Source of the DNA: an uncultured Burkholderiales bacterium
GTDB taxonomy: Bacteria > Pseudomonadota > Gammaproteobacteria > Burkholderiales > REEB80
Direction: 5' to 3'
NCBI GenBank assembly: GCA_964473355.1
Contig: CAYYOS010000001.1
Location: 1-60,492 of the forward strand
DNA: 60,492 nucleotides
Below the pieces are notes generated by a model. The model was not told where the DNA came from and made no database searches. It worked only from the letters and a program-made list of their open reading frames with translations. Below are positions 1 to 60,492 of the stretch, piece by piece. A program made the position numbers and the translations under genes. The stretch's first letter is position 1. The number at the start of each line of letters is the position of its first letter.

Positions 1-705
1 TTCATCGTAAGTTGTGAGCATGGGGGTAATAAAATCCCCGCTCCTTATCGCCATTTCTTCTTAGGGTGGGATACGACTTTAGAGAGCCACATGGGCTACG
101 ACGCAGGCGCCTTAAGCCTTGCTAAACGAATGGCGACGGTACTTCAGGCGCCCTTATTTTCCGCAACCGTAAGCCGCCTGTTGGTGGATCTTAACCGCTC
201 AGTAGGACATCCCCGGCTGCATTCCGATGCGATTCCGCGATGGGAAAAAGCATTACGGGCTGACATTTTGGAACATTATTATTTCCCATATAGGACCGCG
301 CTAGAAGAGAAAATTACACAAGCGGTGCGCGGCGCGCAAGTGGTGATACACATTTCTTCCCACAGTTTTACGCACCGCTTGCACGGGCAGTATCGCAAGG
401 CCGATGTGGGCTTACTCTATGATCCAGCTCGCGAAGCGGAGGCTCAACTTTGTTATCAATGGAAAGCCGTGCTCCATCATTCGGCCCCCGGGCTAACTAT
501 CCGCCGAAATTATCCCTATCGAGGCATATCAGATGGGTTAATCACTTACTTTCGTCGACGTTTTCCTGCCAAGAATTATTTGGGTATTGAGTTAGAAATA
601 AATCAGAAGCACGTGACACCTAGCCACGCCTGGCAAACCTTCAAAGGCATACTGGTGAGATCCGCGCGACAAGTTTTTCGCGATCGCGGGGATGTTCTCG
701 CCTAA
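1..705 (+). CDS. N-formylglutamate amidohydrolase (FGase) family protein, 5' end outside window
   Basis: Frame 1 is open from base 1 (FIVSCEHGGNKIPAPYRHFF...), so the ORF-track Met at 91 is internal. The SCEHGGN start motif is typical of the FGase/HutG-like family. Confidence 0.6.
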   Translation, partial: FIVSCEHGGNKIPAPYRHFFLGWDTTLESHMGYDAGALSLAKRMATVLQAPLFSATVSRLLVDLNRSVGHPRLHSDAIPRWEKALRADILEHYYFPYRTALEEKITQAVRGAQVVIHISSHSFTHRLHGQYRKADVGLLYDPAREAEAQLCYQWKAVLHHSAPGLTIRRNYPYRGISDGLITYFRRRFPAKNYLGIELEINQKHVTPSHAWQTFKGILVRSARQVFRDRGDVLA

Positions 706-706
706 G

Positions 707-2323
707 CTAGGCGTTATCGTAGCAAATCCCCTTACGGCCCCGCGCAAAAATTTGTCGCACCGTATCGATGGTATCAGCCTCCGCCACGGTTTTATCTAAG
801 CGATAACGTTTCACGCGAGCAAAGCGTAGCGATAAGCCCCCGGGGTACTGGTTACTTTCTTGAATGTTATTGAAGGCAATTTCGACGACAATCTCCGGCC
901 TTACATATACGGTATAGCCATCGCTACTGACCTCTAATTCGCGAAATGTTTTAGTTTGCCAGGCTAACATTTCATCGGTCATACCTTTAAAAGTTTTTCC
1001 GAGCATAACGAACTGACCTGTCGCCGTATCCAACGCACCCAAATGTAAATTGCTAAGCCACCCCTGGCGACGCCCGTTTCCCCACTCCGCGGCCAACACG
1101 ACTAGGTCCAGCGTCTCCGCGGCCTTAATCTTTAACCAGTTAGCGCCCCGATTTCCTGCCTCATACAGCGAGGCCGGCGCCTTCGCCATGACGCCTTCGT
1201 GACCTATTGCTAGTGCTTGTGCAAGAAACGTTTCCGCCTGGGTGACATCGTCTGTAATTATTCGCGGAATGAGTACTTCCGCAGGCAAATTTTCAGCCAT
1301 GGCGCTCCAGCGTTTTTCGGCGCTGAATGGCGTGAGATCCTCATCGTTAAGAAGCAAGCAATCAAAAAAATATACCGATAGAGGTAGTGCCGAACGTAGC
1401 GACTGGATATCCGATTTTCGGCCAAAACGACGCATCGTTGATTGAAAAGGATGCGGCGCGCCATCCGTTTGCAGGGCAATCACTTCACCGTCCAAAATAA
1501 GATTGCGACAGGCAATATTTTGAACGAGCTCTAGGACTTCTGGTACGGCGGCGGTGACGTCGTGGAGCGCCCGCGAGAAAACTTTTATTTCCGTTCCGTT
1601 TTTATGCACCTGCACGCGCGCACCATCCACTTTATATTCAAATACGGCTCTGGTTAGGCAACGCAACGCTTCCGCAACGTCATCGGCAGTCTGCGCCAGC
1701 ATAGGCTGTATGGGTTTCATAGGCGTTACCGAAAAAACTTTAAGATTGCCGTCACCGCAGCAAGCGACTTGCGCCACTCGGCTTAAGTCGCCTGAGACCA
1801 TCGCAGCACGGCGAATCTCTGCGGGATTTATTCCGGAAGCCTTGGCAATTGCCTCAAGCATTATCCCCTGTAAAGCGCCATGCCGAACTTCCCCCGCCAG
1901 CAAGCGTAGTAAAAAATTCTGCTCTGGAGGCGTAGCAAGTCTAAATAAATCTTCTAAGCGTCTTTTACGCGTAACTTGCGAGCCCGTGCCGGACAAGCCG
2001 CTGATTTCTCTAAACGCGAAATCGACGTCGGCTAAAGTTAAGCTAGGTGCAGCTGCGGGAATTGTACGGCTAACTTCGCGCAGCCACGCCCCACCGACCC
2101 CAATGCGTCCTTGTGGGATTTGTCCGGATAGATAATGGATGGCTAAGGCTAAATTAATGGCATTTAGCTGGCGCAGATATGCGTCCAGGAGCGCGATCTT
2201 TTCCAGGCGACGGGCGGTTTTTGCAAGCTGCTGAGAGGTTTCAGCCAGAGCAATTAAGGACATAAGCTTAAAAAAATTCAGAAAAACTGAGTTATCCGGA
2301 ATGAAATCCTGTCTATATTTCAT
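707..2323 (-). CDS. ATP-dependent DNA ligase (DNA-binding, adenylation and OB domains)
   Basis: 538-aa ORF with nucleotidyl-transferase motif I (EYKVDGARVQVH, KxDG), downstream ligase motifs (LDGEVIA, YFFDCL, EGVMAK, WLKIK) and a long N-terminal DNA-binding region. The true start may be the internal ATG at 2263 (MSLIALAETSQ...). Confidence 0.85.
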   Translation of the reverse strand: MKYRQDFIPDNSVFLNFFKLMSLIALAETSQQLAKTARRLEKIALLDAYLRQLNAINLALAIHYLSGQIPQGRIGVGGAWLREVSRTIPAAAPSLTLADVDFAFREISGLSGTGSQVTRKRRLEDLFRLATPPEQNFLLRLLAGEVRHGALQGIMLEAIAKASGINPAEIRRAAMVSGDLSRVAQVACCGDGNLKVFSVTPMKPIQPMLAQTADDVAEALRCLTRAVFEYKVDGARVQVHKNGTEIKVFSRALHDVTAAVPEVLELVQNIACRNLILDGEVIALQTDGAPHPFQSTMRRFGRKSDIQSLRSALPLSVYFFDCLLLNDEDLTPFSAEKRWSAMAENLPAEVLIPRIITDDVTQAETFLAQALAIGHEGVMAKAPASLYEAGNRGANWLKIKAAETLDLVVLAAEWGNGRRQGWLSNLHLGALDTATGQFVMLGKTFKGMTDEMLAWQTKTFRELEVSSDGYTVYVRPEIVVEIAFNNIQESNQYPGGLSLRFARVKRYRLDKTVAEADTIDTVRQIFARGRKGICYDNA

Positions 2324-2386
2324 AACCTACAGGTATAGGTTAGTTTCGCCCCAACATATGGAGTTCTAAACGATTAGGAGAAAATT

Positions 2387-3028
2387 ATGGAACATACACG
2401 CATCACTCGATTTTCGCCCCTAAGCTGGGGGGCTATACTTGCGTCCCTAGCGGTAGGTTTAGGCGTTAATACTTTATTAATGATGGTCGGGGTAGCGGCT
2501 GGCTTGACGGCCACTCAGGCCACCGATGCCACGGAGGGTGTCTCTATCGCAACCGGTATTTGGACCGGCCTGAGTATGCTAGTTTCAGCCTTCATCGGCG
2601 GATACGTTGCCGCGAAACTGAGTGGATTAAAACGCCGTAGTGACGGCATATTACATGGCTTAGTTGCCTGGGGCGCCACCCTATTAACGTTTGCATTTTT
2701 AGCAACGACCGCTACCGGTAACATACTGGGTAGTGCTTTTAGTGTTTTCGGGCAAAACCCGAATATCGCCGCCCAAGTGGGCGAGACCGGCGTCAACATT
2801 ATGAACAAACGGGGTGGCAGTGCGGGTAATGCCGACATTTCCCCTAATGCTGCCCCGGAAACTCAGATAACGACAGATGAAGCCGTGGAAACGGCGGCTG
2901 CGGCCACCTGGTGGTTATTTTTGGGTAGTCTGTTGGCCATGCTTCTATCTATCTGGGGTGGTTCCATAGGCGTGCATCCGCGGACCAGACTCTCAGACAG
3001 GCATGGGAGCCGCATTCCGGTAGCTTAA
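2387..3028 (+). CDS. hypothetical integral membrane protein (Gly/Ala-rich TM helices)
   Basis: 213-aa ORF with several hydrophobic helices. AGGAG lies 7 nt upstream of the ATG. No recognisable family. Confidence 0.5.
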   Translation: MEHTRITRFSPLSWGAILASLAVGLGVNTLLMMVGVAAGLTATQATDATEGVSIATGIWTGLSMLVSAFIGGYVAAKLSGLKRRSDGILHGLVAWGATLLTFAFLATTATGNILGSAFSVFGQNPNIAAQVGETGVNIMNKRGGSAGNADISPNAAPETQITTDEAVETAAAATWWLFLGSLLAMLLSIWGGSIGVHPRTRLSDRHGSRIPVA

Positions 3029-3045
3029 CAACGCTATTTAGGACT

Positions 3046-3471
3046 ATGCCAAAATCCACCCTGCGGGAGCGTGCGACATACGCGACAACCTACTGGGTGG
3101 ATTTGCCTAACCGGTCTATCCAATTCGAATTGGAAAAAAACAACGCTGAGTTGGATGGGCTGCTAAAAATGCAGGGCCAACGCCAGTGGGCATTTCTTAC
3201 TGCTTATAACCCCCACGCGCAACCCAATGCCGCCTTTGAAAACCAGCAGCATCTAAAACGACTCATTGAAGACGTGCAGCAACAAGGCTTAACGTTTCTT
3301 CCAGGTCGAGATGTTAGTGATGATAAAAATCTTGCGCCCGAGGCGTGCTTATTAATTTTTGGTATCTCCGCTGATCGCGCGCAACAACTCGGGAAGCGAT
3401 ATGGTCAGGCTGCCGTCATTGTAGGTGAGCTAGACCATCCAGCTCAACTCTTGTATGCCGAGGAAGAATAA
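3046..3471 (+). CDS. DUF3293-like protein
   Basis: 141 aa. The WAFLTAYNP...EN motif and the C-terminal QAAVIVGE resemble the DUF3293 family. Confidence 0.5.
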   Translation: MPKSTLRERATYATTYWVDLPNRSIQFELEKNNAELDGLLKMQGQRQWAFLTAYNPHAQPNAAFENQQHLKRLIEDVQQQGLTFLPGRDVSDDKNLAPEACLLIFGISADRAQQLGKRYGQAAVIVGELDHPAQLLYAEEE

Positions 3472-4054
3472 AGACCTGCACGGCAACGTACCCGATAAGA
3501 GTAACGTTGCCTTGCTCATTATTGACGTCATTAACGATTTAGAGTTTGATGCCGGCTCGCAGCTTTTACCCCACGCCCTGGTAATGGCCAAGCACATCGC
3601 AGTCTTAAAGTCACGTGCCACTAAGGCCGGCGTCCCGGTTATTTATGTGAACGACAACTTCGGAAAATGGCGCTCGGATTTTTCCGCGCAAGTGCGTCAT
3701 AGTCTTAAATCCGGCATTCGTGGCGCCCCGGTTGTTAAAATGCTCCTACCGCAACCCCAGGATTATTTCGTAATTAAACCCAAGCACTCGGGATTCTTTG
3801 CCACGCCGTTGGAGTTGTTACTTAATTATTTGCAGGTAAGAAACTTAATCCTAACGGGTATAGCTGGCGACAACTGCGTGTTGTTTACGGCAACAGACGC
3901 CTATATTCGCGATTTTAATCTGTGGGTTCCCGCGGATTGTGTGGCCTCTGAATCGAAAAAAAATAACACGCTGGCTTTGCAGCAAATGCAGCAACTTTTA
4001 AAGGCAGATATCAGCGTTTCGTCTAAAATAAAATTCAGTAAGCTTAAACAATAA
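3455..4054 (+). CDS. isochorismatase-family cysteine hydrolase
   Basis: 199 aa. ALLIIDVINDF-type N-terminal strand, KxxFSGF and ILTGIAGDNCV (catalytic Cys context). Overlaps the preceding ORF by 17 nt. Confidence 0.8.
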   Translation: MPRKNKDLHGNVPDKSNVALLIIDVINDLEFDAGSQLLPHALVMAKHIAVLKSRATKAGVPVIYVNDNFGKWRSDFSAQVRHSLKSGIRGAPVVKMLLPQPQDYFVIKPKHSGFFATPLELLLNYLQVRNLILTGIAGDNCVLFTATDAYIRDFNLWVPADCVASESKKNNTLALQQMQQLLKADISVSSKIKFSKLKQ

Positions 4055-4057
4055 GGA

Positions 4058-5248
4058 TTATTCCCGTTCCGGTGCAGCGGAAATTTTATGTACGCTTAAA
4101 TCCGCCCCCTGAAATTCTTGTTCTTCACTCAGCCGCAATCCCACACTCGCTTTTAAAATTCCATAGACGAGCAGGCCGCCGACCACCGCGATGCTTATTC
4201 CGAGGAGCGTGCCTACCAGTTGCGCCATAAATGTGACGCCCCCTAAGCCACCCAGCACCGGTAAGCCAAATATACCGGCCGCGAGACCACCCCATGCCCC
4301 ACACAAACCGTGCAACGGCCAAACCCCCAATACGTCGTCGATGCGCCAACGATTTTGCGTCATGGTGAACATAAAAACAAAAAGCCCGCCGGCGATGCCG
4401 CCGGTAGCTAACGCCCCCAAGGGATGCATAATATCCGAGCCCGCACAAATGGCGACTAAGCCGGCCAAAGGACCGTTGTGAACAAAGCCGGGATCGTTGC
4501 GGCTAACAAACAAAGAAACTACTGTTCCGCCAGCCATTGCCATTAGCGAATTCACCGCCACCAATCCGCTAATCGCATTGAGCAGTTGCGCGGACATCAC
4601 GTTAAAGCCAAACCAGCCGACCGTTAATATCCAAGCACCTAAAGCTAAAAACGGAATGCTAGACGGCGGGTGCGCCGACATGCCACCACCGGCGTGATAA
4701 CGTCCGCGGCGCGCGCCCAGAAGTAGGACCGCAGTGAGAGCTATCCAACCGCCCACGGCGTGAACCACCACCGAACCGGCAAAGTCATGAAATTTCGCCC
4801 CCAACTGCGCTTCCGACCAGGCTTGAAATCCGTATAGGTTATTCCAAGCGATGCCTTCAAAAAATGGATAAATAAAACCAACCAATAAGAATGTGGCTGC
4901 CAGCTGCGGCGCAAACTTGGCGCGTTCCGCAATGCCGCCGGAAACAATCGCGGGAATTGCCGCGGCAAAGGTAAGTAGAAAGAAAAACTTAACTAAACCG
5001 TAGCCATTTTGCTGAGATAAAGTCTGCGCGCTGGAAAAAAAATCCACGCCGTAGGCCAAGGTATAACCAATAAAAAAATAAGCAATGGTAGAAACGGCAA
5101 AGTCGGCAAGGATTTTGACTAAAGCGTTAACCTGGTTTTTTTGCCTAACCGTGCCGACTTCTAAAAACGCAAACCCCGCGTGCATGGCGAGCACCATAAT
5201 GGCGCCCAGAAGAATAAATAAAACGTCTGATGCGTTGGCTGGCTGCAT
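4058..5248 (-). CDS. amt: ammonium transporter (Amt family)
   Basis: 396 aa, about 11 TM helices. Amt signatures are present: FAFLEVG, DFAGSVVVH, PLHGLCGAWGG. Confidence 0.9.
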   Translation of the reverse strand: MQPANASDVLFILLGAIMVLAMHAGFAFLEVGTVRQKNQVNALVKILADFAVSTIAYFFIGYTLAYGVDFFSSAQTLSQQNGYGLVKFFFLLTFAAAIPAIVSGGIAERAKFAPQLAATFLLVGFIYPFFEGIAWNNLYGFQAWSEAQLGAKFHDFAGSVVVHAVGGWIALTAVLLLGARRGRYHAGGGMSAHPPSSIPFLALGAWILTVGWFGFNVMSAQLLNAISGLVAVNSLMAMAGGTVVSLFVSRNDPGFVHNGPLAGLVAICAGSDIMHPLGALATGGIAGGLFVFMFTMTQNRWRIDDVLGVWPLHGLCGAWGGLAAGIFGLPVLGGLGGVTFMAQLVGTLLGISIAVVGGLLVYGILKASVGLRLSEEQEFQGADLSVHKISAAPERE

Positions 5249-5463
5249 TGGTTTTCCCCTTAATGTGGCTTTGTATTTATGTACCGCTGACGTTATGCTA
5301 ATTCATAGCGCGCCAAAAGCGCAATCCCTTAATAAGCGGACGCCAATATTCGGATAAGATGAGCCTGGCGACTATCCCAGAGCCGTTTGAAATTCTAAAC
5401 GCAAACCTTGTCATCGATTTGGTTAAAAGATTCTCCTCGTTTGGGAGCTAGTAAGAATACCAA

Positions 5464-5496
5464 GAATCCCCCTCAGCGAGGGTGTCAGGAATGACG
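5464..5496. repeat. variant copy of the dispersed CGTCATTCC...GGATTC palindromic (REP-like) repeat
   Basis: gaatccccctcagcgagggtgtcaggaatgacg. It shares the terminal CGTCATTCC / GGATTC ends with the other copies but has a different centre. Confidence 0.4.
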
Positions 5497-5532
5497 CCAG
5501 CATCTTGCATGACCGCTTCGCCCCAATAAACG

Positions 5533-5937
5533 TCATTTGCTTTCTTCCCCCTTGCGGGACTCAAAAATTTTGACAATGACGTAGGCAATTAAGGCAAAAA
5601 CAAAAAAGAGCAATAGCATCCAAGCTATGCCTTGTAGTGTTTCAATGACCGTGCGATAAACTTCTAGTACCCATCGATCAGACGTCAGTTCCAATATTTT
5701 CGATTCTTTTTCGCCGTGCTGTGGCGTGATGTATTTTTCCAATTCATAAATGCGAACGCCACTTGAAATACCAACAACGTAAATGGCAAATTTTAAATAT
5801 TTTAGCCACGCCGAGCTGATCTGATCGGTAATGATACGTTTTAAGATACTGTCTAAAGGCTGCGTGAAGATGCGCGATACAATCGCGGATACCAAAAGTG
5901 CAATGGAAAAAGTGACAACAAGCAAGGTAAGAAACAT
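5533..5937 (-). CDS. hypothetical membrane protein
   Basis: ORF with N- and C-terminal TM helices. Start moved to the ATG at 5937 (MFLTLLVV...) because the upstream extension is not hydrophobic or leader-like. No family recognised. Confidence 0.4.
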   Translation of the reverse strand: MFLTLLVVTFSIALLVSAIVSRIFTQPLDSILKRIITDQISSAWLKYLKFAIYVVGISSGVRIYELEKYITPQHGEKESKILELTSDRWVLEVYRTVIETLQGIAWMLLLFFVFALIAYVIVKIFESRKGEESK

Positions 5938-6163
5938 GGGCGTTCCCTTTTTTAATGGCGACGTGTGAGGCTCTGACAAACGTATACCATCGAGCATTTA
6001 TCATGCATAAAAGGTGAAGTACCGTCAAGGCGCTGGAAAATTGCTGGCGTGTTAGTGGCGATTTGGTTACTATTTAGGTGGCAATCATCGCGCTCATAAG
6101 GTTAGTGACCATTTATCTTACTATTAAGCAATGAGCGGTCAACGGCCGTTTCTAGGTTAAAGC

Positions 6164-7534
6164 ATGCCAGACGAACAACTAAGCGCAATCAAATTACCCC
6201 CGCATTCCATAGAAGGCGAACAGTCCGTACTCGGCGGGCTCTTATTAGAGAATGCGGCTTGGGATAAGGTCGCGGATTTAATCTCCGAAATTGATTTTTA
6301 CCGCCATGACCATAAACTGATTTATCGGCATATTTGCAAGTTGGTTGAGCACGGCAAACCCGCGGATGCCGTGACGGTGTCTGAGTCATTAGATAATTCC
6401 GCGGAGTTAGAAGCCGTAGGCGGCTTGGCCTATATCGGCGCCATTGTGCAAAATACGCCCAGTGCCGCCAACATTCGTCGTTACGCGGAAATTGTTCGCG
6501 AGCGCTCGGTCATGCGCAAGCTGGCGGAGGTTGGCGGAGTCATTGCCGACAGCGCCTTTAATCCGGCGGGCCGGACAGCGGATCAACTGCTTGATGAAGC
6601 CGAAACGCGGGTGTTTGAAATTGCCGAAACCGGCGCCCGAGGAAATCAGGGGTTTGTAGCCATTCAGCCGATTTTAACTCAAGTGGTGGAACGCATCGAC
6701 ATGCTGTTCCAGCGCGAGAACCCCAGTGATGTCACCGGCGTGCCAACAGGCTATACCGATCTTGACCAGAAAACTTCCGGTCTACAGCCTGGCGATTTAG
6801 TTATTGTTGCCGGCCGGCCTTCCATGGGTAAAACCGCCCTAGCTTTAAACGTCGCCGAATATGTGGCACTTGATCAGCGCTTGCCGGTAGCCATATTTAG
6901 CATGGAGATGGCGGGCACGCAATTAGCGATGCGGATGATAGGTTCGGTGGGTAGACTCGACCAACACAAAGTGCGCACAGGGCAACTGCAGGACGCCGAT
7001 TGGCGTAAGCTCACCGATGCAGTCGGTAAGCTAAATGACGCACCTATTTTTATTGACGAATCGGCGGCCTTAAACGCGCTGGAGCTCCGCGCGCGGGCAC
7101 GTCGGCTTTATCGTCAAAGCGGGCAACTTGGTTTAATAGTGGTGGATTATTTGCAGCTTATGTCGGCCGCCAGCTCCGGAGAAAATCGCGCTACGGAAAT
7201 TTCTGAGATTTCGCGTTCGCTCAAAGCGCTGGCCAAGGAACTTAACGTGCCCGTGGTGGCACTTTCTCAACTTAATCGCAGCCTGGAACAGCGTCCCAAT
7301 AAACGGCCTGTGATGTCGGATTTGCGCGAATCCGGGGCGATTGAACAAGACGCCGATTTAATTTTATTTATTTATCGCGACGAAGTTTATAATCCGGAAA
7401 CGCCGGACAAAGGCATCGCCGAAATTATAATCGGCAAGCAGCGTAATGGTCCCATAGGCAGCATTCGTCTTACCTTTCTGGGCGAATATACACGCTTTGA
7501 AAATTTGGCACACGCCAGTATGTCGGCTTACTAA
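6164..7534 (+). CDS. dnaB: replicative DNA helicase DnaB
   Basis: 456 aa. PPHSIEGEQSVLGGLL N-terminus, Walker A GRPSMGKT, DYLQLM, SQLNRSLEQR and IIGKQRNGP motifs. Confidence 0.95.
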   Translation: MPDEQLSAIKLPPHSIEGEQSVLGGLLLENAAWDKVADLISEIDFYRHDHKLIYRHICKLVEHGKPADAVTVSESLDNSAELEAVGGLAYIGAIVQNTPSAANIRRYAEIVRERSVMRKLAEVGGVIADSAFNPAGRTADQLLDEAETRVFEIAETGARGNQGFVAIQPILTQVVERIDMLFQRENPSDVTGVPTGYTDLDQKTSGLQPGDLVIVAGRPSMGKTALALNVAEYVALDQRLPVAIFSMEMAGTQLAMRMIGSVGRLDQHKVRTGQLQDADWRKLTDAVGKLNDAPIFIDESAALNALELRARARRLYRQSGQLGLIVVDYLQLMSAASSGENRATEISEISRSLKALAKELNVPVVALSQLNRSLEQRPNKRPVMSDLRESGAIEQDADLILFIYRDEVYNPETPDKGIAEIIIGKQRNGPIGSIRLTFLGEYTRFENLAHASMSAY

Positions 7535-7645
7535 TCTGCGATTTCCGCTAGCTCAACATCTAATAGAAAACACTAAAGCATGCCTCGATGGGTATGGAAC
7601 AGGGTAGTAATAATTTATGTGTATCCCTTTTTAGTAAAGAAGATT

Positions 7646-7670
7646 CGTCATTTCCGCGAAAGCGGGAATC
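7646..7670. repeat. REP-like palindromic repeat copy
   Basis: cgtcatttccgcgaaagcgggaatc in the dnaB-alr intergenic region. Imperfect hairpin (atttccgc / gcgggaat). Confidence 0.6.
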
Positions 7671-7767
7671 ACGGTTGCAGTATTTAAATGGCAAACTCGA
7701 TTGGAAAATCTCGATTCATTCCCCCACCGAAACAAAAAGCCTTCTATAACACCCTATTTTAAAATTC

Positions 7768-8835
7768 ATGCCTAGACCCATCCGTGCGTCCATTTCCACT
7801 TCTGCGCTAAAACATAATTTGGCTGTTGTGCGCCGGCACGCGCCCAATTCTAAAGTTATGGCCGTAGTAAAAGCTAACGCCTATGGCCACGGCTTAACCA
7901 CCGTCGCCACGGCATTGTCAACGGCCGATGGCTTTGCTACGGTGGACATTGAAGACGCGATTCGCTTGCGAGAAGCCGGCTTTCGGCAGACTTTATTATT
8001 GTTAAATGGATTTTTCCATCCCAACGAATTGCCTGTGCTGGCCGAATATCGTTTAAGCACCGTGATCCATTGTGAAGAACAATTGGAGATGTTTATAACT
8101 TCCGCCTTACCGACAAAAGTCGATGTTTTTTTAAAAATGAATTCTGGTATGAATCGGCTGGGGTTTCCGTCCCATCAATTCACCGCAGCCTTACAGAAGT
8201 TATTAAATAGCGAACGGGCTGGATACGTGACTTTAATGACGCATTTCGCCACGGCGGATGACGCCACCGGCATTAAGGCGCAGCTGCAATTATTCTCAGA
8301 AACAATAGGGCAAAGCCGTTTGCCAACCAGCCTGGCTAATTCCGCTGCGCTGATTCGTTACCCAGAAACCCGCACCGAATGGGTTCGCCCGGGAATTATG
8401 CTGTATGGATCATCGCCGTTTCCTGACGAATCCGGCGCCGCACTAGGGCTATTGCCGGTCATGACATTGGAGAGCGAGATCATAGCGGTTCAAGAAATCC
8501 AAGCGGGGGACGCCATGGGTTATGGTAGAACATTTATGGCGGACCGGACCACTCGCGTCGGGATTGTTGCCTGTGGGTACGCCGACGGCTATCCGCGCCA
8601 CGCGCCTTCCGGCACGCCCGTATTAGTAAATGGGGTGCGGACTATGACCTTGGGCCGCGTGGCGATGGATATGTTATGTGTGGATTTAGGTCCCGTTCCG
8701 CAAGCCGGTAGAGGGGAAAAAGTTATTTTGTGGGGAGAGGGGCTTAGTGTCGATGAAGTAGCGCAGCGAGCCGGAACGGTAAGTTACGAATTATTGTGCG
8801 CGATGGCAAGCCGGGTGCCCATGGTTCCAGTTTAG
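7768..8835 (+). CDS. alr: alanine racemase
   Basis: 355 aa. The VVKANAYGHG PLP-lysine motif and overall length fit Alr. Confidence 0.9.
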   Translation: MPRPIRASISTSALKHNLAVVRRHAPNSKVMAVVKANAYGHGLTTVATALSTADGFATVDIEDAIRLREAGFRQTLLLLNGFFHPNELPVLAEYRLSTVIHCEEQLEMFITSALPTKVDVFLKMNSGMNRLGFPSHQFTAALQKLLNSERAGYVTLMTHFATADDATGIKAQLQLFSETIGQSRLPTSLANSAALIRYPETRTEWVRPGIMLYGSSPFPDESGAALGLLPVMTLESEIIAVQEIQAGDAMGYGRTFMADRTTRVGIVACGYADGYPRHAPSGTPVLVNGVRTMTLGRVAMDMLCVDLGPVPQAGRGEKVILWGEGLSVDEVAQRAGTVSYELLCAMASRVPMVPV

Positions 8836-9273
8836 CTAATGTAACAGCGAGGGGTTGTTGCGCGTACTTTTCATATCTGGCTCGGGCGACGCCGAGGCAT
8901 GGTGTGCAATTAGGCGCCAGCCTTGCTTGGTATTTAAAAACAAATTTGTTGCTAACACCGGCGGTTGAAAGTGGGTGGTGTCTCCGACCAAAATATTCTC
9001 ATGCACCATATGAATCGCTAAATTTTTTTCGCTAAAATAAACTTGATCGCTGATTTTAAAGTTTAGTTTAATATCCTGGCTGAAAATCTGCACCCAGCTT
9101 TCCTTAATTGCAGCGCGCCCCATTAAACGCTCGCCATGAGGATGTACACAGATAATTTCATCATCGTCATGCCAAACGCGCATCATCGCATTGATATCGC
9201 CGGTTTCGAAAGCGTGATAAAAAGCCGCTTCAGCCTCACGGGAAGTGACGTAGATGGCGGGATGTTGCTTCAT
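8836..9273 (-). CDS. SnoaL-like / NTF2-fold (DUF4440-type) protein
   Basis: 145 aa. Pattern AEAAFYHAFETGDINAMMRVWHDDDEIICVHP...G..AI..SW is typical of the NTF2-like superfamily. Confidence 0.55.
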   Translation of the reverse strand: MKQHPAIYVTSREAEAAFYHAFETGDINAMMRVWHDDDEIICVHPHGERLMGRAAIKESWVQIFSQDIKLNFKISDQVYFSEKNLAIHMVHENILVGDTTHFQPPVLATNLFLNTKQGWRLIAHHASASPEPDMKSTRNNPSLLH

Positions 9274-9328
9274 TTTGCAAAGCCGAAGCTAACTGCTGGG
9301 CGAATCATAAGCGAATCTCCATCCTGTT

Positions 9329-10318
9329 TTAATGAGTTATTTTATCCATAACCAGTGCTGGCGTCATATTTTCCATGCAATTAAAGTGCCCCAGCGGACA
9401 CACGCGTTGATAGCACGGGCTGCAAGCAAGTTGCAGGCTCAGGGTGACCGCTTTATCCGATAACGGCGGCGTGAACGCCGGACTGGATGAACCGAATAGT
9501 GCCAGCAATGGCCTATTTAAGGCAGCGCCAATATGCATTAGCCCGGAATCGTTTGATACAATCAATTGGCTGCTCGCCAAGAGCGCGATCGCTTCACTTA
9601 AATTGGTTTTGCCGCAGAAGTTTTCACCGACACCATCGCTGAGTTGATGAATTGTGTTGGCTACCCCGATATCCTTGGCAGATCCTACCAATATACAACG
9701 ATACCCCCGGTCGCCCAGCTGCCGGGCAAGCGCCGCGAAATGTTTTTCCGGCCAACGTTTAGCCGGACCATACTCCGCACCGATACATAACGCGGCGATC
9801 GGTTTTGCATCGCCTAAGTTAAATTTTTTTAGGGTCGCGAGGCGTAACTCGTTGGGTAGCGTTAACGTCGGATGCGCAGTCGGTGACAAATCGCCGCCGG
9901 CGAGCGCCGTAAAGCGCTGTACCATTAAAGGCAAGATCGCTTTATCTAGACGATACCGATGGGTTAATAACCCCCAACGCATTTCTCCGATATAGCCGGT
10001 GCGCTTAGGGATGCCGGCGAAAAAAGGGATTAAAGCGGATTTCCAGGAGTTGGGCAACACGATTGCGTGATCATAAGCGCGTTGCTCTAGATTTTTTGCG
10101 AAGCGCCAGCGCGCCCGTAGTTTAATTTCGCCGTGACCAAAAGGGTTGCACAAGGTCTCGTGTACTTCCGGCATGCACTGCAAAACAGGTAGAGTCCACG
10201 AGGGGGCCAGCACATCAAGTATCAGATTTTTTTCTTGCTCATGCAGTCGGCGGAACAGCGGTTGCGCCAAAACGGTATCGCCTATCCACGAGGGGGCGAT
10301 AACCAGAATTTTCGACAT
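9329..10318 (-). CDS. waaF: ADP-heptose:LPS heptosyltransferase II
   Basis: 329 aa. KILVIAPSWIGDTVLAQPL N-terminus and C-terminal SNDSGLMHIGAAL (GT9 family). Confidence 0.8.
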   Translation of the reverse strand: MSKILVIAPSWIGDTVLAQPLFRRLHEQEKNLILDVLAPSWTLPVLQCMPEVHETLCNPFGHGEIKLRARWRFAKNLEQRAYDHAIVLPNSWKSALIPFFAGIPKRTGYIGEMRWGLLTHRYRLDKAILPLMVQRFTALAGGDLSPTAHPTLTLPNELRLATLKKFNLGDAKPIAALCIGAEYGPAKRWPEKHFAALARQLGDRGYRCILVGSAKDIGVANTIHQLSDGVGENFCGKTNLSEAIALLASSQLIVSNDSGLMHIGAALNRPLLALFGSSSPAFTPPLSDKAVTLSLQLACSPCYQRVCPLGHFNCMENMTPALVMDKITH

Positions 10319-10525
10319 CTAGTGATGCCGATTACGCGCACCGCCCTTTAATTTGTATAAGGTCCCGCAATAAGGGCAGAGGGCTTCGCCCGTATCTTCT
10401 ATGGGCAAAAAAACCCGGGGGTGCGTGTTCCAAAGGCGCATGGATTTGGTCGGGCAATACAACGGTAAATCATCCCCACTAATGTCGATGAAACGTTCGG
10501 TATTATCGGATTCCGGCGTCTTCAT
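10319..10525 (-). CDS. zinc-finger (zf-CHCC type) small protein
   Basis: 68 aa with C..(x)..H and CPYCG pairs. 4-nt overlap with ilvE. Confidence 0.55.
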   Translation of the reverse strand: MKTPESDNTERFIDISGDDLPLYCPTKSMRLWNTHPRVFLPIEDTGEALCPYCGTLYKLKGGARNRHH

Positions 10526-11460
10526 TTCACGTCCTTAGCATTTACCGGGGTAAGCCAGTTGCGATGTTTTTCGGTTTTGCCGCAGACGCAGTCAAAAAAC
10601 ATGGTCTGTAATTTCGTAGTAATCGGACCGCGGCTGCCATTGCCGATTCTGCGATTGTCGAGCTCGCGTATGGGCGCAACCTCTGCCGCGGTGCCCGTAA
10701 AAAACGCTTCATCTGCGCTATAGACTTCGTCGCGGGTAATGCGTTTTTCTATCACGGGAATGCCACACTCGGCTGCCAGCTCTACGATGGTATCGCGGGT
10801 AATGCCTTCTAGTGCGGAAGTGAGATCCGGCGTATAGAGTTTATTTTTACGCACAATAAAAATATTCTCGCCCGAACCTTCCGCGACGTAACCTTCCACA
10901 TCCAAAAGCAAAGCTTCGTCATAACCATCTTGCTTGGCTTCTTGGTGCGCCAGTATCGAATTAATATAATGTCCGTTGGCTTTGGCTTTGCACATTGTAA
11001 TGTTGACGTGGTGGCGGGTAAATGATGAGGTTTTTACGCGTATGCCTTTTTCCATCGCCTCCGGCCCGAGAAAGGTCCCCCATGGCCAAGCGGCGACGAT
11101 AACATGCACGCTTAAGTTGGTGGCAGATATTCCCATTGCTTCGGCCCCGTAAAAGGCCATGGGGCGAATGTAACCCGCTTCTAAATTGTTTAGCCGGATC
11201 GAGTCAAGCTGTGCGGCGGCAATCGTAGCTTTATCAAAAGGCAATTTCATGCCCATGATATGGGCGGAGCGAAATAGCCTATCGGTGTGCTCTTGCAGCC
11301 GGAAAATAGCGGCACCCTGACTGGTTTTATACGCGCGCACCCCTTCGAAAACCCCCATGCCATAATGCAACGTATGGGTGAGCACGTGGGTGGTTGCATC
11401 CCGCCACGGCACCATTTTTCCATCGTACCAAATCAGACCATCCCGGTCGGCCATCGACAT
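10522..11460 (-). CDS. ilvE: branched-chain amino acid aminotransferase
   Basis: 312 aa. Class IV aminotransferase motifs are present (HYGMGVFEGVRAY, EGSGENIF, ITRDT, FFTGTAAEV). Confidence 0.9.
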   Translation of the reverse strand: MSMADRDGLIWYDGKMVPWRDATTHVLTHTLHYGMGVFEGVRAYKTSQGAAIFRLQEHTDRLFRSAHIMGMKLPFDKATIAAAQLDSIRLNNLEAGYIRPMAFYGAEAMGISATNLSVHVIVAAWPWGTFLGPEAMEKGIRVKTSSFTRHHVNITMCKAKANGHYINSILAHQEAKQDGYDEALLLDVEGYVAEGSGENIFIVRKNKLYTPDLTSALEGITRDTIVELAAECGIPVIEKRITRDEVYSADEAFFTGTAAEVAPIRELDNRRIGNGSRGPITTKLQTMFFDCVCGKTEKHRNWLTPVNAKDVK

Positions 11461-11484
11461 TCGAAACTACCCCCGAAAAAACTC

Positions 11485-14166
11485 TTATTGTAACGTATTT
11501 TCCCAGAGTTTAAGGACTGCCCCGCGGTGCACGTCAGCGAGCGCATAGTCCACCCGCGCATATTTCTGGTCTTGCAAACGTTCTTGATGCTGCCAACGGC
11601 GATACTGGCGATAGGCATCTTGAACTTCGACACAAAGGGTCGAATCGATTAATTTTAAATCCGCCGCGCGCGATAAAAGCGCGAGATTTCCGATATTCTC
11701 AGTAAGTCCTTTGTATTTATGGGCATGCGCCAAGATTAAATATTGCACAATGAATTCCACGTCAACGATGCCGCCTCGGTCATGTTTTATATCAAATAAA
11801 TTGCTGCGGTTCGGATGCTCCGCAAGAATTTTCTCACGCATGTTAGTGACGTCTTGCGCTAAACTGTTGCAATCCCGAGTTTGCGTGAGAATGTCAATCC
11901 GTGTCGCATCGAATGCCGCTTTCAACTTTGGCTCCCCGGCTACCCAGCGGGCGCGGGTTAGTGCTTGGTGTTCCCAGGTCCAGGCCTTATGTTTTTGGTA
12001 GGCGTGAAAAGCATCCACCGAGCTTACCAGCAAGCCACTAACACCGTCCGGCCGCAAACGTAAATCAGTAGGGTATAACACGCCCGCTGACGTAAACGTA
12101 GTCAGCCAAAGATTGATTCGTTGTGCTAGACGAGCATAAACTTCCGGCGCGCGCGGGTCCATATCCTCGTAGATGAAAATCAAATCTAAATCTGAGGCGT
12201 AGCCCAACTCTTTGCTTCCCAGTTTCCCATAAGCAATCACGGCAAAGTTTGGGGCAGGCGTATGTTTGTCGCGCAATTGCGTCCAGCAAAGCTGCAAAAG
12301 TTGATCTAAGATTAAGTCGGCAAGCTCGCTTAACGCATCGCTTAGGGCTTCCAGCGCTAATAGTCCATTTAAATCTTGGATAAATAAGCGAAACACTTGG
12401 GCGTGTTTAAATTCTCGAAAAATATTCATTTGCGCTTCGGTGTCTGTTCCGGCCTGCGCGAGGCGTGCCGCTAATTTTTCGTGTAAGGCGGGCCAGTCGG
12501 GGTAGACCAGATTACGGCTATCCAGCAGTTCGTCTAATAAGATCGGATGCTGCGCAAGATATTGCGTTGCCCAGGCGCTGGCCGCCACCAGCTTTACCAG
12601 CTGCGCAAGCGCCAAGGGGTGCTCGGCGAGCAGCGCCAAATATGCCTCTCGGCGGCCTATGGTCTCGATTAAGGACAGCGCGCGCTGAAGTATTTCGTGC
12701 CCCTGTGGGTAGGACGCTGAAGCCTCCAAAAGATAAGGCACTAATTCGTCCAAGCGTAGCCGGCTGGTATTCGGCAATTGCTCGTAAAGATTGCTATGGC
12801 GCAACCGAGAGAGCTGCGTCGCGACTACCCCCGCCTCTTTATACCCCAATGCCGCTAAACGCGATTCACTGCCAACCTCATCAATCTCCTCCCAGAGCGT
12901 GGCTAAAGGATGTCGCGCATTTTTTTGGCTAGCAAACACCAAATTAAAATGTCGGGTGACGTTTTCCCGGTGGCGATCTAACTCCGCGCGAAATGCCGCG
13001 TATGACCCATAACCCATGGCCTCCGCCACCAGGGACTGGTCCGGTTCCTGAGTCAATAATTGGTGGGTTTGCTTATCTTCACGGTACTGTAATCGATGTT
13101 CCAAATTGCGCAAAAAATTATAAGCGTCGTTGAGCTCCCCCACCGCGTCTTTGGGCAATAGCCCGCGCACCCCCAAAACCGCCAACGTTTCTTGGGTTGC
13201 CTGCGTTTGCAAGGCCGGCTCGCGGCCTCCGCGAATTAGCTGAAATACTTGCGGGACAAATTCAATTTCACGTATGCCACCCGGCCCCAGTTTAATGTTG
13301 TCTTGCAATTCACGGCGGTTCACTTCTGAACGTATTTGCGCATGCAGATCGCGCAAACTTTGTAGCGAACCGAAATCCAAGTATTTGCGAAAAATAAAAG
13401 GCCGCATCAACGTCATTAAAGAACCGGCGTCTTGTCCATAAATCACACGGGCTTTTATCCAGGCATAACGCTCCCATGCGCGTCCTTGCGTCTGATAGTA
13501 ATCTTCCATGCTGGCAAAAGATGTCACCAACTGCCCGGCTTCACCATGGGGCCGTAAACGCGTGTCTACGCGGAAGACAAATCCATGCTCGGTGGCCTCG
13601 TTGAGCATAGCGATGAACGCTTTGGCAAGGTGACTAAAAAATTCGTGATTGCTAATTCGGGCCTTGCCATTAGTCTCACCTTCTTCGGGGTAGCATAAAA
13701 TCAAATCAATATCGGAAGAAACATTGAGCTCACGGCCGCCTAATTTTCCCATGGCGACAATGATCAAAGATTGGGGTAAGTTGGATTCCGCGCCCATGGG
13801 TTGGCCATAGCGCTGAATTAAATCGCGTTCGAGTGGCGGAAGCGCTGTTTCCACCGCCACTTCGGCAAGATCCGTCATGCTTTGCATGACCTCCCCGAGG
13901 TCCGCGAGCTTGTTTAGGTCACGTAGCATCACGCGCAGCAACACCCGTTTTTTAAGCCGCCGCAAAGCTTCTTTAAGCGGCATTTCTCGCTGTAGCGTAT
14001 CCAGGACGGCGCGCATTTCGTCCCTTTGCCACGGCGTGGTGTAACTGCTGAGCAAGATTTCTTGCTCCAGCGGCGCTTGTTCCAGTGCGCTGCGCGCGTA
14101 TTGACTCAAGCGTAACATCCGCGCCAAATGAGGGCATTCCGCGTGTAAAGGGTGTTCAGTTATCAT
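11485..14166 (-). CDS. glnE: bifunctional glutamine synthetase adenylyltransferase / adenylyl-removing enzyme
   Basis: 893 aa with two nucleotidyltransferase halves (GKLGGRELNVSSDIDL and GKLGSKELGYASDLDL). Confidence 0.9.
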   Translation of the reverse strand: MITEHPLHAECPHLARMLRLSQYARSALEQAPLEQEILLSSYTTPWQRDEMRAVLDTLQREMPLKEALRRLKKRVLLRVMLRDLNKLADLGEVMQSMTDLAEVAVETALPPLERDLIQRYGQPMGAESNLPQSLIIVAMGKLGGRELNVSSDIDLILCYPEEGETNGKARISNHEFFSHLAKAFIAMLNEATEHGFVFRVDTRLRPHGEAGQLVTSFASMEDYYQTQGRAWERYAWIKARVIYGQDAGSLMTLMRPFIFRKYLDFGSLQSLRDLHAQIRSEVNRRELQDNIKLGPGGIREIEFVPQVFQLIRGGREPALQTQATQETLAVLGVRGLLPKDAVGELNDAYNFLRNLEHRLQYREDKQTHQLLTQEPDQSLVAEAMGYGSYAAFRAELDRHRENVTRHFNLVFASQKNARHPLATLWEEIDEVGSESRLAALGYKEAGVVATQLSRLRHSNLYEQLPNTSRLRLDELVPYLLEASASYPQGHEILQRALSLIETIGRREAYLALLAEHPLALAQLVKLVAASAWATQYLAQHPILLDELLDSRNLVYPDWPALHEKLAARLAQAGTDTEAQMNIFREFKHAQVFRLFIQDLNGLLALEALSDALSELADLILDQLLQLCWTQLRDKHTPAPNFAVIAYGKLGSKELGYASDLDLIFIYEDMDPRAPEVYARLAQRINLWLTTFTSAGVLYPTDLRLRPDGVSGLLVSSVDAFHAYQKHKAWTWEHQALTRARWVAGEPKLKAAFDATRIDILTQTRDCNSLAQDVTNMREKILAEHPNRSNLFDIKHDRGGIVDVEFIVQYLILAHAHKYKGLTENIGNLALLSRAADLKLIDSTLCVEVQDAYRQYRRWQHQERLQDQKYARVDYALADVHRGAVLKLWENTLQ

Positions 14167-14287
14167 ACGTAGTGATGTAGGGTAGTTGGCGCATAGCTCG
14201 CTTTCTTAAGGGTGCGTAGACGTGCGGTTTCTAGGATAATAGCGGCTGAACGTTCGCGGCGCTACGGCTGACAATGAGGAAGGCAAG

Positions 14288-16255
14288 ATGGCAAATATTC
14301 AATCCGTTCTAACCGAAAACCGGGTTTTTCCGCCAAGCGTGGAATTTACTGAGAGGGCCAATATTTCCGGGTTAGCTCATTACAAAAAGTTGGTGGCAGA
14401 CGCCGAGCGCGATTATGCCGGTTTTTGGAGCCAGCACGCCCGCACCTGGATAGATTGGCATAAACCCTTCAGCCGCGTTTTAGATGAAAGCCAAGCGCCT
14501 TTTTATCGCTGGTTTGATGATGGCGAGCTGAATATATCTTATAACTGCTTGGACCGTCATCTCCCTACCCAAGGAAATAAAACCGCGCTCATATTTGAGG
14601 CGGACGATGGCAAAGTTAGCCGGGTTTCTTATAAGGACCTCTATACCCGTGTCTGCCAATTTGCGAATGGCTTAAAGCTGTTAAAAGTTCGTAAAGGTGA
14701 TCGGGTCATTATTTATATGCCCATGAGCATAGAGGCAATCGTTGCCATGCAAGCTTGTGCGCGCATCGGCGCAATACACTCGGTGGTGTTTGGCGGGTTC
14801 TCCGCCAAAAGCTTAAACGACCGCATCATTGATGCCGGCGCGAAGCTGATTGTTACCGCGAATGAAGGCATGCGCGGCGGTAAGGTCATCGCGCTTAAGG
14901 CTGCCGTTGACGAAGCTTTGGCGATGGGTGGTGCCGGTACGGTAGAGCGCGTCGTCGTTTATCAGCGTACCGCAGGCGAGGTCAAATGGGATGCAGCGCG
15001 TGATATTTGGTGGCATGAATTAATAAATGGCATTGCGGAAACCTGCGAACCGGTATGGCTAAACGCCGAGGACCCGCTTTTTATTCTTTACACTTCAGGC
15101 TCCACCGGCAAGCCTAAAGGCGTGCAGCACAGCAGCGCGGGGTACCTCCTAGGTGCGATCCTCTCCATGAAGTGGGTGTTCGATTATAAACCCGACGATA
15201 TTTTCTGGTGCACGGCGGATGTCGGTTGGATTACCGGGCACACGTATGTGGCATATGGTCCTCTCGCGTTAGGCGCCACCGAATTAATTTTTGAAGGCGT
15301 GCCGACCTTCCCGCATCCCGGTCGCTTTTGGGAGCTCATTCAAAATCATAAGGTCAACACTTTTTATACGGCGCCCACAGCCATACGCAGCTTAATTAAA
15401 GCTGGGGCAGATTTGCCGAATAGTTATGACCTCTCATCGCTACGCTTGCTGGGCACCGTCGGCGAACCCATTAATCCTGAAGCGTGGATGTGGTACTACG
15501 AAACCGTCGGGCGATCTCGTTGTCCGATTGTTGATACCTGGTGGCAAACGGAAACTGGTGGTCATATGATCGCGCCCTTGCCCGGTGCCATCGCGACGAA
15601 GCCGGGTTCGTGTACTATGCCGCTGCCCGGCATAGTCGCCGACATTGTGGATGAAGCCGGTCACCCGGTGGCGTTAGGGCAGGGCGGTTTTTTGGTAATT
15701 AAGCGGCCGTTCCCATCTCAGTTGCGTACGATTTGGGGAGATGCGGAACGCTTTAGAAACACCTACTTCCCGCAAGAACTGGGGGGAAAATATTATCTGG
15801 CGGGCGATTCCGCTCATCGTGATAAAGATGGCTATTTTTGGATTATGGGGCGCATCGATGACGTGTTGAATGTTTCGGGTCATCGGCTGGGTACCATGGA
15901 AATTGAGTCTGCCCTGGTGGCGAATAAGCTGGTCGCGGAAGCCGCGGTAGTTGGCAAACCCCATGACATCAAAGGGGAAGCAATCGTAGCTTTTGTGGTG
16001 CTAAAGGGCGCACGCCCCGAGGGCGAGACGGCGCGGCAAACTGCTGAGACCTTGCGTGCTTGGGTAGCTAAGGAGATCGGCGCGCTCGCCCGGCCCGACG
16101 AAATTCGCTTTGGTGACAATTTACCTAAAACCCGCTCGGGAAAAATTATGCGTCGTTTATTGCGCTCTATCGCCAAAGGCGAGGAAATCACTTCGGATGT
16201 CTCTACCTTGGAGAACCCTGCTATTTTGCAACAATTGCAACAAACCGTTGCCTAA
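14288..16255 (+). CDS. acs: acetyl-CoA synthetase
   Basis: 655 aa. [14 protein letters not shown]-binding motif, WWQTETGG, and SGKIMRR at the C-terminus. Confidence 0.95.
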
Positions 16256-16364
16256 TCCCTTGCCATTTGCACCGCGCGGTTTTCCCGCGCGCGGCTGCTG
16301 AATCTACGGAGCCGAGCTTATTCCAATTAAAAGGATAGCCCCTTATTTAAAACGACTTCGTCAG

Positions 16365-19300
16365 GTGGCTTGGTGGGCTATCCTGTCCTTGGGCTTTATT
16401 TTCGCGGTCACCGTTTTGTCGTTGCGCTATTGGGTGCTTCCAAATATAGAAAGTTATCGTGTAAACATTGCTAATGCGGCCTCTCGCGCGATGGGACAAA
16501 AGGTAACTATCGAACGCATTAGCGCCAATTGGGAGCGCGCTCGCCCACATCTAAAATTAGGTGGGCTACAAATTTATGATAAGAAAAATCGCCCGGCGCT
16601 GTTTCTGGATAACGTCGAAGCAACGTTGTCCTGGAGCTCATTACTAAAATGGGATTTACGTCTGCGTACCTTTATCGTGCTTAAACCGATATTAAGCGTG
16701 CGCCGTGAAGCCGATGGTTTAATTTACGTGGCCGGTGCGGTCGTTAATGGCCCACCGGGTGAAGATTCTGCATTCGGTGATTGGTTGTTGCGGCAGCGAA
16801 CAATCATCGTAAAGGACGCAGTTATTGAATGGCGCGATGAATTACGCCAAGCACCCGTTTTAAATTTGCATAAGGTCAATTTAAGATTGTTAAACCGCGG
16901 CGGGCGCCACCGCTTCGGCCTAACCGCCAGCCCTCCTCGGGAACTCTCGCGCCCGCTCGATCTTCGCGGCGAACTTTATGGCAAAACCTTAAACGATTTT
17001 TCCAAATGGCGCGGCGCTTTCTACGCAGCATTAGATAGTGCAGATATGGGCGCTTGGGGAAAGTGGTTACCCTATCCGTTTGAGGTTAAGAAAGGTTTAG
17101 GCGGGATACGGTTCTGGTTGGGATTTAACCAAGGAACGATTAACCATGCCGCTGCGAATTTAAGCCTGTTGGATACGGAACTACGAATAAGGCCGGAACT
17201 GCCGACGATGGAAATTGCTAAACTTACTGGCATCCTAGCGTGGCGCGATCTTGTTCCGGGCTTCCAAGTTCAAGTAAAGCAGCTGGTGGTTAGCGGTAAT
17301 AGCTTAACCATGCCGAACAGTAATGCGCAAATTCGCTATGTGCCGGCGCAGAAAAAAATGCTGGGCTCCGGTGAAATCCGGACAACCCACTTATCCCTGC
17401 CACCCTTAGCCACACTCGCCAATTATTTACCCTTAGAAGGGGAAGTCGCTCAGTCCTTGGCAAAACTGGCCTTACAAGGAAGCGTGAGTGATTTTTCGGC
17501 GCAATGGCAAGGAAACTGGCGGGCTCCGCAAGAATTTTCGCTGGTGGGAAAGTTTAACAACCTGGGATTTCGCAGTCTTAAACAATGGCCGGGCGTGACT
17601 AACCTGACAGGAAGCGTCGAAGCAACCGAGAAATCCGGCAGTGTGTTACTGGATTCACGGAATGTAGTGGCACAAGCGCCGGAAATTATGCCCGAACCCT
17701 TGCAGTTTTCGCAGCTAAAAGGCCGGGTTAATTGGACTGGTATGGGGCCCACATTGCAACTTAAAATTCCCCAGCTGGTTTTTGCCAATGGGCACATGGC
17801 AGGGCAAGCCTCGGGCAACTATAGTTCGGTCGCCAATACTTTAGGTAGTATCGATGTTTCCGCCAAACTCACGCGAGCCGATGCGCGCTATGTCTGGCAC
17901 TACCTACCTTTTATGATCCATAAAGATGTGCGTGATTGGGTTAAGAACGGCCTGGTGGGTGGCACATCCAATGACGTGAAACTAGTTATAAAAGGCAATC
18001 TATCGCGCCTACCCTTCGCTGATAAAAAGTCCGGCTTATTTCAAGTAAAAGCGAAGTTTGTAAATGGCATACTCGACTATGGGCCCGGGTGGCCGCGTGC
18101 GGAAAATATAGCGGGCGAGGTGGTTTTAGAAAATGAAAAAATAGACGTTCGCATTGCCTCCGGCCATATCCACAATATGAAGCTTTCCGGTGTGCAAGCC
18201 ACAATTGCAGATCTTGTTCATGGCAACGAAATCTTACTCATTAATGGTGAAGCAAAAGGTGCAAGTAACGATCTTTTGAAATTCATTGTTGCGAGCCCCG
18301 TATCCGAGTGGCTGCAGGGGGCCACCAGTAACATGGCGGCAACTGGCCAGGGCAAGTTATTATTGAAACTCAGCATACCGCTGCGCCATCCGGAAAATCA
18401 TAAAGTGACGGGTAGTTATCAATTTATCGACAACCATCTCCAAGACAGTAAACAAGGCTGGCCCGCACTGGAGCGCTTAACCGGCGTACTTAATTTTTCA
18501 CAAGATCAAGTTTACGCCAAAGATATTCATGCACAGGCGCTGGGCGGGCCTGTGCGCATGAATATTCAGTCGCATGGCAACGACTTGCAAATCGATTTGG
18601 CCGGCATCGCTGATGCGCAACATCTTAGCCGTATCTACGCCCCCAGCGTCCTGCCTTTTGTCCAGGGAAAGGCCGCTTGGCAAGGTCACGTCTCCACGCG
18701 TGCAAATCAAGCCACGATTAAAATTGATTCCGATTTAGTTGGCGTCGCTGTTAACCTGCCGCAGCCCTTGTTTAAGGCCCCCCAAGAAGCATTAGCGATG
18801 AACTGGGAAAGCCTTCCGGCCCCAGCATCGGCCCACACAATGAAATTCAATTACGGCAACCGTATTGCGGGCAATGTGCTCCAGGCTGCCGATAACCGCA
18901 TAGACCGCGGCGTAATACGCTTAGGCGGCGCTGCCATGCCCAGCGAGCAACCGGGTCTTTGGGTTAGCGGCGAAACCCCCTACTTAGATTTAGACGCGTG
19001 GCGGAACGTGGCAAAACGTATGCAAGCGCCCAGTGGAAACGGTCAAACACTAACGGAGCGCACTTCTGTAGCGGGTGCGGACGTGACAATTGCCAGTCTA
19101 GACGTATTTGAACACCGTATTCATAACGTCAAGTTGGAAGCGAAGCAAAAAGACCAAACGTGGTCGGCAAATATTTCCGCGCGCGAGCTCACGGGTGCCA
19201 TAAGCTGGCAGCCGGAAGGCCGCGGTAAAGTAGTGGCTCGGCTTAAAAGTTTTACTTTTCCCGATAGCGATGGCAATAAATCTGCGGCAACAAGTGGCAC

Positions 19301-20147
19301 CGCGACGCTTGCGGAAGATATGCCGGTACTCGATATCACTGCCGAAAATATTATGTACAACAAAAGAAATCTAGGTGCATTGGAAGTTTTAGCGGTGCCT
19401 CAGAGCAAAGATTGGCACATTGAAAAATTTAAGTTGGCTAACGCGGATGGTGTGATACAAGGAAGCGGCGTTTGGCAAGATTGGCAACCGAAATCCTTAA
19501 CCAAAATAGACGTGCTCATCGAAACCGGCGACCTCGGAAAATTTTTAGCCCGCTGGGGACAACCGGATCGATTGGCGAAAGGCAGCGCAAAACTCAGCGG
19601 GCAGCTTTCCTGGGCAGGCGAACCAATTGCGCTGGATTTTCCGTCGTTGTCGGGGGCGCTAAAGCTGGAAGCCAAAAACGGACGTTTTTTAAAAATTGAG
19701 CCTGGCCTCGGTAAACTCATCGGCCTTTTGAGCCTCCAAGCTTTGCCGCGGCGCATTACATTGGATTTTCGTGACGTCTTTAGCGACGGCTTTTCTTTTG
19801 ATTCGATTGCCGCGAATGTCAGCATTCAACGTGGCGTTGCCAGTAGTAACGATTTTAAAATGCAAGGCCCTGCGGCAAAGGTAGCAATGCAAGGCGAGAC
19901 GGATCTCGCCAAAGAAACCCAAAATCTACGGGTAAAAGTCACGCCACTATTAGCAGAAAGTGTGGCCATGGCGGGTACGCTCATCGGCGGGCCCGTCGTA
20001 GGCTTAGCTACGTACGTCGTGCAGAAAGCACTGCAAAACCCCTTTGACCAAATTGCTGCGTACGAATATGGTGTCACGGGAACTTGGGAAGACCCTAAAG
20101 TGGCTAAGATTCCGCGCACCGCGGAGCCAGTTGCACCGGCGCCTTAA
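16365..20147 (+). CDS. yhdP: YhdP-family (AsmA-like) large envelope protein
   Basis: 1260 aa. N-terminal TM anchor, very long beta-rich body, and a C-terminal block (GLLSLQALPRRITLDFRDVFSDGFSFD...YEYGVTGTWEDPKV) typical of YhdP/TIGR02099. The GTG start at 16365 is uncertain. Confidence 0.8.
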   Translation: MAWWAILSLGFIFAVTVLSLRYWVLPNIESYRVNIANAASRAMGQKVTIERISANWERARPHLKLGGLQIYDKKNRPALFLDNVEATLSWSSLLKWDLRLRTFIVLKPILSVRREADGLIYVAGAVVNGPPGEDSAFGDWLLRQRTIIVKDAVIEWRDELRQAPVLNLHKVNLRLLNRGGRHRFGLTASPPRELSRPLDLRGELYGKTLNDFSKWRGAFYAALDSADMGAWGKWLPYPFEVKKGLGGIRFWLGFNQGTINHAAANLSLLDTELRIRPELPTMEIAKLTGILAWRDLVPGFQVQVKQLVVSGNSLTMPNSNAQIRYVPAQKKMLGSGEIRTTHLSLPPLATLANYLPLEGEVAQSLAKLALQGSVSDFSAQWQGNWRAPQEFSLVGKFNNLGFRSLKQWPGVTNLTGSVEATEKSGSVLLDSRNVVAQAPEIMPEPLQFSQLKGRVNWTGMGPTLQLKIPQLVFANGHMAGQASGNYSSVANTLGSIDVSAKLTRADARYVWHYLPFMIHKDVRDWVKNGLVGGTSNDVKLVIKGNLSRLPFADKKSGLFQVKAKFVNGILDYGPGWPRAENIAGEVVLENEKIDVRIASGHIHNMKLSGVQATIADLVHGNEILLINGEAKGASNDLLKFIVASPVSEWLQGATSNMAATGQGKLLLKLSIPLRHPENHKVTGSYQFIDNHLQDSKQGWPALERLTGVLNFSQDQVYAKDIHAQALGGPVRMNIQSHGNDLQIDLAGIADAQHLSRIYAPSVLPFVQGKAAWQGHVSTRANQATIKIDSDLVGVAVNLPQPLFKAPQEALAMNWESLPAPASAHTMKFNYGNRIAGNVLQAADNRIDRGVIRLGGAAMPSEQPGLWVSGETPYLDLDAWRNVAKRMQAPSGNGQTLTERTSVAGADVTIASLDVFEHRIHNVKLEAKQKDQTWSANISARELTGAISWQPEGRGKVVARLKSFTFPDSDGNKSAATSGTATLAEDMPVLDITAENIMYNKRNLGALEVLAVPQSKDWHIEKFKLANADGVIQGSGVWQDWQPKSLTKIDVLIETGDLGKFLARWGQPDRLAKGSAKLSGQLSWAGEPIALDFPSLSGALKLEAKNGRFLKIEPGLGKLIGLLSLQALPRRITLDFRDVFSDGFSFDSIAANVSIQRGVASSNDFKMQGPAAKVAMQGETDLAKETQNLRVKVTPLLAESVAMAGTLIGGPVVGLATYVVQKALQNPFDQIAAYEYGVTGTWEDPKVAKIPRTAEPVAPAP

Positions 20148-20173
20148 GGGTACTTCTACAATCCAAAATCCCC

Positions 20174-20253
20174 GTCATTCCCGCGTAGGCGGGAATCCAC
20201 AATTTTAAAACAGACATTAAATCAGATGCCTTCCCGCTTTCGCTGGAATGACG
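20174..20253. repeat. pair of inverted REP-like repeat copies (MITE-like arrangement)
   Basis: gtcattcccgcgtaggcgggaatcc (20174-20198) and ttcccgctttcgctggaatgacg (20231-20253, opposite orientation), about 30 bp apart, downstream of yhdP. Confidence 0.6.
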
Positions 20254-20284
20254 AATAATCAGCCGTGCCGTTAATGACCACTAC

Positions 20285-20316
20285 AAAAAAAAGCCCGCAG
20301 TACGCGGGCGTTTTTT
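20285..20316. terminator. bidirectional Rho-independent terminator (yhdP / rpmE)
   Basis: aaaaaaaa-gcccgc-agtac-gcgggc-g-tttttt. A 6-bp GC stem flanked by an A-run and a T-run, lying between two convergent genes. Confidence 0.8.
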
Positions 20317-20335
20317 ATAAACACTAAGATTGGCG

Positions 20336-20542
20336 TTATGATTTCATGCCATACTTTTGCCGGAACTTTTCAACCCGACCGGCGGTATCCACAATTTTTT
20401 GTTTGCCCGTGTAGAAAGGGTGGCAATCGGAACACACTTCAACCGTCAAGGCACGACCCAAGGTCGAACGTGTTTGAAATTTATTACCACAACTGCAGGT
20501 AACGGTAATTTCTTCATACTTGGGATGGAGATCTGTTTTCAT
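20336..20542 (-). CDS. rpmE: 50S ribosomal protein L31
   Basis: [20 protein letters not shown]...[13 protein letters not shown]. Start set to the internal ATG at 20542, because the 10-codon extension in the ORF track is not L31-like. Confidence 0.9.
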
Positions 20543-20703
20543 AAAAGCACCAAGAAATAATGTATAACCCATTATTATCCCGCAATTTTTATGTCAAAGC
20601 AAGAAACTTGTGGTTTCGCAAGAACGGCAGCTAGGACGTGAGCTTAGACGATGCTCGCGTTCCGATGAGAGAAGACTGAGCGCAGGATAAGATTTATTTA
20701 GAG

Positions 20704-20746
20704 TCGACATGTCGAAGGTGTACATGTATGATTATACTATGTACAT
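20704..20746. promoter_or_regulatory. candidate operator palindromes upstream of the first TA module
   Basis: Perfect palindromes tcgacatgtcga (20704-20715), tacatgta (20721-20728) and atgtacat (20739-20746). GAGGGGGA is the ribosome-binding site just before the ATG at 20762. Confidence 0.45.
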
Positions 20747-20761
20747 AAGTTGAGGGGGATC

Positions 20762-21004
20762 ATGAAAAAACTAACCCTAACCACTTTGCGCCAACAAATT
20801 TTTCAGATCGCTGACGAAGTTTTGACTACTGGGCAGCCGGTTAGTATTGAACGCAATGGCAAGATCCTGTTGCTCAGTTCGGCAGTCGAATTAAACAAAT
20901 CGAAAAGTTTGAAATTGAAACGTCGAAAACTAATCACGGGTGACGCTGAGTCGCTACCCACAGCAAAGGCATGGGAATGGCGCGAACCGGAAAATCTGCG
21001 CTAA
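20762..21004 (+). CDS. type II antitoxin (Phd/YefM-like)
   Basis: About 80 aa. The MKKLTLTTLRQQIFQIADEVLTTGQPVSIERNGKILLL pattern is typical of Phd/YefM-type antitoxins. Overlaps a PIN gene. Confidence 0.65.
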   Translation: MKKLTLTTLRQQIFQIADEVLTTGQPVSIERNGKILLLSSAVELNKSKSLKLKRRKLITGDAESLPTAKAWEWREPENLR

Positions 21005-21375
21005 TCCACCTGGACACACATATCGTTTGTTGGCTATACGAAGGCCGCGCGGAATTTCTGACCCCGGCGGCATTGCGCGCTATTGAATCGGGCTTGTTGC
21101 AGGTTTCTCCTGTGGTGCAACTAGAACTGACCTATTTACACGAAATTGGCCGCATTAGCCGGGAGGGCGATTATGTTTTGCAGGCGTTGACCAAAGACAT
21201 CGGCCTGAGTGTGGCTGACGTGTCGTTAGCCCAGGTAATAAAAATAGCCGGTGCGCTAACATGGACGCGCGACCCGTTCGATCGCATGATCGTTGCGCAT
21301 GCTATGGTTGCGAATGCGGCACTGGTGAGTAAAGATCGCCTAATCCGAAAGCATTGCGGCAAGGTAATTTGGTAA
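20971..21375 (+). CDS. vapC: PIN-domain toxin (VapC family)
   Basis: LIHLDTHIVCWLYEG N-terminal acidic motif and C-terminal TRDPFDRMIVAHA...LVSKD...I. The exact start is uncertain (ATG at 20971 or 20977). Confidence 0.7.
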   Translation: MGMARTGKSALIHLDTHIVCWLYEGRAEFLTPAALRAIESGLLQVSPVVQLELTYLHEIGRISREGDYVLQALTKDIGLSVADVSLAQVIKIAGALTWTRDPFDRMIVAHAMVANAALVSKDRLIRKHCGKVIW

Positions 21376-21384
21376 TGCGCCGAT

Positions 21385-21468
21385 AAACCCACTTCATTTC
21401 TGACGCCGGTAGATAAAGATGCGGCTGAGAGTGAACGGTAGATGGATTCTCCGGGAAATAGCGTGCGG
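21385..21468 (-). pseudogene. 84-bp stub of a third DUF2235 toxin C-terminal copy
   Basis: Minus-strand translation is RTLFPGESIYRSLSAASLSTGVRNEVG. It is about 89% nucleotide-identical (by eye) to 22367-22450 and homologous to Rhs residues RGAAVAFPLESIMGRASPAGVTRIERGF. The homology ends 9 bp from the vapC stop. Confidence 0.7.
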
Positions 21469-21475
21469 GTCAAAC

Positions 21476-21994
21476 CTATCGCCATTTATAGACGGCCCAC
21501 TTCATTGAAACGTCATCGTCCTTAAAGGTAAACGTTAGCTGCAACAGTTTGTTTTTAGGATCAGCGTGGACTTCTTGCAGGGCTGCATCGGGGATGACCG
21601 TGAGGTCGATCGTTTTATGGTACCGTTTGCCTTGAGCGAGGAACTGATCGTAACCCGCGTCGACCGTATGTTCACCAAGTCCCGTTAACCACTCAAAACT
21701 TATCGATGGGGGGAATTTTTTAAAGCCATCGGCTCCGACTAAGGCCATTGTTTTTGGACCCCGTTTAGAAACAAACCCTCCATTTCTACGTTCTAAGCTG
21801 CCCCCGCGGTCTAGAGGCGGATAGGTAATGAAGAGAACGTAAACTTCCTGCCCTGTAGACTCTAGATTCATCTCCGTCCCCACCATCGGGCGCTTGGAAG
21901 CAGCGCTGCAGCCGCCTAACGTCATCAGACTAAAGATGCTCACCAGCAAAAGTCTTAATAAGCCATATCGAGACCATAATTCGTTTTTAACCAT
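21476..21994 (-). CDS. lipoprotein, candidate immunity protein for the orphan toxin half
   Basis: 172 aa. Signal peptide with lipobox (SLMTLGG|C). Lies directly downstream of, and overlapping, the orphan toxin fragment. Shares FP..(x)..W..G and L.F.FKDD.V...W.V blocks with the 22733-23341 protein. Confidence 0.5.
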   Translation of the reverse strand: MVKNELWSRYGLLRLLLVSIFSLMTLGGCSAASKRPMVGTEMNLESTGQEVYVLFITYPPLDRGGSLERRNGGFVSKRGPKTMALVGADGFKKFPPSISFEWLTGLGEHTVDAGYDQFLAQGKRYHKTIDLTVIPDAALQEVHADPKNKLLQLTFTFKDDDVSMKWAVYKWR

Positions 21995-22494
21995 GCCGCA
22001 TAACCTTTCATGTCAATCGTGCCCCGTAATACTTTATCGCCGTGGGCGTCCGCCTTTGCCGTGGGATAGGGCTGTAAATACGAGAGCGAATTGCTGTAGT
22101 TCATACCCGCCACGGGTGCCCCTTTTTGGTCGTAGGAAGCGCCGCCCTGATATCTAAACTTGCGGTCACCCGAATCATCGAATCCGCTGCCGATGGCTTT
22201 TGTGTTGCTGTCGTGCCAAATGGGGTTTTTAACTGAAGTATATTCAGAAGGCAATGCTTTGAGGCTTACACCAGCAAATTTCGCTTGCTGATACATCCAG
22301 CTCAAAGCAACATCAGACAAATCGCCCTCCGCGTATCCCCCGCCAATATCGGAATGCGCGCCAATGAAACCCACTTCATTTCTAACGCCGGTAGCTAAAG
22401 ATGCGGCCGAGGGTGAGCGGGAGATGGATTCTCCGGGGAATAGTGTACGGTGTTCATTGACGGCATCCTGCTCAATTGCTGCTAGACGCGAGCA
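21955..22494 (-). pseudogene. orphan C-terminal half of a DUF2235 (Tle1-like) toxin domain, with no N-terminal half and no canonical start
   Basis: The frame is open for 179 codons (CSRLAAIEQDAVNEHRTLFPGESI...GFIGAHSDIGGGYAEGDL...GTIDMKGYAAWLKTNYGLDMAY). It aligns with the last ~172 aa of the Rhs protein (AVALNEYRGAAVAFPLESI...GFLGSHSDIGGGFPDGDL...GTVDMQGYLSWLNSNGYNINMTIQ). It lacks the FDGTGN and GFSRGA blocks. Confidence 0.75.
22367..22450. repeat. 84-bp direct repeat partner of 21385-21468
   Basis: aaacccacttcatttctaacgccggtagctaaagatgcggccgagggtgagcgggagatggattctccggggaatagtgtacgg versus the stub. About 9 mismatches, same orientation, 982 bp apart. Confidence 0.75.
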
Positions 22495-22732
22495 TCATAG
22501 ATGTTGGGTTCCTTGGAGGCGCGCAGCTAGTTTTCTGGGAATCATATGCCCGGCTTGCGCCAGTCAATATCCTTTCGCCACGCTACATCTTCTGGGTTGC
22601 ATTGGCCGCCGGACATGATGGTGTTGAGTAGGCTTGTGCAGAATGGGATTCTTTTCGTCTGTAATTCTGCTGGCAACGGACTCATTGTGATGCAAGCGCG
22701 CTTCTGCATCCTCGCTTATACAAACGACCAAA

Positions 22733-23341
22733 TCACTTTCTAATCCACGCCGGGTTATACCAAGAAGCTTTTTCCAGCGGGCCGTCGGTGCAATTGGGAT
22801 GGGATTGATAAGGACTGGTCTCACATGGAAAGTCACCGCCGTGTAGGGAATAGACCCAGCCCGCCCCGGGGGCTGATTCCTGCACATCCCACGCTAACAG
22901 CACACCATCGTCCTTAATACGGAACTGTAGCCGTATCGTGCCCCTCCCGGATGCGACATATTCAAACACCTCTGTAGGAATTCGGCTTAATACTTCTACC
23001 CTATAATTGCCGGCAATTTTGCCGGTTGTCCAATATAAGCCCGCCGCTTGGTCGGTACCCTCACGCCACGTCACATCCACCCAGCGGGGAAAGGGTGCGT
23101 TGCCTAGGCCAAATATCCCCCCATTTTTTGGGTTTAATAGCGCTGGTCCGAATAAGCGATATCCGGAATCAGAAACTGCCTGAACACCCTCCTTATTAGA
23201 TGCCCCTTTCGCAAGTTCATAGGTAACGACTATACCCCCCGCACGCCGTAGTTGGCGATCTGATTCGGGTTTGCCCGCATGGGCGCCGCCCGCTAACCAC
23301 GCGAATAAACTGACCATAAGCAACACGCCCATCGTATTCAT
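22733..23341 (-). CDS. secreted protein, candidate cognate immunity protein of the Rhs DUF2235 toxin
   Basis: About 202 aa from the ATG at 23341 (a GTG at 23353 is also possible). Sec signal peptide (MNTMGVLLMVSLFAWLAGGAHA|G). Starts 8 bp after the Rhs stop. Paralogous to the 21476-21994 lipoprotein. Confidence 0.5.
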   Translation of the reverse strand: MNTMGVLLMVSLFAWLAGGAHAGKPESDRQLRRAGGIVVTYELAKGASNKEGVQAVSDSGYRLFGPALLNPKNGGIFGLGNAPFPRWVDVTWREGTDQAAGLYWTTGKIAGNYRVEVLSRIPTEVFEYVASGRGTIRLQFRIKDDGVLLAWDVQESAPGAGWVYSLHGGDFPCETSPYQSHPNCTDGPLEKASWYNPAWIRK

Positions 23342-23349
23342 TGTTGTCC

Positions 23350-26300
23350 TCACTGAATTGTCATATTGATGTTGTAGCCATTGCTATTTAGCCAACTCAG
23401 ATAGCCTTGCATATCCACGGTGCCGGAAACGCTATCTCTCGAATTCGGGTTAGGTTTGTAAGCAATAAAGGGTTTGGTATCAGCATAGCTCATGCCAAAG
23501 GTTGTGGCGTGGCGTTGCTTATCGGTAGCGCCGTTCGTATAACGCACAGTACGGTCTTCGCTGGTGGCGGTGGGCCCGCCCGATGGTGCGCCAAAAAATA
23601 AATTGCTGCTCTTGTCGTGGAGTACAGGATTAGAGACAATGGATCTTACTGGGTTAGCCATGTTCACCCCAGCGGTCCTAGCCTGATCGACCATCCAAAT
23701 TAGTGCCACTCTGGCAAGATCGCCGTCGGGAAATCCTCCACCGATATCCGAATGCGAGCCAAGAAATCCTCGCTCGATCCGCGTTACCCCAGCAGGACTA
23801 GCCCTCCCCATGATGGATTCTAGGGGAAATGCCACCGCCGCGCCACGATACTCGTTAAGCGCGACGGCTTGCGCAACATAGCGGAAGTTATTAGGGATGT
23901 TGAGCTGATAGCTGCCGGTGTGGGTGCTTAAGACCGTATCGAATAAACCCATAAAGCGGAAGTTGAGTTTTTGGCATTTGGCAACTTCAATACCGTTTAT
24001 ATCTTTTTCGGTGTAGCTGTACCAGCCGTTCCTGGTTTTGGCCGCGATCCGGTTGGCAAATTCGCGTGCTTCAGCGGCGCCCCGGCTAAACCCCGTGATA
24101 TCGACATCGAAGGCGGTTTCGTCATTCACAGAACTTGAATAATCGCCTAAATACTTAATCATCGCCATAATGCGCGCGGGGCCCGTATAGGCTCTAGCAA
24201 TATCCCCGACACCACCGATATCCCAGGGGGCCGGGCCAATCCCCGTGGCGGGGTCTAAAGTGCCCGGACCCGTGATGTAGAAAGGCTGTCCATCCTGATA
24301 GAGGTCACGAAATTTCACCACATTAGACAACGTAGCATGATTACTTTCATCATTCCCCGTCCCATCAAACGCAAACAATATCAACCCATAGGGATCGATG
24401 TAACTTAAGGGGTTATTGTTGACGTAAGCATAAGCATTCGGGCTGCCGAGTTGTGCTGCTAACTTGCCTAAGGGATCGGGCGTAAGATAGCGACCGGCTT
24501 TGGGATCGTAATAACGCGCGTCGTTGTAATACAATCCGGATTCTTGGTCTTCCCACTGTCCGGGCAAGCGCAGTGCAAGATGGTAGGCGGCAGGCTGTGC
24601 TTGGGCGGGGGCACGGCTTAGCGCGCTGGTTTTAATCAACTTGCCATAGGGCGCATAGTCGGCCTGCCAAAGTGTTTGCCCTTGTGCGTTCGTCGCGGCG
24701 ATCGGTGCACCCAAATGATTTCCATGGACAAAGGCGAGGCGGTCGGCGTCGCCGCTTAATTCCCGCCACATGAGCTGGGCGGTTTGTCTTAAGTTGTGCG
24801 CAAATCCCTCAACCGGCGCCTGCAGTGCTTTAGGCTGTTTCGCATCCAGTGTGGCCACCAGTCGATCGCCCAGCCAGATGTACTGGCGGGTGATCTGTCC
24901 TTGTGTGTTTAGGTCAGCCAAGCGCTGGCGCGCTTCGTTGTAAAGGGTGTATTCCGTTTGTGCTCCACTTTCCTTACTTATTCTTAAGCCCCGGTAGTTG
25001 TACCGGTAGCGAGCAATGTCTTTGCCCTGCTCTCGAATGGCGGTGAGTTGGCCTAAGGCATTCCAGACGTAGTCACGACCCAACGCCGACTGCGTTATCA
25101 ATACATTGCTCTGCGGGTGGTAATTGGTTTTGCGAGTTTGGCCCATTTCATTCACCGGCACGTGTTCTTGCGCTAACACGCGGTTGCCCTGACTATCGTA
25201 GTTGTAGCGCCACACACTAGCGTTGTTAATTCCCGCGCTGCTTTGTGAAACCGGTATCGGTGCCGGCAGAGTGTTGGGGAGTGTGGCTTGTGCGGCTATC
25301 AACTGGTTTTGGCTGTCGTAGGCATAGGCTTGGGTGGCCTGAATACCGTGACCTTGTTGTTTTTGTAAAAGCACGTTGCCCGCTTCGTCGTAGAGCAATC
25401 GGGCATCAAACAGAGCTTGTCGGTTGGCAGGGATACCGAGTGCGCCGGGAAATTTATTTGGAGCTTGCGCATGTGCTTCCGGTAAGACGGCACCCAAGAG
25501 TTCGCGTAGGTAATAAGGGCTAGAGGAGGGCGGCGATACGGCCGCCATTTTCAGTGGCTGCGCGCTTATGTCTCTGGGCTGTGTGTAGACCACGCGTGCC
25601 AGTACACCTGCTTTGCTTCGTTGCCATTGGCCTTGGACGCCATTTCCGTAAGTCGTGCTGCGTAGACCAATTAAATCGCGTTCCAAGTCTTTAACAATGG
25701 TTTGCCGACCCCAGCCGAAGAAGGCCAAGGGGCGCATTTGCTGGCTCAAAGCGATGATCTGGCCTTGCCCGTTGCGCTCGTAAATTACTTTAGTCCCGTC
25801 GGGCAAGCTCTCGCTGGCTAGGGCGCCATCAGCCGCGTAAGCGTAGCGCGTGACATGGGTAGCCTCAGCGCCATTGACAAGTTTGAGGGTAACAGTTTTT
25901 ATGACGGGCTGTCCGCGTTCGTTATAATGGATACGTTCGGACTGATTGGGATGTTTGACTTCGATGAGGCGGCCGTGCTCATAGCGCCAAGTCGTCGTTT
26001 GCGCTTCGCCGGTTTTTGGCAGGACGGTGTAGCGGACGCGTTGGCCGGCTAGGTCATAGGCATAGTGGTGTACATCCCCTAGAGTATTGGCCTGTTCCAC
26101 TAATTGATTAGCCGCGTTATAACGGTTGATGATGCTGCCATGACTCACGCTGATCGTGGCCACAACCCGGCCAAAGTCATCCATTATGGTTTGAAATGAC
26201 GACGTGTTAGGAACGTGGTTGGTGGGAGATTTGTCATAGGCCACTTGACGTACGAAGCCTGTATTGTCTACTACCTGTACCAAGCGGTTGAGGTGGTCAT

Positions 26301-28632
26301 AACGGTAATGTTCGGATTGTGCGAAGCTCTTCGTGCTGACTGTGCTGCTTAGGAGATGGCCTTCCGTGTCGTACTGCGCGCGTTTCAGGATACCCAGCGC
26401 CTCGGCCTGCCACAGCAGGCGACCACTCACGTCGAAGGCCTGCCGGGTTTGCGGGCGATAGGTTTGGTAAGCTTTATCCTTGCTCCCATTGCCGTTATTG
26501 AAGTCACCCATCCCTGTCTCAATTCTATTGCCTAAGGCATCGTATTTAAAACTATGTACTACGGGTTGGATGCCCGCTTGCGCCCAATTCGCACCGCTGC
26601 TAATGAGGCGGATGAGTTGGCTTCTGGCGTCATAGTCAAAAATGGTTTTGAAGCCCTGAGCATTACTCACTGCCGCAGTACGCCCCACCTCATCGTATTG
26701 CATCGTATTAGTAAAGCCACCGGGGGTGGTCATGGTGGTGATAAAACTCCCCCGCCCATCCCACTCATACCTCGTAATATCCGAATCCTTGGGACTATTC
26801 GTCGGTCCATTCTTAAGCGGCCCATCCACTTCCACCAAGAGACTTCGACGATTGATAAGATGATAGCGGTAGCGGGTGGTGCGAGTGATGGGCGTCGCCT
26901 CTCCATCGCTGGTGCTCACCGCGTCGCCACGCTGGCGAAGTGAGGCCTGGTAAGCCGCCGCGCCTTCTTGTTTGGCATGGGTGGGGGTTAAGGCGTGAGG
27001 CCCGCGGTTTAATTGCGATGGCAGGCCGTTCGTTGAGGCACGCACGTGTTGTAACCCCATGACCGGTTTAAATTCTGGCAGTACTGGCGCATAGCCACTT
27101 TCAGTAATCTCTGTTGGCTGGCCCCGCTCATTATAGGTAATCCGGGTGGTGACTTCTTTACCCGGTATCACACTCGGCCGGGCAATGAGAATGGGACTTA
27201 AGTTAAGTCTTATCAAGCTATCCTGGGTGTCGGATTTATTTGCTTGCGCGGGTGCATGCATCGCATACTCAACGCGCACTTGCCGTTGGGGTTTGCCGGG
27301 TTTGCCATTGGTGTACGCTAGACGGCTGATGGAAAGTGTTCTGCCATATCGATCCAATTCCATTATGTTCGAGTGTATGGCTTGGCCTTGGGTGTCCAGT
27401 TTCGTCGTCTTAATTAACCGCCCCAGATCATCATAGCCATAGCGCACGTTGACTTCGCCGCAGGAGGCGCAACCCACGCCTGCTACTTCTATTAAGCGAT
27501 ATTCGTTGCCGATTACGCCGTGCTTATAGTTGGTCTTTTGTCCCAAGCTATTGGTTAATAGCGTGGTCGCCGTTTGGCCTTCTATCACACTGTTGCTGCT
27601 ATATTGCAGACGCACCTGCTCAATACCTGCTTGTCCCGGTTTTGGTTTTTCTCCCCGGTAACTTAGCACAGCCCGACCTTGATGGTCATAGTCCCAAGTA
27701 CTCAAACGCTGCGTAGTAGGCTTACTGTTGCCGGTGCTCTGAAGGCTTATTCCCGTTAACAGCGTGGGCTGGTTTACGTCTTCGTAATGGTAATGACGGC
27801 GAACGCCGGGGGCGTTCGGTAACCCAGGGAAAGTGACTGCAGTCAGGTTACCCACTTGGGCGCCATCGTTGGGATGTTGATAAACAAAGCGTCCGACGGG
27901 ACTAGTTATGGCGGTAATGCCACTAAACCCAGTGGCGTTGTTGGGGGCATATTCCAAGCGTAACTGGCGGCCTTGGGGATCCGTGACCTTGACGAGCAGC
28001 CCCTGGGGGTTGCGCGTTAAGTGTAAGGCTTCACCGCTGGGGGCAACAATTTGGGTGAGCTTGCCTTGGTGGTTAAACGTCAAGCGCCGCCCATTTGCCC
28101 AGTCCCACGTATATTCTTCCCCATAAGCGCTTTTGCGAATGTGTATTTGCCCATGGGCGGGATCTTGACTGGCGCATTGATTCGGATTTTTAGGATCGCG
28201 GATAAAGATAAGGCGCGTGCCATCGGCTTGCATCACTTGTAAGGTATTGCGAACAGCATAAAGATCAGTTTCATAGGATAGCCGCCAACCCCGGCCGATG
28301 CTGCCCATCGCACCATTAGGCTTAGCGTAGGCGCTGTTGTAGTGGCGAATAATCTCTAAGCCCAGCACACCGGGCAGCGGGGGCATATCCACTTCTTGCT
28401 GGTATTTGTTCCCGCTCACGACATTAATCGGGTTGCCCGCACCCAGATTGGTTTGACTTTGATTGCCAAGGCTTGCAGGACCCGTGCCCTCGCAGGGTGC
28501 GCCGCCCGGACTCGGTCCGCAGGTGGCGGGGGTAGCTTGCGCTAAGGCAGCACCGGGGGTGACTAAGCTGGTAATTAAGAGGAGTGTGTTGAGAAGACGG
28601 CGTGACATAGACGTTAACTTAAGTTTCTTCAT
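23350..28632 (-). CDS. Rhs/YD-repeat polymorphic toxin with N-terminal Sec signal peptide and C-terminal DUF2235 lipase-like domain
   Basis: Start set to the ATG at 28632 (MKKLKLTSMSRRLLNTLLLITSLVTPGAALA|QA). GNPINVVSGNKYQQEVD plug motif, dozens of YD repeats (YDxxGR/YxYDxxGN), and the Rhs core end HLGAPIAATNAQGQTLWQADYAPYG...GLYYNDARYYDPKAGRYLTPDP...NNPLSYIDPYGL. Confidence 0.9.
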   Translation of the reverse strand: MKKLKLTSMSRRLLNTLLLITSLVTPGAALAQATPATCGPSPGGAPCEGTGPASLGNQSQTNLGAGNPINVVSGNKYQQEVDMPPLPGVLGLEIIRHYNSAYAKPNGAMGSIGRGWRLSYETDLYAVRNTLQVMQADGTRLIFIRDPKNPNQCASQDPAHGQIHIRKSAYGEEYTWDWANGRRLTFNHQGKLTQIVAPSGEALHLTRNPQGLLVKVTDPQGRQLRLEYAPNNATGFSGITAITSPVGRFVYQHPNDGAQVGNLTAVTFPGLPNAPGVRRHYHYEDVNQPTLLTGISLQSTGNSKPTTQRLSTWDYDHQGRAVLSYRGEKPKPGQAGIEQVRLQYSSNSVIEGQTATTLLTNSLGQKTNYKHGVIGNEYRLIEVAGVGCASCGEVNVRYGYDDLGRLIKTTKLDTQGQAIHSNIMELDRYGRTLSISRLAYTNGKPGKPQRQVRVEYAMHAPAQANKSDTQDSLIRLNLSPILIARPSVIPGKEVTTRITYNERGQPTEITESGYAPVLPEFKPVMGLQHVRASTNGLPSQLNRGPHALTPTHAKQEGAAAYQASLRQRGDAVSTSDGEATPITRTTRYRYHLINRRSLLVEVDGPLKNGPTNSPKDSDITRYEWDGRGSFITTMTTPGGFTNTMQYDEVGRTAAVSNAQGFKTIFDYDARSQLIRLISSGANWAQAGIQPVVHSFKYDALGNRIETGMGDFNNGNGSKDKAYQTYRPQTRQAFDVSGRLLWQAEALGILKRAQYDTEGHLLSSTVSTKSFAQSEHYRYDHLNRLVQVVDNTGFVRQVAYDKSPTNHVPNTSSFQTIMDDFGRVVATISVSHGSIINRYNAANQLVEQANTLGDVHHYAYDLAGQRVRYTVLPKTGEAQTTTWRYEHGRLIEVKHPNQSERIHYNERGQPVIKTVTLKLVNGAEATHVTRYAYAADGALASESLPDGTKVIYERNGQGQIIALSQQMRPLAFFGWGRQTIVKDLERDLIGLRSTTYGNGVQGQWQRSKAGVLARVVYTQPRDISAQPLKMAAVSPPSSSPYYLRELLGAVLPEAHAQAPNKFPGALGIPANRQALFDARLLYDEAGNVLLQKQQGHGIQATQAYAYDSQNQLIAAQATLPNTLPAPIPVSQSSAGINNASVWRYNYDSQGNRVLAQEHVPVNEMGQTRKTNYHPQSNVLITQSALGRDYVWNALGQLTAIREQGKDIARYRYNYRGLRISKESGAQTEYTLYNEARQRLADLNTQGQITRQYIWLGDRLVATLDAKQPKALQAPVEGFAHNLRQTAQLMWRELSGDADRLAFVHGNHLGAPIAATNAQGQTLWQADYAPYGKLIKTSALSRAPAQAQPAAYHLALRLPGQWEDQESGLYYNDARYYDPKAGRYLTPDPLGKLAAQLGSPNAYAYVNNNPLSYIDPYGLILFAFDGTGNDESNHATLSNVVKFRDLYQDGQPFYITGPGTLDPATGIGPAPWDIGGVGDIARAYTGPARIMAMIKYLGDYSSSVNDETAFDVDITGFSRGAAEAREFANRIAAKTRNGWYSYTEKDINGIEVAKCQKLNFRFMGLFDTVLSTHTGSYQLNIPNNFRYVAQAVALNEYRGAAVAFPLESIMGRASPAGVTRIERGFLGSHSDIGGGFPDGDLARVALIWMVDQARTAGVNMANPVRSIVSNPVLHDKSSNLFFGAPSGGPTATSEDRTVRYTNGATDKQRHATTFGMSYADTKPFIAYKPNPNSRDSVSGTVDMQGYLSWLNSNGYNINMTIQ
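23353..24381 (-). other. C-terminal toxin domain of the Rhs protein: DUF2235 / Tle1-like alpha/beta-hydrolase (343 aa after DPYGL)
   Basis: ILFAFDGTGND..., DITGFSRGAAEAREF (GxSxG-type nucleophile elbow), GLFDTV and GSHSDIGGGF are hallmark blocks of DUF2235. The DPYGL cleavage motif is at 24382-24396. Confidence 0.75.
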
Positions 28633-29498
28633 GAAGATTTGCCTGGCTCCAGGGAGCGAAGCGCGGTACTTTTTTGGGTCGGTAGACAACAATAATTATT
28701 CCCGCAGCCCGGATCGCAGGAGGCATCAAATTGACTGCAGCCCGGTGGCCGGGGTGGCGCAGGTCCTGCCTCCCCGGGCTCAGGCTCGGGATTTCCCGGT
28801 CCCCCGGGGCTGCCTGTCGTTCCCGGATCATCTTGATTGGCACCGGGGTTAGAGCGGTAGGCGGCGTGTTCATAAGCCGGACTTTGCATCCTAACTACGG
28901 CATGCGCCACAATGGGGATGCGGCCGGCTTGGTAATAAGCGCGGTGCTCGGGGTTTAAGGTGCCAAGCACTGTAAGGAAGGGTCTTGCGATGGAAAAAGG
29001 CTTATAGCCATAGATCACCCGAATCTTAAGGAGATTCGCGTCTTGAATATTAACGCCGGAGTGATTTGAGACTGAAGCGGGTCGAAAGCTTAAGTTGTCA
29101 TTGGGGATTTGCCGGATATTGTTCTCAGTAATGGCGTAATCGGCAAAGGCTTCTTTAGTGGGCGAGAGGATTTGAATGGTGGCGTGAGTGGATAAGTCTG
29201 CTTGTGCTTTAATAAAAGAAGTCAGGATGGCACTACTGGTTTTACCACCCCCGTATAAGGGAATAAGACCACGAGCTAAACCTTTTTGTATGGGTTCAAG
29301 CCGAGCATTCTCGAGGGCACCGGCTCTAGCCGCTTCAAACGTGGCGTAATTAAGTAGACTCTTACCCATCATCACAAAGCCTGCTTGGATCATGGCTAAA
29401 GTCAGACCGAGGATTATGGGGATGACGATGACGAATTCGACTAAGGAGGCGCCGAGGAGATTTTTACTGGCGTTACTTGTTATTCGAGTTCTCCCCAT
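28629..29498 (-). CDS. TadE/TadG-like pseudopilin-type protein with Pro/Gly-rich, Cys-rich C-terminal tail
   Basis: N-terminus NLLG|ASLVEFVIVIPIILGL (G at -1, E at +5, hydrophobic helix) followed by FEAARAG, as in the TadE-like domain. The tail is PGGPGNPEPEPGEAGPAPPRPPGCSQFDASCDPGCGNNYCC. The stop TGA overlaps the Rhs ATG (ATGA at 28629-28632). Confidence 0.6.
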   Translation of the reverse strand: MGRTRITSNASKNLLGASLVEFVIVIPIILGLTLAMIQAGFVMMGKSLLNYATFEAARAGALENARLEPIQKGLARGLIPLYGGGKTSSAILTSFIKAQADLSTHATIQILSPTKEAFADYAITENNIRQIPNDNLSFRPASVSNHSGVNIQDANLLKIRVIYGYKPFSIARPFLTVLGTLNPEHRAYYQAGRIPIVAHAVVRMQSPAYEHAAYRSNPGANQDDPGTTGSPGGPGNPEPEPGEAGPAPPRPPGCSQFDASCDPGCGNNYCCLPTQKSTALRSLEPGKSS

Positions 29499-29710
29499 TT
29501 CTAATCTAGCTCGTTTTCTCAGAGCCCGGAATTATTACAAGGAGATATGCCGCTGTCAAGCGTCATTATGATATTGTAATTTCTGGCGATACCTTTCTCA
29601 ATGCTTGTGCGAGCGGGCTTATAAGTTAACGGTTAATCAGCAATGTAGGCCGCAAAAACTCCACATCAAATGATTAGGGAAATGTTTTAAAGAATGAAAA
29701 CTAACGGAAG

Positions 29711-30145
29711 CTATGTGCCCGCAGAAAAACACTGCATTTCCAGCAGTTTGGCTGCCTTGTTAAGGCGCGCATCAAAGCTGGCGAAAAAGATAGGCAAGCC
29801 GGAAATGCGACGAACCTCGTAAGCGGCAGCTAGCTGCACGCTGTCGTAGCCGCGCAACGCAAAGGTATCGGCATATTCTCCAGCCCGCTCAACCAGTGCT
29901 TGATTCAATTCCGTAACCACTAAGTGTGGCCAATCTTTTGCCAGCGCCGCCTTCGCTTGCTCGATAATAGCAGCATCTTTAGCCACTTCGCGTGCGCGCC
30001 GCGATAATGCCGCATGTGCTTCCGCCCAGGCAATACGGCATACCGCTACTGCCTCGGCTTCTGATACATGCTGCTTCAATTCCTTGCTTCCCGTCTCAAT
30101 AATATAAAGTTTAATAAGCGCAGAGGTATCGCAAAACAATATCAC
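29711..30145 (-). CDS. vapC: PIN-domain toxin (VapC family)
   Basis: 144 aa. MILFCDTSALIKLY N-terminal Asp motif and YDSVQLAAA in the C-terminal half. 4-nt overlap with the upstream antitoxin. Confidence 0.75.
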   Translation of the reverse strand: MILFCDTSALIKLYIIETGSKELKQHVSEAEAVAVCRIAWAEAHAALSRRAREVAKDAAIIEQAKAALAKDWPHLVVTELNQALVERAGEYADTFALRGYDSVQLAAAYEVRRISGLPIFFASFDARLNKAAKLLEMQCFSAGT

Positions 30146-30405
30146 CCGCGGTCTTCCAGCACCATTGCAGAAATTGTCTTGCCGCCTGCCTGCAACCCAA
30201 GCGCGGCGCCTTTAGGTTTACCCCCTTGCCAGGTTGCCATGCCGGCTGCCAATAAACGTGATAACCCCGCGCTATCGGTTTGAGGTACACCAATAACCCG
30301 AGCCACCACTTTGCGATGCGAGGTTAATTCCAGCATCTTCCCGGATTGCGTCTCGCGGACATACTGCGCCAAATGAGACTTGAATTCTTGCATAGAAACT
30401 TTCAT
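30142..30405 (-). CDS. type II antitoxin (Phd/YefM-like)
   Basis: 87 aa. MKVSMQEFKSHLAQYVRETQSGKMLELTSHRKVVARVIGV. Confidence 0.65.
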   Translation of the reverse strand: MKVSMQEFKSHLAQYVRETQSGKMLELTSHRKVVARVIGVPQTDSAGLSRLLAAGMATWQGGKPKGAALGLQAGGKTISAMVLEDRG

Positions 30406-30455
30406 TACGACCCTTTTTATCTTACTTAAATAAGTATTATGACCTTTTTATGCAG
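30406..30455. promoter_or_regulatory. candidate operator of the 30142-30405 antitoxin operon
   Basis: Inverted repeat tactta-aa-taagta (30423-30436) flanked by direct repeats gaccctttttat / gacctttttat, immediately upstream of the antitoxin start. Confidence 0.35.
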
Positions 30456-30573
30456 AAAGTCAAAGGCCCTTCAAGGTTCATAATTAAAGACGGGGGGTTG
30501 GACTGCAAGACGAAAAAGAAAAAACGGCGGAACGAAAATACGGTTTTGAAAAGAAAGGGAATGAGTGAAAGTG

Positions 30574-31833
30574 TTAGCCTCTACGCATAGAATCAAAGAA
30601 GTCATTATTATTTTTAGTGGCTTTGATTTTATCCAACAAAAATTCCATGGCTTCGAGATCGTCCATGGGATAGAGCAAGCGACGCAGCACCCAAATTTTT
30701 TGTAGATTATCGGGCTTGATTAACAGCTCTTCTTTGCGGGTGCCGGAGCGGTTGACGTTGATCGCAGGGTACAAGCGTTTTTCGGCCATACGACGGTCAA
30801 GGTGAATTTCCATATTGCCTGTGCCTTTAAATTCTTCATAGATCACGTCGTCCATGCGCGAGCCGGTTTCTACCAAAGCAGTGGCGATAATGGTCAATGA
30901 CCCACCTTCTTCAATATTACGCGCTGCGCCAAAAAATCGTTTGGGCCGCTGCAGCGCATTCGCGTCCACACCACCCGTGAGCACTTTTCCTGAAGCCGGA
31001 ACAACGGTATTATATGCGCGCGCCAAGCGGGTGATGGAATCCAACAAGATCACCACATCTTTTTTATGCTCAACTAAACGCTTGGCCTTTTCTAACACCA
31101 TTTCGGCGACTTGCACGTGGCGCGTGGCGGGCTCATCAAACGTAGAGGAGACGACTTCCCCTCGAACGGAACGTATCATTTCCGTGACTTCTTCCGGGCG
31201 CTCGTCAATCAACAAGACGATTAAATAGCATTCCGGATAATTCGCCGCAACGGAATGGGCAATGTGCTGCAACATAACCGTCTTGCCGCTTTTAGGCGAA
31301 GCGACCAACAATCCGCGCTGTCCTTTACCAATCGGCGCAATGATATCGATAACGCGCCCGGTAATGTTTTCTTCTGCCTTAATATCACGCTCTAAAATGA
31401 GCGCATCAGTTGGGAATAGAGGAGTTAAATTCTCAAAAAGAATCTTATGTTTGGAATTTTCCGGGGGTTCCCCGTTAACGCTATCGACTTTAACCAGCGC
31501 AAAGTAGCGTTCGCCGTCTTTAGGCGTGCGGATCTCACCTTGAATGGTATCGCCGGTATGCAGGTTAAAGCGCCGGATTTGGCTGGGGCTTACATAAATA
31601 TCGTCGGGGCCCGCCAAATATGAGGTGTCTGGGGAGCGCAAAAATCCGAAACCATCTTGCAGGACTTCAAGCGTGCCTTCGCCGAATATGCTTTCACCCT
31701 TACGCGCCTGGTTTTTAAGTAAGGCAAAAATTAAATCTTGCTTGCGCAGCCGGTTCGCACCTTCGATTTCGTTGGATATTGCCATATCCACCAGCTCGGT
31801 GACGTGTAGTTCTTTTAACTCAGATAAGTGCAT
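30574..31833 (-). CDS. rho: transcription termination factor Rho
   Basis: [18 protein letters not shown]..., FGFLR RNA-binding domain, Walker A ASPKSGKT. Start set to the ATG at 31833. Confidence 0.95.
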
Positions 31834-31952
31834 TACAATCGTGGACAACAAACTCGTATGGGAAAAAAGGAAGTAGGAGAGAAACTGACGCCTAGCTCAA
31901 ATGGCGCGTTATTATTAGACTACGCCAAAAGATTATTTATAGAATAGTGGAT

Positions 31953-32279
31953 TTATATATTGCTGTCAATAAAGGCTGTTAGCTGTGATTTCGACAAAGC
32001 ACCCACTTTCGTGGCTTCAACATTCCCGTTTTTAAAAATCATCAGGGTAGGTATACCGCGAATACCATATTTGGGCGGCGTCCCCTGATTTTCGTCGATG
32101 TTTAACTTGGTAATTTTAACGCGGCCAGAATATTCTTGGGCGACCTCATCTAAAATGGGGGCTATCATTTTACAGGGCCCGCACCAGTCCGCCCAATAAT
32201 CCACCAGCACGGGAATCGGCGCTTGCAATACCTCTTCCTCAAATGTATCGTCGCTGATGTAGTGAATGTTGTCGCTCAT
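31953..32279 (-). CDS. trxA: thioredoxin
   Basis: 108 aa with the WAxWCGPCK active site. Confidence 0.95.
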
Positions 32280-32416
32280 GGGGGCCTTTCGACTGGAAAT
32301 GTTTACTGGATATTGTTCTGAAAACGAAACGGTATCTTATCTAATAATTATTAGCAAGAAAAGCAGTAAATCAAATTAATATTTTATGCAGAAAATTAAC
32401 AAATTGGGATGAATCA

Positions 32417-32740
32417 ATGACTTATGTAGTAACCGAGTCCTGTATTAAATGTAAATACACCGATTGCGTGGAGGTTTGCCCGGTAGATTGCTTCCGCGAG
32501 GGGCCCAATTTTTTGGTCATAGACCCCGAGGAATGTATTGATTGCACGCTGTGCGTGGCGGAGTGTCCCGTCGAGGCAATTTTTGCAGAGGATGACGTGC
32601 CGGAAAACCAGCGGCACTTTACCGCCTTAAATGCCGAGCTTGCTAAAGTGTGGAAACCCATTATCGAACGCCACGACGCGCCGCCGGACGCGGATGAGTG
32701 GGCCGAGGTTCGCGACAAAGAAAATCTTTTGGAACGATAG
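32417..32740 (+). CDS. fdxA: 7Fe ferredoxin (FdxA type)
   Basis: [26 protein letters not shown]...[12 protein letters not shown], the [3Fe-4S][4Fe-4S] ferredoxin pattern. Confidence 0.9.
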
Positions 32741-32749
32741 CCGCAAACC

Positions 32750-35446
32750 TTGAAGTCTGATCCGGAAGCCGTAACGCCCAGCCAGATTTCCTGGGTCACC
32801 CGCGAAATTCTGCTACGGGAACAAGCCCGTTTACCTAATCTCAGCGCTGTAACCATTGTTTTGCCTAACCTTAAAGCGGCCTCCGGTATCGCCGCTTCGT
32901 TCGCGCGTGTGGCTAACCTCAAAACGCTACTGCTGCCGCGTTTTACCACGCTGGCGGGGGGGGCGGAGGGCGTCGATGTCGACGCTTCTATTAGCCCCAC
33001 AGGACAGCGGCAAGCTTTTCTGTATCAGTCGCTACGTGCCAAAAACTGGTTTGAGGGTTATGACCTATGGCAGATTACGGAGGAACTGTTGGGTCTGGTT
33101 GATGAGCTGAACTACTGGCAGGTGGACTTTCCAAAAAATGATGTTTCATTTATAGAGACCATAGAGCGTGCCACGCTGAAAAAATTACCTGAGGCACTAC
33201 GCTTTGAAGCACGTCTGGTGTATGAATTGTGGGAGGTGCTCACCAAAACAACTTCCCCAGAAATCGCGCCCGCGATGGCCTACGTGCTCCGACTTCAGCG
33301 TTTGGCAGCGAACATTGCGCAGCCAGTGTACGGAATCGGTTTGCGAGATCTTATCCCGCCCGAAGAAACGTTTTTTAAGGCACTGGAAGAGAAGGACTTA
33401 GCGCGGCGTTTTCACATCAGCGCGAGCGAGGATAATATTTTTCACGCAGCTTGGCCATCGTCAACGTCTTTCCCTAACATTGGTTCGCGCGCCCAAAGCT
33501 ATGCGCAGGAATTTCCCGCAGCTGCGCTCAGTGGCCGTTTATCACTATACAGCGCGTATAGTCTGGAGTCGGAAGCCCGGGCCATCGAAATGAAGGTGCG
33601 CGAGTGGTTGGCCGAGGGCAAAAACAATATCGCGCTTATCGCGCAAGATCGTCTAGTGGCCCGGCGGGTACGCGCATTACTGGAACGCGCTCAGGTGCTA
33701 ATTGAGGATGAAACCGGTTGGACTTTTTCCACCACCAGCGCCAGCGCCGTTGTTATACGCCTACTCGATACACTGGAGCATAATTTTGCCTACACAGATT
33801 TTTTGGATTTAGTTAAATCCCCATTTTTGTTTGCCAGTGACGCCGCGTCTGAAAAACGCGCCGCAGTCGCAGAATTGGAAAAATTGCTACGTAAGCACGC
33901 TATCAGCGCTGGGTTTAATAACTTTTATCAAATCACGAAAGAACATGGCTCGGCGCAAACCGTACACTTCCTGGAAAAATTTTGGCAAGCGTCGCGAGAA
34001 TTTAATCTACAGCCTAAAACGCTTGGCTCATGGCTAACATCACTACTGAATACCCTGGCGCGCTTAGACGCACTTGAGGCCTTGGGCGCGGACCAGGCCG
34101 GCCGGCAGCTGATAGAAACACTGCTGCGTTTGCAACAAAACTTGCAAGCCGACCTCGCCATTTTTAGTTCGTCGGAGTGGCGCGCCTGGTTGAATCGGCA
34201 GCTGGAGAGCACGACGTTTCGCGATACCAGTATTACAAGCCCCGTTATCTTTACGCACCTTTCCTTGACGCGAGCCCGGGGTTTCGATGCCGTGGTGATC
34301 ATGGGTGCAGACAGTCAGCATTTGCCAGGCAATGTCGAGGCAGAAGGAATTTTTGACGACGGAATTCGTTTGGAGCTCGGTTTACCGACCTCGGCTACGC
34401 GTCGCGCAGTGCAAAAACAAGATCTCATCGACTTACTTAACCTAGCTCCATATAGCTTAATAACTTGGCAACGTAATCGGAATGATGAACCTAATCTGCT
34501 TAGCCCTTACTTCGAGCAGTTGTCGGTGTTTCACGAACTTGCTTTTAATAAATCGCTTGAGGATGCGGAGCTGGCATTGCGCTTAGCGCAATACAGTCAA
34601 ATAGAAATTCAAGCCGATTTAGCAACACCGCCCCCTACAGCTCAGCTACCCAGTAGCTTAGTTCCGCGCTCCATTTCCGCCGCCGGCTTCAACTATTTAA
34701 TGCAGTGCCCCTACCAGTTTTATGCCCGCTATGGTCTGGGCTTGGCGGAGCTGGATGAGATTCAGCAAGACATGGAAAAAAAAGACTACGGCATCTGCGT
34801 TCATGAAATTTTGACGAGGTTTCATAGCGAATTTCCTCGGGTGTCGGGTAAACCACCCGAGGAAATGAATGGGGCATTGCAGGCTATATCGGAGAAAATA
34901 TTCGCCCCCGCGGTGGCGCTTAATTTTAACGCCCGGGCATGGGCATTACGCTGGCTGGCGGCGATACCTAGTTATATCGATTGGCAATACGCGCGCGAAG
35001 CAGAAGGCTGGCTATGGCAAGGCGGAGAGATAGCAAAGGAACTTAGTCTCAGCAACGATGGTGTGGCTAGCGTCACCCTGCAGGGCCGTATAGATCGCGT
35101 GGATCGGCGCGGCATGGAATATGCGGTACTGGATTATAAAACCCAAGATAAAGCTACGCTGCAAAAACTCCTTAAACCCCCCATGGAGGAGATGCCATTA
35201 CTGGTGTATGCCTTGCTGTGGGGCGAGCAGGTAATTGAGGCTGGTTTTGTTTGCGTTAGTGAAAATACGCAACTTCTTCCGTATCGCGAGAACTTACAGG
35301 AAAACGCTTTGCGTAGTAAGCAACTCTTAAGCGAACTCTTTGATGCCATGCATAACGGCGCCACTTTGCCAGCCCATGGCATAGATACCGTGTGCGACTA
35401 TTGCAAAATGAAAGGCTTGTGTAGAAAAGGATATTGGCGTGGCTGA
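32750..35446 (+). CDS. addB: AddB-type PD-(D/E)XK nuclease subunit (inactive-helicase/nuclease partner of AddA)
   Basis: 898 aa. C-terminal nuclease block (GRIDRVD, DYKT) plus the Fe-S cysteine pattern C(P)...CxxCx5C (YLMQCPYQFY ... VCDYCKMKGLC). TTG start at 32750 is uncertain. 8-nt overlap with addA. Confidence 0.7.
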   Translation: MKSDPEAVTPSQISWVTREILLREQARLPNLSAVTIVLPNLKAASGIAASFARVANLKTLLLPRFTTLAGGAEGVDVDASISPTGQRQAFLYQSLRAKNWFEGYDLWQITEELLGLVDELNYWQVDFPKNDVSFIETIERATLKKLPEALRFEARLVYELWEVLTKTTSPEIAPAMAYVLRLQRLAANIAQPVYGIGLRDLIPPEETFFKALEEKDLARRFHISASEDNIFHAAWPSSTSFPNIGSRAQSYAQEFPAAALSGRLSLYSAYSLESEARAIEMKVREWLAEGKNNIALIAQDRLVARRVRALLERAQVLIEDETGWTFSTTSASAVVIRLLDTLEHNFAYTDFLDLVKSPFLFASDAASEKRAAVAELEKLLRKHAISAGFNNFYQITKEHGSAQTVHFLEKFWQASREFNLQPKTLGSWLTSLLNTLARLDALEALGADQAGRQLIETLLRLQQNLQADLAIFSSSEWRAWLNRQLESTTFRDTSITSPVIFTHLSLTRARGFDAVVIMGADSQHLPGNVEAEGIFDDGIRLELGLPTSATRRAVQKQDLIDLLNLAPYSLITWQRNRNDEPNLLSPYFEQLSVFHELAFNKSLEDAELALRLAQYSQIEIQADLATPPPTAQLPSSLVPRSISAAGFNYLMQCPYQFYARYGLGLAELDEIQQDMEKKDYGICVHEILTRFHSEFPRVSGKPPEEMNGALQAISEKIFAPAVALNFNARAWALRWLAAIPSYIDWQYAREAEGWLWQGGEIAKELSLSNDGVASVTLQGRIDRVDRRGMEYAVLDYKTQDKATLQKLLKPPMEEMPLLVYALLWGEQVIEAGFVCVSENTQLLPYRENLQENALRSKQLLSELFDAMHNGATLPAHGIDTVCDYCKMKGLCRKGYWRG

Positions 35447-38400
35447 GGCGATCATTGAAGCGGCGCTAGACCCGCGTCGCAACGTCGTTATCGAGGCCTG
35501 CGCGGGTAGTGGCAAAACGTGGTTATTGGTGTCACGAATGATCAGATTGTTGTTAGCGGGCACGCCACCTGGCGAAATTTTAGCGATTACTTTCACTCGC
35601 AAGGCAGCGGGAGAAATGCGCGGACGCTTGCGGGAATGGCTGCGCCAAATGCTCTATGAAACAGATGATAAAGTCATCGAATTTCTGATGCACCGCGGTC
35701 TCCCCGAGGCCGAAGCACGCGCCTCGCTACCGCAGGCCCGCGGTCTGTTTGAATCGGTATTAAATGCACAACCAGAAATAGCGATTTTGACTTTTGACAG
35801 CTGGTTCGAGCGGATCACGCGGCACGCCCCTTTAACTGCCGGTATGCGGAACCCCAATTTCGTGGAACATACCTCGGTTTTGATCGAGAATGCGTGGCAG
35901 CGATTCACGGACGATCTGCAAGCCAAACCGGAAAGCGAGTTAGCGCGAAAGCTACTGTACTTATTTGAAGTGTATGGCCTGTCTTCAACAAAGAAGTTAC
36001 TTAAGAATTTCGTCAACCGGCGCATTGAATGGTGGCAGTATACCCTGGGGCAACGTGACCCTATGGGCTACGCGCTGGCCAAATTGGAAGGCTCTCAGGA
36101 TGTTGCATTTGACTTAGACGAAGTTTTTTTAAAACGGATTACGCAGTACCTAGGTCTTCTACAAAAAAATACGGATACGCATAAAGAGCGTGCCAAGATA
36201 CTTGCAGCGGGATTGGATTGTGCCGATAGCCAGCAACGCTTTGAAAAAATATACGCCGCGGTATTTTCCACAGAGGGAAATCCCTACAAAATTTCACCAT
36301 CCGCTAAACAAAAAGCACGCCTGGGCGCAGAAGGCGAAGCGCAATTGATAGCCCTTCACGACATGATATGCAGACGTATCGGGGAGATCAATCAGCAGCA
36401 TATCGAACGACAAATTTACCTGATTAACGAGGCCGGTTTAAGCTGCGGGATGGCCCTGCTAGAAATTTTTCAAAGACTAAAAACTGAGCGCGGCTTAGTG
36501 GATTACCCGGATCTTATTTGGCGCGCCCATTTATTACTTACCCGCTCTGAGCACGCCGAGTATGTGCAATATAAATTAGGCGGTCGTTATCGGCATCTGC
36601 TACTGGATGAGTTCCAAGACACCAACCCCTTGCAATGGCAAGTTCTAAAAATATGGTTGGATGAAAGTTTAGCCGCGGATCAACCCTTAGGCGTTTTTCT
36701 AGTGGGCGATCCTAAGCAATCTGTCTATCGGTTTCGCGGCGCGGATGCGCGTCTCTTCGACGTGGCTGCCGAGTATTTGCAGACTACCTTCAATGCCACT
36801 TTTCTTCAGCAAAATATTACTTGGCGGAACGCACCGGACATCGTTGTCGCCGTGAATGCAGTCTTTCAGCCTGAGGAAAAATTTCCACACTTCGTTCCTC
36901 ATCATTCGGCGCAAACGCGCTTGCCAGGCGCCCTACAAATACTTGCACCTCCGCCCAAGCCTACTGCGCTGCCGCTCCCAAACCCGCAACTGCGCAACCC
37001 CCTGATCGAGCCGGGGGCCGAAAGCACGGATGCCTACCTTACAGAAGGTTGCCGGATTGCGGCAAAAATTGCAGCTGTTGTCGGACACTGGAAAATAACC
37101 GAAGGGAACACAAACCGAGCAGCGGAATACCGGGACGTGATGATTCTGGTGACGAAACGCACTCACTTAGGCATGTACGAGGCGGCATTGAAAGCCGCGC
37201 AAATTCCCTACGTGAGCTCGCGCCGCGGCGAGTTGCTCAACACCTTGGAAGCACAGGATCTGACGGCGCTATTACGCTTTCTAATTACACCCTTTTCCGA
37301 TATTGATCTCGCCCATGTCTTACGTTCACCCATTTTTGCCTGCACCGATCAAGACTTGGTCAGGCTCGCACAAAGTACCGAACAGACTTGGTGGCAGCGC
37401 TTAAAAAGCGTGGCGAACACCGACCAGGCTGGCCCACTTAACCGCGCTTGGCGCTTGCTTTCAGCCTGGCGGGAATCCGCCAACCAACTGCCAGTGCATG
37501 ATTTATTAGATCAAATTTTTTTTCAGGCGGATATACTGAGCGCCTATGCGAGTGCCGTCCCCATAAGCTTGCGTGCCAGTGTTCTAGCTAACTTAAATTC
37601 ATACATGCAGCTTTCGTTGGAAATAGACAGCGGCCGCTATCCTAGCCTGCCTAAATTCGTATATGAAGTGCAGCAGTTAACGACGTTGTCCACGGAAGAA
37701 GCGCCCGATGAAGGGATCGTGGCTGAAACCCAAAACGCTTGCCGGATTTTGACCGTGCATGGCGCGAAGGGCTTAGAGTCTCCTATCGTTATTTTGGCGG
37801 GCAGTGATGATAAACCTACCTCCGCGGACAGTTATTATGCTTTGGTTGATTGGCCGCCCGCAGCAGAAACGCCCCGGCATTTTTCTTTGTATAGTAAGAA
37901 AGAGCAGCGCGGCGAATCACGTGCCGCGTATTTTGCCGCGGAAGATGACTTACGCGAACGCGAGCACTTGAATCTTTTATATGTCGCCATGACGCGCGCG
38001 AAGCAAGCGCTGATTGTTTCCGCTGCCACCGAAAAGTCCGGCAGTTGGTATGAGAAAATCGCTGCTCGGACTACGGCGTCGGCGGATTTAGCCGAGATAG
38101 CGCACGTAACCCCCGTCGATGAACATTGCGCGTCGGCTTTTTTAGCCTTATCCCACGCGCCCGTTGGAAAAAGAGAGTTGGCTTTAACCGCCGAACGGCG
38201 CTATGGCATCAAACTCCACGCCCTACTTGAGCAACTCGCGCCGCCCCGTCAGGCGGGTAAAGATTACCTAAAAGAAAAATTAGGTAGCACCGATGACGAG
38301 TTTGAAGCGCTTTGGTCTTGTGCCCAAACCCTGCTGCGCGCCCCACATCTGCAGCGTTTTTTTGATCCTCAGCAATATCTAAGCGCACACAATGAACTGT

Positions 38401-38615
38401 CGTTTTGCGTCACGGAAGGACAGGTATTTCGCGTGGATAGACTGGTGGAATTCACCGATAGCGTGTGGGTGTTGGACTATAAAAGCGGCCAGCCAGAAAG
38501 CGGAAATTATGTCGCACAAATGCGTGCTTATCGCGATGCGTTAAGGGCAGTCTTTGGCCAAAAACCGATACATTGCGCACTGTTATGGAGTAGCGGAGAA
38601 CTTCAGGAATGTTAG
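35439..38615 (+). CDS. addA: AddA-type UvrD-family helicase-nuclease
   Basis: 1058 aa. Walker A ACAGSGKT, LDEFQDTNP, TVHGAKGLE and YVAMTRAK helicase motifs. C-terminal RecB-like nuclease (RVDRLVEF...VLDYKSG). GTG start. Confidence 0.8.
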   Translation: MAEAIIEAALDPRRNVVIEACAGSGKTWLLVSRMIRLLLAGTPPGEILAITFTRKAAGEMRGRLREWLRQMLYETDDKVIEFLMHRGLPEAEARASLPQARGLFESVLNAQPEIAILTFDSWFERITRHAPLTAGMRNPNFVEHTSVLIENAWQRFTDDLQAKPESELARKLLYLFEVYGLSSTKKLLKNFVNRRIEWWQYTLGQRDPMGYALAKLEGSQDVAFDLDEVFLKRITQYLGLLQKNTDTHKERAKILAAGLDCADSQQRFEKIYAAVFSTEGNPYKISPSAKQKARLGAEGEAQLIALHDMICRRIGEINQQHIERQIYLINEAGLSCGMALLEIFQRLKTERGLVDYPDLIWRAHLLLTRSEHAEYVQYKLGGRYRHLLLDEFQDTNPLQWQVLKIWLDESLAADQPLGVFLVGDPKQSVYRFRGADARLFDVAAEYLQTTFNATFLQQNITWRNAPDIVVAVNAVFQPEEKFPHFVPHHSAQTRLPGALQILAPPPKPTALPLPNPQLRNPLIEPGAESTDAYLTEGCRIAAKIAAVVGHWKITEGNTNRAAEYRDVMILVTKRTHLGMYEAALKAAQIPYVSSRRGELLNTLEAQDLTALLRFLITPFSDIDLAHVLRSPIFACTDQDLVRLAQSTEQTWWQRLKSVANTDQAGPLNRAWRLLSAWRESANQLPVHDLLDQIFFQADILSAYASAVPISLRASVLANLNSYMQLSLEIDSGRYPSLPKFVYEVQQLTTLSTEEAPDEGIVAETQNACRILTVHGAKGLESPIVILAGSDDKPTSADSYYALVDWPPAAETPRHFSLYSKKEQRGESRAAYFAAEDDLREREHLNLLYVAMTRAKQALIVSAATEKSGSWYEKIAARTTASADLAEIAHVTPVDEHCASAFLALSHAPVGKRELALTAERRYGIKLHALLEQLAPPRQAGKDYLKEKLGSTDDEFEALWSCAQTLLRAPHLQRFFDPQQYLSAHNELSFCVTEGQVFRVDRLVEFTDSVWVLDYKSGQPESGNYVAQMRAYRDALRAVFGQKPIHCALLWSSGELQEC

Positions 38616-38646
38616 GATTCAGAAAAAGTGCCTACGGTGGCGTGCG

Positions 38647-39900
38647 ATGAACCGTCGCACCCTTATTAAATTCGGGGCGGCGGGCCTGGGTATTGCCGGC
38701 ATCACGGCCTATGCAAAATGGCCGGACCAGGGTGTGATCAATCCTTGCTTAGCCTTGCCAGTTCCTCGGGATATACTAAATCACGATCTCGTGCAGTCCG
38801 CGTGGGCAGGTATAGACTCCAGTCTAGTCTGGGATTGCCATACGCATTTAATCGGGGTGGGCGATGGGCCTGGTACCTGGATTAACCCGGACATGAATAG
38901 CTGGGCGCACCCATTGCAGTTTGCGCAAAAACGCTTTTTCCTCAACGCAGGCTGCGCCGATGGCGATGCCGGCCGCACCGATAGTTCCTACGTGGATCGC
39001 TTAGTAGCACTACATAGCAACGGCATGCGCCAAGCGAAATCGATGCTATTGGCGTTTGATTACGCCTACGATGAAAAAGGCCGAAAAGTAGCCGCTCACA
39101 GCGCGTTTTATGCCGCTAATGAATACGCAGCCGGCATTGTAAACAAATATCCTGATCGCTTTGAGTGGATTGCTTCGGTACATCCTTATCGACCCGATGC
39201 TTTGGATGCGCTACGGTGGGCAAAGCAACACGGGGCGCGCGCGGTGAAATGGTTACCGGCGGCGATGGGGATCAACCCCGCCAGCCCGTTATGCAGCGCC
39301 TACTATCAGCTGTTGCGGGAATTAGATATGCCGCTACTCACCCACGCCGGGGCTGAACGTGCCGTACACGGCATGGCGGCCGAGCAATTCGGCAACCCTT
39401 TGTTATTTCGCAGTGCGCTCGACGCCGGCGTGCGCGTGATAGTCGCGCATTGCGCCTCCATGGGAGAAAGCCCCGACACCGATATCGGCGCGAACGGCCC
39501 TAAGCGCAGCAACTTTTCCCTATTTATACGCATGCTTAGCGACGCCCGTTTCCATGGGCTACTTTATGGAGACATTTCGGCCATCACGCAAGCTAATCGC
39601 GCCCGGGAGGCACTCTCCACGCTTATTTCACGGCAAGAAGTGCATAGCCGATTGTTAAACGGCTCGGATTATCCCTTGCCTGGCGTCATGCCGCTTTTTT
39701 CGCTACGCCAATTGGCTGAGTTGAAGTTGCTCGATGACAAACACAGAGAAACGCTAAGCGCGCTACGCCGCTTTAACCCGCTATTGTTTGATTTCGTGTT
39801 GAAACGCACCTTGCGGGCAAACGGCGTGGGTTTCCCGCCCAAAGTATTCGAGACGCGGAATTTTTTTATCCGCACGCCGGGTGCCCCCGCATCGCCCTAG
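38647..39900 (+). CDS. Tat-exported amidohydrolase-superfamily (TIM-barrel metal hydrolase) protein
   Basis: Start set to the ATG at 38647, giving a twin-arginine leader MNRRTLIKFGAAGLGIAGITAYA. DCHTHL metal-binding motif near the N-terminus of the barrel. Confidence 0.6.
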   Translation: MNRRTLIKFGAAGLGIAGITAYAKWPDQGVINPCLALPVPRDILNHDLVQSAWAGIDSSLVWDCHTHLIGVGDGPGTWINPDMNSWAHPLQFAQKRFFLNAGCADGDAGRTDSSYVDRLVALHSNGMRQAKSMLLAFDYAYDEKGRKVAAHSAFYAANEYAAGIVNKYPDRFEWIASVHPYRPDALDALRWAKQHGARAVKWLPAAMGINPASPLCSAYYQLLRELDMPLLTHAGAERAVHGMAAEQFGNPLLFRSALDAGVRVIVAHCASMGESPDTDIGANGPKRSNFSLFIRMLSDARFHGLLYGDISAITQANRAREALSTLISRQEVHSRLLNGSDYPLPGVMPLFSLRQLAELKLLDDKHRETLSALRRFNPLLFDFVLKRTLRANGVGFPPKVFETRNFFIRTPGAPASP

Positions 39901-40010
39901 GCATGTTTGTCACCCGCGTGCGGCGCTCATTTGACAAACTTGCTAAAACTCATTAAAACAAATCTGTAATGTTATGGTATATTTAATAAATATCTTCAGC
40001 GGGAATCAAT

Positions 40011-41936
40011 ATGCATAAGCTTTCTTTTTTGTTCTCGTGGCTCGCGATGCTTATCCTAGCCACGACCGGCCTGGCCCATGGCGCCTCATCCCTAGACTAC
40101 ACGGATCGCATTATTATCAGGTTCAAGAGCGAGGCCACGAAAAGTGCTAACCCCGCCATGATGAAAGCTGCCAAAGTAGCTCAAACTAAGGCCCTAAGCA
40201 CAAAAACAGGTATCCCGCTTGCCCACTTCCGCAGCATGTCGCTGCAGGCGGACGTGCTTAAGCTGTCCACGCGCATGCCGCTGGATGAGGTGGCGCGTCT
40301 CACCAAAAAATTAGCCGCGAGTCCGGACGTGGCCTACGCCATACCTGATTCCATCAAGCGGGTAGCGCTACGCCCCAACGACCCACTTTATAACCAGCAA
40401 TGGCACTATCACCCCAGCACCATCGAGCGCGGCAGTGCCAACGTCGAGCCGGCCTGGGATATCACGCAAGGCTCCCCGGATTTGGTTATCGCCGTGGTGG
40501 ACACGGGGGTGCTACCTCATGCGGACTTTGCCGGGAGACTGCTGCCGGGCTATGATTTTATTTCTGAAGTCGCCCGCGCCAATGACGGGGATAACGTTGG
40601 GCGCGACAACGACGCCAACGATGCCGGCGATTGGGTGAGCGCGGCTGAATCTAACGATTTTTTTGGTCCTTTCTATCTTTGTGGCGAATCCGAGAGCTCC
40701 TGGCATGGCACCCACGTGGCGGGCACCATCGCAGCCAATACCAACAATGCGCTGGGTGTAGCGGGTATAAATTGGAACGCTAAAATTCTCCCAGTACGCG
40801 TGTTGGGTAAATGCGGGGGGTATGACTCGGACGTTGTGGATGGCATGCGCTGGGCTGCAGGCCTAGAAGTCGCGGGTGTGCCAAACAATCCAACGCCAGC
40901 TAGGGTAGTGAATCTAAGCTTAGGCGGCTTTGGCGACTGCCATGTCGTTTATCAACAAGCCATTAATGAGGTTGTTGCTTCCGGCGCCGTGGTGGTGTTG
41001 GCGGCCGGCAACGAGGCTGCCGATGCTTCATTCTTTAGCCCGGGCAATTGCAGCAACGGCATTACCGTGCACGCCAATGATAGGAATGGCGCGCCCGCTT
41101 TTTATTCCAATTTCGGTACGGTAGTGGAGATTAGCGCCCCCGGCGGCGATACCGAGTTCCCGGGTGGAGGGGTCTTGTCCACCCTGGACAGTGGCACCAC
41201 GGTGGCAGTTAACGACAGCTCTTATAAAGAATATCAGGGCACCAGCATGGCCGCCCCGCACGTGGCTGGGGTTGTGTCACTCATGCTGTCGGTTAATCCT
41301 GCGCTGACGCCACCCGAGGTCCTAGAAATCCTGCAGGCCACATCACGACCCTTCTCGGCGGACGTCGTGCCCTATTACTGCACGATAGGTCAGTGCGGGG
41401 CGGGCATCGTCGATGCGGTTAAGGCGGTATCGGCCGCAAAAGCGCGCGGCAAATCAACCACCACTGTGGTGGAATTTTATAATTCAATGTTAAAGCACTA
41501 TTTCCTCACCGCGCATGCCAACGAGGCCACGGGGATAGATTTAGGCTTAGCCGGCCCTGGCTGGAGCCGCACCGGATTAAGTTTCAACGCTTGGCTTACT
41601 GCGGAAGCCGCACCTGCCAATGCAGTTGAGGTTTGTCGTTTTTATGGCTCGCCGGGCTTGGGGCCAAACTCGCATTTTTATACCGTGGCGGGCGAGGAGT
41701 GCGAGGGTATTAAACGCGCTCAAGGGTGGATATGGGAGCAGGGAAACAAGTTCTATATTATTCCTTCCTCAGCCGGTGCTTGCCCTAGCGGCACCCTGCC
41801 GGTGTATCGCACGTATAACAACCGTTATATTTTTAATGATTCCAATCACCGCTATACCACTAGTTTGCCCGTCTATAACAGTATGATTGCCAGCGGTTGG
41901 ATAGGTGAGGGCGTGGTGATGTGTGCCCCTAATTAA
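40011..41936 (+). CDS. secreted S8 (subtilisin-like) serine peptidase with C-terminal repeat module
   Basis: Signal peptide (LATTGLAHG|A). Catalytic triad contexts VAVVDTGV, HGTHVAGTIA and GTSMAAPHVAG. The C-terminus has three FYN/FYG/TYN...H(F/R)YT aromatic repeats. Confidence 0.85.
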   Translation: MHKLSFLFSWLAMLILATTGLAHGASSLDYTDRIIIRFKSEATKSANPAMMKAAKVAQTKALSTKTGIPLAHFRSMSLQADVLKLSTRMPLDEVARLTKKLAASPDVAYAIPDSIKRVALRPNDPLYNQQWHYHPSTIERGSANVEPAWDITQGSPDLVIAVVDTGVLPHADFAGRLLPGYDFISEVARANDGDNVGRDNDANDAGDWVSAAESNDFFGPFYLCGESESSWHGTHVAGTIAANTNNALGVAGINWNAKILPVRVLGKCGGYDSDVVDGMRWAAGLEVAGVPNNPTPARVVNLSLGGFGDCHVVYQQAINEVVASGAVVVLAAGNEAADASFFSPGNCSNGITVHANDRNGAPAFYSNFGTVVEISAPGGDTEFPGGGVLSTLDSGTTVAVNDSSYKEYQGTSMAAPHVAGVVSLMLSVNPALTPPEVLEILQATSRPFSADVVPYYCTIGQCGAGIVDAVKAVSAAKARGKSTTTVVEFYNSMLKHYFLTAHANEATGIDLGLAGPGWSRTGLSFNAWLTAEAAPANAVEVCRFYGSPGLGPNSHFYTVAGEECEGIKRAQGWIWEQGNKFYIIPSSAGACPSGTLPVYRTYNNRYIFNDSNHRYTTSLPVYNSMIASGWIGEGVVMCAPN

Positions 41937-41940
41937 GAAC

Positions 41941-42105
41941 AAGGCAAAAGGCACAAATCAAAAATTAAAAGGCAAAATTGAAAACACGCCCTAGCCTCAT
42001 TTTGAACAAGGCAAGACACGAACGCCAGTCGTTTCAATACATGCTTCGCCGCTTCGGGAGGCCCTTATTTTTGCCTTTTAATTTTTGATTTGTGCCTTTT
42101 GCCTT
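41941..42105. repeat. 165-bp element bounded by a perfect 37-bp inverted repeat
   Basis: aaggcaaaaggcacaaatcaaaaattaaaaggcaaaa (41941-41977) is the exact reverse complement of 42069-42105. The spacer is 91 bp and has further partial self-complementarity. Confidence 0.85.
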
Positions 42106-42221
42106 TTCCCCCAGATTGACCGCCGCCCGACTATCATTTACAGTGCCGGATTCAAAATGCAATCTTTTAAATTTTTACGCTTAATCTTCACGAGACAAGC
42201 CTTACTTACAGAGCAGGGATA

Positions 42222-42542
42222 ATGAAAAATATTTTTCTAGCAGGATTAATAACTTATTTCGTATCAGGGGCAGGTGTAGCCCACGCCGTAGGCGATCCGG
42301 TGGTGGGCCAGCAAAAAACTTCGATGTGCGCCGGCTGCCACGGCATATCCGGGTATCGCACCGCTTATCCGCGTGTCTACAGCGTGCCAAAACTTGGTGG
42401 GCAACATGCGCAATACATCGTGCAGGCCTTGCAGGCATACAAAAACGGTGCGCGTAATCACGCTACCATGACTGCCATCGCCACCACGCTCACGGATCAA
42501 GACATGGCAGATTTAGCCGCCTATTACGCTCAGACCAAATAA
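42222..42542 (+). CDS. monohaem class I c-type cytochrome (c4/c552-like)
   Basis: 106 aa. Signal peptide, CAGCHG haem motif and a distal Met region. Confidence 0.8.
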   Translation: MKNIFLAGLITYFVSGAGVAHAVGDPVVGQQKTSMCAGCHGISGYRTAYPRVYSVPKLGGQHAQYIVQALQAYKNGARNHATMTAIATTLTDQDMADLAAYYAQTK

Positions 42543-42561
42543 TTTTCAAGGAAAAACACGA

Positions 42562-42888
42562 ATGAACAAGTACGCAATGGTATTCGCGACTTTAACGCTG
42601 CTTGCAACCCAAGTGCCTACCGCGGCTGGGGCAAATATTGCCGAAGGTAAGCGTAAGTCGGCCAACTGCCAGGCCTGTCATGGCGTCGACGGCAATAGCC
42701 CAAGTGCGGAATTTCCTAAACTTGCCGGACAACATGCTGACTACCTAAAGATGGCGCTGATGGACTATAAATCGGGTGTGCGAAAAAATCCTATTATGAG
42801 CGGCTTCGCTGCCCCTTTGTCGGAACAAGATATGGCGGATTTAGCCGCGTATTTCGCGTCACAAAACGGACTTAAACTTAAGTACTAG
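42562..42888 (+). CDS. monohaem class I c-type cytochrome (c4/c552-like)
   Basis: 108 aa. Signal peptide and CQACHG haem motif. Paralogous to the preceding gene (both end ...DMADLAAYY/F). Confidence 0.8.
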   Translation: MNKYAMVFATLTLLATQVPTAAGANIAEGKRKSANCQACHGVDGNSPSAEFPKLAGQHADYLKMALMDYKSGVRKNPIMSGFAAPLSEQDMADLAAYFASQNGLKLKY

Positions 42889-43309
42889 TTCGTTTCGCAA
42901 GGCAGTCCAAATAGAGCTTTGCATCGAAATCTTTTTGCGTGCGTTGGCCGTGCCAAATCATTTCGGCCATGCATTCCAGCATGGCATGTTCGGTATCATG
43001 CGAATCACCCAACTTTTTAAGTAGTTTTTTATAATAGGTTTTAATTCCGCGGGGTTGGTCAATCGCCAGCTGCTCGCGGATAGCCAAATGCATACTTAAA
43101 TGCAGAAATGGGTTAGCTTCGCCGAGTTGGGCCGAGTATTCACGTTCCAAATAGCGCTCCGGCTGATCCAGTATCGCTTGATATTCGGGATGCAATAAAA
43201 TAATATCCAGAGCTTTGTCTTCCAATGGGGTCAACACTTCAGTGGCTTGGTGTTTCCTCCAGGCATCGAAAAAAAACTGCCGGGCTTCGCTTCTACTAGG
43301 GTTAAACAT
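42878..43309 (-). CDS. DUF1841-like protein
   Basis: 143 aa. The MFNPSRSEARQFFFDAWRKH...LHPEYQAIL pattern recalls DUF1841. Confidence 0.5.
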   Translation of the reverse strand: MFNPSRSEARQFFFDAWRKHQATEVLTPLEDKALDIILLHPEYQAILDQPERYLEREYSAQLGEANPFLHLSMHLAIREQLAIDQPRGIKTYYKKLLKKLGDSHDTEHAMLECMAEMIWHGQRTQKDFDAKLYLDCLAKRTST

Positions 43310-43400
43310 CAGTGTTCCAAGACGGCGAGAATAGGTTTGATCCTCGCAGCGGCATTAAATTCTGTGGCTGCCTCATTTAAATGCTCACTCTCCTTCACCG

Positions 43401-44489
43401 TCATGTCGTGTTAAATAATGCCAATACCGCTGCATACTGAAACAACTGGTTGACGCCATTGGCGGGCGCTATTTCCCCGTTTCCATAAAAGCCAATTAAA
43501 GGCATGCGTGGAAACCGCTGCTTGACCAATTCTAGATCGCGGTCCACGCCCCCATAAAAATAAGGGCCACGCCCCATGCAAGGAAAACAAATGCCAAAAT
43601 CCGCTGTTCTCGGCAAACCTTCTTGCAATTTATCTACCATTAAGCGCATATCGTGTTCGGCCGCCAGCGGCTGACGTATGGCCCAAAATATCCGTTCACC
43701 GGGGGTTAAGCGCGCAGAAAGGGTCACCGATCGGTCTTCGGCGTTTGCCGAGATGATTTGTGCCAAACGAAAACGGCCCTGGGGGATCGCGTCCGCTGCG
43801 TCGCCATAAGTAATACCTGCCATCAATAAATGCAAAGGGATGTGATCTAATTCACGTACTTCTAACGGCAAATCTCGCGCCAGCAAATTCAGGGCCGGTT
43901 GCTGTACTAAGGTCTGCACATCAAAGCCCGCGACTTGGGTAATTTCCAGGGGTGCGCTCAAAGGGCGTATGCCCTGCGAGACACCTAGTTTTCCTTCCGC
44001 TCCCGAAAAGCCCGCCTCGGTACGGCCGTTGCTACTTACTTTGCCATTGGCCCACACCTTAAACGGCCCGTAACCAGTGGCGTCCCCCGAGACCGCACCA
44101 AACCGTAATCCCGGCGCGCTAATCCAAGCGGAATTTAGCGCATTGGGAGCGGCCAAGCTTAAGCGTAAATTTTCGGGGCCATTCGGCGCAAGGGTGGAAA
44201 GGGACACATCACCACCAAATACCATCGCAGCGGCAGCCGGCGCATCTAGAACCCAATCTTCCTCGGTAAAAATTCCCGGTGCCGTGCAACCTAATATCTG
44301 CGTGCAACTCGCCGCCTTGGAGGCGGCCAGTAGGGCTTCTTGTGGCTCGCGCGCAAATTCTGGCGTTAAGAATAACAACACGCTATTGGCAATGGAAAGT
44401 CCGGATTTTTCCATCGCCGCACGCACGGCGTTTTTGGCTAAATCTGGGTGGGCCTGGCGGTCAATGGCCAAGCCGCTTGCAACGCTCAT
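43401..44489 (-). CDS. FIST-domain (FIST_N/FIST_C) sensory protein
   Basis: 362 aa. Layout and motifs (ILGCTAPGIF, GFYGNGEI) resemble FIST domain proteins. Confidence 0.55.
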   Translation of the reverse strand: MSVASGLAIDRQAHPDLAKNAVRAAMEKSGLSIANSVLLFLTPEFAREPQEALLAASKAASCTQILGCTAPGIFTEEDWVLDAPAAAAMVFGGDVSLSTLAPNGPENLRLSLAAPNALNSAWISAPGLRFGAVSGDATGYGPFKVWANGKVSSNGRTEAGFSGAEGKLGVSQGIRPLSAPLEITQVAGFDVQTLVQQPALNLLARDLPLEVRELDHIPLHLLMAGITYGDAADAIPQGRFRLAQIISANAEDRSVTLSARLTPGERIFWAIRQPLAAEHDMRLMVDKLQEGLPRTADFGICFPCMGRGPYFYGGVDRDLELVKQRFPRMPLIGFYGNGEIAPANGVNQLFQYAAVLALFNTT

Positions 44490-45121
44490 TCTAAAATTTT
44501 CGCCGGATATTCACATAAATCATTAATCAAACACGCCCAACATTTTGGCCGCCGCGCGACACAAACGTAACGGCCATGCAGGATCAGCCAATGATGCGCG
44601 TTTTCGAGAAATTCCATGGGAATAAATTTTAACAGTTTTTGTTCCACTTCCAACACCGTTTCGCCGGGGGCGATGCGCGTGCGGTTAGCCACTCTAAAAA
44701 CATGGGTATCAACCGCGATAGTCGGCATATGGAACGCCGTGTTCAAAATTACATTGGCAGTTTTCCGACCAACACCGGGAAGTTTTTCAAGCGCCTCTCG
44801 GTCCGCAGGAATTTTGCCCTGGTGTTCGTTTAGTAAAATCCTGCAAGTTTCAATAATGTTGCGCGCCTTGCCCCGAAACAGACCTATAGTTTTGATGTAA
44901 GTTTCTAGCCCCAGCACCCCTAATGCCAGAATAGCCTCAGGGGTGTTGGCGGCTTTAAAAAGCTTAGCGGTAGCGAGGTTGACCCCTTTGTCGGTAGCTT
45001 GCGCCGACAAGATAACCGCCACTAACAACTCAAACGGCGTTTGGTAATTTAATTCGGTTGTGGGGTGAGGGTTAGCGCGGGCGAAGCGAGAAAATATCTC
45101 GCTTCGTTTTTTAGCATTCAC
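44486..45121 (-). CDS. nth: endonuclease III
   Basis: 211 aa. HhH-GPD motif LPGVGRKTANV, catalytic-region VDTHV and C-terminal CX6CX2CX5C Fe-S cluster. Confidence 0.9.
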   Translation of the reverse strand: MNAKKRSEIFSRFARANPHPTTELNYQTPFELLVAVILSAQATDKGVNLATAKLFKAANTPEAILALGVLGLETYIKTIGLFRGKARNIIETCRILLNEHQGKIPADREALEKLPGVGRKTANVILNTAFHMPTIAVDTHVFRVANRTRIAPGETVLEVEQKLLKFIPMEFLENAHHWLILHGRYVCVARRPKCWACLINDLCEYPAKILE

Positions 45122-45124
45122 AAG

Positions 45125-45541
45125 TTAGGTATGCCGAAAATAACCTATTTCGGGCACAGGTTGTCTGGGGGCGGTCTTAGCTTCTCCCTCTAGTTTTTTC
45201 AGCATTTCATGGTGATCATGTTCCAATATTTTCAATTGCGCTTCACTCATTTTTGGCATGATGATGGATTTAATAAATTCGCCGAGATCGATCATGGTGG
45301 TGCACCACATATATTTATGCAAATGAAAATCATGCAATGCATGCTGACCATATGGAAAATGCACGAAGTCATGTCCGCGCGTAAATTTTAAATCCGCGTC
45401 CTGCTCTACGTAATTTTTAGCGAGCTCAAACCACCAACGATAATATTTTTCCTGCAAATCCAAACTGAGCCCATGTTTTTCATAAAAAGCAAATACGCTG
45501 ACTCGATTGGCCTTGCCGCTAAAAGGATAATGCCCCGCCAT
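45125..45541 (-). CDS. hypothetical His-rich protein
   Basis: Start set to the ATG at 45541, preceded by AAGGAA. No family recognised. Wedged between an rnfB-like gene and nth. Confidence 0.4.
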   Translation of the reverse strand: MAGHYPFSGKANRVSVFAFYEKHGLSLDLQEKYYRWWFELAKNYVEQDADLKFTRGHDFVHFPYGQHALHDFHLHKYMWCTTMIDLGEFIKSIIMPKMSEAQLKILEHDHHEMLKKLEGEAKTAPRQPVPEIGYFRHT

Positions 45542-45585
45542 AAGATTTCCTTGAAAACAAATAGTAAAACTCAACGTTAATGAAG

Positions 45586-46170
45586 TTAAGCCCCAATTCC
45601 CAGTTCCTTGCGAGTGGCTTCAAGGCGAAGAAGCGCAGCGGCGCGCCGATTCTTAGCCATCAAATCCGCCTTTTCTAGTCGCGCTTTGCGCGCTTGATAA
45701 CGCGCCCGAGCCACAGCGGCCGCAGTTTGTTGACGTTGTGTCAGCCATGAGTCGTTGTACCTAACCCTCGCCTCTACGAGCCGGATACAATCCGTAGGGC
45801 AGGGCGCAATACACAATTCGCAGCCTGTGCACTCCCAATCGATGACGCTATGCATCTGATTTTTAGCGCCGATGATGGCATCCACTGGGCAAGCCTTAAT
45901 GCAAAGCGCACAGCCTATGCAGTTTTCTTCATCGATCAGCGCCAGCATTTTTGGCTTATGCAATCCGTGCTTGGAATTTAACGGTAGCACAGGTTTTTGC
46001 AGTAGCCTTGCGAGTAGTTTAATGCCGGCATCACCCCCTGGCGGACATTGATTGATCTCGGCCGCTCCGGCGGCCAAGGCTTCGGCGTAAGGATAACACG
46101 CGTCATAGCCGCATTGCCCGCATTGGGTTTGCGGTAAAATTGCATCGATTTTTTCGGTTAACGTTTGCAT
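45586..46170 (-). CDS. RnfB/RsxB-like Fe-S protein (ferredoxin domain)
   Basis: [20 protein letters not shown]...CPPGG N-terminal Fe-S motif plus two CxxCxxCxxxCP 4Fe-4S motifs. Confidence 0.75.
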
Positions 46171-46173
46171 CGG

Positions 46174-47277
46174 TTAAATCTTTAGAGCGTGAAAGGGGTA
46201 ACCCAAATCTTCCGCAATGCCGCTGTGCGTAACTTCCCCCAGATAAACATTCACCCCGTCGCGCAATCCCGCATCTTGTGTCAGCGCTTTTTTACAGCCT
46301 AAATTAGCAAGTTCCAAAACATAAGGCAGCGTTGCGGCGCAAAGAGCTTCAGTTGCAGTGCGAGATGTCGCAGCAGGCATGTTGGTCACGCAATAGTGTA
46401 CAACGCCTTCGGCCGTATATATAGGATCAGCATGCGTAGTGGGGCGGGAAGTCTCAGCGCAGCCGCCTTGATCGATGGCGACATCCACTAACGCCGCACC
46501 CGGTTTCATGCTGCGTATCATTTCCCTGCTTAATAATTTCGGCGCGCGCCTGCCGGGGAGTAGTACCGCCCCGATTAGTAGATCAGTCTCCGGCAGCAAT
46601 TCCGCCAAAGCCTGTGGCGTGGAATAGCGCGTCTTAATCCGGCCACCGTATAAATCATCGAATTGCCGCAAGCGAAAAGCGTCGCGGTCTAGTATTGTTA
46701 CGTCACTACCCATGCCGGTGGCTATTTTAGCGGCATGCGTACCGACCGTGCCGCCGCCGATAATTAGAACCTTGCCCGGAGCCACGCCCGGCACACCGCC
46801 GAGCAACACGCCGTTACCGCCGTTGGCCATTTGCAGCGCCCAGGCACCGGCTTGCACCGCCAGTCGGCCGGCAATTTCTGACATGGGAATCAACAAAGGA
46901 TATAGCCCGCGCTTATCGGTCACGCCTTCATAGGCGATGCCGATAACTTTGGCCGCGACCAAGTGGCGGGTTAATTCCGGCTCCGCAGCCATATGCAAGT
47001 AGCTGAATACCACCAAACCTTCGCGTAGGTGCGGCCACTCTTGCGCTTGTGGTTCCTTTACTTTGACTACCATGTCCGCGGCGTAGGTTGCCGCGGCATC
47101 AGGTACGATTTTCGCACCCGCCCTAATGTAAGCAGCATCAGTTAAGCCAACGCGTAAGCCCGCATCTTTTTCTATTAGCACTTCGTGGCCGGCGCTAACC
47201 AGGGCAGCTGCACCCGCAGGTGTCAAGCCAACACGATACTCGTGATTTTTAACTTCTTTAGGAACGCCTACGCGCAT
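46174..47277 (-). CDS. ald: alanine dehydrogenase
   Basis: MRVGVPKEVKNHEYRVGLTP N-terminus and the GGGTVG NAD-binding motif. Confidence 0.9.
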   Translation of the reverse strand: MRVGVPKEVKNHEYRVGLTPAGAAALVSAGHEVLIEKDAGLRVGLTDAAYIRAGAKIVPDAAATYAADMVVKVKEPQAQEWPHLREGLVVFSYLHMAAEPELTRHLVAAKVIGIAYEGVTDKRGLYPLLIPMSEIAGRLAVQAGAWALQMANGGNGVLLGGVPGVAPGKVLIIGGGTVGTHAAKIATGMGSDVTILDRDAFRLRQFDDLYGGRIKTRYSTPQALAELLPETDLLIGAVLLPGRRAPKLLSREMIRSMKPGAALVDVAIDQGGCAETSRPTTHADPIYTAEGVVHYCVTNMPAATSRTATEALCAATLPYVLELANLGCKKALTQDAGLRDGVNVYLGEVTHSGIAEDLGYPFHALKI

Positions 47278-47338
47278 TCAATCTCCTTCATCATTAAACC
47301 CGCCATTATGTGACTGCGAATCTTCTACTGCATTTTTC

Positions 47339-49093
47339 TTATTGTCTGGCCGAAAAACCTTTCCAAATTAACCAAGCCAACAGCGCTATCATGGCAATCA
47401 GGGCCAACCCAGGCATAACTTTGACCCTAACAAAAGGCATAAAGCGGCGACTCAGCCAGGAGTTGCGCAAGCGCCACGCCAAGTCGAGCAAGAACGACTC
47501 GAATGCGCCAAACTTCACCTGTGCCTGTTGGCGATGATTTTCAAAAACGTAACGCCAGCTGGCGTTACTGACATTGCAAATGCGTCTGTCCAGCCGCTTA
47601 GTAACAGCGACCAGCACGCCGAAAATCACGGCAAAAAGGAACAGCCACCGCGGGTCTGAGCGCAGGCCTTCCAGCGCACCATTAAAGATGTCCGGCAACA
47701 GCCATCCGAGTCCCGCGAAAATCCAGCCTACTATATACAACTCGCCGCTACGCGCTGGCGCGGGCTGCGAATCGAGAAGGTAAAGGACGTAGAGCCCGAA
47801 GCCAGTGGTAGTCAGCGTTAGAATATACAACCAGCGCTTAATCCAAACGAGATCCCAGATTTTACCCAAGAGCTTCGCACGATTGGGATCTAAGCTGCGT
47901 TCGGCCGCATAAGAATTAATAAGGCTAGCTTCAAACCCGGTGGCATCGTTTTCATCTGCCTTTTCCAATATAAAGTCGTCCGGAAGATTGAAGGGCGCGT
48001 AACCCTCCGTGGCACGCTGTATGCGATCAAATACGCTGACGTGAATCTTCGCCTGGGCGATGCCATGCTCTCGGCAAATTTTTTTGATGTCGCGCGGCAG
48101 GTAACGATAGTAGGCGGCTAAGCCGGCGCGGGAATCATACAGTTTGCTATGGATATCCGCCTCGCACTGGTACCCATCCCACATCTCGCGAACAAATTCT
48201 ACGCCCAGATTTTTGGCTTTCGCCATCATCCAGTTCAGGGGCACCAACGCCATCTCATTTTTGGGATAGCCGCCACCAACATTGGCATGCCCGCCGGCGA
48301 ACCACACCTGCTCGATTGTCTGCGCCGTCAAGGGTCGGCTTTGGTCCCATAACACGGGGTGAAAGGTCTGGCGCTGATCGTCAATGGACAAGGCGTGGCA
48401 GCCGTGTTGAACCAGCCTGTGCAGGGTCTTATCGAATATCGCAACCCGCTTAAAAAGATCCAGACCCTCGCGTAACTCATCAAACGGCACGCCTACCGCG
48501 TTGACCGTGTCCCAGACGCCGATGAATTTGATCGGGATATCGGGTATGACGTGTTCTTGCTGGCGAAATTTTTTGGTCTCCGCCGGCTCTTCCGCTGGCT
48601 TCGTGGCCTTGTTCACACTATATTGCGCTTGGTCTTCAGGTGAGCCGCTGTGGGGCTTAGGCTGACGGGTACCGCGCTCAAAGCACTTAACGAAGGCGTC
48701 ATAGGCCTCGTCGATGCGCGTGTCCAGCTCCTGCTCGGAAGCACATTTTGTTCGGTCGACGAGCCCGCTACGGCAAAGCATGCCCGCAACCATGCGTACC
48801 GTGTGCGCACCGCGGCTAAAACCGAAAAAGAAAATATCGTCGCCGGGTTCGTACTGAACGACAATGAATTTGTAGAGGCGTTTAATGTTTCGCTTCAGCC
48901 CCCACCCAAAGGCCCCGCCCAATAATTTAAACAACACGAAGGACCGGGTGCCGACGCCATCGTCGTAAAAGCTAACCTGCGCGCGGGAGTGATGAAGATC
49001 AATGGCTTTATACAGCCGCCAGACATTCGTCCCAAAACCTTTGCCGCCACTATTCCCCGTCCCGTCCGAACACAATATGATATTTTTTGACAT
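47339..49093 (-). CDS. DUF2235 (Tle1-like alpha/beta-hydrolase) protein with C-terminal four-helix membrane anchor
   Basis: Start set to the ATG at 49093 (AGGGAGG RBS). ILCSDGTGNSG, FFFGFSRGAHTVR, GVWDTV and AGGHANVGGGY blocks. The C-terminal ~170 aa contains four hydrophobic helices. Confidence 0.75.
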   Translation of the reverse strand: MSKNIILCSDGTGNSGGKGFGTNVWRLYKAIDLHHSRAQVSFYDDGVGTRSFVLFKLLGGAFGWGLKRNIKRLYKFIVVQYEPGDDIFFFGFSRGAHTVRMVAGMLCRSGLVDRTKCASEQELDTRIDEAYDAFVKCFERGTRQPKPHSGSPEDQAQYSVNKATKPAEEPAETKKFRQQEHVIPDIPIKFIGVWDTVNAVGVPFDELREGLDLFKRVAIFDKTLHRLVQHGCHALSIDDQRQTFHPVLWDQSRPLTAQTIEQVWFAGGHANVGGGYPKNEMALVPLNWMMAKAKNLGVEFVREMWDGYQCEADIHSKLYDSRAGLAAYYRYLPRDIKKICREHGIAQAKIHVSVFDRIQRATEGYAPFNLPDDFILEKADENDATGFEASLINSYAAERSLDPNRAKLLGKIWDLVWIKRWLYILTLTTTGFGLYVLYLLDSQPAPARSGELYIVGWIFAGLGWLLPDIFNGALEGLRSDPRWLFLFAVIFGVLVAVTKRLDRRICNVSNASWRYVFENHRQQAQVKFGAFESFLLDLAWRLRNSWLSRRFMPFVRVKVMPGLALIAMIALLAWLIWKGFSARQ

Positions 49094-49165
49094 TGGCTGT
49101 CCTCCCTTTTCGGCGTCTTTTACGGAGTCGCCTACAAGCGTTACTATTCTAGAGTTACCCCGGCT

Positions 49166-49192
49166 CGTCATTCGCTCGAGAGGCGGGAATCC
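49166..49192. repeat. REP-like palindromic repeat copy
   Basis: cgtcattcgctcgagaggcgggaatcc. A further degenerate half-copy (attccagcgagaatcacgg) lies near 49261-49279. Confidence 0.5.
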
Positions 49193-49325
49193 GGGGCCAC
49201 CCGCTTGACGCCTAGGAACGGATATCAGCCTTCCTAGTTCGTGAGTTACTAAGTCTCACCATTCCAGCGAGAATCACGGTCACTGCGTATCCCAAGAATG
49301 CGCAAGGCCTCACCGCTCTCGATGA

Positions 49326-49694
49326 CTATGTCGTCTCGAAAGCCAGGCGCATCGACTTGGCAATCTCGCCGAGACGTTTGTCCCGTGTCCACAGTTGCAC
49401 GTTTCCCGCTAGAGAAATTCCGGATAGAAGGTGGGCGTCGACGTAGCCGATACCCTTACCCATTAAGTCGTGCCGCTCGATAAAAAAGAGTACCTCCTCA
49501 TTAGAAGCCATCGGGGCGGCAGGCAAGTCCTGCAATAAAGATAAAATAGCTTTGCGGTTCTTTAGATTGCCACAAGCCAGTTCCCCAACGATGAAAGGGT
49601 GCGCCATCACCCGACCTGTGTTTAGGAGTTCCACCAGTACCGGCTCACCGGCTTGTAGATGATCAATCCAGACCGAGCTGTCGACCAAAATCAC
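49326..49694 (-). CDS. vapC: PIN-domain toxin VapC
   Basis: MILVDSSVWIDHL... and GIGYVDAHLL motifs. 4-nt overlap with vapB. Confidence 0.8.
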   Translation of the reverse strand: MILVDSSVWIDHLQAGEPVLVELLNTGRVMAHPFIVGELACGNLKNRKAILSLLQDLPAAPMASNEEVLFFIERHDLMGKGIGYVDAHLLSGISLAGNVQLWTRDKRLGEIAKSMRLAFETT

Positions 49695-49888
49695 GTCGGG
49701 CGGGATTGACGTCGGGGAATAGGCCGCAACTGAGGTTCGGTACCGCCCAATTGCGCCAAACGACGGGCGCTTTCCCTTTCTATCAAGGCCTTAAGCCCTT
49801 CTCGGACGAGCGCAGTCCTTTCCTTCAGGCCGCTCAGATGTTGCGCCTTGGCGAGCAACTCGTCCTCAATGTTTAGCGTGGTTCTCAT
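49691..49888 (-). CDS. vapB: VapB-family antitoxin
   Basis: 65 aa. The MRTTLNIEDELLAKAQ start is typical of VapB antitoxins. Inverted repeats gatgcct-taact-aggcatc and atcat-ttg-atgat (49911-49939) lie just upstream. Confidence 0.75.
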   Translation of the reverse strand: MRTTLNIEDELLAKAQHLSGLKERTALVREGLKALIERESARRLAQLGGTEPQLRPIPRRQSRPT

Positions 49889-50013
49889 AGGTTTCCTTAA
49901 TCAAGAATGTGATGCCTTAACTAGGCATCATTTGATGATTAATACCATGATTACGTTTTGATGGCAAGGCAGCTAATTTTACCCGCGCCCAACCCTGATA
50001 GTAATCTAGCATA

Positions 50014-50946
50014 TTAAGTTTGCGCGTGCGGCAGGATTCCTTTTAAGGTACTAAAGCTCGTTGCGCGCACGGTTTTTAAAAAATCTTGTACATACGCCAG
50101 ACTTTCCGCACTTCGCGTCGTCGCGGCGTAGAGTTCTCCCCAAAAACCTTTTTTCCCGATGGGTTTAGCCAAGACATAGCCGCGTTCTATATAAGTCTGC
50201 ACACTCCAGTTCGGCAACGCAGCAATGCCGCGGCCGCTGGCGACCAGTTGCAAAATGGCCGCCGTTAGTTCGGCAGTGCGCCTTTTGGGGCGTATGCCAC
50301 GGGGTTTCAATATTTTACGAACCAAATCCAGCATCTCATCAGGAACGGGATAAGTAATGAGGATTTCTTTTGCAAAGTCTTGGGGATTTAGATACGGCTT
50401 ATCTAAAAAACGATGCTGATTGGCAATCAAAGTCACAATCTCAAATCGAAATAAAGGATGAAAACTAATATCTTTTCGCGCGCGGGGTTCGGAAACGATA
50501 ACCACATCCGCTTCGTTGTCCAGCAATAGCCGCACCGGTTCGATATGAAAGCCTGCCACTAAGTCCAATTCCACTTCCGGCCAGTGAGACCGAAAGCTAT
50601 CCATGGAGGGCATGAGCCAATCAAAACAACTATGGCACTCTACTGCAATCCGCAAGCGCCCCACGCCGCCCTGAGAAATGCGCGCCAGATCACGCTCCCC
50701 TTGATCAATCAAAGCAGTCACGCTAAGTGCTAAGGCATGAAGCCGAGCCCCGCTGGCGGTCAAACGCAGAGGCTGGGTTTTGCGCTCGAACAACGTTACG
50801 CCGTATTGATCCTCCAATTGCTTAATCTGATGGGACAGCGCCGATTGCGTGAGATGAACACGCGCCGCGGCTTGGGTCAAGCTGCCGGATTCCACCAATG
50901 CGATCAAAGTGTAAAAATGCCGAAGTTCTAGGATTGAAGTGCTCAT
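50014..50946 (-). CDS. metR: LysR-family transcriptional regulator, MetR-like
   Basis: 310 aa. The N-terminal HTH (LELRHFYTLIALVESGSLTQAAARVHLTQSALSHQIKQLE...LFERKTQPLRLT) closely follows the MetR pattern. metE lies 3.3 kb away on the opposite strand. Confidence 0.7.
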   Translation of the reverse strand: MSTSILELRHFYTLIALVESGSLTQAAARVHLTQSALSHQIKQLEDQYGVTLFERKTQPLRLTASGARLHALALSVTALIDQGERDLARISQGGVGRLRIAVECHSCFDWLMPSMDSFRSHWPEVELDLVAGFHIEPVRLLLDNEADVVIVSEPRARKDISFHPLFRFEIVTLIANQHRFLDKPYLNPQDFAKEILITYPVPDEMLDLVRKILKPRGIRPKRRTAELTAAILQLVASGRGIAALPNWSVQTYIERGYVLAKPIGKKGFWGELYAATTRSAESLAYVQDFLKTVRATSFSTLKGILPHAQT

Positions 50947-51148
50947 GAGTGCAGATAATGATTATTGAAAAAAGAATGAACCGTAATAATACCTGAATCG
51001 CTGTCACCATAAAACGCCCCAGGCTAGGGTCAGACTTCCTATCACGGTAATTCCAGCTTTCCTTGGGAGCTAATCCTTAGGGCTGTAGAGAGGGGACTTA
51101 TAATATTCCATTGTATTCAACTTACGTATATTATGGTAATATACTGCT

Positions 51149-51421
51149 ATGGTCGATCTGACACGCATCACTGGCTTAGAATGGGACGAGGGAAACGCCC
51201 GCAAGAACGAGAAGCATGGTGTCCTACCCATGGAAGCTGAACAAGTATTTTTCAACCAGCCGTTGCTGTTGTTAGATGATGTCAGGCACAGCCAAGCCGA
51301 GCCACGCTTCCATGCGTTGGGAAAGACTCACGGAGGACGGTTATTACACATCACTTTTACTATAAGGGAAGAAGCGATTCGAATCGTCTCAGCACGAGAT
51401 ATGCACGAAAGGAGCGGGTAA
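51149..51421 (+). CDS. brnT: BrnT-family toxin
   Basis: 90 aa. LEWDEGNARKNEKHGV motif, then FHALGKT..GRLL and IRIVSARDM. Confidence 0.75.
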   Translation: MVDLTRITGLEWDEGNARKNEKHGVLPMEAEQVFFNQPLLLLDDVRHSQAEPRFHALGKTHGGRLLHITFTIREEAIRIVSARDMHERSG

Positions 51422-51424
51422 TTT

Positions 51425-51691
51425 ATGAACAAGAAACTTAAGGCTATTCCAGCCTTCGCATCCGAAGCCGCCGAGCGGCGCTTCTGGGAAACTCACGATA
51501 GCACGGACTACGTAGACTGGTCGAAAGCAAGGCGCGTCGTTCTGCCAAACCTCAGGCCATCAACCGAAAGCATTTCCCTGCGGCTGCCCAAGCATTTGCT
51601 GGAAGCCATCAAGGCCGCCGCCAACGCGCGCGACGTACCTTATCAATCACTCATCAAGGTGTGGCTGCAAGAAAAACTTGAGCAGCACTAA
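51425..51691 (+). CDS. brnA: BrnA-family (CopG-like) antitoxin
   Basis: 88 aa. SEAAERRFWETHDSTDYVD...ISLRLPKHLLEAIKAAANARDVPYQSLIKVWL. Confidence 0.75.
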   Translation: MNKKLKAIPAFASEAAERRFWETHDSTDYVDWSKARRVVLPNLRPSTESISLRLPKHLLEAIKAAANARDVPYQSLIKVWLQEKLEQH

Positions 51692-51884
51692 CCCTAACTT
51701 GACATACGTATCCAACGCCGGCTCGTTTCTTCTAATGACATATTTATCGCTACGCCGTCAGCCGGGCGCTTGCACCAGATATTCCTGGAGCAGTTCGCAA
51801 TCGCCTGAGCTGTGGAACCAATAATCCACCGCTGACTTGTGGTTTCGATACTGCCGATGTCGCCTGCAAGAAAACAATCGCTCG

Positions 51885-52652
51885 TCACTTGTTTTGCCTC
51901 AAGAGGGGGTCTTGACAATAAAACAGCGCCAATTGCTGATAAACCGCTGGATAAGTTTGCTGCACTGTTTGCGGCATACCGAAAAATACTTCGCTGATGA
52001 CAGCGAAAAACTCCGCCGGCTCTTCCGCGGCATAAGGATCAATCTCAGTTTTCACGCCAGCCTCCACTTGCGCACAAAAGTCGCTGTAAGCCGCACCGAA
52101 TGCGGCGCTCCACGCCGGCCGACTCATTTGATCGTGTAGCGGTGGAAAGCCATTGGCCTCGCCGTTACGCATGTCGAGCTTGTGGGCGAATTCGTGAATC
52201 ACCACGCTGTAGCCAGCCACATCGTGGCCTATAACGTCTGCCCACGAAAGGATAACCGGCCCGGCAGACCACGATTCACCGCTCATCGGCTCATGCACAC
52301 GATGCACGATGCCAGCCTTGTCCATATATTCACGCTCGGGAATAAATTCGCCGGGATAAACGATGATCTCCACCCAACCATCGTAGTAATCGAGATCAAG
52401 ATTCAGAATCAGGATACACGCCTGCGTCGCAATCATCACGCGCATTTCGTTGGTGAGGACTAATCCACCCGCTGCGCTGAAATGTTTGCTGTGCAAAAAC
52501 AGCACCACCCATTCGCGCAGGCGGACAAGCTCGTCTTGTGTTAAACCATCCAGGAAAGTGAGCCGCGCTACCACGCCGCGCCATACATCATCCGGCAGCG
52601 ATTGGCGTTTTAGGGTGCGGCGGCGGCCCCAAGCTTTCAAATTCCAGAACAT
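51885..52652 (-). CDS. mtfA: M90-family zinc metallopeptidase (MtfA-like)
   Basis: 255 aa. HEFAHKLD zinc motif, GWVEIIVYP and DPYAAEEPAEFFAVISEVFF. Confidence 0.8.
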   Translation of the reverse strand: MFWNLKAWGRRRTLKRQSLPDDVWRGVVARLTFLDGLTQDELVRLREWVVLFLHSKHFSAAGGLVLTNEMRVMIATQACILILNLDLDYYDGWVEIIVYPGEFIPEREYMDKAGIVHRVHEPMSGESWSAGPVILSWADVIGHDVAGYSVVIHEFAHKLDMRNGEANGFPPLHDQMSRPAWSAAFGAAYSDFCAQVEAGVKTEIDPYAAEEPAEFFAVISEVFFGMPQTVQQTYPAVYQQLALFYCQDPLLRQNK

Positions 52653-52857
52653 GGCGGCGCAATCATTCTTCCTCGGCTTCCAATGTACGTTGTGTTCCCC
52701 TTCGGCGATTCTAGTTCCACAGCTGCTTTGTTGGCCGGCCTCTTGTTTGACCAGATTAGCTAAATAGCGAGAAAGGGGAAGATTGGCTTGCTTAGCCTTG
52801 TTGCGGATCTGGGCCTCTACCTCGGATGTACTCGAATATATTTTTTACATGCGAATG

Positions 52858-53310
52858 TTAACTTGGCTCAGCGCAAAACGTTGAGTGCGTCAATTCAAGA
52901 CCTGACCCTGACCCGCTCCTGTGGGGCGCTGAGATGAATTCCAGGCGGTTTTTGCGGGTGCTGAAGCTTTGCCATTCGTTTTCGAAGATGTAGCTGCCGG
53001 TCCAGCGTTCCTCGAATTCCACTTCGCCACCACCCTCGTCGCTCCCGCGAAGGCGGGAGTCCAGGGGATTCGCAGAGTCATGGATTCCCGCTCCCCGGTC
53101 GTAGCCGGGGGCAGGTTTCGCGGGAATGACAGCGTCTGGGGCGGGAATGAGGGCATTAACACCACTCTCTTTGGCGACCTTGATAATCTCGCGGCGGGAC
53201 CTGTAGTCGAAATCCATGGTCCAGTAGTTCGCCCAGTCGGCCGAATCCTTGGTGATTAACTCGCGCTTTTCGGTGTCGCTGAGGTCGTAGGCGGGTTTGT
53301 GTTTGAACAT
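52858..53310 (-). CDS. hypothetical protein carrying an in-frame REP-like repeat insertion
   Basis: 150-aa ORF. The central ~40 aa (ALIPAPDAVIPAKPAPGYDRGAGIHDSANPLDSRLRGSDEGGG) is the translation of the repeat element at 53033-53153. The flanks have no recognised family. The coding status is uncertain. Confidence 0.3.
   Translation of the reverse strand: MFKHKPAYDLSDTEKRELITKDSADWANYWTMDFDYRSRREIIKVAKESGVNALIPAPDAVIPAKPAPGYDRGAGIHDSANPLDSRLRGSDEGGGEVEFEERWTGSYIFENEWQSFSTRKNRLEFISAPHRSGSGSGLELTHSTFCAEPS
53033..53153. repeat. compound REP-like repeat element
   Basis: gctcccgcgaaggcgggagtcc, then ggattcccgc-tccccggtcgtagccgggggca-ggtttcgcgggaatgac, then ggcgggaatga. This is the same family as 20174-20198, with a nested hairpin. 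Confidence 0.6.
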
Positions 53311-53313
53311 GGT

Positions 53314-53769
53314 TCAGACGTTCGGCAGCTGATCTACCGTCAGCACGGGGATGCGGGCTGACACTACGCTGAGGCGCAGGTCCCCGGTAACAAATACCGT
53401 ACAACTCGCTTGGATGGCGGTGGCGATGTGCAGCGCGTCTAACAGCTTGAGCGCCGGATAATCAGCCCTCAATTCGGCGGCAAGTTCCACGGTTTGCTCG
53501 TCCAGCGTGTGAATGAATACCGCGTTGTAGCCTGATAACAATGCACGATAACGGTCCGCCAGTTCGGTTTGACGGAGTTGCAAGGGCCGGACCAGCACTT
53601 CAGCCCGTGTAATCAGGCTAGTGCTGGCAGCGCATTGCTCCAAATAAATCATGCGAATTATTTGACCGATGGCCTGCCGTAATGCCCCAGCCTGTGCCTC
53701 GAACGCATAAATGAAAATATTACTGTCGAGATAAAGCGTTGTGCCGCGCAATTCGTCTAGCGATTTCAT
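53314..53769 (-). CDS. vapC: PIN-domain toxin (VapC/FitB-like)
   Basis: 151 aa. LYLDSNIFIYAFE N-terminal motif and LLDALHIATA in the C-terminal half. 4-nt overlap with the antitoxin. Confidence 0.75.
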   Translation of the reverse strand: MKSLDELRGTTLYLDSNIFIYAFEAQAGALRQAIGQIIRMIYLEQCAASTSLITRAEVLVRPLQLRQTELADRYRALLSGYNAVFIHTLDEQTVELAAELRADYPALKLLDALHIATAIQASCTVFVTGDLRLSVVSARIPVLTVDQLPNV

Positions 53770-54050
53770 CGATCCTGGCGCAGCTCATCCATGTACTGGT
53801 TTAGCTCGTCTAGCGAGTTGATGTGAGCATAGCGGTTGTCTGTGATTGCCGCTTCAATGTCATCAATGGTGAGGGGGTCATATTTGAGTTTAATCCGCGG
53901 CGGTAGTTTAGGCGCAGTACGAGGGGCAGCGATGGCCTGCTCGATGAGCGCTACAGCTTCCTTATTAAGCGATCGGTGATTGCGCTGTGCTTGGCTCTTC
54001 AGCGCGGCGTGCAAATGCTCGGGCAAGTTTTTGATCACGAGAGTACTCAT
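53766..54050 (-). CDS. antitoxin (FitA / Arc-type, 'plasmid stability protein'-like)
   Basis: Start set to the ATG at 54050. MSTLVIKNLPEHLHAALKSQAQRNHRSLNKEAVALIEQAI is a ribbon-helix-helix pattern. Confidence 0.7.
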   Translation of the reverse strand: MSTLVIKNLPEHLHAALKSQAQRNHRSLNKEAVALIEQAIAAPRTAPKLPPRIKLKYDPLTIDDIEAAITDNRYAHINSLDELNQYMDELRQDR

Positions 54051-54308
54051 AAGGGCTTTCTGGAACGACAATTCCAAAATAATACCAAAATGCTAGCGTT
54101 TCGTCACCTAGTGTATCGTTAATGCAAACTAGCGTCATATGTCTCCAGCATAGCGCTTTTGTTCGAAGGGTACGCTCACCGATCAAAGCCGCTAAAAAAC
54201 AAATGCCCCTGGGGAGGTATCATTAAAAAATTTCATGCTATACAGAAAAACAATGAGTTTGAATAATAATTAGATTTACCCTATCTTTCAAATCTTTTGA
54301 AAGATTTT

Positions 54309-56573
54309 ATGGTTACGACCCACAATCTAGGTTTCCCTCGCATCGGCGCGCGCCGAGAGCTCAAGAGTGCACTGGAAGGCTATTGGCAGGGAAAGTTGAG
54401 CGAAGCCGAGCTTTACGAAACCGGCAAAATGCTACGAGCGCAGCATTGGCAAGCACAGCAAGAGGCCGGACTCACTTATATTCCGGTTGGAGATTTTGCG
54501 TGGTACGACCACATGCTGAACATGACGGCGCTACTGGGCGCTGCGCCTGCGCGGTTTGGTTTTAATTCCTCGGCCCTCACATTAGAACAATATTTTGCCT
54601 TAGCGCGCGGCACGAAAGCCCAGGGCGCGATGGAGCTAACGAAATGGTTTGATAGCAACTATCACTACCTGGTCCCGGAATTTTCTGCGGACAGCGAATT
54701 TCAGTTGGGTGTGGATTGGTTGTTTCGCGAAGTGGAAGAGGCCAAAAGCTTAGGGCTAAGACCGAAGCCAGTGTTGATCGGGCCGCTGACGTATCTTTAT
54801 CTAGGCAAAGAAAAAGATCCTGATTTTAATCGCTGGGATTTATTGCCTAAATTACTGCCGGTGTATAAGGAAATTCTAAGCCGTCTTAAAGCCCAGGGCA
54901 TAGAATGGGTGCAGGTCGATGAACCCGCTCTGGCTTTGGATTTACCCGCGGAATGGCTCGCGGCGTTTCAACCCACTTATGTAGAACTAAGTAGAAACGC
55001 GCCATCGATTTTACTCGCCACTTATTTTGCGTCCGTGGCCCGCCACGCACCCATGCTAAAAAATTTACCGGTGAGTGGGTTGCATATCGACGCCGTTCGC
55101 GCGCCGGAACAGGTGGATGTTTTTCTTGACGGCTATCCCTTAGAAAAAATACTCTCGATTGGCATCATAGACGGCCGCAATGTCTGGAAAAGCGACCTGG
55201 ATCGCGCGCTGGGTATTTTGGAGCCGGCGTATCGCGAACTTAAGGCGCGCTTATGGGTAGCGCCTAGTTGTTCCTTGTTGCACGTGCCCATAGACTTAAG
55301 TCTTGAAACGGCTTTGCCCCCGGAGAGCAAAAATTGGCTGGCCTTCGCCGTGCAAAAGTTGGATGAAATTTCTATATTAGCCAAGGGCCTTATTGAGGGA
55401 ACGAGCGCTGTTGATGACGCGTTACGCGCCGCGCGGCAAACGCAACAGCAGCGCCGCAATTCCCCCGTGGCTCACAATCAGGCACTTCGGCAAAAAATCG
55501 CCGCCTTTCAGGCTAATGGCAAGGGCGGACGGTCGGCATTTAGTAAGCGCCAGTCTGCACAAAAATCGCGTTTTAAATTGCCGCTATTTCCCACCACGAC
55601 CATCGGTTCCTTTCCCCAGACATCAGCTATCCGCAAGGCGCGTGCCGATTACAAGCACGGCAAAATCTCCGCCGAGGCGTATCAAGTAGAAATGGCGGAG
55701 GAAATCCGCGCCGCCGTCGCAAGGCAAGAAGCAATCGGCTTGGATGTGTTGGTGCATGGTGAAGCCGAACGTAATGACATGGTGGAATATTTCGGCGAAC
55801 AGTTGCAAGGGTTCGCTTTCACGCAGAATGGCTGGGTGCAAAGCTATGGCTCGCGCTGCGTTAAGCCGCCGATTATTTTTGGCGACGTTTATAGAACTAA
55901 GCCCATGACCGTCGAATGGAGCAAGTATGCGCAGAGCTTAACGGCAAAACCCATGAAGGGCATGTTGACCGGGCCAGTGACGATTCTGCAGTGGTCGTTT
56001 GTGCGCGATGATCAGCCGCGAGCAGAAACCGCCATGCAAATTGCGCTGGCGATTCGTGACGAGGTGTGCGATTTAGAGGCCGCCGGCATCGGCATGATAC
56101 AAATCGACGAACCGGCTTTACGCGAAGGGTTGCCCTTACGGCGCGCCGAGTGGGAAGAGTATTTGCGTTGGGCGGTGCATGCGTTCCAAGTGGCGGCAGG
56201 CGGCGTAAAAGATGAAACCCAAATACACACCCATATGTGTTATTCGGAGTTTAATGCCATCTTACCGGCGATAGTGGCGTTGGACGCGGATGTTATAACC
56301 ATTGAAACGGCGCGCTCGAAATTAAAGCTATTTGAGGGCTTGGATAAATTTCCCTATCCGAATGAAATCGGCCCGGGCATTTACGACATACACAGCCCGC
56401 ACATCCCCAACGTGCAAGAGATGGTTGCGCTGTTGGAAAAAGCCCGCGCTGTCATCCCCGTAGACCGCTTGTGGGTGAACCCGGATTGCGGTTTAAAAAC
56501 TCGGGGGTGGGAGGAAGTTGAAACGGCGCTGGTCAATATGGTTGAAGCCGCGAAGATTATGCGCGCGGGCTAG
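54309..56573 (+). CDS. metE: cobalamin-independent methionine synthase
   Basis: [13 protein letters not shown] start, two Meth_synt halves, and zinc ligand contexts ([15 protein letters not shown]). Confidence 0.95.
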
Positions 56574-56574
56574 T

Positions 56575-56977
56575 TTTCGTGCCCTGCTTGACGGCGGGCA
56601 TACACAAATTCGGACGAAAGACACAGAGAATGGCATCAGTCGTTTGACGCTGGAAAAATTGGCAGAGTACTTGGGGGCAGCGACATTATTGTTTCAACCA
56701 TTTCCGCTTGGGAAATCGCGATGCTGGTTGAGCGGGAAAAACTGCTGCTATTATCAATGGACGTGAGCAGTTGGCTTGCAACGATCGCGGAAATTGAGGC
56801 TGTGTGCTTCGAGCCCGTGGACGTGGACGTGCCGACAAAGTCTGTAGTGCTACCCGGCAAATTTCATAAAGATCCGGCAGATCGCATGATAGTGGCTACG
56901 GCTCGCAAGCTGGCCGCGCCTTTGTGACTATGGATGATAAGATTCGAGCGTACGCGCACGTGAAGACAATTTGGTAG
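56575..56977 (+). pseudogene. decayed PIN-domain (VapC) toxin gene, frameshifted, with no start codon and no antitoxin
   Basis: Three frames must be joined: FRALLDGGHTQIR...LSRLTLEKL, then IVSTISAWEIAMLVEREKL...GKFHKDPADRMIVATARKLAAPL(stop), then (L)VTMDDKIRAYAHVKTIW(stop). It begins 2 bp after the metE stop. Confidence 0.6.
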
Positions 56978-57008
56978 GGGGTAAATAACCATTCTTGAGC
57001 GGGCCTTC

Positions 57009-58022
57009 TCATGCCAGATCTTGGTGGGGCCGAATCCTCCGACAAATATCCGAAACTAAATTCGGGCCCTTATAAATCAAGCCGCTATAAATCTGTACTA
57101 AATTCGCGCCAGCATCCAGTCGCTCTTTCGCATCCTCGGCGCTCATAATTCCCCCCGTGGCAATTATGGGGAAAGTCTCACCCAGAGCGCTGCGCAATTG
57201 TTTCAAGAGCGTTAGAGCCAGCGTTTTTAAGGGCTGGCCGCTTAAGCCACCTGGGCCAGTAAAGTCCACCCCGGGGCGGGTGATAGTCGTATTGCTAACG
57301 ATTAGCGCATCGATTTTGTGGTCCAAAAAAAGGTGCGTCAGCTCGTCCAAGGCTTGGAGCTCAATATCGGGGGATATCTTCAGGGCCAGTGAAACGAACT
57401 TGCCGTTAACTTCGGTTAAAGTGTCGCGTTCTTCTACTAATGTCTGCAAAAACTCACTTAATAGGGAAGGTTCAAGTAGCTCCCGTAATTGAGCCGTATT
57501 CGGTGAGGAGATATTTACCGCGACATAATCCGCGTAAGGTGCGACTTTGCGCAGACAAGTTACATAATCATCGATGGCATTTTCTATCGGCGTGTTTGCA
57601 TTTTTGCCAATGTTGATGCCTAAAATTCCCGAATAGCGGGCACCTTTTATGTTTTCGATGAGCTGATCCACGCCTAGATTGTTAAAACCCATGCGGTTGA
57701 TCAGCGCTTCTTGCTTGGGCAGGCGGAACAGCCGTGGTTTAGGGTTGCCGGGTTGAGGTAGGGGCGTAACGGTGCCGATTTCTAGAAAGCCAAATCCTAG
57801 GGTGGCAAGCGCATCTAAATATTGGCCGTTTTTATCTAAGCCTGCGGCGAGTCCGACTGGATTGGGAAAGTCTAGTCCCATCACGCGGACGGGCCCAACG
57901 TTTAAGGGTTTGGGCTGGCCCCAACCCATTTGCTGAACAAGTTTCAGGCCCTCGAGCGTGATATGATGGACGGATTCAGGCTCCAAGCAAAACAACAGGG
58001 GGCGAATTAACGAGTAAAGCAT
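57009..58022 (-). CDS. pyrD: dihydroorotate dehydrogenase (quinone), class 2
   Basis: 337 aa. GLAAGLDKNG, FGFLEIGTVTP, NISSPNT and IIATGGI motifs. Confidence 0.9.
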   Translation of the reverse strand: MLYSLIRPLLFCLEPESVHHITLEGLKLVQQMGWGQPKPLNVGPVRVMGLDFPNPVGLAAGLDKNGQYLDALATLGFGFLEIGTVTPLPQPGNPKPRLFRLPKQEALINRMGFNNLGVDQLIENIKGARYSGILGINIGKNANTPIENAIDDYVTCLRKVAPYADYVAVNISSPNTAQLRELLEPSLLSEFLQTLVEERDTLTEVNGKFVSLALKISPDIELQALDELTHLFLDHKIDALIVSNTTITRPGVDFTGPGGLSGQPLKTLALTLLKQLRSALGETFPIIATGGIMSAEDAKERLDAGANLVQIYSGLIYKGPNLVSDICRRIRPHQDLA

Positions 58023-58410
58023 TGTTCCAATTTTATATCGAAAGCTATGTTTAAAAATCGCAAAGTCAAGAAATCTAATTTGGACCTAGGTTCACCCAAG
58101 TTAGAAACGCAAACGTATGCACTCTCACCTCGAACAGGGGAGTCTGAGGTGGACGCCCTGGTTCGTCAATTGGTGAAGATCGAGAGCATCGCCGAAGATC
58201 AGCGTAAAGGATATCAGCGTTGGTGGAAAATCGATAAGCCCCACCAAGCGCGAGATCAAATTCAACCGCTGGATGCGAATAAGGATATTCAGCAGTTAGA
58301 TAGGGATTCAGGTATTGAGCGGCGCAATATGCGTGGCCAAGGCGGTGGTAGCTCTTAACCCTTACTAATTTTAAACCCCTTTGTCCGGCTTCGCGTCGAC
58401 CGATTTTCAT

Positions 58411-58435
58411 GTCATTCCCGCGAGGGCGCGAGAAC
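58411..58435. repeat. REP-like palindromic repeat copy (degenerate)
   Basis: gtcattcccgcgagggcgcgagaac in the pyrD / PMM intergenic region. Confidence 0.5.
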
Positions 58436-58492
58436 CGCGAACTATTAGCGGTACTCTCTAAATCCGCCGATGAAGAAGGTCTAAGACCTGCC

Positions 58493-59869
58493 CTAAAAAG
58501 GCAAAATAATATCGGGTTTCGCGGCCCGCAATACGTGGCGGAAATCTTCCTGAATCCGTCCCAAGGCAATTTTATTTTCCGCTTCAAAACGTAAGACTAA
58601 AACCGGCGTGGTATTAGAGGCGCGCATAAGACCGAAGCCGTCTTTATACTCCACGCGCAGACCATCTATTTTTATCACTTCCCTTGGGTTGTCAAATTTC
58701 GCTTCGGCCACCAATTTTTTAATCAGGCTGTAGTTTTCTCCCTCAAGTAACAAGATATGCAGCTCGGGCGTATTGGTTGCATCCGGCAGGCCATTTAAGG
58801 TGGCGCTGACGTTAGCCTGCTTACTTAAATATTCCAACAATCGGGCACCCGCATAAAGCCCATCATCGAAGCCATACCAACGCTCTTTAAAGAAAATATG
58901 GCCGCTCATTTCCCCGGCTAAGAGTGCGCCAGTTTCTTTCATGCGCGCTTTAATAAAAGAGTGCCCGGTCTTCCACATGGATGGCTTGCCCCCATGTTTC
59001 CTTACCCATTCTGCCAAATGCCCCGTGGATTTAACGTCAAAGATTATTTCAGCACCTGGGTTACGTGATAGCACGTCCGCGGCAAAAAGCATCAACTGCC
59101 GATCCGGATAAATAATTTTGCCTTCCTTGGTGACGACGCCTAAACGATCGCCGTCGCCATCAAATGCCAGGCCAATTTCGGCATCGATAGATTCCAGCGC
59201 TTTAATCAAATCTTGGAGATTTTTTGGTTGCGAGGGATCCGGATGATGATTGGGAAAATTCCCATCGACTTCGCAAAAAAATTCTGTAACTTCGCAGCCC
59301 AAACCACGATACAGCGCCGCGGCAAAGGCACCGGTAACGCCATTCCCGCAGTCAATTGCCACTTTCATGGGACGCGCCAGTTTAATGTCAGAGGTAATGC
59401 GTTTAATGTAATCCTGCGCGATGTCTTGTTGGCGGTAGCTGCCTGCGCCGTGGCTGAGCGCATTATTTTCTATGCGCATTCTTAATTCTTGAATACGCTC
59501 GCCGCTTAATGTGTCTTCGGCCAGTACCATTTTTAACCCGTTATAATCGGGGGGGTTGTGACTGCCCGTTACCATCACGCCGGAGTGCGTGCCCAAGTGA
59601 TGGGTAGCGAAATACAGCATGGGCGTGGCCACCATGCCGACATCGATGACATTGACCCCGCTTTTTTGAATGCCGCGAGCTAATGCCTGAGAGAGCGCGG
59701 GACCGGAAAGCCGTCCGTCGCGGCCTATCGCAATAGTGTCTTGATTTTTTGCGCGGGCCTCGGAGCCGATTGCGTGGCCGATGGCTTCTACGACTTCGGG
59801 GGTTAAGCTAAGATCAACTATTCCGCGAATGTCGTAGGCTTTAAAGATTTCTTTGGGAAGTGGTTTCAT
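58493..59869 (-). CDS. phosphomannomutase / phosphoglucomutase (alpha-D-phosphohexomutase)
   Basis: Start set to the ATG at 59869 (MKPLPKEIFKAYDIRG). Active-site TGSHNP, Mg loop FDGDGDR and GEMSGH sugar-binding loop. Confidence 0.9.
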   Translation of the reverse strand: MKPLPKEIFKAYDIRGIVDLSLTPEVVEAIGHAIGSEARAKNQDTIAIGRDGRLSGPALSQALARGIQKSGVNVIDVGMVATPMLYFATHHLGTHSGVMVTGSHNPPDYNGLKMVLAEDTLSGERIQELRMRIENNALSHGAGSYRQQDIAQDYIKRITSDIKLARPMKVAIDCGNGVTGAFAAALYRGLGCEVTEFFCEVDGNFPNHHPDPSQPKNLQDLIKALESIDAEIGLAFDGDGDRLGVVTKEGKIIYPDRQLMLFAADVLSRNPGAEIIFDVKSTGHLAEWVRKHGGKPSMWKTGHSFIKARMKETGALLAGEMSGHIFFKERWYGFDDGLYAGARLLEYLSKQANVSATLNGLPDATNTPELHILLLEGENYSLIKKLVAEAKFDNPREVIKIDGLRVEYKDGFGLMRASNTTPVLVLRFEAENKIALGRIQEDFRHVLRAAKPDIILPF

Positions 59870-59901
59870 AAAATTTGCTAGTTTAACCGGATTGATAGCG
59901 C

Positions 59902-60492
59902 ATGCCAAAACAAAAATCAGTTTATATCTGCACCGAATGCGGCGGGCAACTCGCAAAATGGCAGGGGCAATGCCCGCACTGCACCGCTTGGAACACGTTG
60001 GTGGAGGGTATCGCCGAATCCGCCGTTGCACCCCGTTATAGCGCGCTGGCGGAGGGTAGCCAAGTGCAAAATTTGGGCGCGGTTGAAGCGAACGAGGTAC
60101 CGCGACTAGCGACGGGTATTGCGGACTTTGATCGGGTGTTGGGTGGCGGCTTGGTGGAAGGCGCAGTGGTATTAATAGGGGGAGACCCGGGCATTGGTAA
60201 GTCTACCTTGTTGTTGCAGGCCTTAGCTACCTTAAGCGCGCATACGCATGTCTTGTATGTCAGCGGGGAAGAATCCGCGCACCAAATTGCCTCTAGAGCG
60301 AAGCGTTTAGCGCTTTCGGCGAAATCCGTGCAACTTTTGGCGGAGATTCAGTTGGAAAAAATTCTCGCTATTTTGGCACAGCTAAAACCCGCGACCGCGG
60401 TGATTGATTCTATTCAAACTATTTATTCAGAAGCGCTGCAATCTGCCCCGGGCAGCGTGGCGCAGGTGCGGGAGTGCGCTGCGCAACTGACG
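59902..60492 (+). CDS. radA: DNA repair protein RadA/Sms, 3' end outside window
   Basis: Not in the ORF track because there is no stop in the window. ATG at 59902, then MPKQKSVYICTECGGQLAKWQGQCPHCTAWNTL zinc finger and Walker A GGDPGIGKSTLLLQ. Confidence 0.9.
   Translation, partial: MPKQKSVYICTECGGQLAKWQGQCPHCTAWNTLVEGIAESAVAPRYSALAEGSQVQNLGAVEANEVPRLATGIADFDRVLGGGLVEGAVVLIGGDPGIGKSTLLLQALATLSAHTHVLYVSGEESAHQIASRAKRLALSAKSVQLLAEIQLEKILAILAQLKPATAVIDSIQTIYSEALQSAPGSVAQVRECAAQLT

Follow-up and report, generated by a model that had tools for sequence, protein, structure and literature searches.

Truncated lipase-toxin tails and their immunity genes behind an Rhs gene look like a displacement array with joints inside the enzyme

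Arrays of orphan toxin-immunity modules are interpreted both as a record of past bacterial warfare and as a store of alternative weapons, and the usual exchange point in such systems is the border between delivery scaffold and toxin. For Rhs genes, Jackson et al. 2009 (PMC2935791) proposed that C-terminal ends are displaced via circular intermediates and homologous recombination. In the T6SS of Vibrio cholerae, Kirchberger et al. 2017 (PMC5361080) found that new effector-immunity modules replace the effector while the ancestral immunity gene is kept, that in one case the old effector's 3' end was shifted back, and that the resulting heterologous immunity arrays record this history; homology-facilitated illegitimate recombination was the proposed route. 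Orphan Rhs/CdiA-CT modules can be re-expressed by recombination (Poole et al. 2011, PMC3150448; Koskiniemi et al. 2014, PMC3967940), and the relevant passage of PMC5361080 summarizes a shared 5' block as what permits this recombination in principle. The section of Zhang et al. 2012 (PMC3482391) on which we draw already describes Tox-AB hydrolase1 (DUF2235) tips on RHS toxins, for example in Thauera.

The locus analyzed here, part of the rpmE-rho island, lies in a window of 60,492 nucleotides (the whole stretch of DNA that was studied) and looks like a displacement array whose joints fall inside the enzyme, not like a built-in half-enzyme switch. It starts with a complete toxin gene and the immunity gene behind it.

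23350..28692, minus strand: full-length Rhs toxin gene, a 1780-codon open reading frame (ORF) with a TTG start
23353..24390, minus strand: expressed toxin tip X, a 346-aa lipase domain of the alpha/beta-hydrolase fold and Tle1-like (DUF2235) type (Pfam PF09994)
22733..23341, minus strand: immunity gene immX, an ORF whose start is probably the ATG at 23341, with GAGGA upstream

When the 1780-aa product was compared with Pfam, matches to RHS_repeat (9.7e-37), DUF6531 (5.3e-18), the RHS core (6.7e-07), and PF09994 (5.6e-16) were found. In the translation, the Rhs shell ends at a PxxxxDPxGL motif (NNNPLSYIDPYGL), directly after which comes the ILFAFDGTGN of the lipase domain. The RHS/YD repeats, the conserved Rhs core, and the motif at the core/tip border identify the product as an Rhs polymorphic toxin. 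Tip X matched PF09994 with an E value of 5.4e-18 and contains GFSRGA, LFDTV, NEYR, GSHSDIGGG, and NPVLHD (the motif list for DUF2235 lipase tips was taken from the section of PMC3482391 cited above). The tip has both the GxSxG nucleophile motif (GFSRG) and the GxHxD motif (GSHSD), and the lipase-domain alignment shows no variation at G211, H213, and D215. An AlphaFold2 model of tip X (pLDDT 82.5, pTM 0.87) had as its best Foldseek matches Tle1 (4O5P, E 2e-10), TleB (9J3F), and the EAEC Tle1 structures 6SKI/6SJL, with a probability of 1.00. By sequence and modeled fold, tip X is classed as a Tle1-like/DUF2235 lipase, for which phospholipase activity is predicted. The product of immX has a signal peptide and, in the window genome, no lipobox Cys; immX orthologues (∼80% amino acid identity, dN/dS 0.10) lie directly 3' of the X tip in five related loci (L003-L007). 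The window contains no T6SS genes.

Downstream of immX on the same strand are a partial toxin domain and a second immunity gene.

21955..22473, minus strand: orphan toxin fragment Y, the last 172 codons of a Tle1-like domain (AVNEHR through the stop codon)
21476..21994, minus strand: immunity gene immY, an ORF for a 172-aa lipoprotein with an LGGC lipobox

A preliminary description of this DNA had stated that the orphan aligns only with the C-terminal half of the Rhs tip, and this was borne out: in a BLASTP comparison of the Y frame (22494-21958, minus strand) with a 356-aa tip query, the match covered residues 187-353 at 39% identity (69/176, E 3e-32). On Y, Pfam PF09994 matched only profile positions 221-287 of 287, and the domain HMM matched positions 123-294 of 296 (E 1.1e-60); the Ser and Asp motifs, GFSRGA and LFDTV, are both missing. 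Over this length Y is 76-81% identical in amino acid sequence to P0033, a Y-type protein with the whole domain. The frame had been placed at 22494-21955; it is indeed open from 22494, but toxin homology begins only at 22473 (AVNEHR). When the whole tip was used in a tblastn search of 20000-23400, only the C-half match was obtained, and no decayed N-terminal half was found upstream of Y. The orphan has no ATG start, as reported, and its end overlaps the likewise reported lipoprotein gene, immY, by 40 nt, with AAAGG preceding the immY ATG. A scan of 20600-23500 for promoters and terminators gave counts no higher than chance. Y is a startless, promoterless 3' toxin piece in the same orientation as the full gene, with its own immunity gene behind it, and the earlier claim of an orphan joint inside the enzyme, paired with an immunity gene, stands.

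Orthologues of immY are found 3' of a Y fragment in L002-L007 without exception, at 71-72% amino acid identity and with dN/dS of 0.07-0.13; immY is intact, and these values indicate that it is constrained and under purifying selection. It is distant kin of immX (25% identity, E 0.003). That Y is itself functional is extremely unlikely, whether through a 139-aa product initiated at a GTG (22374-21955) or through translation of Y that drives immY by coupling. The 172 homologous codons run without interruption, the overlap with the start of immY would suit coupling, dN/dS is below 1, and the 139-aa ORF is present in the protein collection (P0001, from an NCBI record). However, the GTG has no Shine-Dalgarno sequence, the fragment lacks a secretion signal as well as the Ser and Asp motifs, relatives retain widely differing lengths of it (28 to ∼290 codons), and translational coupling does not constrain amino acid changes. 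Further parts of the array lie on either side of Y.

22358..22450, minus strand: R block of orphan Y, the upstream copy of a direct repeat (RTLFPGESISRSPSAASLATGVRNEVGFIGA)
21377..21468, minus strand: stub, truncated at both ends, representing the R block from a third cassette (Z-like); the downstream copy of the repeat
20750..21375, plus strand: Phd/YefM-PIN (VapBC-like) pair (Pfam PIN 4.4e-09, PhdYeFM 4.2e-05)

The stub had been described as ∼89% identical to the start of the orphan, bracketing a 982-bp unit. In agreement with this, 21385-21468 and 22367-22450 are identical at 75/84 positions with a start-to-start spacing of 982, and when one 1-nt gap is allowed the repeat reaches 93 nt (21377-21468 versus 22358-22450) at 88% identity (blastn E 1.5e-28 within the window). 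Six of the nine differences between the stub and the Y R block are synonymous, and the longest identical run is only 17 nt. In the expressed gene, the corresponding block is far more diverged in DNA, as was also claimed (24/84 and 20/84 identical in ungapped register), and the best local nucleotide alignment of the main tip plus immX region (22733-24420) with the orphan region spans 52 nt (77% identical).

The source of the stub is apparent from a metagenome contig (L002), in which the order is Y-remnant, immY, Z (176 aa), and immZ (169 aa). Because a complete third cassette, Z plus its immunity gene, follows immY at the position that the stub has in the window, the stub is a relic. It is 76% identical to the R block of L002 (1351-1443), and the stretch of Y tail plus immY is 72% identical between the two loci. 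These alignments indicate that the direct repeat of 84-93 nt is the conserved R block common to the successive cassettes Y and Z-like. Also in the alignment, ∼110 nt that lie between the immY stop and NEHR in L002 are missing from the window. On its 5' side the Z-like cassette would have lost these ∼110 nt, and on its 3' side all sequence beyond GAH, beside the VapBC-like module: the Phd/YefM-PIN pair adjoins the truncated end of the array, and the stub homology stops 2 nt from the stop of the PIN gene.

The spacer between immX and Y (22494-22733) is not empty, since it carries the 3' end of another immunity gene and possibly a toxin remnant.

22636..22716, minus strand: tentative, heavily decayed toxin fragment (…EDAEARLHHNESVASRITDEKNPILHK), a QA..AGV…NPxLHD stretch at HMM ∼186-207
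22542..22625, minus strand: immunity-gene relic immW, the last 32 codons plus stop (blastx)

The immW relic is 75% identical over 32 aa to residues 167-198 of a 199-aa immunity protein encoded beside toxin L083_8172 (E 3.7e-14); its nucleotide identity is 82% over 96 nt with L093/L094 and 78% with L083. At 22636..22716, several family members align in one register, with individually weak matches (E 0.002-0.05, very small search space), and the position corresponds to the point where the L003 orphan has its 5' end, so we regard this stretch only tentatively as a decayed toxin fragment. The intact third cassette in L002 and the immW relic, a fourth, agree with the statement that several generations are recorded here. 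With immX, the immW relic, immY, and the Z stub behind one complete effector, the window has the composition of a sequential-displacement immunity array.

We next consider the relatives of this locus. A protein search with the N-half, a scan of GTDB genomes, and a scan of JGI metagenomes found no close relative or strain, and no relative with an alternative C-half on the N-half of the window gene; the best matches were 63-79% identical (best N-half 63%, in JGI metagenomes; best whole tip 68%, in GTDB genomes, where the scan covered species representatives and the window's own genome is not among them). The order X, immX, Y fragment, immY is kept in five relatives at 72-77% nucleotide identity, and in L003 immY is followed by a third, unrelated immunity gene. 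The same cassettes are rearranged elsewhere: immY precedes Z plus immZ in L002, and in L086 Y is present as a whole domain from DGTGN, behind a different, immZ-like immunity gene. The 5' end of the Y cassette consequently lies at four nested points: the first domain motif in L086, HMM 123 in the window, HMM 186-197 in L003-L007, and HMM 230 in L002.

Toxin tails that are 5'-truncated and start inside the domain were found in 14/63 species-representative loci that have a full tip, and metagenome loci add three cases. When seven of the genome-locus junctions were read base by base, the tail started 5-40 nt after the stop of the preceding immunity gene. The intradomain junctions, 21 in all, range over HMM 100-272 with clusters at HMM 100-106, 196-203, and 263-272; none of the 21 falls between HMM 9 and 99 (p ∼2e-4 under uniformity). 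This clustering counts against pure random erosion, which does not predict clusters. Only the commoner class, at HMM 196-203, starts just beyond the end of the Pfam catalytic profile. One further locus, L045, has a core-anchored orphan in which ∼0.85-0.88 kb of the core is repeated at 96%, and the presence of canonical core-anchored orphans in the same family is consistent with a single, general process of displacement in which the joints vary.

Several relatives contain tandem units of tail plus immunity gene with a period of 920-1450 nt (L033, three copies at 88%; L011, 84%; L008, 80%; L001, 99.3%), and L053 has two tandem immX-like genes. These arrangements, together with the tandem immunity paralogue arrays known in other systems (PMC9484751), would suit an in-situ tandem duplication selected for copies of the immunity gene, with the toxin 3' piece carried passively. 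As an account of the window this is very unlikely. The X and Y proteins are 39% and immX and immY 25% identical, and there is no nucleotide similarity between them, so these are different imported types and not local duplicates; Y-type also exists as a whole domain in another genome (L086); and even the copies in L033 and L011 have dS of 0.24-0.66, which is old for in-situ duplication. The orphan toxin tails do not appear to evolve neutrally: dN/dS of the orphan Y tail is 0.21 over 95 codons between L003 and L007, and for the L033 and L011 tails versus their own expressed copies it is 0.08-0.26. Such low values fit divergence inside working genes of other lineages and, equally well, occasional re-expression.

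The preliminary description had interpreted the locus as a half-domain switch, in which the nucleophile-bearing N-half is constant and the C-half plus immunity gene is an exchangeable specificity cassette. In the model as considered here, the conserved J/R block (LSTHTG…NEHR…HSDIGGG) would be the homology arm for swapping orphans into the expressed gene. One component of this proposal is correct for the family. When cassette Z was compared with the Y-type protein P0033, identity was 97% (J) and 79% (R) up to HSDIGGG and then 39% (M) and 38% (T) (Fisher p 9e-11), and the M segment of Z is 76% identical to another lineage, P0039. By this sharp break in sequence identity, cassette Z is a mosaic, and recombination inside the lipase domain is real in this family. 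Other observations favor a switch as well. Between Y of L086 and Z of L002, the J+R block is 89.7% identical in nucleotides, against 82.9% in the Y tail and immY regions. In the Moraxella locus L001 (main gene, immunity gene, C-half plus immunity gene, partial C-half; R blocks 95.6-99.3% identical), the unit of the 99.3% tandem duplication opens ∼20 codons upstream of NE(H/N)R, a motif that reads NENR here. Junctions at HMM 100-123 arose independently in the window, L002, L001, and L053; Comamonas paralogues are 83-95% identical over the first ∼240 nt of the domain and then 44-65%, with breaks at HMM 76-78; the tail is the fastest-evolving part of the domain across the family, and in the 40 most discordant full-length pairs listed, identity was 0.65-0.98 in the N segment and 0.28-0.71 in the tail; and the dN/dS of orphan tails is well under 1.

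The ends of high-identity blastn HSPs were also surveyed across the family, and most lie at the canonical core/tip border. Among the junction candidates from HSP ends, only the Comamonas breaks looked real; those at HMM 130 and 185-191 (Verminephrobacter and Thauera) were rejected because they are short variable loops in otherwise similar genes.

Taken as a whole, a half-domain switch in the window is nevertheless unlikely. The joint is not fixed, given the four Y starts and the spread of the 21 junctions over HMM 100-272. Exact runs common to Y and the expressed gene reach only 10-11 nt, and their best local alignment is the 52-nt stretch above; therefore, Y cannot enter the expressed gene by homologous recombination. 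The repeats of Y and the stub offer just 17 identical nt in a row. The N-half attached to the Y-type tail of P0033 is 56% identical to that of the window gene, so the N-halves are not constant. No chimera was found among 3238 full-length toxin pairs, either with N at least 80% and tail at most 55% identical or with the reverse pattern. The apparent breaks in Verminephrobacter and Thauera, being loops, also count against a switch. Finally, the model of tip X predicts one compact fold (pTM 0.87), and a cut at the orphan joint would fall directly after strand 169-177 and part Ser and Asp from His213; no sub-domain boundary is visible there. The similarity of immunity proteins correlates alike with that of every toxin segment (Spearman 0.34-0.48), and the segments are not told apart by it. 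Based on these results, intradomain recombination in the family is retained from the earlier proposal, and the constant N-half, the defined joint, and the swapping-in of this orphan are not.

A broader version of the exchange reading has some plausibility, although we consider it the less probable account. Often, what is polymorphic at the Rhs-Tle1-like loci of Betaproteobacteria would be a C-terminal toxin segment plus immunity gene and not the entire domain, with conserved lipase blocks as crossover points in a form of "family shuffling". The blocks LFDTV/LSTHTG, NEHR-HSDIGGG, and NPxxHD may be these points, the silent tails may be constrained by repeated exchange with expressed genes across the population, and the window array may be a fossil of exchanges between the Y and Z lineages that predate takeover by an unrelated X tip.

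The displacement reading, in which sequential displacement and then erosion by deletion produced this downstream end of a polymorphic Rhs toxin locus, is in our judgment probably correct. The expressed gene would deliver the Tle1-like phospholipase tip X, against which immX would protect. Older tips W, Y, and Z would have been shunted downstream in turn as newer modules of tip plus immunity gene joined the gene at its 3' end by recombination, an order and a mechanism that we infer from the layout of the cassettes. The old immunity genes would have been retained, with immY presumably protecting against neighbors that still fire a Y-type toxin, whereas the old toxin pieces would be catalytically dead, promoterless passengers that are probably not expressed. 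The joints lie inside the enzyme and not at the Rhs core/tip border because the successive tips at such loci belong to one homologous lipase family and share conserved blocks within the domain. Incoming and resident DNA would have LFDTV/LSTHTG, NEHR…HSDIGGG, NPxxHD, and GTVDM..WL in common, and both the insertion joints and later deletions would fall within the enzyme.

These results bear on how such arrays are read. When successive toxins are homologous, the joints shift into the enzyme, and the array accumulates incomplete tails that are catalytically dead, next to immunity genes that are intact. In annotation, these tails end up being called small "DUF2235 proteins", and the re-arming of an orphan cannot be assumed. 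Variation in the tails and in two loops tracks that in the immunity genes, and these regions are a possible site of immunity specificity in Tle1-like lipases. Co-varying patches in the Thauera loci L061 and L064 suggest that contacts with the immunity protein may fall in the post-NEHR loop, the M loop (HMM 185-203), and the tail. Should the shuffling reading prove true, these loci would be a natural system for exchange of a toxin-immunity interface within a single fold.

Compared with described systems, tip X is like the RHS-attached DUF2235 family in the cited section of PMC3482391, and its fold matches Tle1 effectors (PDB 4O5P, 6SJL); that section treats the DUF2235 domain as a single cassette, whereas the window has a partial-domain orphan. 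Our literature searches returned no description of partial-domain Rhs-DUF2235 orphans or of intradomain mosaics, a result that is absence of evidence only. As in the V. cholerae clusters of PMC5361080, immunity genes are retained and effector 3' ends are moved downstream; that system consists of T6SS auxiliary clusters and not an Rhs gene, and the effector remnants are mentioned there briefly and are unmapped onto the enzyme. Like the Rhs/CdiA-CT orphans of PMC3150448 and PMC3967940, Y is a silent toxin 3' piece with an immunity gene downstream of a main gene. Such orphans encode a complete toxin domain and have conserved upstream sequence in common with the main gene. Unlike them, Y covers only HMM 123-294 of 296 without the catalytic Ser and Asp, has no Rhs core, and matches the main gene exactly over no more than 10-11 nt (11 nt when the whole Rhs gene is compared). 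There is also a close likeness to the Rhs "dissociated tips" of PMC2935791, in which a full Rhs gene is followed by same-orientation silent 3' ends, each with a small downstream gene, and successive insertions push older tips downstream, as is proposed for the window array. The fragments in PMC2935791 consist of partial Rhs core plus a whole tip, with alternative tips that are not homologous to one another, whereas those in the window are coreless, carry a partial toxin domain, belong to one lipase family, and share sequence inside the toxin.

The Rhs island of this contig lies between rpmE and rho, with oppositely oriented Phd/YefM-PIN toxin-antitoxin pairs at its two ends; all array genes discussed here (Rhs, immX, Y, immY, and the stub) are on the minus strand.

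20336-20572: rpmE
20750-21375, plus strand: Phd/YefM-PIN toxin-antitoxin pair
21994-21476, minus strand: immY, lipoprotein gene overlapping Y by 40 nt
22473-21955, minus strand: orphan Y, similar to tip X; homology runs from AVNEHR to the stop, and the frame is open from 22494
22625-22542, minus strand: immunity relic (immW), all that remains of a deleted immunity gene: its final 32 codons and the stop
22716-22636, minus strand: candidate toxin piece just upstream of the immunity relic, weakly like a QA..AGV…NPxLHD stretch
about 23341-22733, minus strand: immX, the next gene after Rhs, with a signal peptide
23350-28692, minus strand: Rhs protein ORF (Pfam RHS_repeat 9.7e-37, DUF6531, RHS core)
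28629-29498, minus strand: TadE-like gene (PF07811, 4e-11), overlapping the TTG-defined start of the Rhs ORF
29711-30405, minus strand: Phd/YefM-PIN toxin-antitoxin pair
30574-31851: rho
47339-49171, minus strand: stand-alone Tle1-like protein, 610 aa (PF09994 over the whole profile, E 1.4e-75)

By translation and Pfam analysis, the Rhs shell ends with NNNPLSYIDPYGL and continues directly into a 346-residue Tle1-like (DUF2235, PF09994) lipase domain, the expressed tip X. AlphaFold2 models this tip with confidence (pLDDT 82.5, pTM 0.87), and the closest structures are the Tle1-family phospholipases 4O5P, 9J3F, 6SKI, and 6SJL. The Rhs N terminus has a signal-peptide-like stretch (MKKLKLTSMSRRLLNTLLLITSLVTPGAALAQA) and DUF6531, features that together with the TadE-like overlap hint at export by a route other than T6SS. 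The window ORFs that were scanned include no T6SS genes. The stand-alone Tle1-like gene is 24 kb from the Rhs locus, among housekeeping genes, and the plus-strand Phd/YefM-PIN pair lies directly against the orphan array at its truncated end.

The three elements of the preliminary description, a C-terminal toxin fragment, an overlapping lipoprotein gene, and a repeat stub, are borne out by alignment, by the ORFs, and by the stub match to 22367-22450 (75 of 84 nucleotides identical). Orphan Y is 39% identical to the last 170 residues of tip X (E 3e-32), and the Pfam profile is covered at positions 221-287 only. A search upstream of Y found no decayed N-terminal toxin half. Short relatives of Y were found by protein search with the orphan fragment, and their contigs were then fetched. 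Five metagenome contigs (L003-L007) are 72-77% identical to the window in nucleotides, all with the order X tip, immX, Y fragment, immY. The window immX (23260-23341, minus strand) reads …FAWLAGGAHAGK and has no cysteine, and the L003-L007 orthologs have a lipobox (…YLMGCAHAGK); what was once a lipoprotein may have become a soluble protein of the periplasm. In the closest relatives (L003 3148-3720), a 190-aa lipoprotein gene follows immY where L002, described below, has a third cassette (Z); its product resembles the immunity protein that belongs to another toxin, L045_2246 (29% identity, E 1.5e-10), and no toxin fragment lies ahead of it.

With one gap, the match between the stub and Y extends to 93 nt (88%, E 1.5e-28). 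Six of the nine differences between the two copies are synonymous (binomial p 0.01), so these two R blocks (NEHR to HSDIGGG) diverged as coding sequence and not as junk in place. In L002, another relative's contig, a shorter Y remnant and immY are followed by a complete third cassette, Z (176 aa, from LSTHTGSY), with its own 169-aa immunity gene. The stub occupies the same position, right after immY, and is 76% identical to the R block of the L002 Z, compared with 72% for the Y-tail and immY stretch of the same two sequences. Alignment A1 shows ∼110 nt in L002, from after the immY stop up to the NEHR codons, that the window lacks, and stub homology reaches as far as the GAH codons, leaving 2 nt to the stop of the opposite-strand PIN-domain gene. 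Given this match and position, the missing 5' sequence, and the end at GAH, the stub is a third cassette shortened on both sides.

The 240-nt spacer between immX and Y also carries sequence relics. The peptide encoded by 22625-22542 is 75% identical to the C terminus of the immunity protein encoded next to toxin L083_8172 of a Thiobacillus MAG (E 3.7e-14), and this region is 82% identical in nucleotides to the same position in loci L093 and L094. Several toxin-family members align to 22716-22636 in one register, each with an E value of 0.002-0.05, tentatively suggesting a decayed toxin piece. Based on the stub and the spacer relic, the array records at least four generations (expressed X, the W relic, Y, and the Z stub).

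To place the left ends of cassettes, a 296-position tip HMM was run on six-frame translations of all fetched loci (landmarks: GFSRGA 47-52, LFDTV 95-99, NEHR 125-128, HSDIGGG 163-169, NPxxHD 203-209, and GTVDM 272-276). A search with the N-half of tip X recovered P0033, a Y-type protein whose domain is complete and which is 76-81% identical to the window Y across the R, M, and T (tail) segments. On its contig, L086, P0033 is itself an orphan whose start, at the first motif (V)DGTGN, comes immediately after an immZ-like gene. The left end of the Y cassette is variable: it starts at HMM 2 in L086, 123 in the window, 186-197 in L003-L007, and 230 in L002, and these four starts of one cassette speak against a defined half-domain joint. 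In L003-L007 the spacer after immX is homologous to that of the window for ∼40 nt, and toxin sequence follows without a break from ∼HMM 186, the position of the decayed W piece in the window; on the simplest reading, this form would reflect a further deletion.

A GTDB scan of one genome per species, queried with an alignment of tips, gave 78 loci, mostly from Betaproteobacteria (Undibacterium, Massilia, Thauera, Azoarcus, Comamonas, Thiobacillus, and others); identity to X reached 68% in the best of them. Among loci with a full tip and no less than 1.5 kb of downstream sequence (63 in all), 14 have tails truncated at the 5' end, with starts at HMM 164-178, 196-203, 229-243, and 263-272. At seven genome-locus junctions analyzed base by base, the tail starts 5-40 nt past the preceding immunity stop, showing that those ends are real and not alignment artifacts. 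When metagenome loci (L087, L088, and L090) are counted, there are 21 intradomain junctions, all at HMM 100 or beyond, leaving the stretch from 9 to 99 empty (p about 2e-4 under a uniform spread). Many truncated tails form tandem tail-plus-immunity units with 75-90% nucleotide identity and periods of 920-1000 nt (L033, with three copies, L011, and L008). Canonical orphans also occur in the family (L045, where ∼0.85-0.88 kb of Rhs core is repeated at 96%). Thus, partial-domain orphans are common in the Rhs-Tle1-like family, and their joints are variable. Outside the 21 junctions, Pelomonas margarita (L053, 311-2214) has an X-like orphan fragment from THTGSY (HMM 101), with upstream sequence unrelated to any immunity gene and two tandem immX-like genes downstream. 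Azoarcus taiwanensis (L010, 4165-4240) and a MAG binned as Opitutaceae (L013, 4111-4186) have an identical 75-nt immunity-end/orphan-start junction beyond which the orphan tails diverge, which suggests lateral transfer or mis-binning.

The proposal that a constant N-half is joined to a swappable C-half and immunity gene is not supported at this locus. The N-half joined to a Y-type tail is only 56% identical to that of X, and the longest identical run between tip X and the orphan is 10 nt (11 nt against the whole Rhs gene), with a best local match of 52 nt at 77%. Between the Y and stub repeats the longest run is 17 nt. No pair among 3238 full-length pairs combines a conserved N part (≥80%) with a divergent tail (≤55%), and high-identity tracts between related genes mostly end at the canonical core/tip border. 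Apparent intradomain breaks at HMM 130 and 185-191 proved to be short variable loops. In standard α/β-hydrolase topology the Ser elbow, LFDTV, and His/Asp parts would belong to one sheet. In the X model the window cut (residue about 177) falls between two strands, immediately behind 169-177 and ahead of 203-209, parting the Ser elbow (about 102) and LFDTV from His213/Asp215; the predicted structure argues against a sub-domain boundary there. Only the commoner start class, HMM 196-203, begins just beyond the end of the Pfam catalytic profile.

Recombination inside the enzyme is indicated by other comparisons. Z is identical to P0033 at 29 of 30 positions of the J block (LSTHTG..NEHR) and 30 of 38 of the R block, compared with 15/38 and 30/78 in the next segments (Fisher p 9e-11), and for its M segment the match is a different lineage, P0039 (76%); Z is a clear mosaic. 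The J+R block of L086 is 89.7% identical in nucleotides to that of the L002 Z, versus 82.9% for the Y tail/immY regions of both. In a Moraxella MAG (L001, GCA_030538375.1, 3049-6302), an Rhs-Tle1 gene and immunity gene are followed by a second C-half-plus-immunity unit that is 99.3% identical over 1717 nt (period 1444) and starts ∼20 codons before the NENR motif, and by a third, partial copy that diverges after an initial 273 nt of 95.6% identity. This is the layout expected from unequal crossing-over between the R block of the expressed gene and a downstream stub; the tandem duplication may also be an assembly artifact. An integrase-bearing element follows the third copy. Comamonas paralogs have cores that are 98% identical, with 83-95% identity over the first ∼240 nt of the toxin domain and 44-65% thereafter. 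Two Thauera loci (L061 8235 and L064 2485) are ∼100% identical outside two short patches, at toxin +525..615 nt (M loop, HMM about 185-200) and at +1290..1335 nt, within the immunity gene, possibly a co-varying toxin-immunity contact.

Constraint acts on immY (dN/dS 0.07-0.13), as it does on the X tip (0.10-0.12) and on immX (0.10-0.18). Unexpectedly, the toxin fragments also have dN/dS well below 1: 0.21 for the Y tail of L003 versus L007 (dN 0.068, dS 0.324, 95 codons), and 0.08-0.14 (L033) and 0.26 (L011) for orphan versus expressed tails (dS 0.24-0.66). Identity between L003 and L007 drops from 98.5% in the X tip to 94.5% in immX and 89.1% in the Y tail; the loci are thus mosaics. On the simplest reading, most fragment divergence predates capture and arose in working genes of other lineages, an argument used against in-situ duplication by Kirchberger et al. 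(PMC5361080). Toxin fragments may occasionally be re-expressed.

We consider a history of displacement followed by deletion likely. A Y/Z-lineage tip would formerly have been on the Rhs gene, and Y and Z would have swapped tails via their common J+R block. W and then X modules would have joined the gene, each moving the older 3' end and immunity gene downstream, as in the displacement of Jackson et al. (PMC2935791) and Kirchberger et al. (PMC5361080), and deletions would then have taken away the greater part of both W and Z. As the intact gene that survives, immY would most plausibly protect against relatives still using a Y-type toxin, with the toxin pieces as passengers.

A 2012 catalog (PMC3482391) already lists DUF2235 tips on RHS toxins. 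In the literature searched, we found no description of intradomain junctions or partial-domain arrays of homologous tips. On a stronger reading, C-terminal segments and their immunity genes may undergo natural shuffling at the level of the family. Displacement arrays are well known, but here the successive tips are homologous, so that junctions, mosaics, and duplications fall inside the enzyme, and the arrays hold partial domains without any Rhs core.

Follow-up and report, generated by a model that had tools for sequence, protein, structure and literature searches.

TadE and TadF, minor pseudopilins of the Flp/Tad (type IVc) pili, carry a class-III signal with Gly at -1 and Glu at +5, followed by a hydrophobic alpha-1 helix. 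The same features are found in a 289-aa protein, hereafter the carrier, encoded in a 60,492-nt stretch of DNA from an uncultured Burkholderiales bacterium (the whole stretch is called the window below), and relatives of the carrier are encoded together with a CpaF-type ATPase, two platform proteins, RcpC and a secretin, as are TadE and TadF. Unlike these, however, the carrier is about 100 aa longer, has a head without detectable similarity to solved pilins, ends, depending on the family member, in a variable Pro/Gly/Cys tail, in a complete toxin or in an OmpA-like domain, and has its genetic link with toxin genes, not with adhesion.

The pseudopilus of the type II secretion system (T2SS; GspG-K), which drives folded proteins delivered by Sec out via a secretin, offers a second likeness, in that Sec acts first and a secretin-bearing type IV filament machine follows; the carrier, which is likely to act where pseudopilus and cargo meet, is in this respect like the tip complex of minor pseudopilins. 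Here, however, motor and secretin are of Tad type, not GspE/GspD-type, and each cargo is paired with or fused to its own pseudopilin, whereas we know of no cargo-specific or cargo-fused pseudopilin for T2SS substrates. PilB and PilC of Streptococcus sanguinis are modular type IV pilins with grafted functional domains, and they share with the carrier family an extra domain grafted C-terminally on a pilin module. To our knowledge, the grafted modules so far described on type IV pilins are adhesive, while here an Rhs cage of 1400-2000 aa or a HINT toxin is grafted on.

Among toxin delivery systems, the PAAR, VgrG and Eag partners of Rhs proteins in the T6SS and the LXG partners in the T7SS resemble the carrier in being modules that either form one protein with the toxin or are specified by the gene directly before it, as well as in the occurrence of satellite carrier-toxin-immunity islands at a distance from the main machine locus and of orphan toxin/immunity cassettes downstream. 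In contrast to them, the carrier is a membrane protein resembling pilins, its toxin has a Sec signal, and its partner machine belongs to the type IV filament systems instead of being contractile or ESX-type. The Kil system of Myxococcus xanthus (PMC8460266) is likewise Tad-like and serves the contact-dependent killing of prey. Loci related to the carrier have an FHA + T2SSE/CpaF architecture and are likened to Kil by this architecture, an N-terminal FHA domain on the CpaF-type ATPase; unlike in these loci, where effectors are evident from the gene order, neither effectors nor an Rhs or pseudopilin link have been reported for Kil.

In the hit locus of Bdellovibrio, the RHS/YD repeat protein Bd0109 is encoded next to the tad genes and was read as a pilus regulator bound by Bd0108 (PMC3818213). 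It is likewise an exported RHS-repeat protein beside Tad-type pilus genes, but, compared by description, none of the toxin domain, immunity gene and TadE-like partner seen here has been described for Bd0109 (PMC3818213). Besides Bd0109 (PMC3818213), no published Rhs-tad adjacency was found in the literature, nor was a description of a pilin-like carrier or a Tad-type route for polymorphic toxins.

The carrier gene and its Rhs partner

The carrier gene (28629..29498, minus strand, ATG start) encodes a protein that matches the Pfam family TadE (PF07811) with 43.3 bits (cut-off 22.9; E=4e-11) at residues 16-58, a match which takes in all 43 model positions and passes the gathering threshold. No NCBIfam match was found for the carrier, and its homologues are annotated by NCBI as TadE/TadG family pilus assembly proteins; an exhaustive search returned a family of 922 representative clusters. 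The leader peptide MGRTRITSNASKNLLG (residues 1-16; 29451..29498, minus strand) ends in the prepilin motif, with G16 at -1 followed by ASLVE21F (Glu at +5), then a hydrophobic helix and FEAARAG at residues 54-60. Across 112 homologues E21 never varies and G16 is kept in at least 90%, and the motif predicts cleavage by a prepilin peptidase after Gly16.

The conserved body (residues 17-215; 28854..29450, minus strand), which is the cassette common to the fused toxins of other bacteria, was modelled by AF2 as a long hydrophobic alpha-1 helix (17-62) and an alpha/beta head with a 4-stranded sheet, with pLDDT >90 across residues 20-210. Neither a PDB sequence match nor a Foldseek PDB match at E<=0.001 was found for the head, and only the N-terminal ~70 residues could be aligned by hhalign with the TadE2 family, the other TadE-like protein of the related loci. 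By these comparisons the globular part appears to have no detectable homology to solved pilins or to TadE2. The variable Pro/Gly-rich tail (residues 216-289; 28632..28853, minus strand) is disordered in the AF2 model and contains a 5-Cys cluster, PPGCSQFDASCDPGCGNNYCC (residues 251-271; 28686-28748, minus strand).

The TGA of the carrier (28629-28631) overlaps the ATG (28632-28630) of an Rhs polymorphic toxin gene (23350..28632, minus strand; 1760 aa), and the two genes are translationally coupled by this ATGA at 28629-28632. The Rhs ORF starts with MKKLKLTSMSRRLLNTLLLITSLVTPGAALA, directly followed by QATPATCGPSPGGAPCEG. Its N-terminal part has a Sec signal (1-31), a Cys loop CGPSPGGAPC (38-47) and DUF6531 (66-143), followed by RHS repeats (Pfam RHS_repeat, E=7e-37), an RHS core (1301-1334), a DPYGL cleavage motif (1413-1417) and, from Pfam and sequence, a C-terminal Tle1-like lipase toxin with GFSRG (about 1418-1760). 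With these features the downstream gene qualifies as an Rhs polymorphic toxin, and the gene beside it is a candidate immunity gene. This candidate (22733..23353, minus strand; 206 aa) overlaps the Rhs stop by 4 bp, has no Pfam match and bears a Sec-type signal at its N-terminus, which would suit a protein guarding against a lipase that acts in the periplasm; an immunity role is suggested by its position. Further downstream lie an orphan toxin fragment (21955..22374, minus strand), which corresponds to the C-terminal part of another Tle1-like lipase as judged by Pfam and sequence, with 39% identity to Rhs residues 1622-1758, and an ORF of 172 aa (21476..21994, minus strand) with a lipoprotein-like signal (LGGC) and no Pfam match, which by its position is a putative orphan immunity gene. 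Upstream of the carrier, a sigma-70-like promoter, TTGACA-17-AATAAT with an upstream TG (29531..29559, minus strand), agrees with 11/12 consensus positions, is the best site within 20800-30600 and ends 33 bp before the carrier ATG; this consensus match would provide the TadE-Rhs-immunity unit with its own transcription start.

Pfam scans of most larger ORFs found no tad, T2SS, T4P or T6SS structural genes in the 60-kb window, and tblastn of the window with all proteins of the related Tad-like loci gave matches to TadE and Rhs only. The preliminary description of this DNA had pointed to the Flp/Tad-class prepilin-like leader, the Pro/Gly-rich tail with its Cys cluster, the ATGA overlap, the Sec signal and Cys stretch near the N-terminus of the Rhs protein and the lack of tad and T6SS genes in 60 kb; each of these points was confirmed, and the significant PF07811 match bears out the TadE assignment.

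The Rhs protein might instead be a T6SS effector, with the T6SS encoded elsewhere and the upstream gene specifying an unrelated membrane protein, since its C-terminal domain is of the T6SS-associated Tle1-like lipase family. However, it has a Sec signal, Pfam detected neither PAAR nor a VgrG-binding N-terminal domain in it, no T6SS gene turned up among the larger window ORFs scanned, and where related loci have gene tables, these name no VgrG, PAAR, Hcp or other T6SS family. A T6SS-delivered Rhs effector was rejected for its Sec signal and the lack of PAAR and of T6SS genes among the window ORFs scanned, and we regard it as extremely improbable. Alternatively, the Rhs protein could be a periplasmic regulator of pilus extrusion and retraction, as proposed for Bd0109, with the TadE-like protein as its pilus-side partner: Bd0109 is an exported RHS-repeat protein beside tad genes, and 2 of 4 other RHS elements are also near pilus genes (PMC3818213). 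Against this, the toxins here are complete polymorphic toxins, with an RHS core, a DPxGL motif and, across the family, diverse C-terminal lipase, nuclease or deaminase domains, and downstream of them are immunity genes (Imm49 in one related locus, L086) and orphan toxin/immunity cassettes. A regulatory role is very unlikely.

Related loci and carrier-toxin fusions

Synteny was counted in 78 informative related loci of betaproteobacterial and gammaproteobacterial species. A polymorphic toxin gene (Rhs or PT-HINT) is found downstream of the carrier in 63 of these loci, comprising 47 with an Rhs gene starting within 400 bp, 7 with an Rhs gene after 1-3 genes, 2 with a fused toxin and 7 with PT-HINT, while in the other 15 the toxin beside the carrier is absent. 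Tail-less carriers have no toxin in the next position. The ATGA overlap was seen again in at least 10 related loci; given this recurrence and the 63/78 pairing, the adjacency of carrier and toxin is not due to chance.

In 65 loci, the carrier-toxin pair forms the 3' end of one and the same Tad-like cluster, whose conserved gene order is TadG-(X303)-TadE2-X224-Flp-RcpC-secretin-FHA/CpaF-2x platform-DUF192-(Grx-like)-carrier-toxin. The ATPase of this cluster matches CpaF with E=5e-117, and the nearest solved relatives of its secretin are 8jvb and the Tad secretin RcpA. Ten loci are detached "satellite" carrier-toxin pairs like that of the window, and in Verminephrobacter satellite pairs coexist with the full locus. 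In roughly a dozen carriers an OmpA-like domain of the peptidoglycan-binding kind forms the C-terminus, and some have an N-terminal DUF192 fusion. No prepilin peptidase candidate recurred among the unassigned ORFs in the 10-kb upstream flanks of 84 loci; a peptidase gene may lie at another site.

Fusions tie the two partners together directly. Among the best 150 representative clusters, 48 are proteins of 660-2350 aa in which the pilin-like body is fused N-terminally to complete Rhs or PT-HINT toxins. The long fusions all consist of TadE with RHS repeats (21/21), nearly always together with DUF6531 and an RHS core and then varied toxins (20/21), and the mid-sized ones mostly of TadE, PT-HINT and nuclease toxins (21/27). 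Fused toxins retain both Gly-1 and Glu+5, two fusion genes fill the carrier slot of the machine locus, and in a tree of the carrier body domain fused and split forms are interleaved, with the window protein neighbouring fused forms. Altogether, in hundreds of other bacteria the carrier is either fused to toxins or encoded beside them within a Tad-pilus-type machine locus.

The carrier also behaves as a module at the DNA level. Only 28795-29454 of the carrier DNA is shared with the in-locus copy of another related locus (L001), at 94% identity, and the leader, tail and Rhs protein of the two are unrelated. One contig of Roseateles hydrophilus has two carriers with 93% identity over 285 aligned residues and different tail ends; the toxin paired with them is Rhs for one and PT-HINT for the other.

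These data bear on the view that the carrier is just a common minor pilin, belonging to a Tad pilus used for adhesion, and that Rhs landed beside it with no functional link, Rhs loci being recombination hotspots. The PF07811 match, the TadE/TadG annotation and the 15 loci without an adjacent toxin agree with such a pilin, but adjacency spans many genera and two unrelated toxin architectures, ATGA coupling recurs, satellites always move carrier and toxin together, and covalent fusions are frequent. By these fusions a chance neighbour is largely refuted, and we hold it to be highly improbable.

Possible route of toxin export

From the synteny, the satellite pairs and the fusions, as well as from the modular make-up and pilin-like features of the carrier, the recurring thiol-disulfide genes and the operon features of the window, the carrier is best read as a trafficking module of pseudopilin type, belonging to a Tad-like apparatus (type IVc filament) which exports polymorphic toxins, with the window as a satellite cassette; we put the probability of this reading at about 75%. 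A dedicated adaptor that takes the Rhs protein through a Tad or T2SS-like machine encoded elsewhere had been proposed in the preliminary description, which named a survey of the gene pair in other genomes as a check; the proposal gains support from the 65 complete clusters, the 63/78 pairing and the fusions in relatives.

On this trafficking reading, the window would be a cargo cassette of promoter, carrier, Rhs lipase toxin, immunity gene and orphan toxin/immunity pair, and would depend on a machine whose genes lie at another place in the genome. The carrier would enter the inner membrane by its class-III signal (GxxxxE, cut after Gly) and be trimmed by a prepilin peptidase, while the Rhs cage, whose signal peptide is visible, would be taken to the periplasm by Sec. 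There, the variable Pro/Gly/Cys tail may bind the cognate toxin; in many relatives a peptide bond replaces this binding because carrier and toxin are one protein. The FHA-CpaF ATPase and the two platform proteins would then build a short filament from Flp, TadE2, TadG and the carrier, and this filament would take the toxin through RcpC and the secretin for surface display or release, after which the autoproteolytic Rhs core could free the Tle1-like lipase on or in the target cell. For the steps from tail binding onwards we draw on the fusions, on the synteny and on how T2SS and Tad systems are known to work.

We count against filament export the lack of a recurring peptidase candidate in the loci surveyed, the head unlike solved pilins, the 15 toxin-less loci and a window without the machine. 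An assembled Rhs cage may also be too wide for a Tad secretin. In a rival reading, the carrier would stay out of the filament and act as an inner-membrane-anchored, periplasm-spanning tether or chaperone, with the toxin, whether split or fused, held at the machine or anchored to peptidoglycan or the outer membrane, and then released or passed on while the carrier remains in the cell. The OmpA-like C-terminal ends suit such a tether better than an extruded pilin, the long Pro/Gly linker is like periplasm-spanning linkers, and the N-terminal DUF192 fusions, the missing peptidase candidate and the unusual head point the same way. However, the invariant Glu+5 and nearly invariant Gly-1 of the 112 homologues, both kept in fused toxins, are marks of prepilin processing and filament packing and would be superfluous for a plain membrane anchor, and a full filament-assembly set accompanies the carrier gene in the 65 clusters. 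We consider a tether unlikely.

Somewhat probably, diderms have here an unrecognised delivery route for Sec-dependent Rhs and PT-HINT toxins, in which a Tad-like filament machine works with toxin-specific pseudopilins that are either separate from the toxin or joined to it. If so, toxins would cross the outer membrane in this way and might be shown on a filament to neighbouring cells.

The cysteines of the tails follow a rule of their own. Their number is odd in 73/75 tails of the loci and in 160/166 tails from the database; the toxin N-terminus has an even count, and fused proteins retain an odd count in the linker. It had been suggested that the Cys-rich ends of carrier and Rhs protein may be linked to each other; given the even toxin N-terminus and the odd fused linkers, a carrier-toxin disulfide in that form is not supported. 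Genes for DsbG-like and signal-peptide glutaredoxin-like proteins recur beside the carrier, and the binding or release of the toxin might be governed by a conserved unpaired Cys together with such thiol-disulfide enzymes dedicated to it in the periplasm.

A TadE-like gene coupled to a Sec-signal Rhs gene

The ORF at window positions 28629..29498 on the reverse strand is a real ORF, encoding a 289-aa protein (here called the carrier) whose start reads MGRTRITSNASKNLLG followed directly by ASLVEFVIVIPIILGL. Pfam TadE (PF07811) matched carrier residues 16-58 over the entire 43-position model, with 43.3 bits (E=4e-11) against a cut-off of 22.9 bits. The TGA of the carrier gene shares bases with the ATG of the downstream Rhs gene (ATGA at 28629-28632; Rhs at 23350..28632, reverse strand, 1760 aa), and a strong sigma-70-like promoter, with 11/12 consensus matches plus TG, ends 33 bp 5' of the carrier ATG. 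The Rhs protein opens with a Sec-type signal peptide, has a short Cys loop (CGPSPGGAPC) after it, continues with DUF6531, RHS repeats, RHS core and a DPYGL cleavage motif, and ends in a Tle1-like lipase domain with GFSRG. Three ORFs come after it: a 206-aa ORF with a signal peptide that overlaps the Rhs gene and is likely its immunity gene, an orphan Tle1-like C-terminal fragment, and a lipoprotein-like ORF.

On the 5' side of the cassette lie a Phd/PIN toxin-antitoxin pair, rho and trxA, and the remaining window is made up of housekeeping genes (GlnE, Acs, YhdP, AddAB-like, MetE, DnaB and others). The 60-kb window yielded no structural gene of any tad, T2SS, T4P or T6SS machine, and delivery of this Rhs by a T6SS, the route of PAAR/VgrG-Rhs modules, is poorly supported. 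The observation made in the preliminary description, of a TadE-like ORF coupled through ATGA to an Rhs partner in a machine-free window, was borne out in every detail by the sequence and by Pfam, the TadE model scoring above its cut-off.

The Phd/YefM+PIN module (29711-30405, reverse strand) stands immediately 5' of the carrier gene, and a lone PIN gene (20971-21375, forward strand) just 3' of the Rhs cassette; from these flanking modules, the TadE-Rhs cassette could be an inserted island. A third PIN-domain toxin module within the 60 kb, FitA-like RHH+PIN, occupies 53314-54077 (reverse strand). The protein encoded at 47339-49171 (reverse strand) stands alone: its 610 aa include a complete Tle1-like phospholipase domain (PF09994, E=1.4e-75), and it has no Rhs, TadE or T6SS context; its similarity to the Rhs lipase domain is weak (37.5% over 40 aa), and a small ORF of no assigned family (49326-49694) lies just upstream. 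A subtilase (Peptidase_S8) with a C-terminal DUF5648 was also seen among the housekeeping genes, at 40011-41936 (forward strand).

An AlphaFold2 model of the carrier, based on 112 homologues, had a mean pLDDT of 82.7, exceeding 90 at residues 20-210, and showed an alpha-1 helix of 46 residues, then an alpha/beta head that contains a four-stranded sheet, and a disordered tail. A Foldseek search of the PDB with this confident model gave no solved-structure match at E<=0.001, a profile search of PDB sequences with the carrier returned noise alone, and NCBIfam held nothing for it. TadE2, the second TadE-like protein of the related loci, aligned with the carrier solely over the N-terminal ~70 residues. 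The carrier falls within the Pfam TadE definition and bears the G/xxxxE motif, with E21 invariant and G16 at least 90% conserved, and its head constitutes a separate family.

Synteny of the carrier with a Tad-like machine

A word-indexed search returned 1611 carrier homologues at E<=1e-3, and an exhaustive search placed the family in 922 representative clusters. For the genomic context, we took 80 loci from one-genome-per-species contigs together with six contexts obtained by exact look-up (L001-L086), and mapped gene order by tblastn, using every gene product from three reference loci as a query. The order proved near-universal: TadG-(X303)-TadE2-X224-Flp-RcpC-secretin-FHA+CpaF ATPase-two T2SSF platform genes-DUF192-(signal-peptide glutaredoxin-like)-carrier-toxin. 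Flp in these loci is about 57 aa long, the ATPase matched Caulobacter CpaF at E=5e-117, and the nearest solved relatives of the secretin were 8jvb and the Tad secretin RcpA.

Tallies were made over 78 informative, non-duplicate loci. A DUF6531-Rhs gene starts within 400 bp of the carrier in 47/78, which confirms the conservation of the gene pair that the preliminary description had proposed to survey, and follows after 1-3 intervening genes in 7/78; coincidental adjacency of carrier and Rhs is poorly supported. The ATGA overlap of carrier and toxin also recurs in at least 10 loci. Carrier and toxin are fused in two of the 78, and in seven the partner is a Sec-signal PT-HINT toxin with C-terminal Ntox21, colicin-type "Cytotoxic" or unassigned domains. 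The remaining 15 have no toxin beside the carrier, and a scan 3' of such carriers in L025, L029, L042, L047, L052, L055 and L073 uncovered no hidden effector among genes that were housekeeping or had no Pfam match.

The machine lies directly 5' of the carrier in 65 loci, and 10 are satellites resembling the window, with the carrier-toxin pair detached from the machine. In Verminephrobacter a full locus (L075) coexists with a satellite (L076); the two carriers are ~90% identical, as are the two Rhs proteins. Two satellite carrier/PT-HINT contigs, binned as Bradyrhizobium (L037) and Candidatus Paceibacteria (L044), nearly match the gene content of Actimicrobium L054 and L059 and probably represent betaproteobacterial sequence that was mis-binned.

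The unassigned ORFs of the locus flanks included no prepilin peptidase; instead, an apolipoprotein N-acyltransferase-like gene recurs at the edges of some loci or within them. It stands at the 5' edge of L011, L012, L013, L016, L022 and L026, and also at L025 8367-9995, L051 8409-9971 and L069 10785-12446 (LNT_N + CN_hydrolase in L069), and may be either a dedicated paralogue or the housekeeping lnt.

Carrier-toxin fusions, tails and cysteine parity

In L010 and L041, a single polypeptide comprises the TadE N-terminus, the body, a Pro/Gly linker, DUF6531, RHS repeats, RHS core and the toxin, with one continuous linker in place of the Cys-rich tail and signal peptide of the split form. When the body by itself (residues 16-215) was the query of an exhaustive phmmer search, it proved to be N-terminal in 660-2350-aa proteins in 48 of the best 150 representative clusters. 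A word-indexed search with the L010 fusion N-terminus missed these fusions and returned none. By Pfam, all 21 long fusions carry TadE and RHS repeats, and 20/21 also DUF6531 and RHS core; their C-terminal toxins include DUF6765 (8), Tle1-like lipase (4), a deaminase, WHH and colicin DNase. All 27 mid-sized fusions likewise carry TadE, with PT-HINT in 21/27, and the PT-HINT fusions end in AHH, WHH, LHH, Endonuclease_NS, Tox-REase-5 or RNase domains.

Where fusion genes were seen in context (L085, L086), they occupy the slot that the split pair holds elsewhere. Neighbour joining on the body domain gave a tree that intermingles fused and split forms, with at least 21 state changes, a number that is too high if some short proteins are fragments, and the neighbours of the window carrier are fused forms. 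Such recurrent fusion is Rosetta-stone evidence of the classic kind for carrier and toxin working as a single unit. Reading the Rhs instead as a Bd0109-like pilus regulator is poorly supported; the Bdellovibrio hit locus, the sole published Rhs-tad adjacency that we found, was read there as pilus regulation.

In L086, an Imm49 gene comes after the TadE-PT-HINT fusion, and next is a second TadE+DUF6531 gene (15802-17190) that ends after 462 aa, its end overlapped by an ORF at 17187-18140. This second gene may encode another fusion toxin that has been disrupted or split.

The window shares 94% DNA identity with L001, a soil-metagenome contig whose carrier lies inside a machine locus, solely over 28795-29454 (carrier residues about 15-235), with no match upstream, in the tail or in the Rhs gene. 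Roseateles hydrophilus has two carriers 12.9 kb apart that are 93% identical over 285 aligned residues and differ at their tail ends; the toxin after one of them is an Rhs, and after the other it is of the PT-HINT type. PT-HINT-partnered carriers end in PPC[LF], and Rhs-partnered ones in several lineage-specific Cys patterns. Of five tail-less carriers, four end at MQSPAxxP, and none has a toxin neighbour. Read most simply, the conserved body is the part that docks to the machine, and the variable tail is matched to the cargo.

The number of Cys residues after the MQS motif is odd (1, 3, 5, 7 or 9) in 73/75 Cys-containing locus tails and in 160/166 database homologues, although binomial P values for this parity are inflated because the sequences are related. 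Tail Cys counts vary between lineages while the parity stays constant. In the window, this tail is encoded at 28632-28853. Mature toxin N-termini before DUF6531 have an even number (2, 4 or 6) in 43/49, and fused linkers an odd number in 17/17, so one unpaired Cys appears to be a conserved property of the module. The disulfide between carrier tail and Rhs N-terminus suggested in the preliminary description is not what this parity predicts, the fused linkers being odd like the tails and the toxin N-termini even.

Two kinds of redox gene repeatedly adjoin the carrier or sit between it and the Rhs gene. One is DsbG-like, of the thiol:disulfide interchange type (NF008657, E=1.9e-15), and the other is a signal-peptide glutaredoxin-like/SH3 gene; the loci concerned are L001 (11804-12904), L003 (9254-9988), L007, L017, L035, L040, L053 and L075. 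Their position suggests that the Cys-rich parts have a redox apparatus of their own in the periplasm.

Proposed export route and its nearest relatives

We propose, with a probability of roughly three in four, that the carrier serves a Tad-like apparatus for polymorphic-toxin export as its pseudopilin-type trafficking module, and that the window holds a satellite cargo cassette. The data show motif and family membership, operon structure, Tad-type synteny, recurrent fusion to two toxin classes and cassette-like mosaicism. Along this route, the carrier would undergo prepilin processing, FHA-CpaF would drive it into a short filament, and RcpC and the secretin would form the passage of the toxin, which may then be displayed at the surface or released towards a putative target.

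As in T2SS, Sec export would come first and be followed by a type IV filament and secretin, here proposed from the genes; unlike in T2SS, the parts are Tad-type. The carrier loci have a motor of FHA-CpaF architecture, as does the Myxococcus Kil killing apparatus, a Tad-like machine with no known effector (PMC8460266). For the T6SS-independent Rhs4 and Rhs5 of Myxococcus, the export route is merely presumed (PMC10433427). The carriers also resemble T6SS PAAR/VgrG-Rhs modules in being fused or adjacent to the toxin and in forming satellite islands and orphan cassettes. A 2012 comparative survey of polymorphic-toxin trafficking modes mentions no TadE, pilins, secretins or type IV filament route, and our full-text literature search, which extended to papers outside subscription-only access, turned up nothing that ties TadE or Tad to Rhs or PT-HINT toxins. 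We rate the combination of carrier, toxin and machine as a variant of polymorphic toxin systems and Tad-like machines that is undescribed in the literature searched.

These findings bear on how Sec-signal Rhs toxins of Gram-negatives pass the outer membrane and arrive at their targets when no T6SS delivers them. Through gene order and fusion, the carrier family ties T6SS-independent Rhs export to a Tad-like machine; it marks out a pilin-like domain for the trafficking of polymorphic toxins and provides the machine with an explicit cargo. If the proposal is true, a type IV filament route joins the known polymorphic-toxin trafficking modes, and the carrier would be a marker for discovering further toxins and immunity genes. 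The occurrence of the family in culturable genera (Delftia, Thauera, Massilia, Duganella, Roseateles, Ideonella and Verminephrobacter) makes the hypothesis directly testable.

The main rival to an extruded trafficking module is a periplasm-spanning tether that never leaves the cell envelope, which we consider unlikely; it draws its support from OmpA-like C-terminal and DUF192 N-terminal fusions of the carrier. An OmpA-like peptidoglycan-binding domain (PF00691) ends the carrier tails in L024, L031, L033, L039, L048, L065-L067, L072, L077 and L079 and in the database homologues P0053, P0144 and P0147, and such endings are hard to square with an extruded pilin. The Rhs gene still lies downstream of these carriers wherever downstream sequence exists. 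DUF192 is usually a separate gene just 5' of the carrier; in P0064, P0065, P0079, P0091, P0099, P0102, P0111, P0128, P0138 and P0186 it is fused to the carrier N-terminus, before the prepilin-like signal, which hints that DUF192 works at the cytoplasmic or leader side of the carrier.
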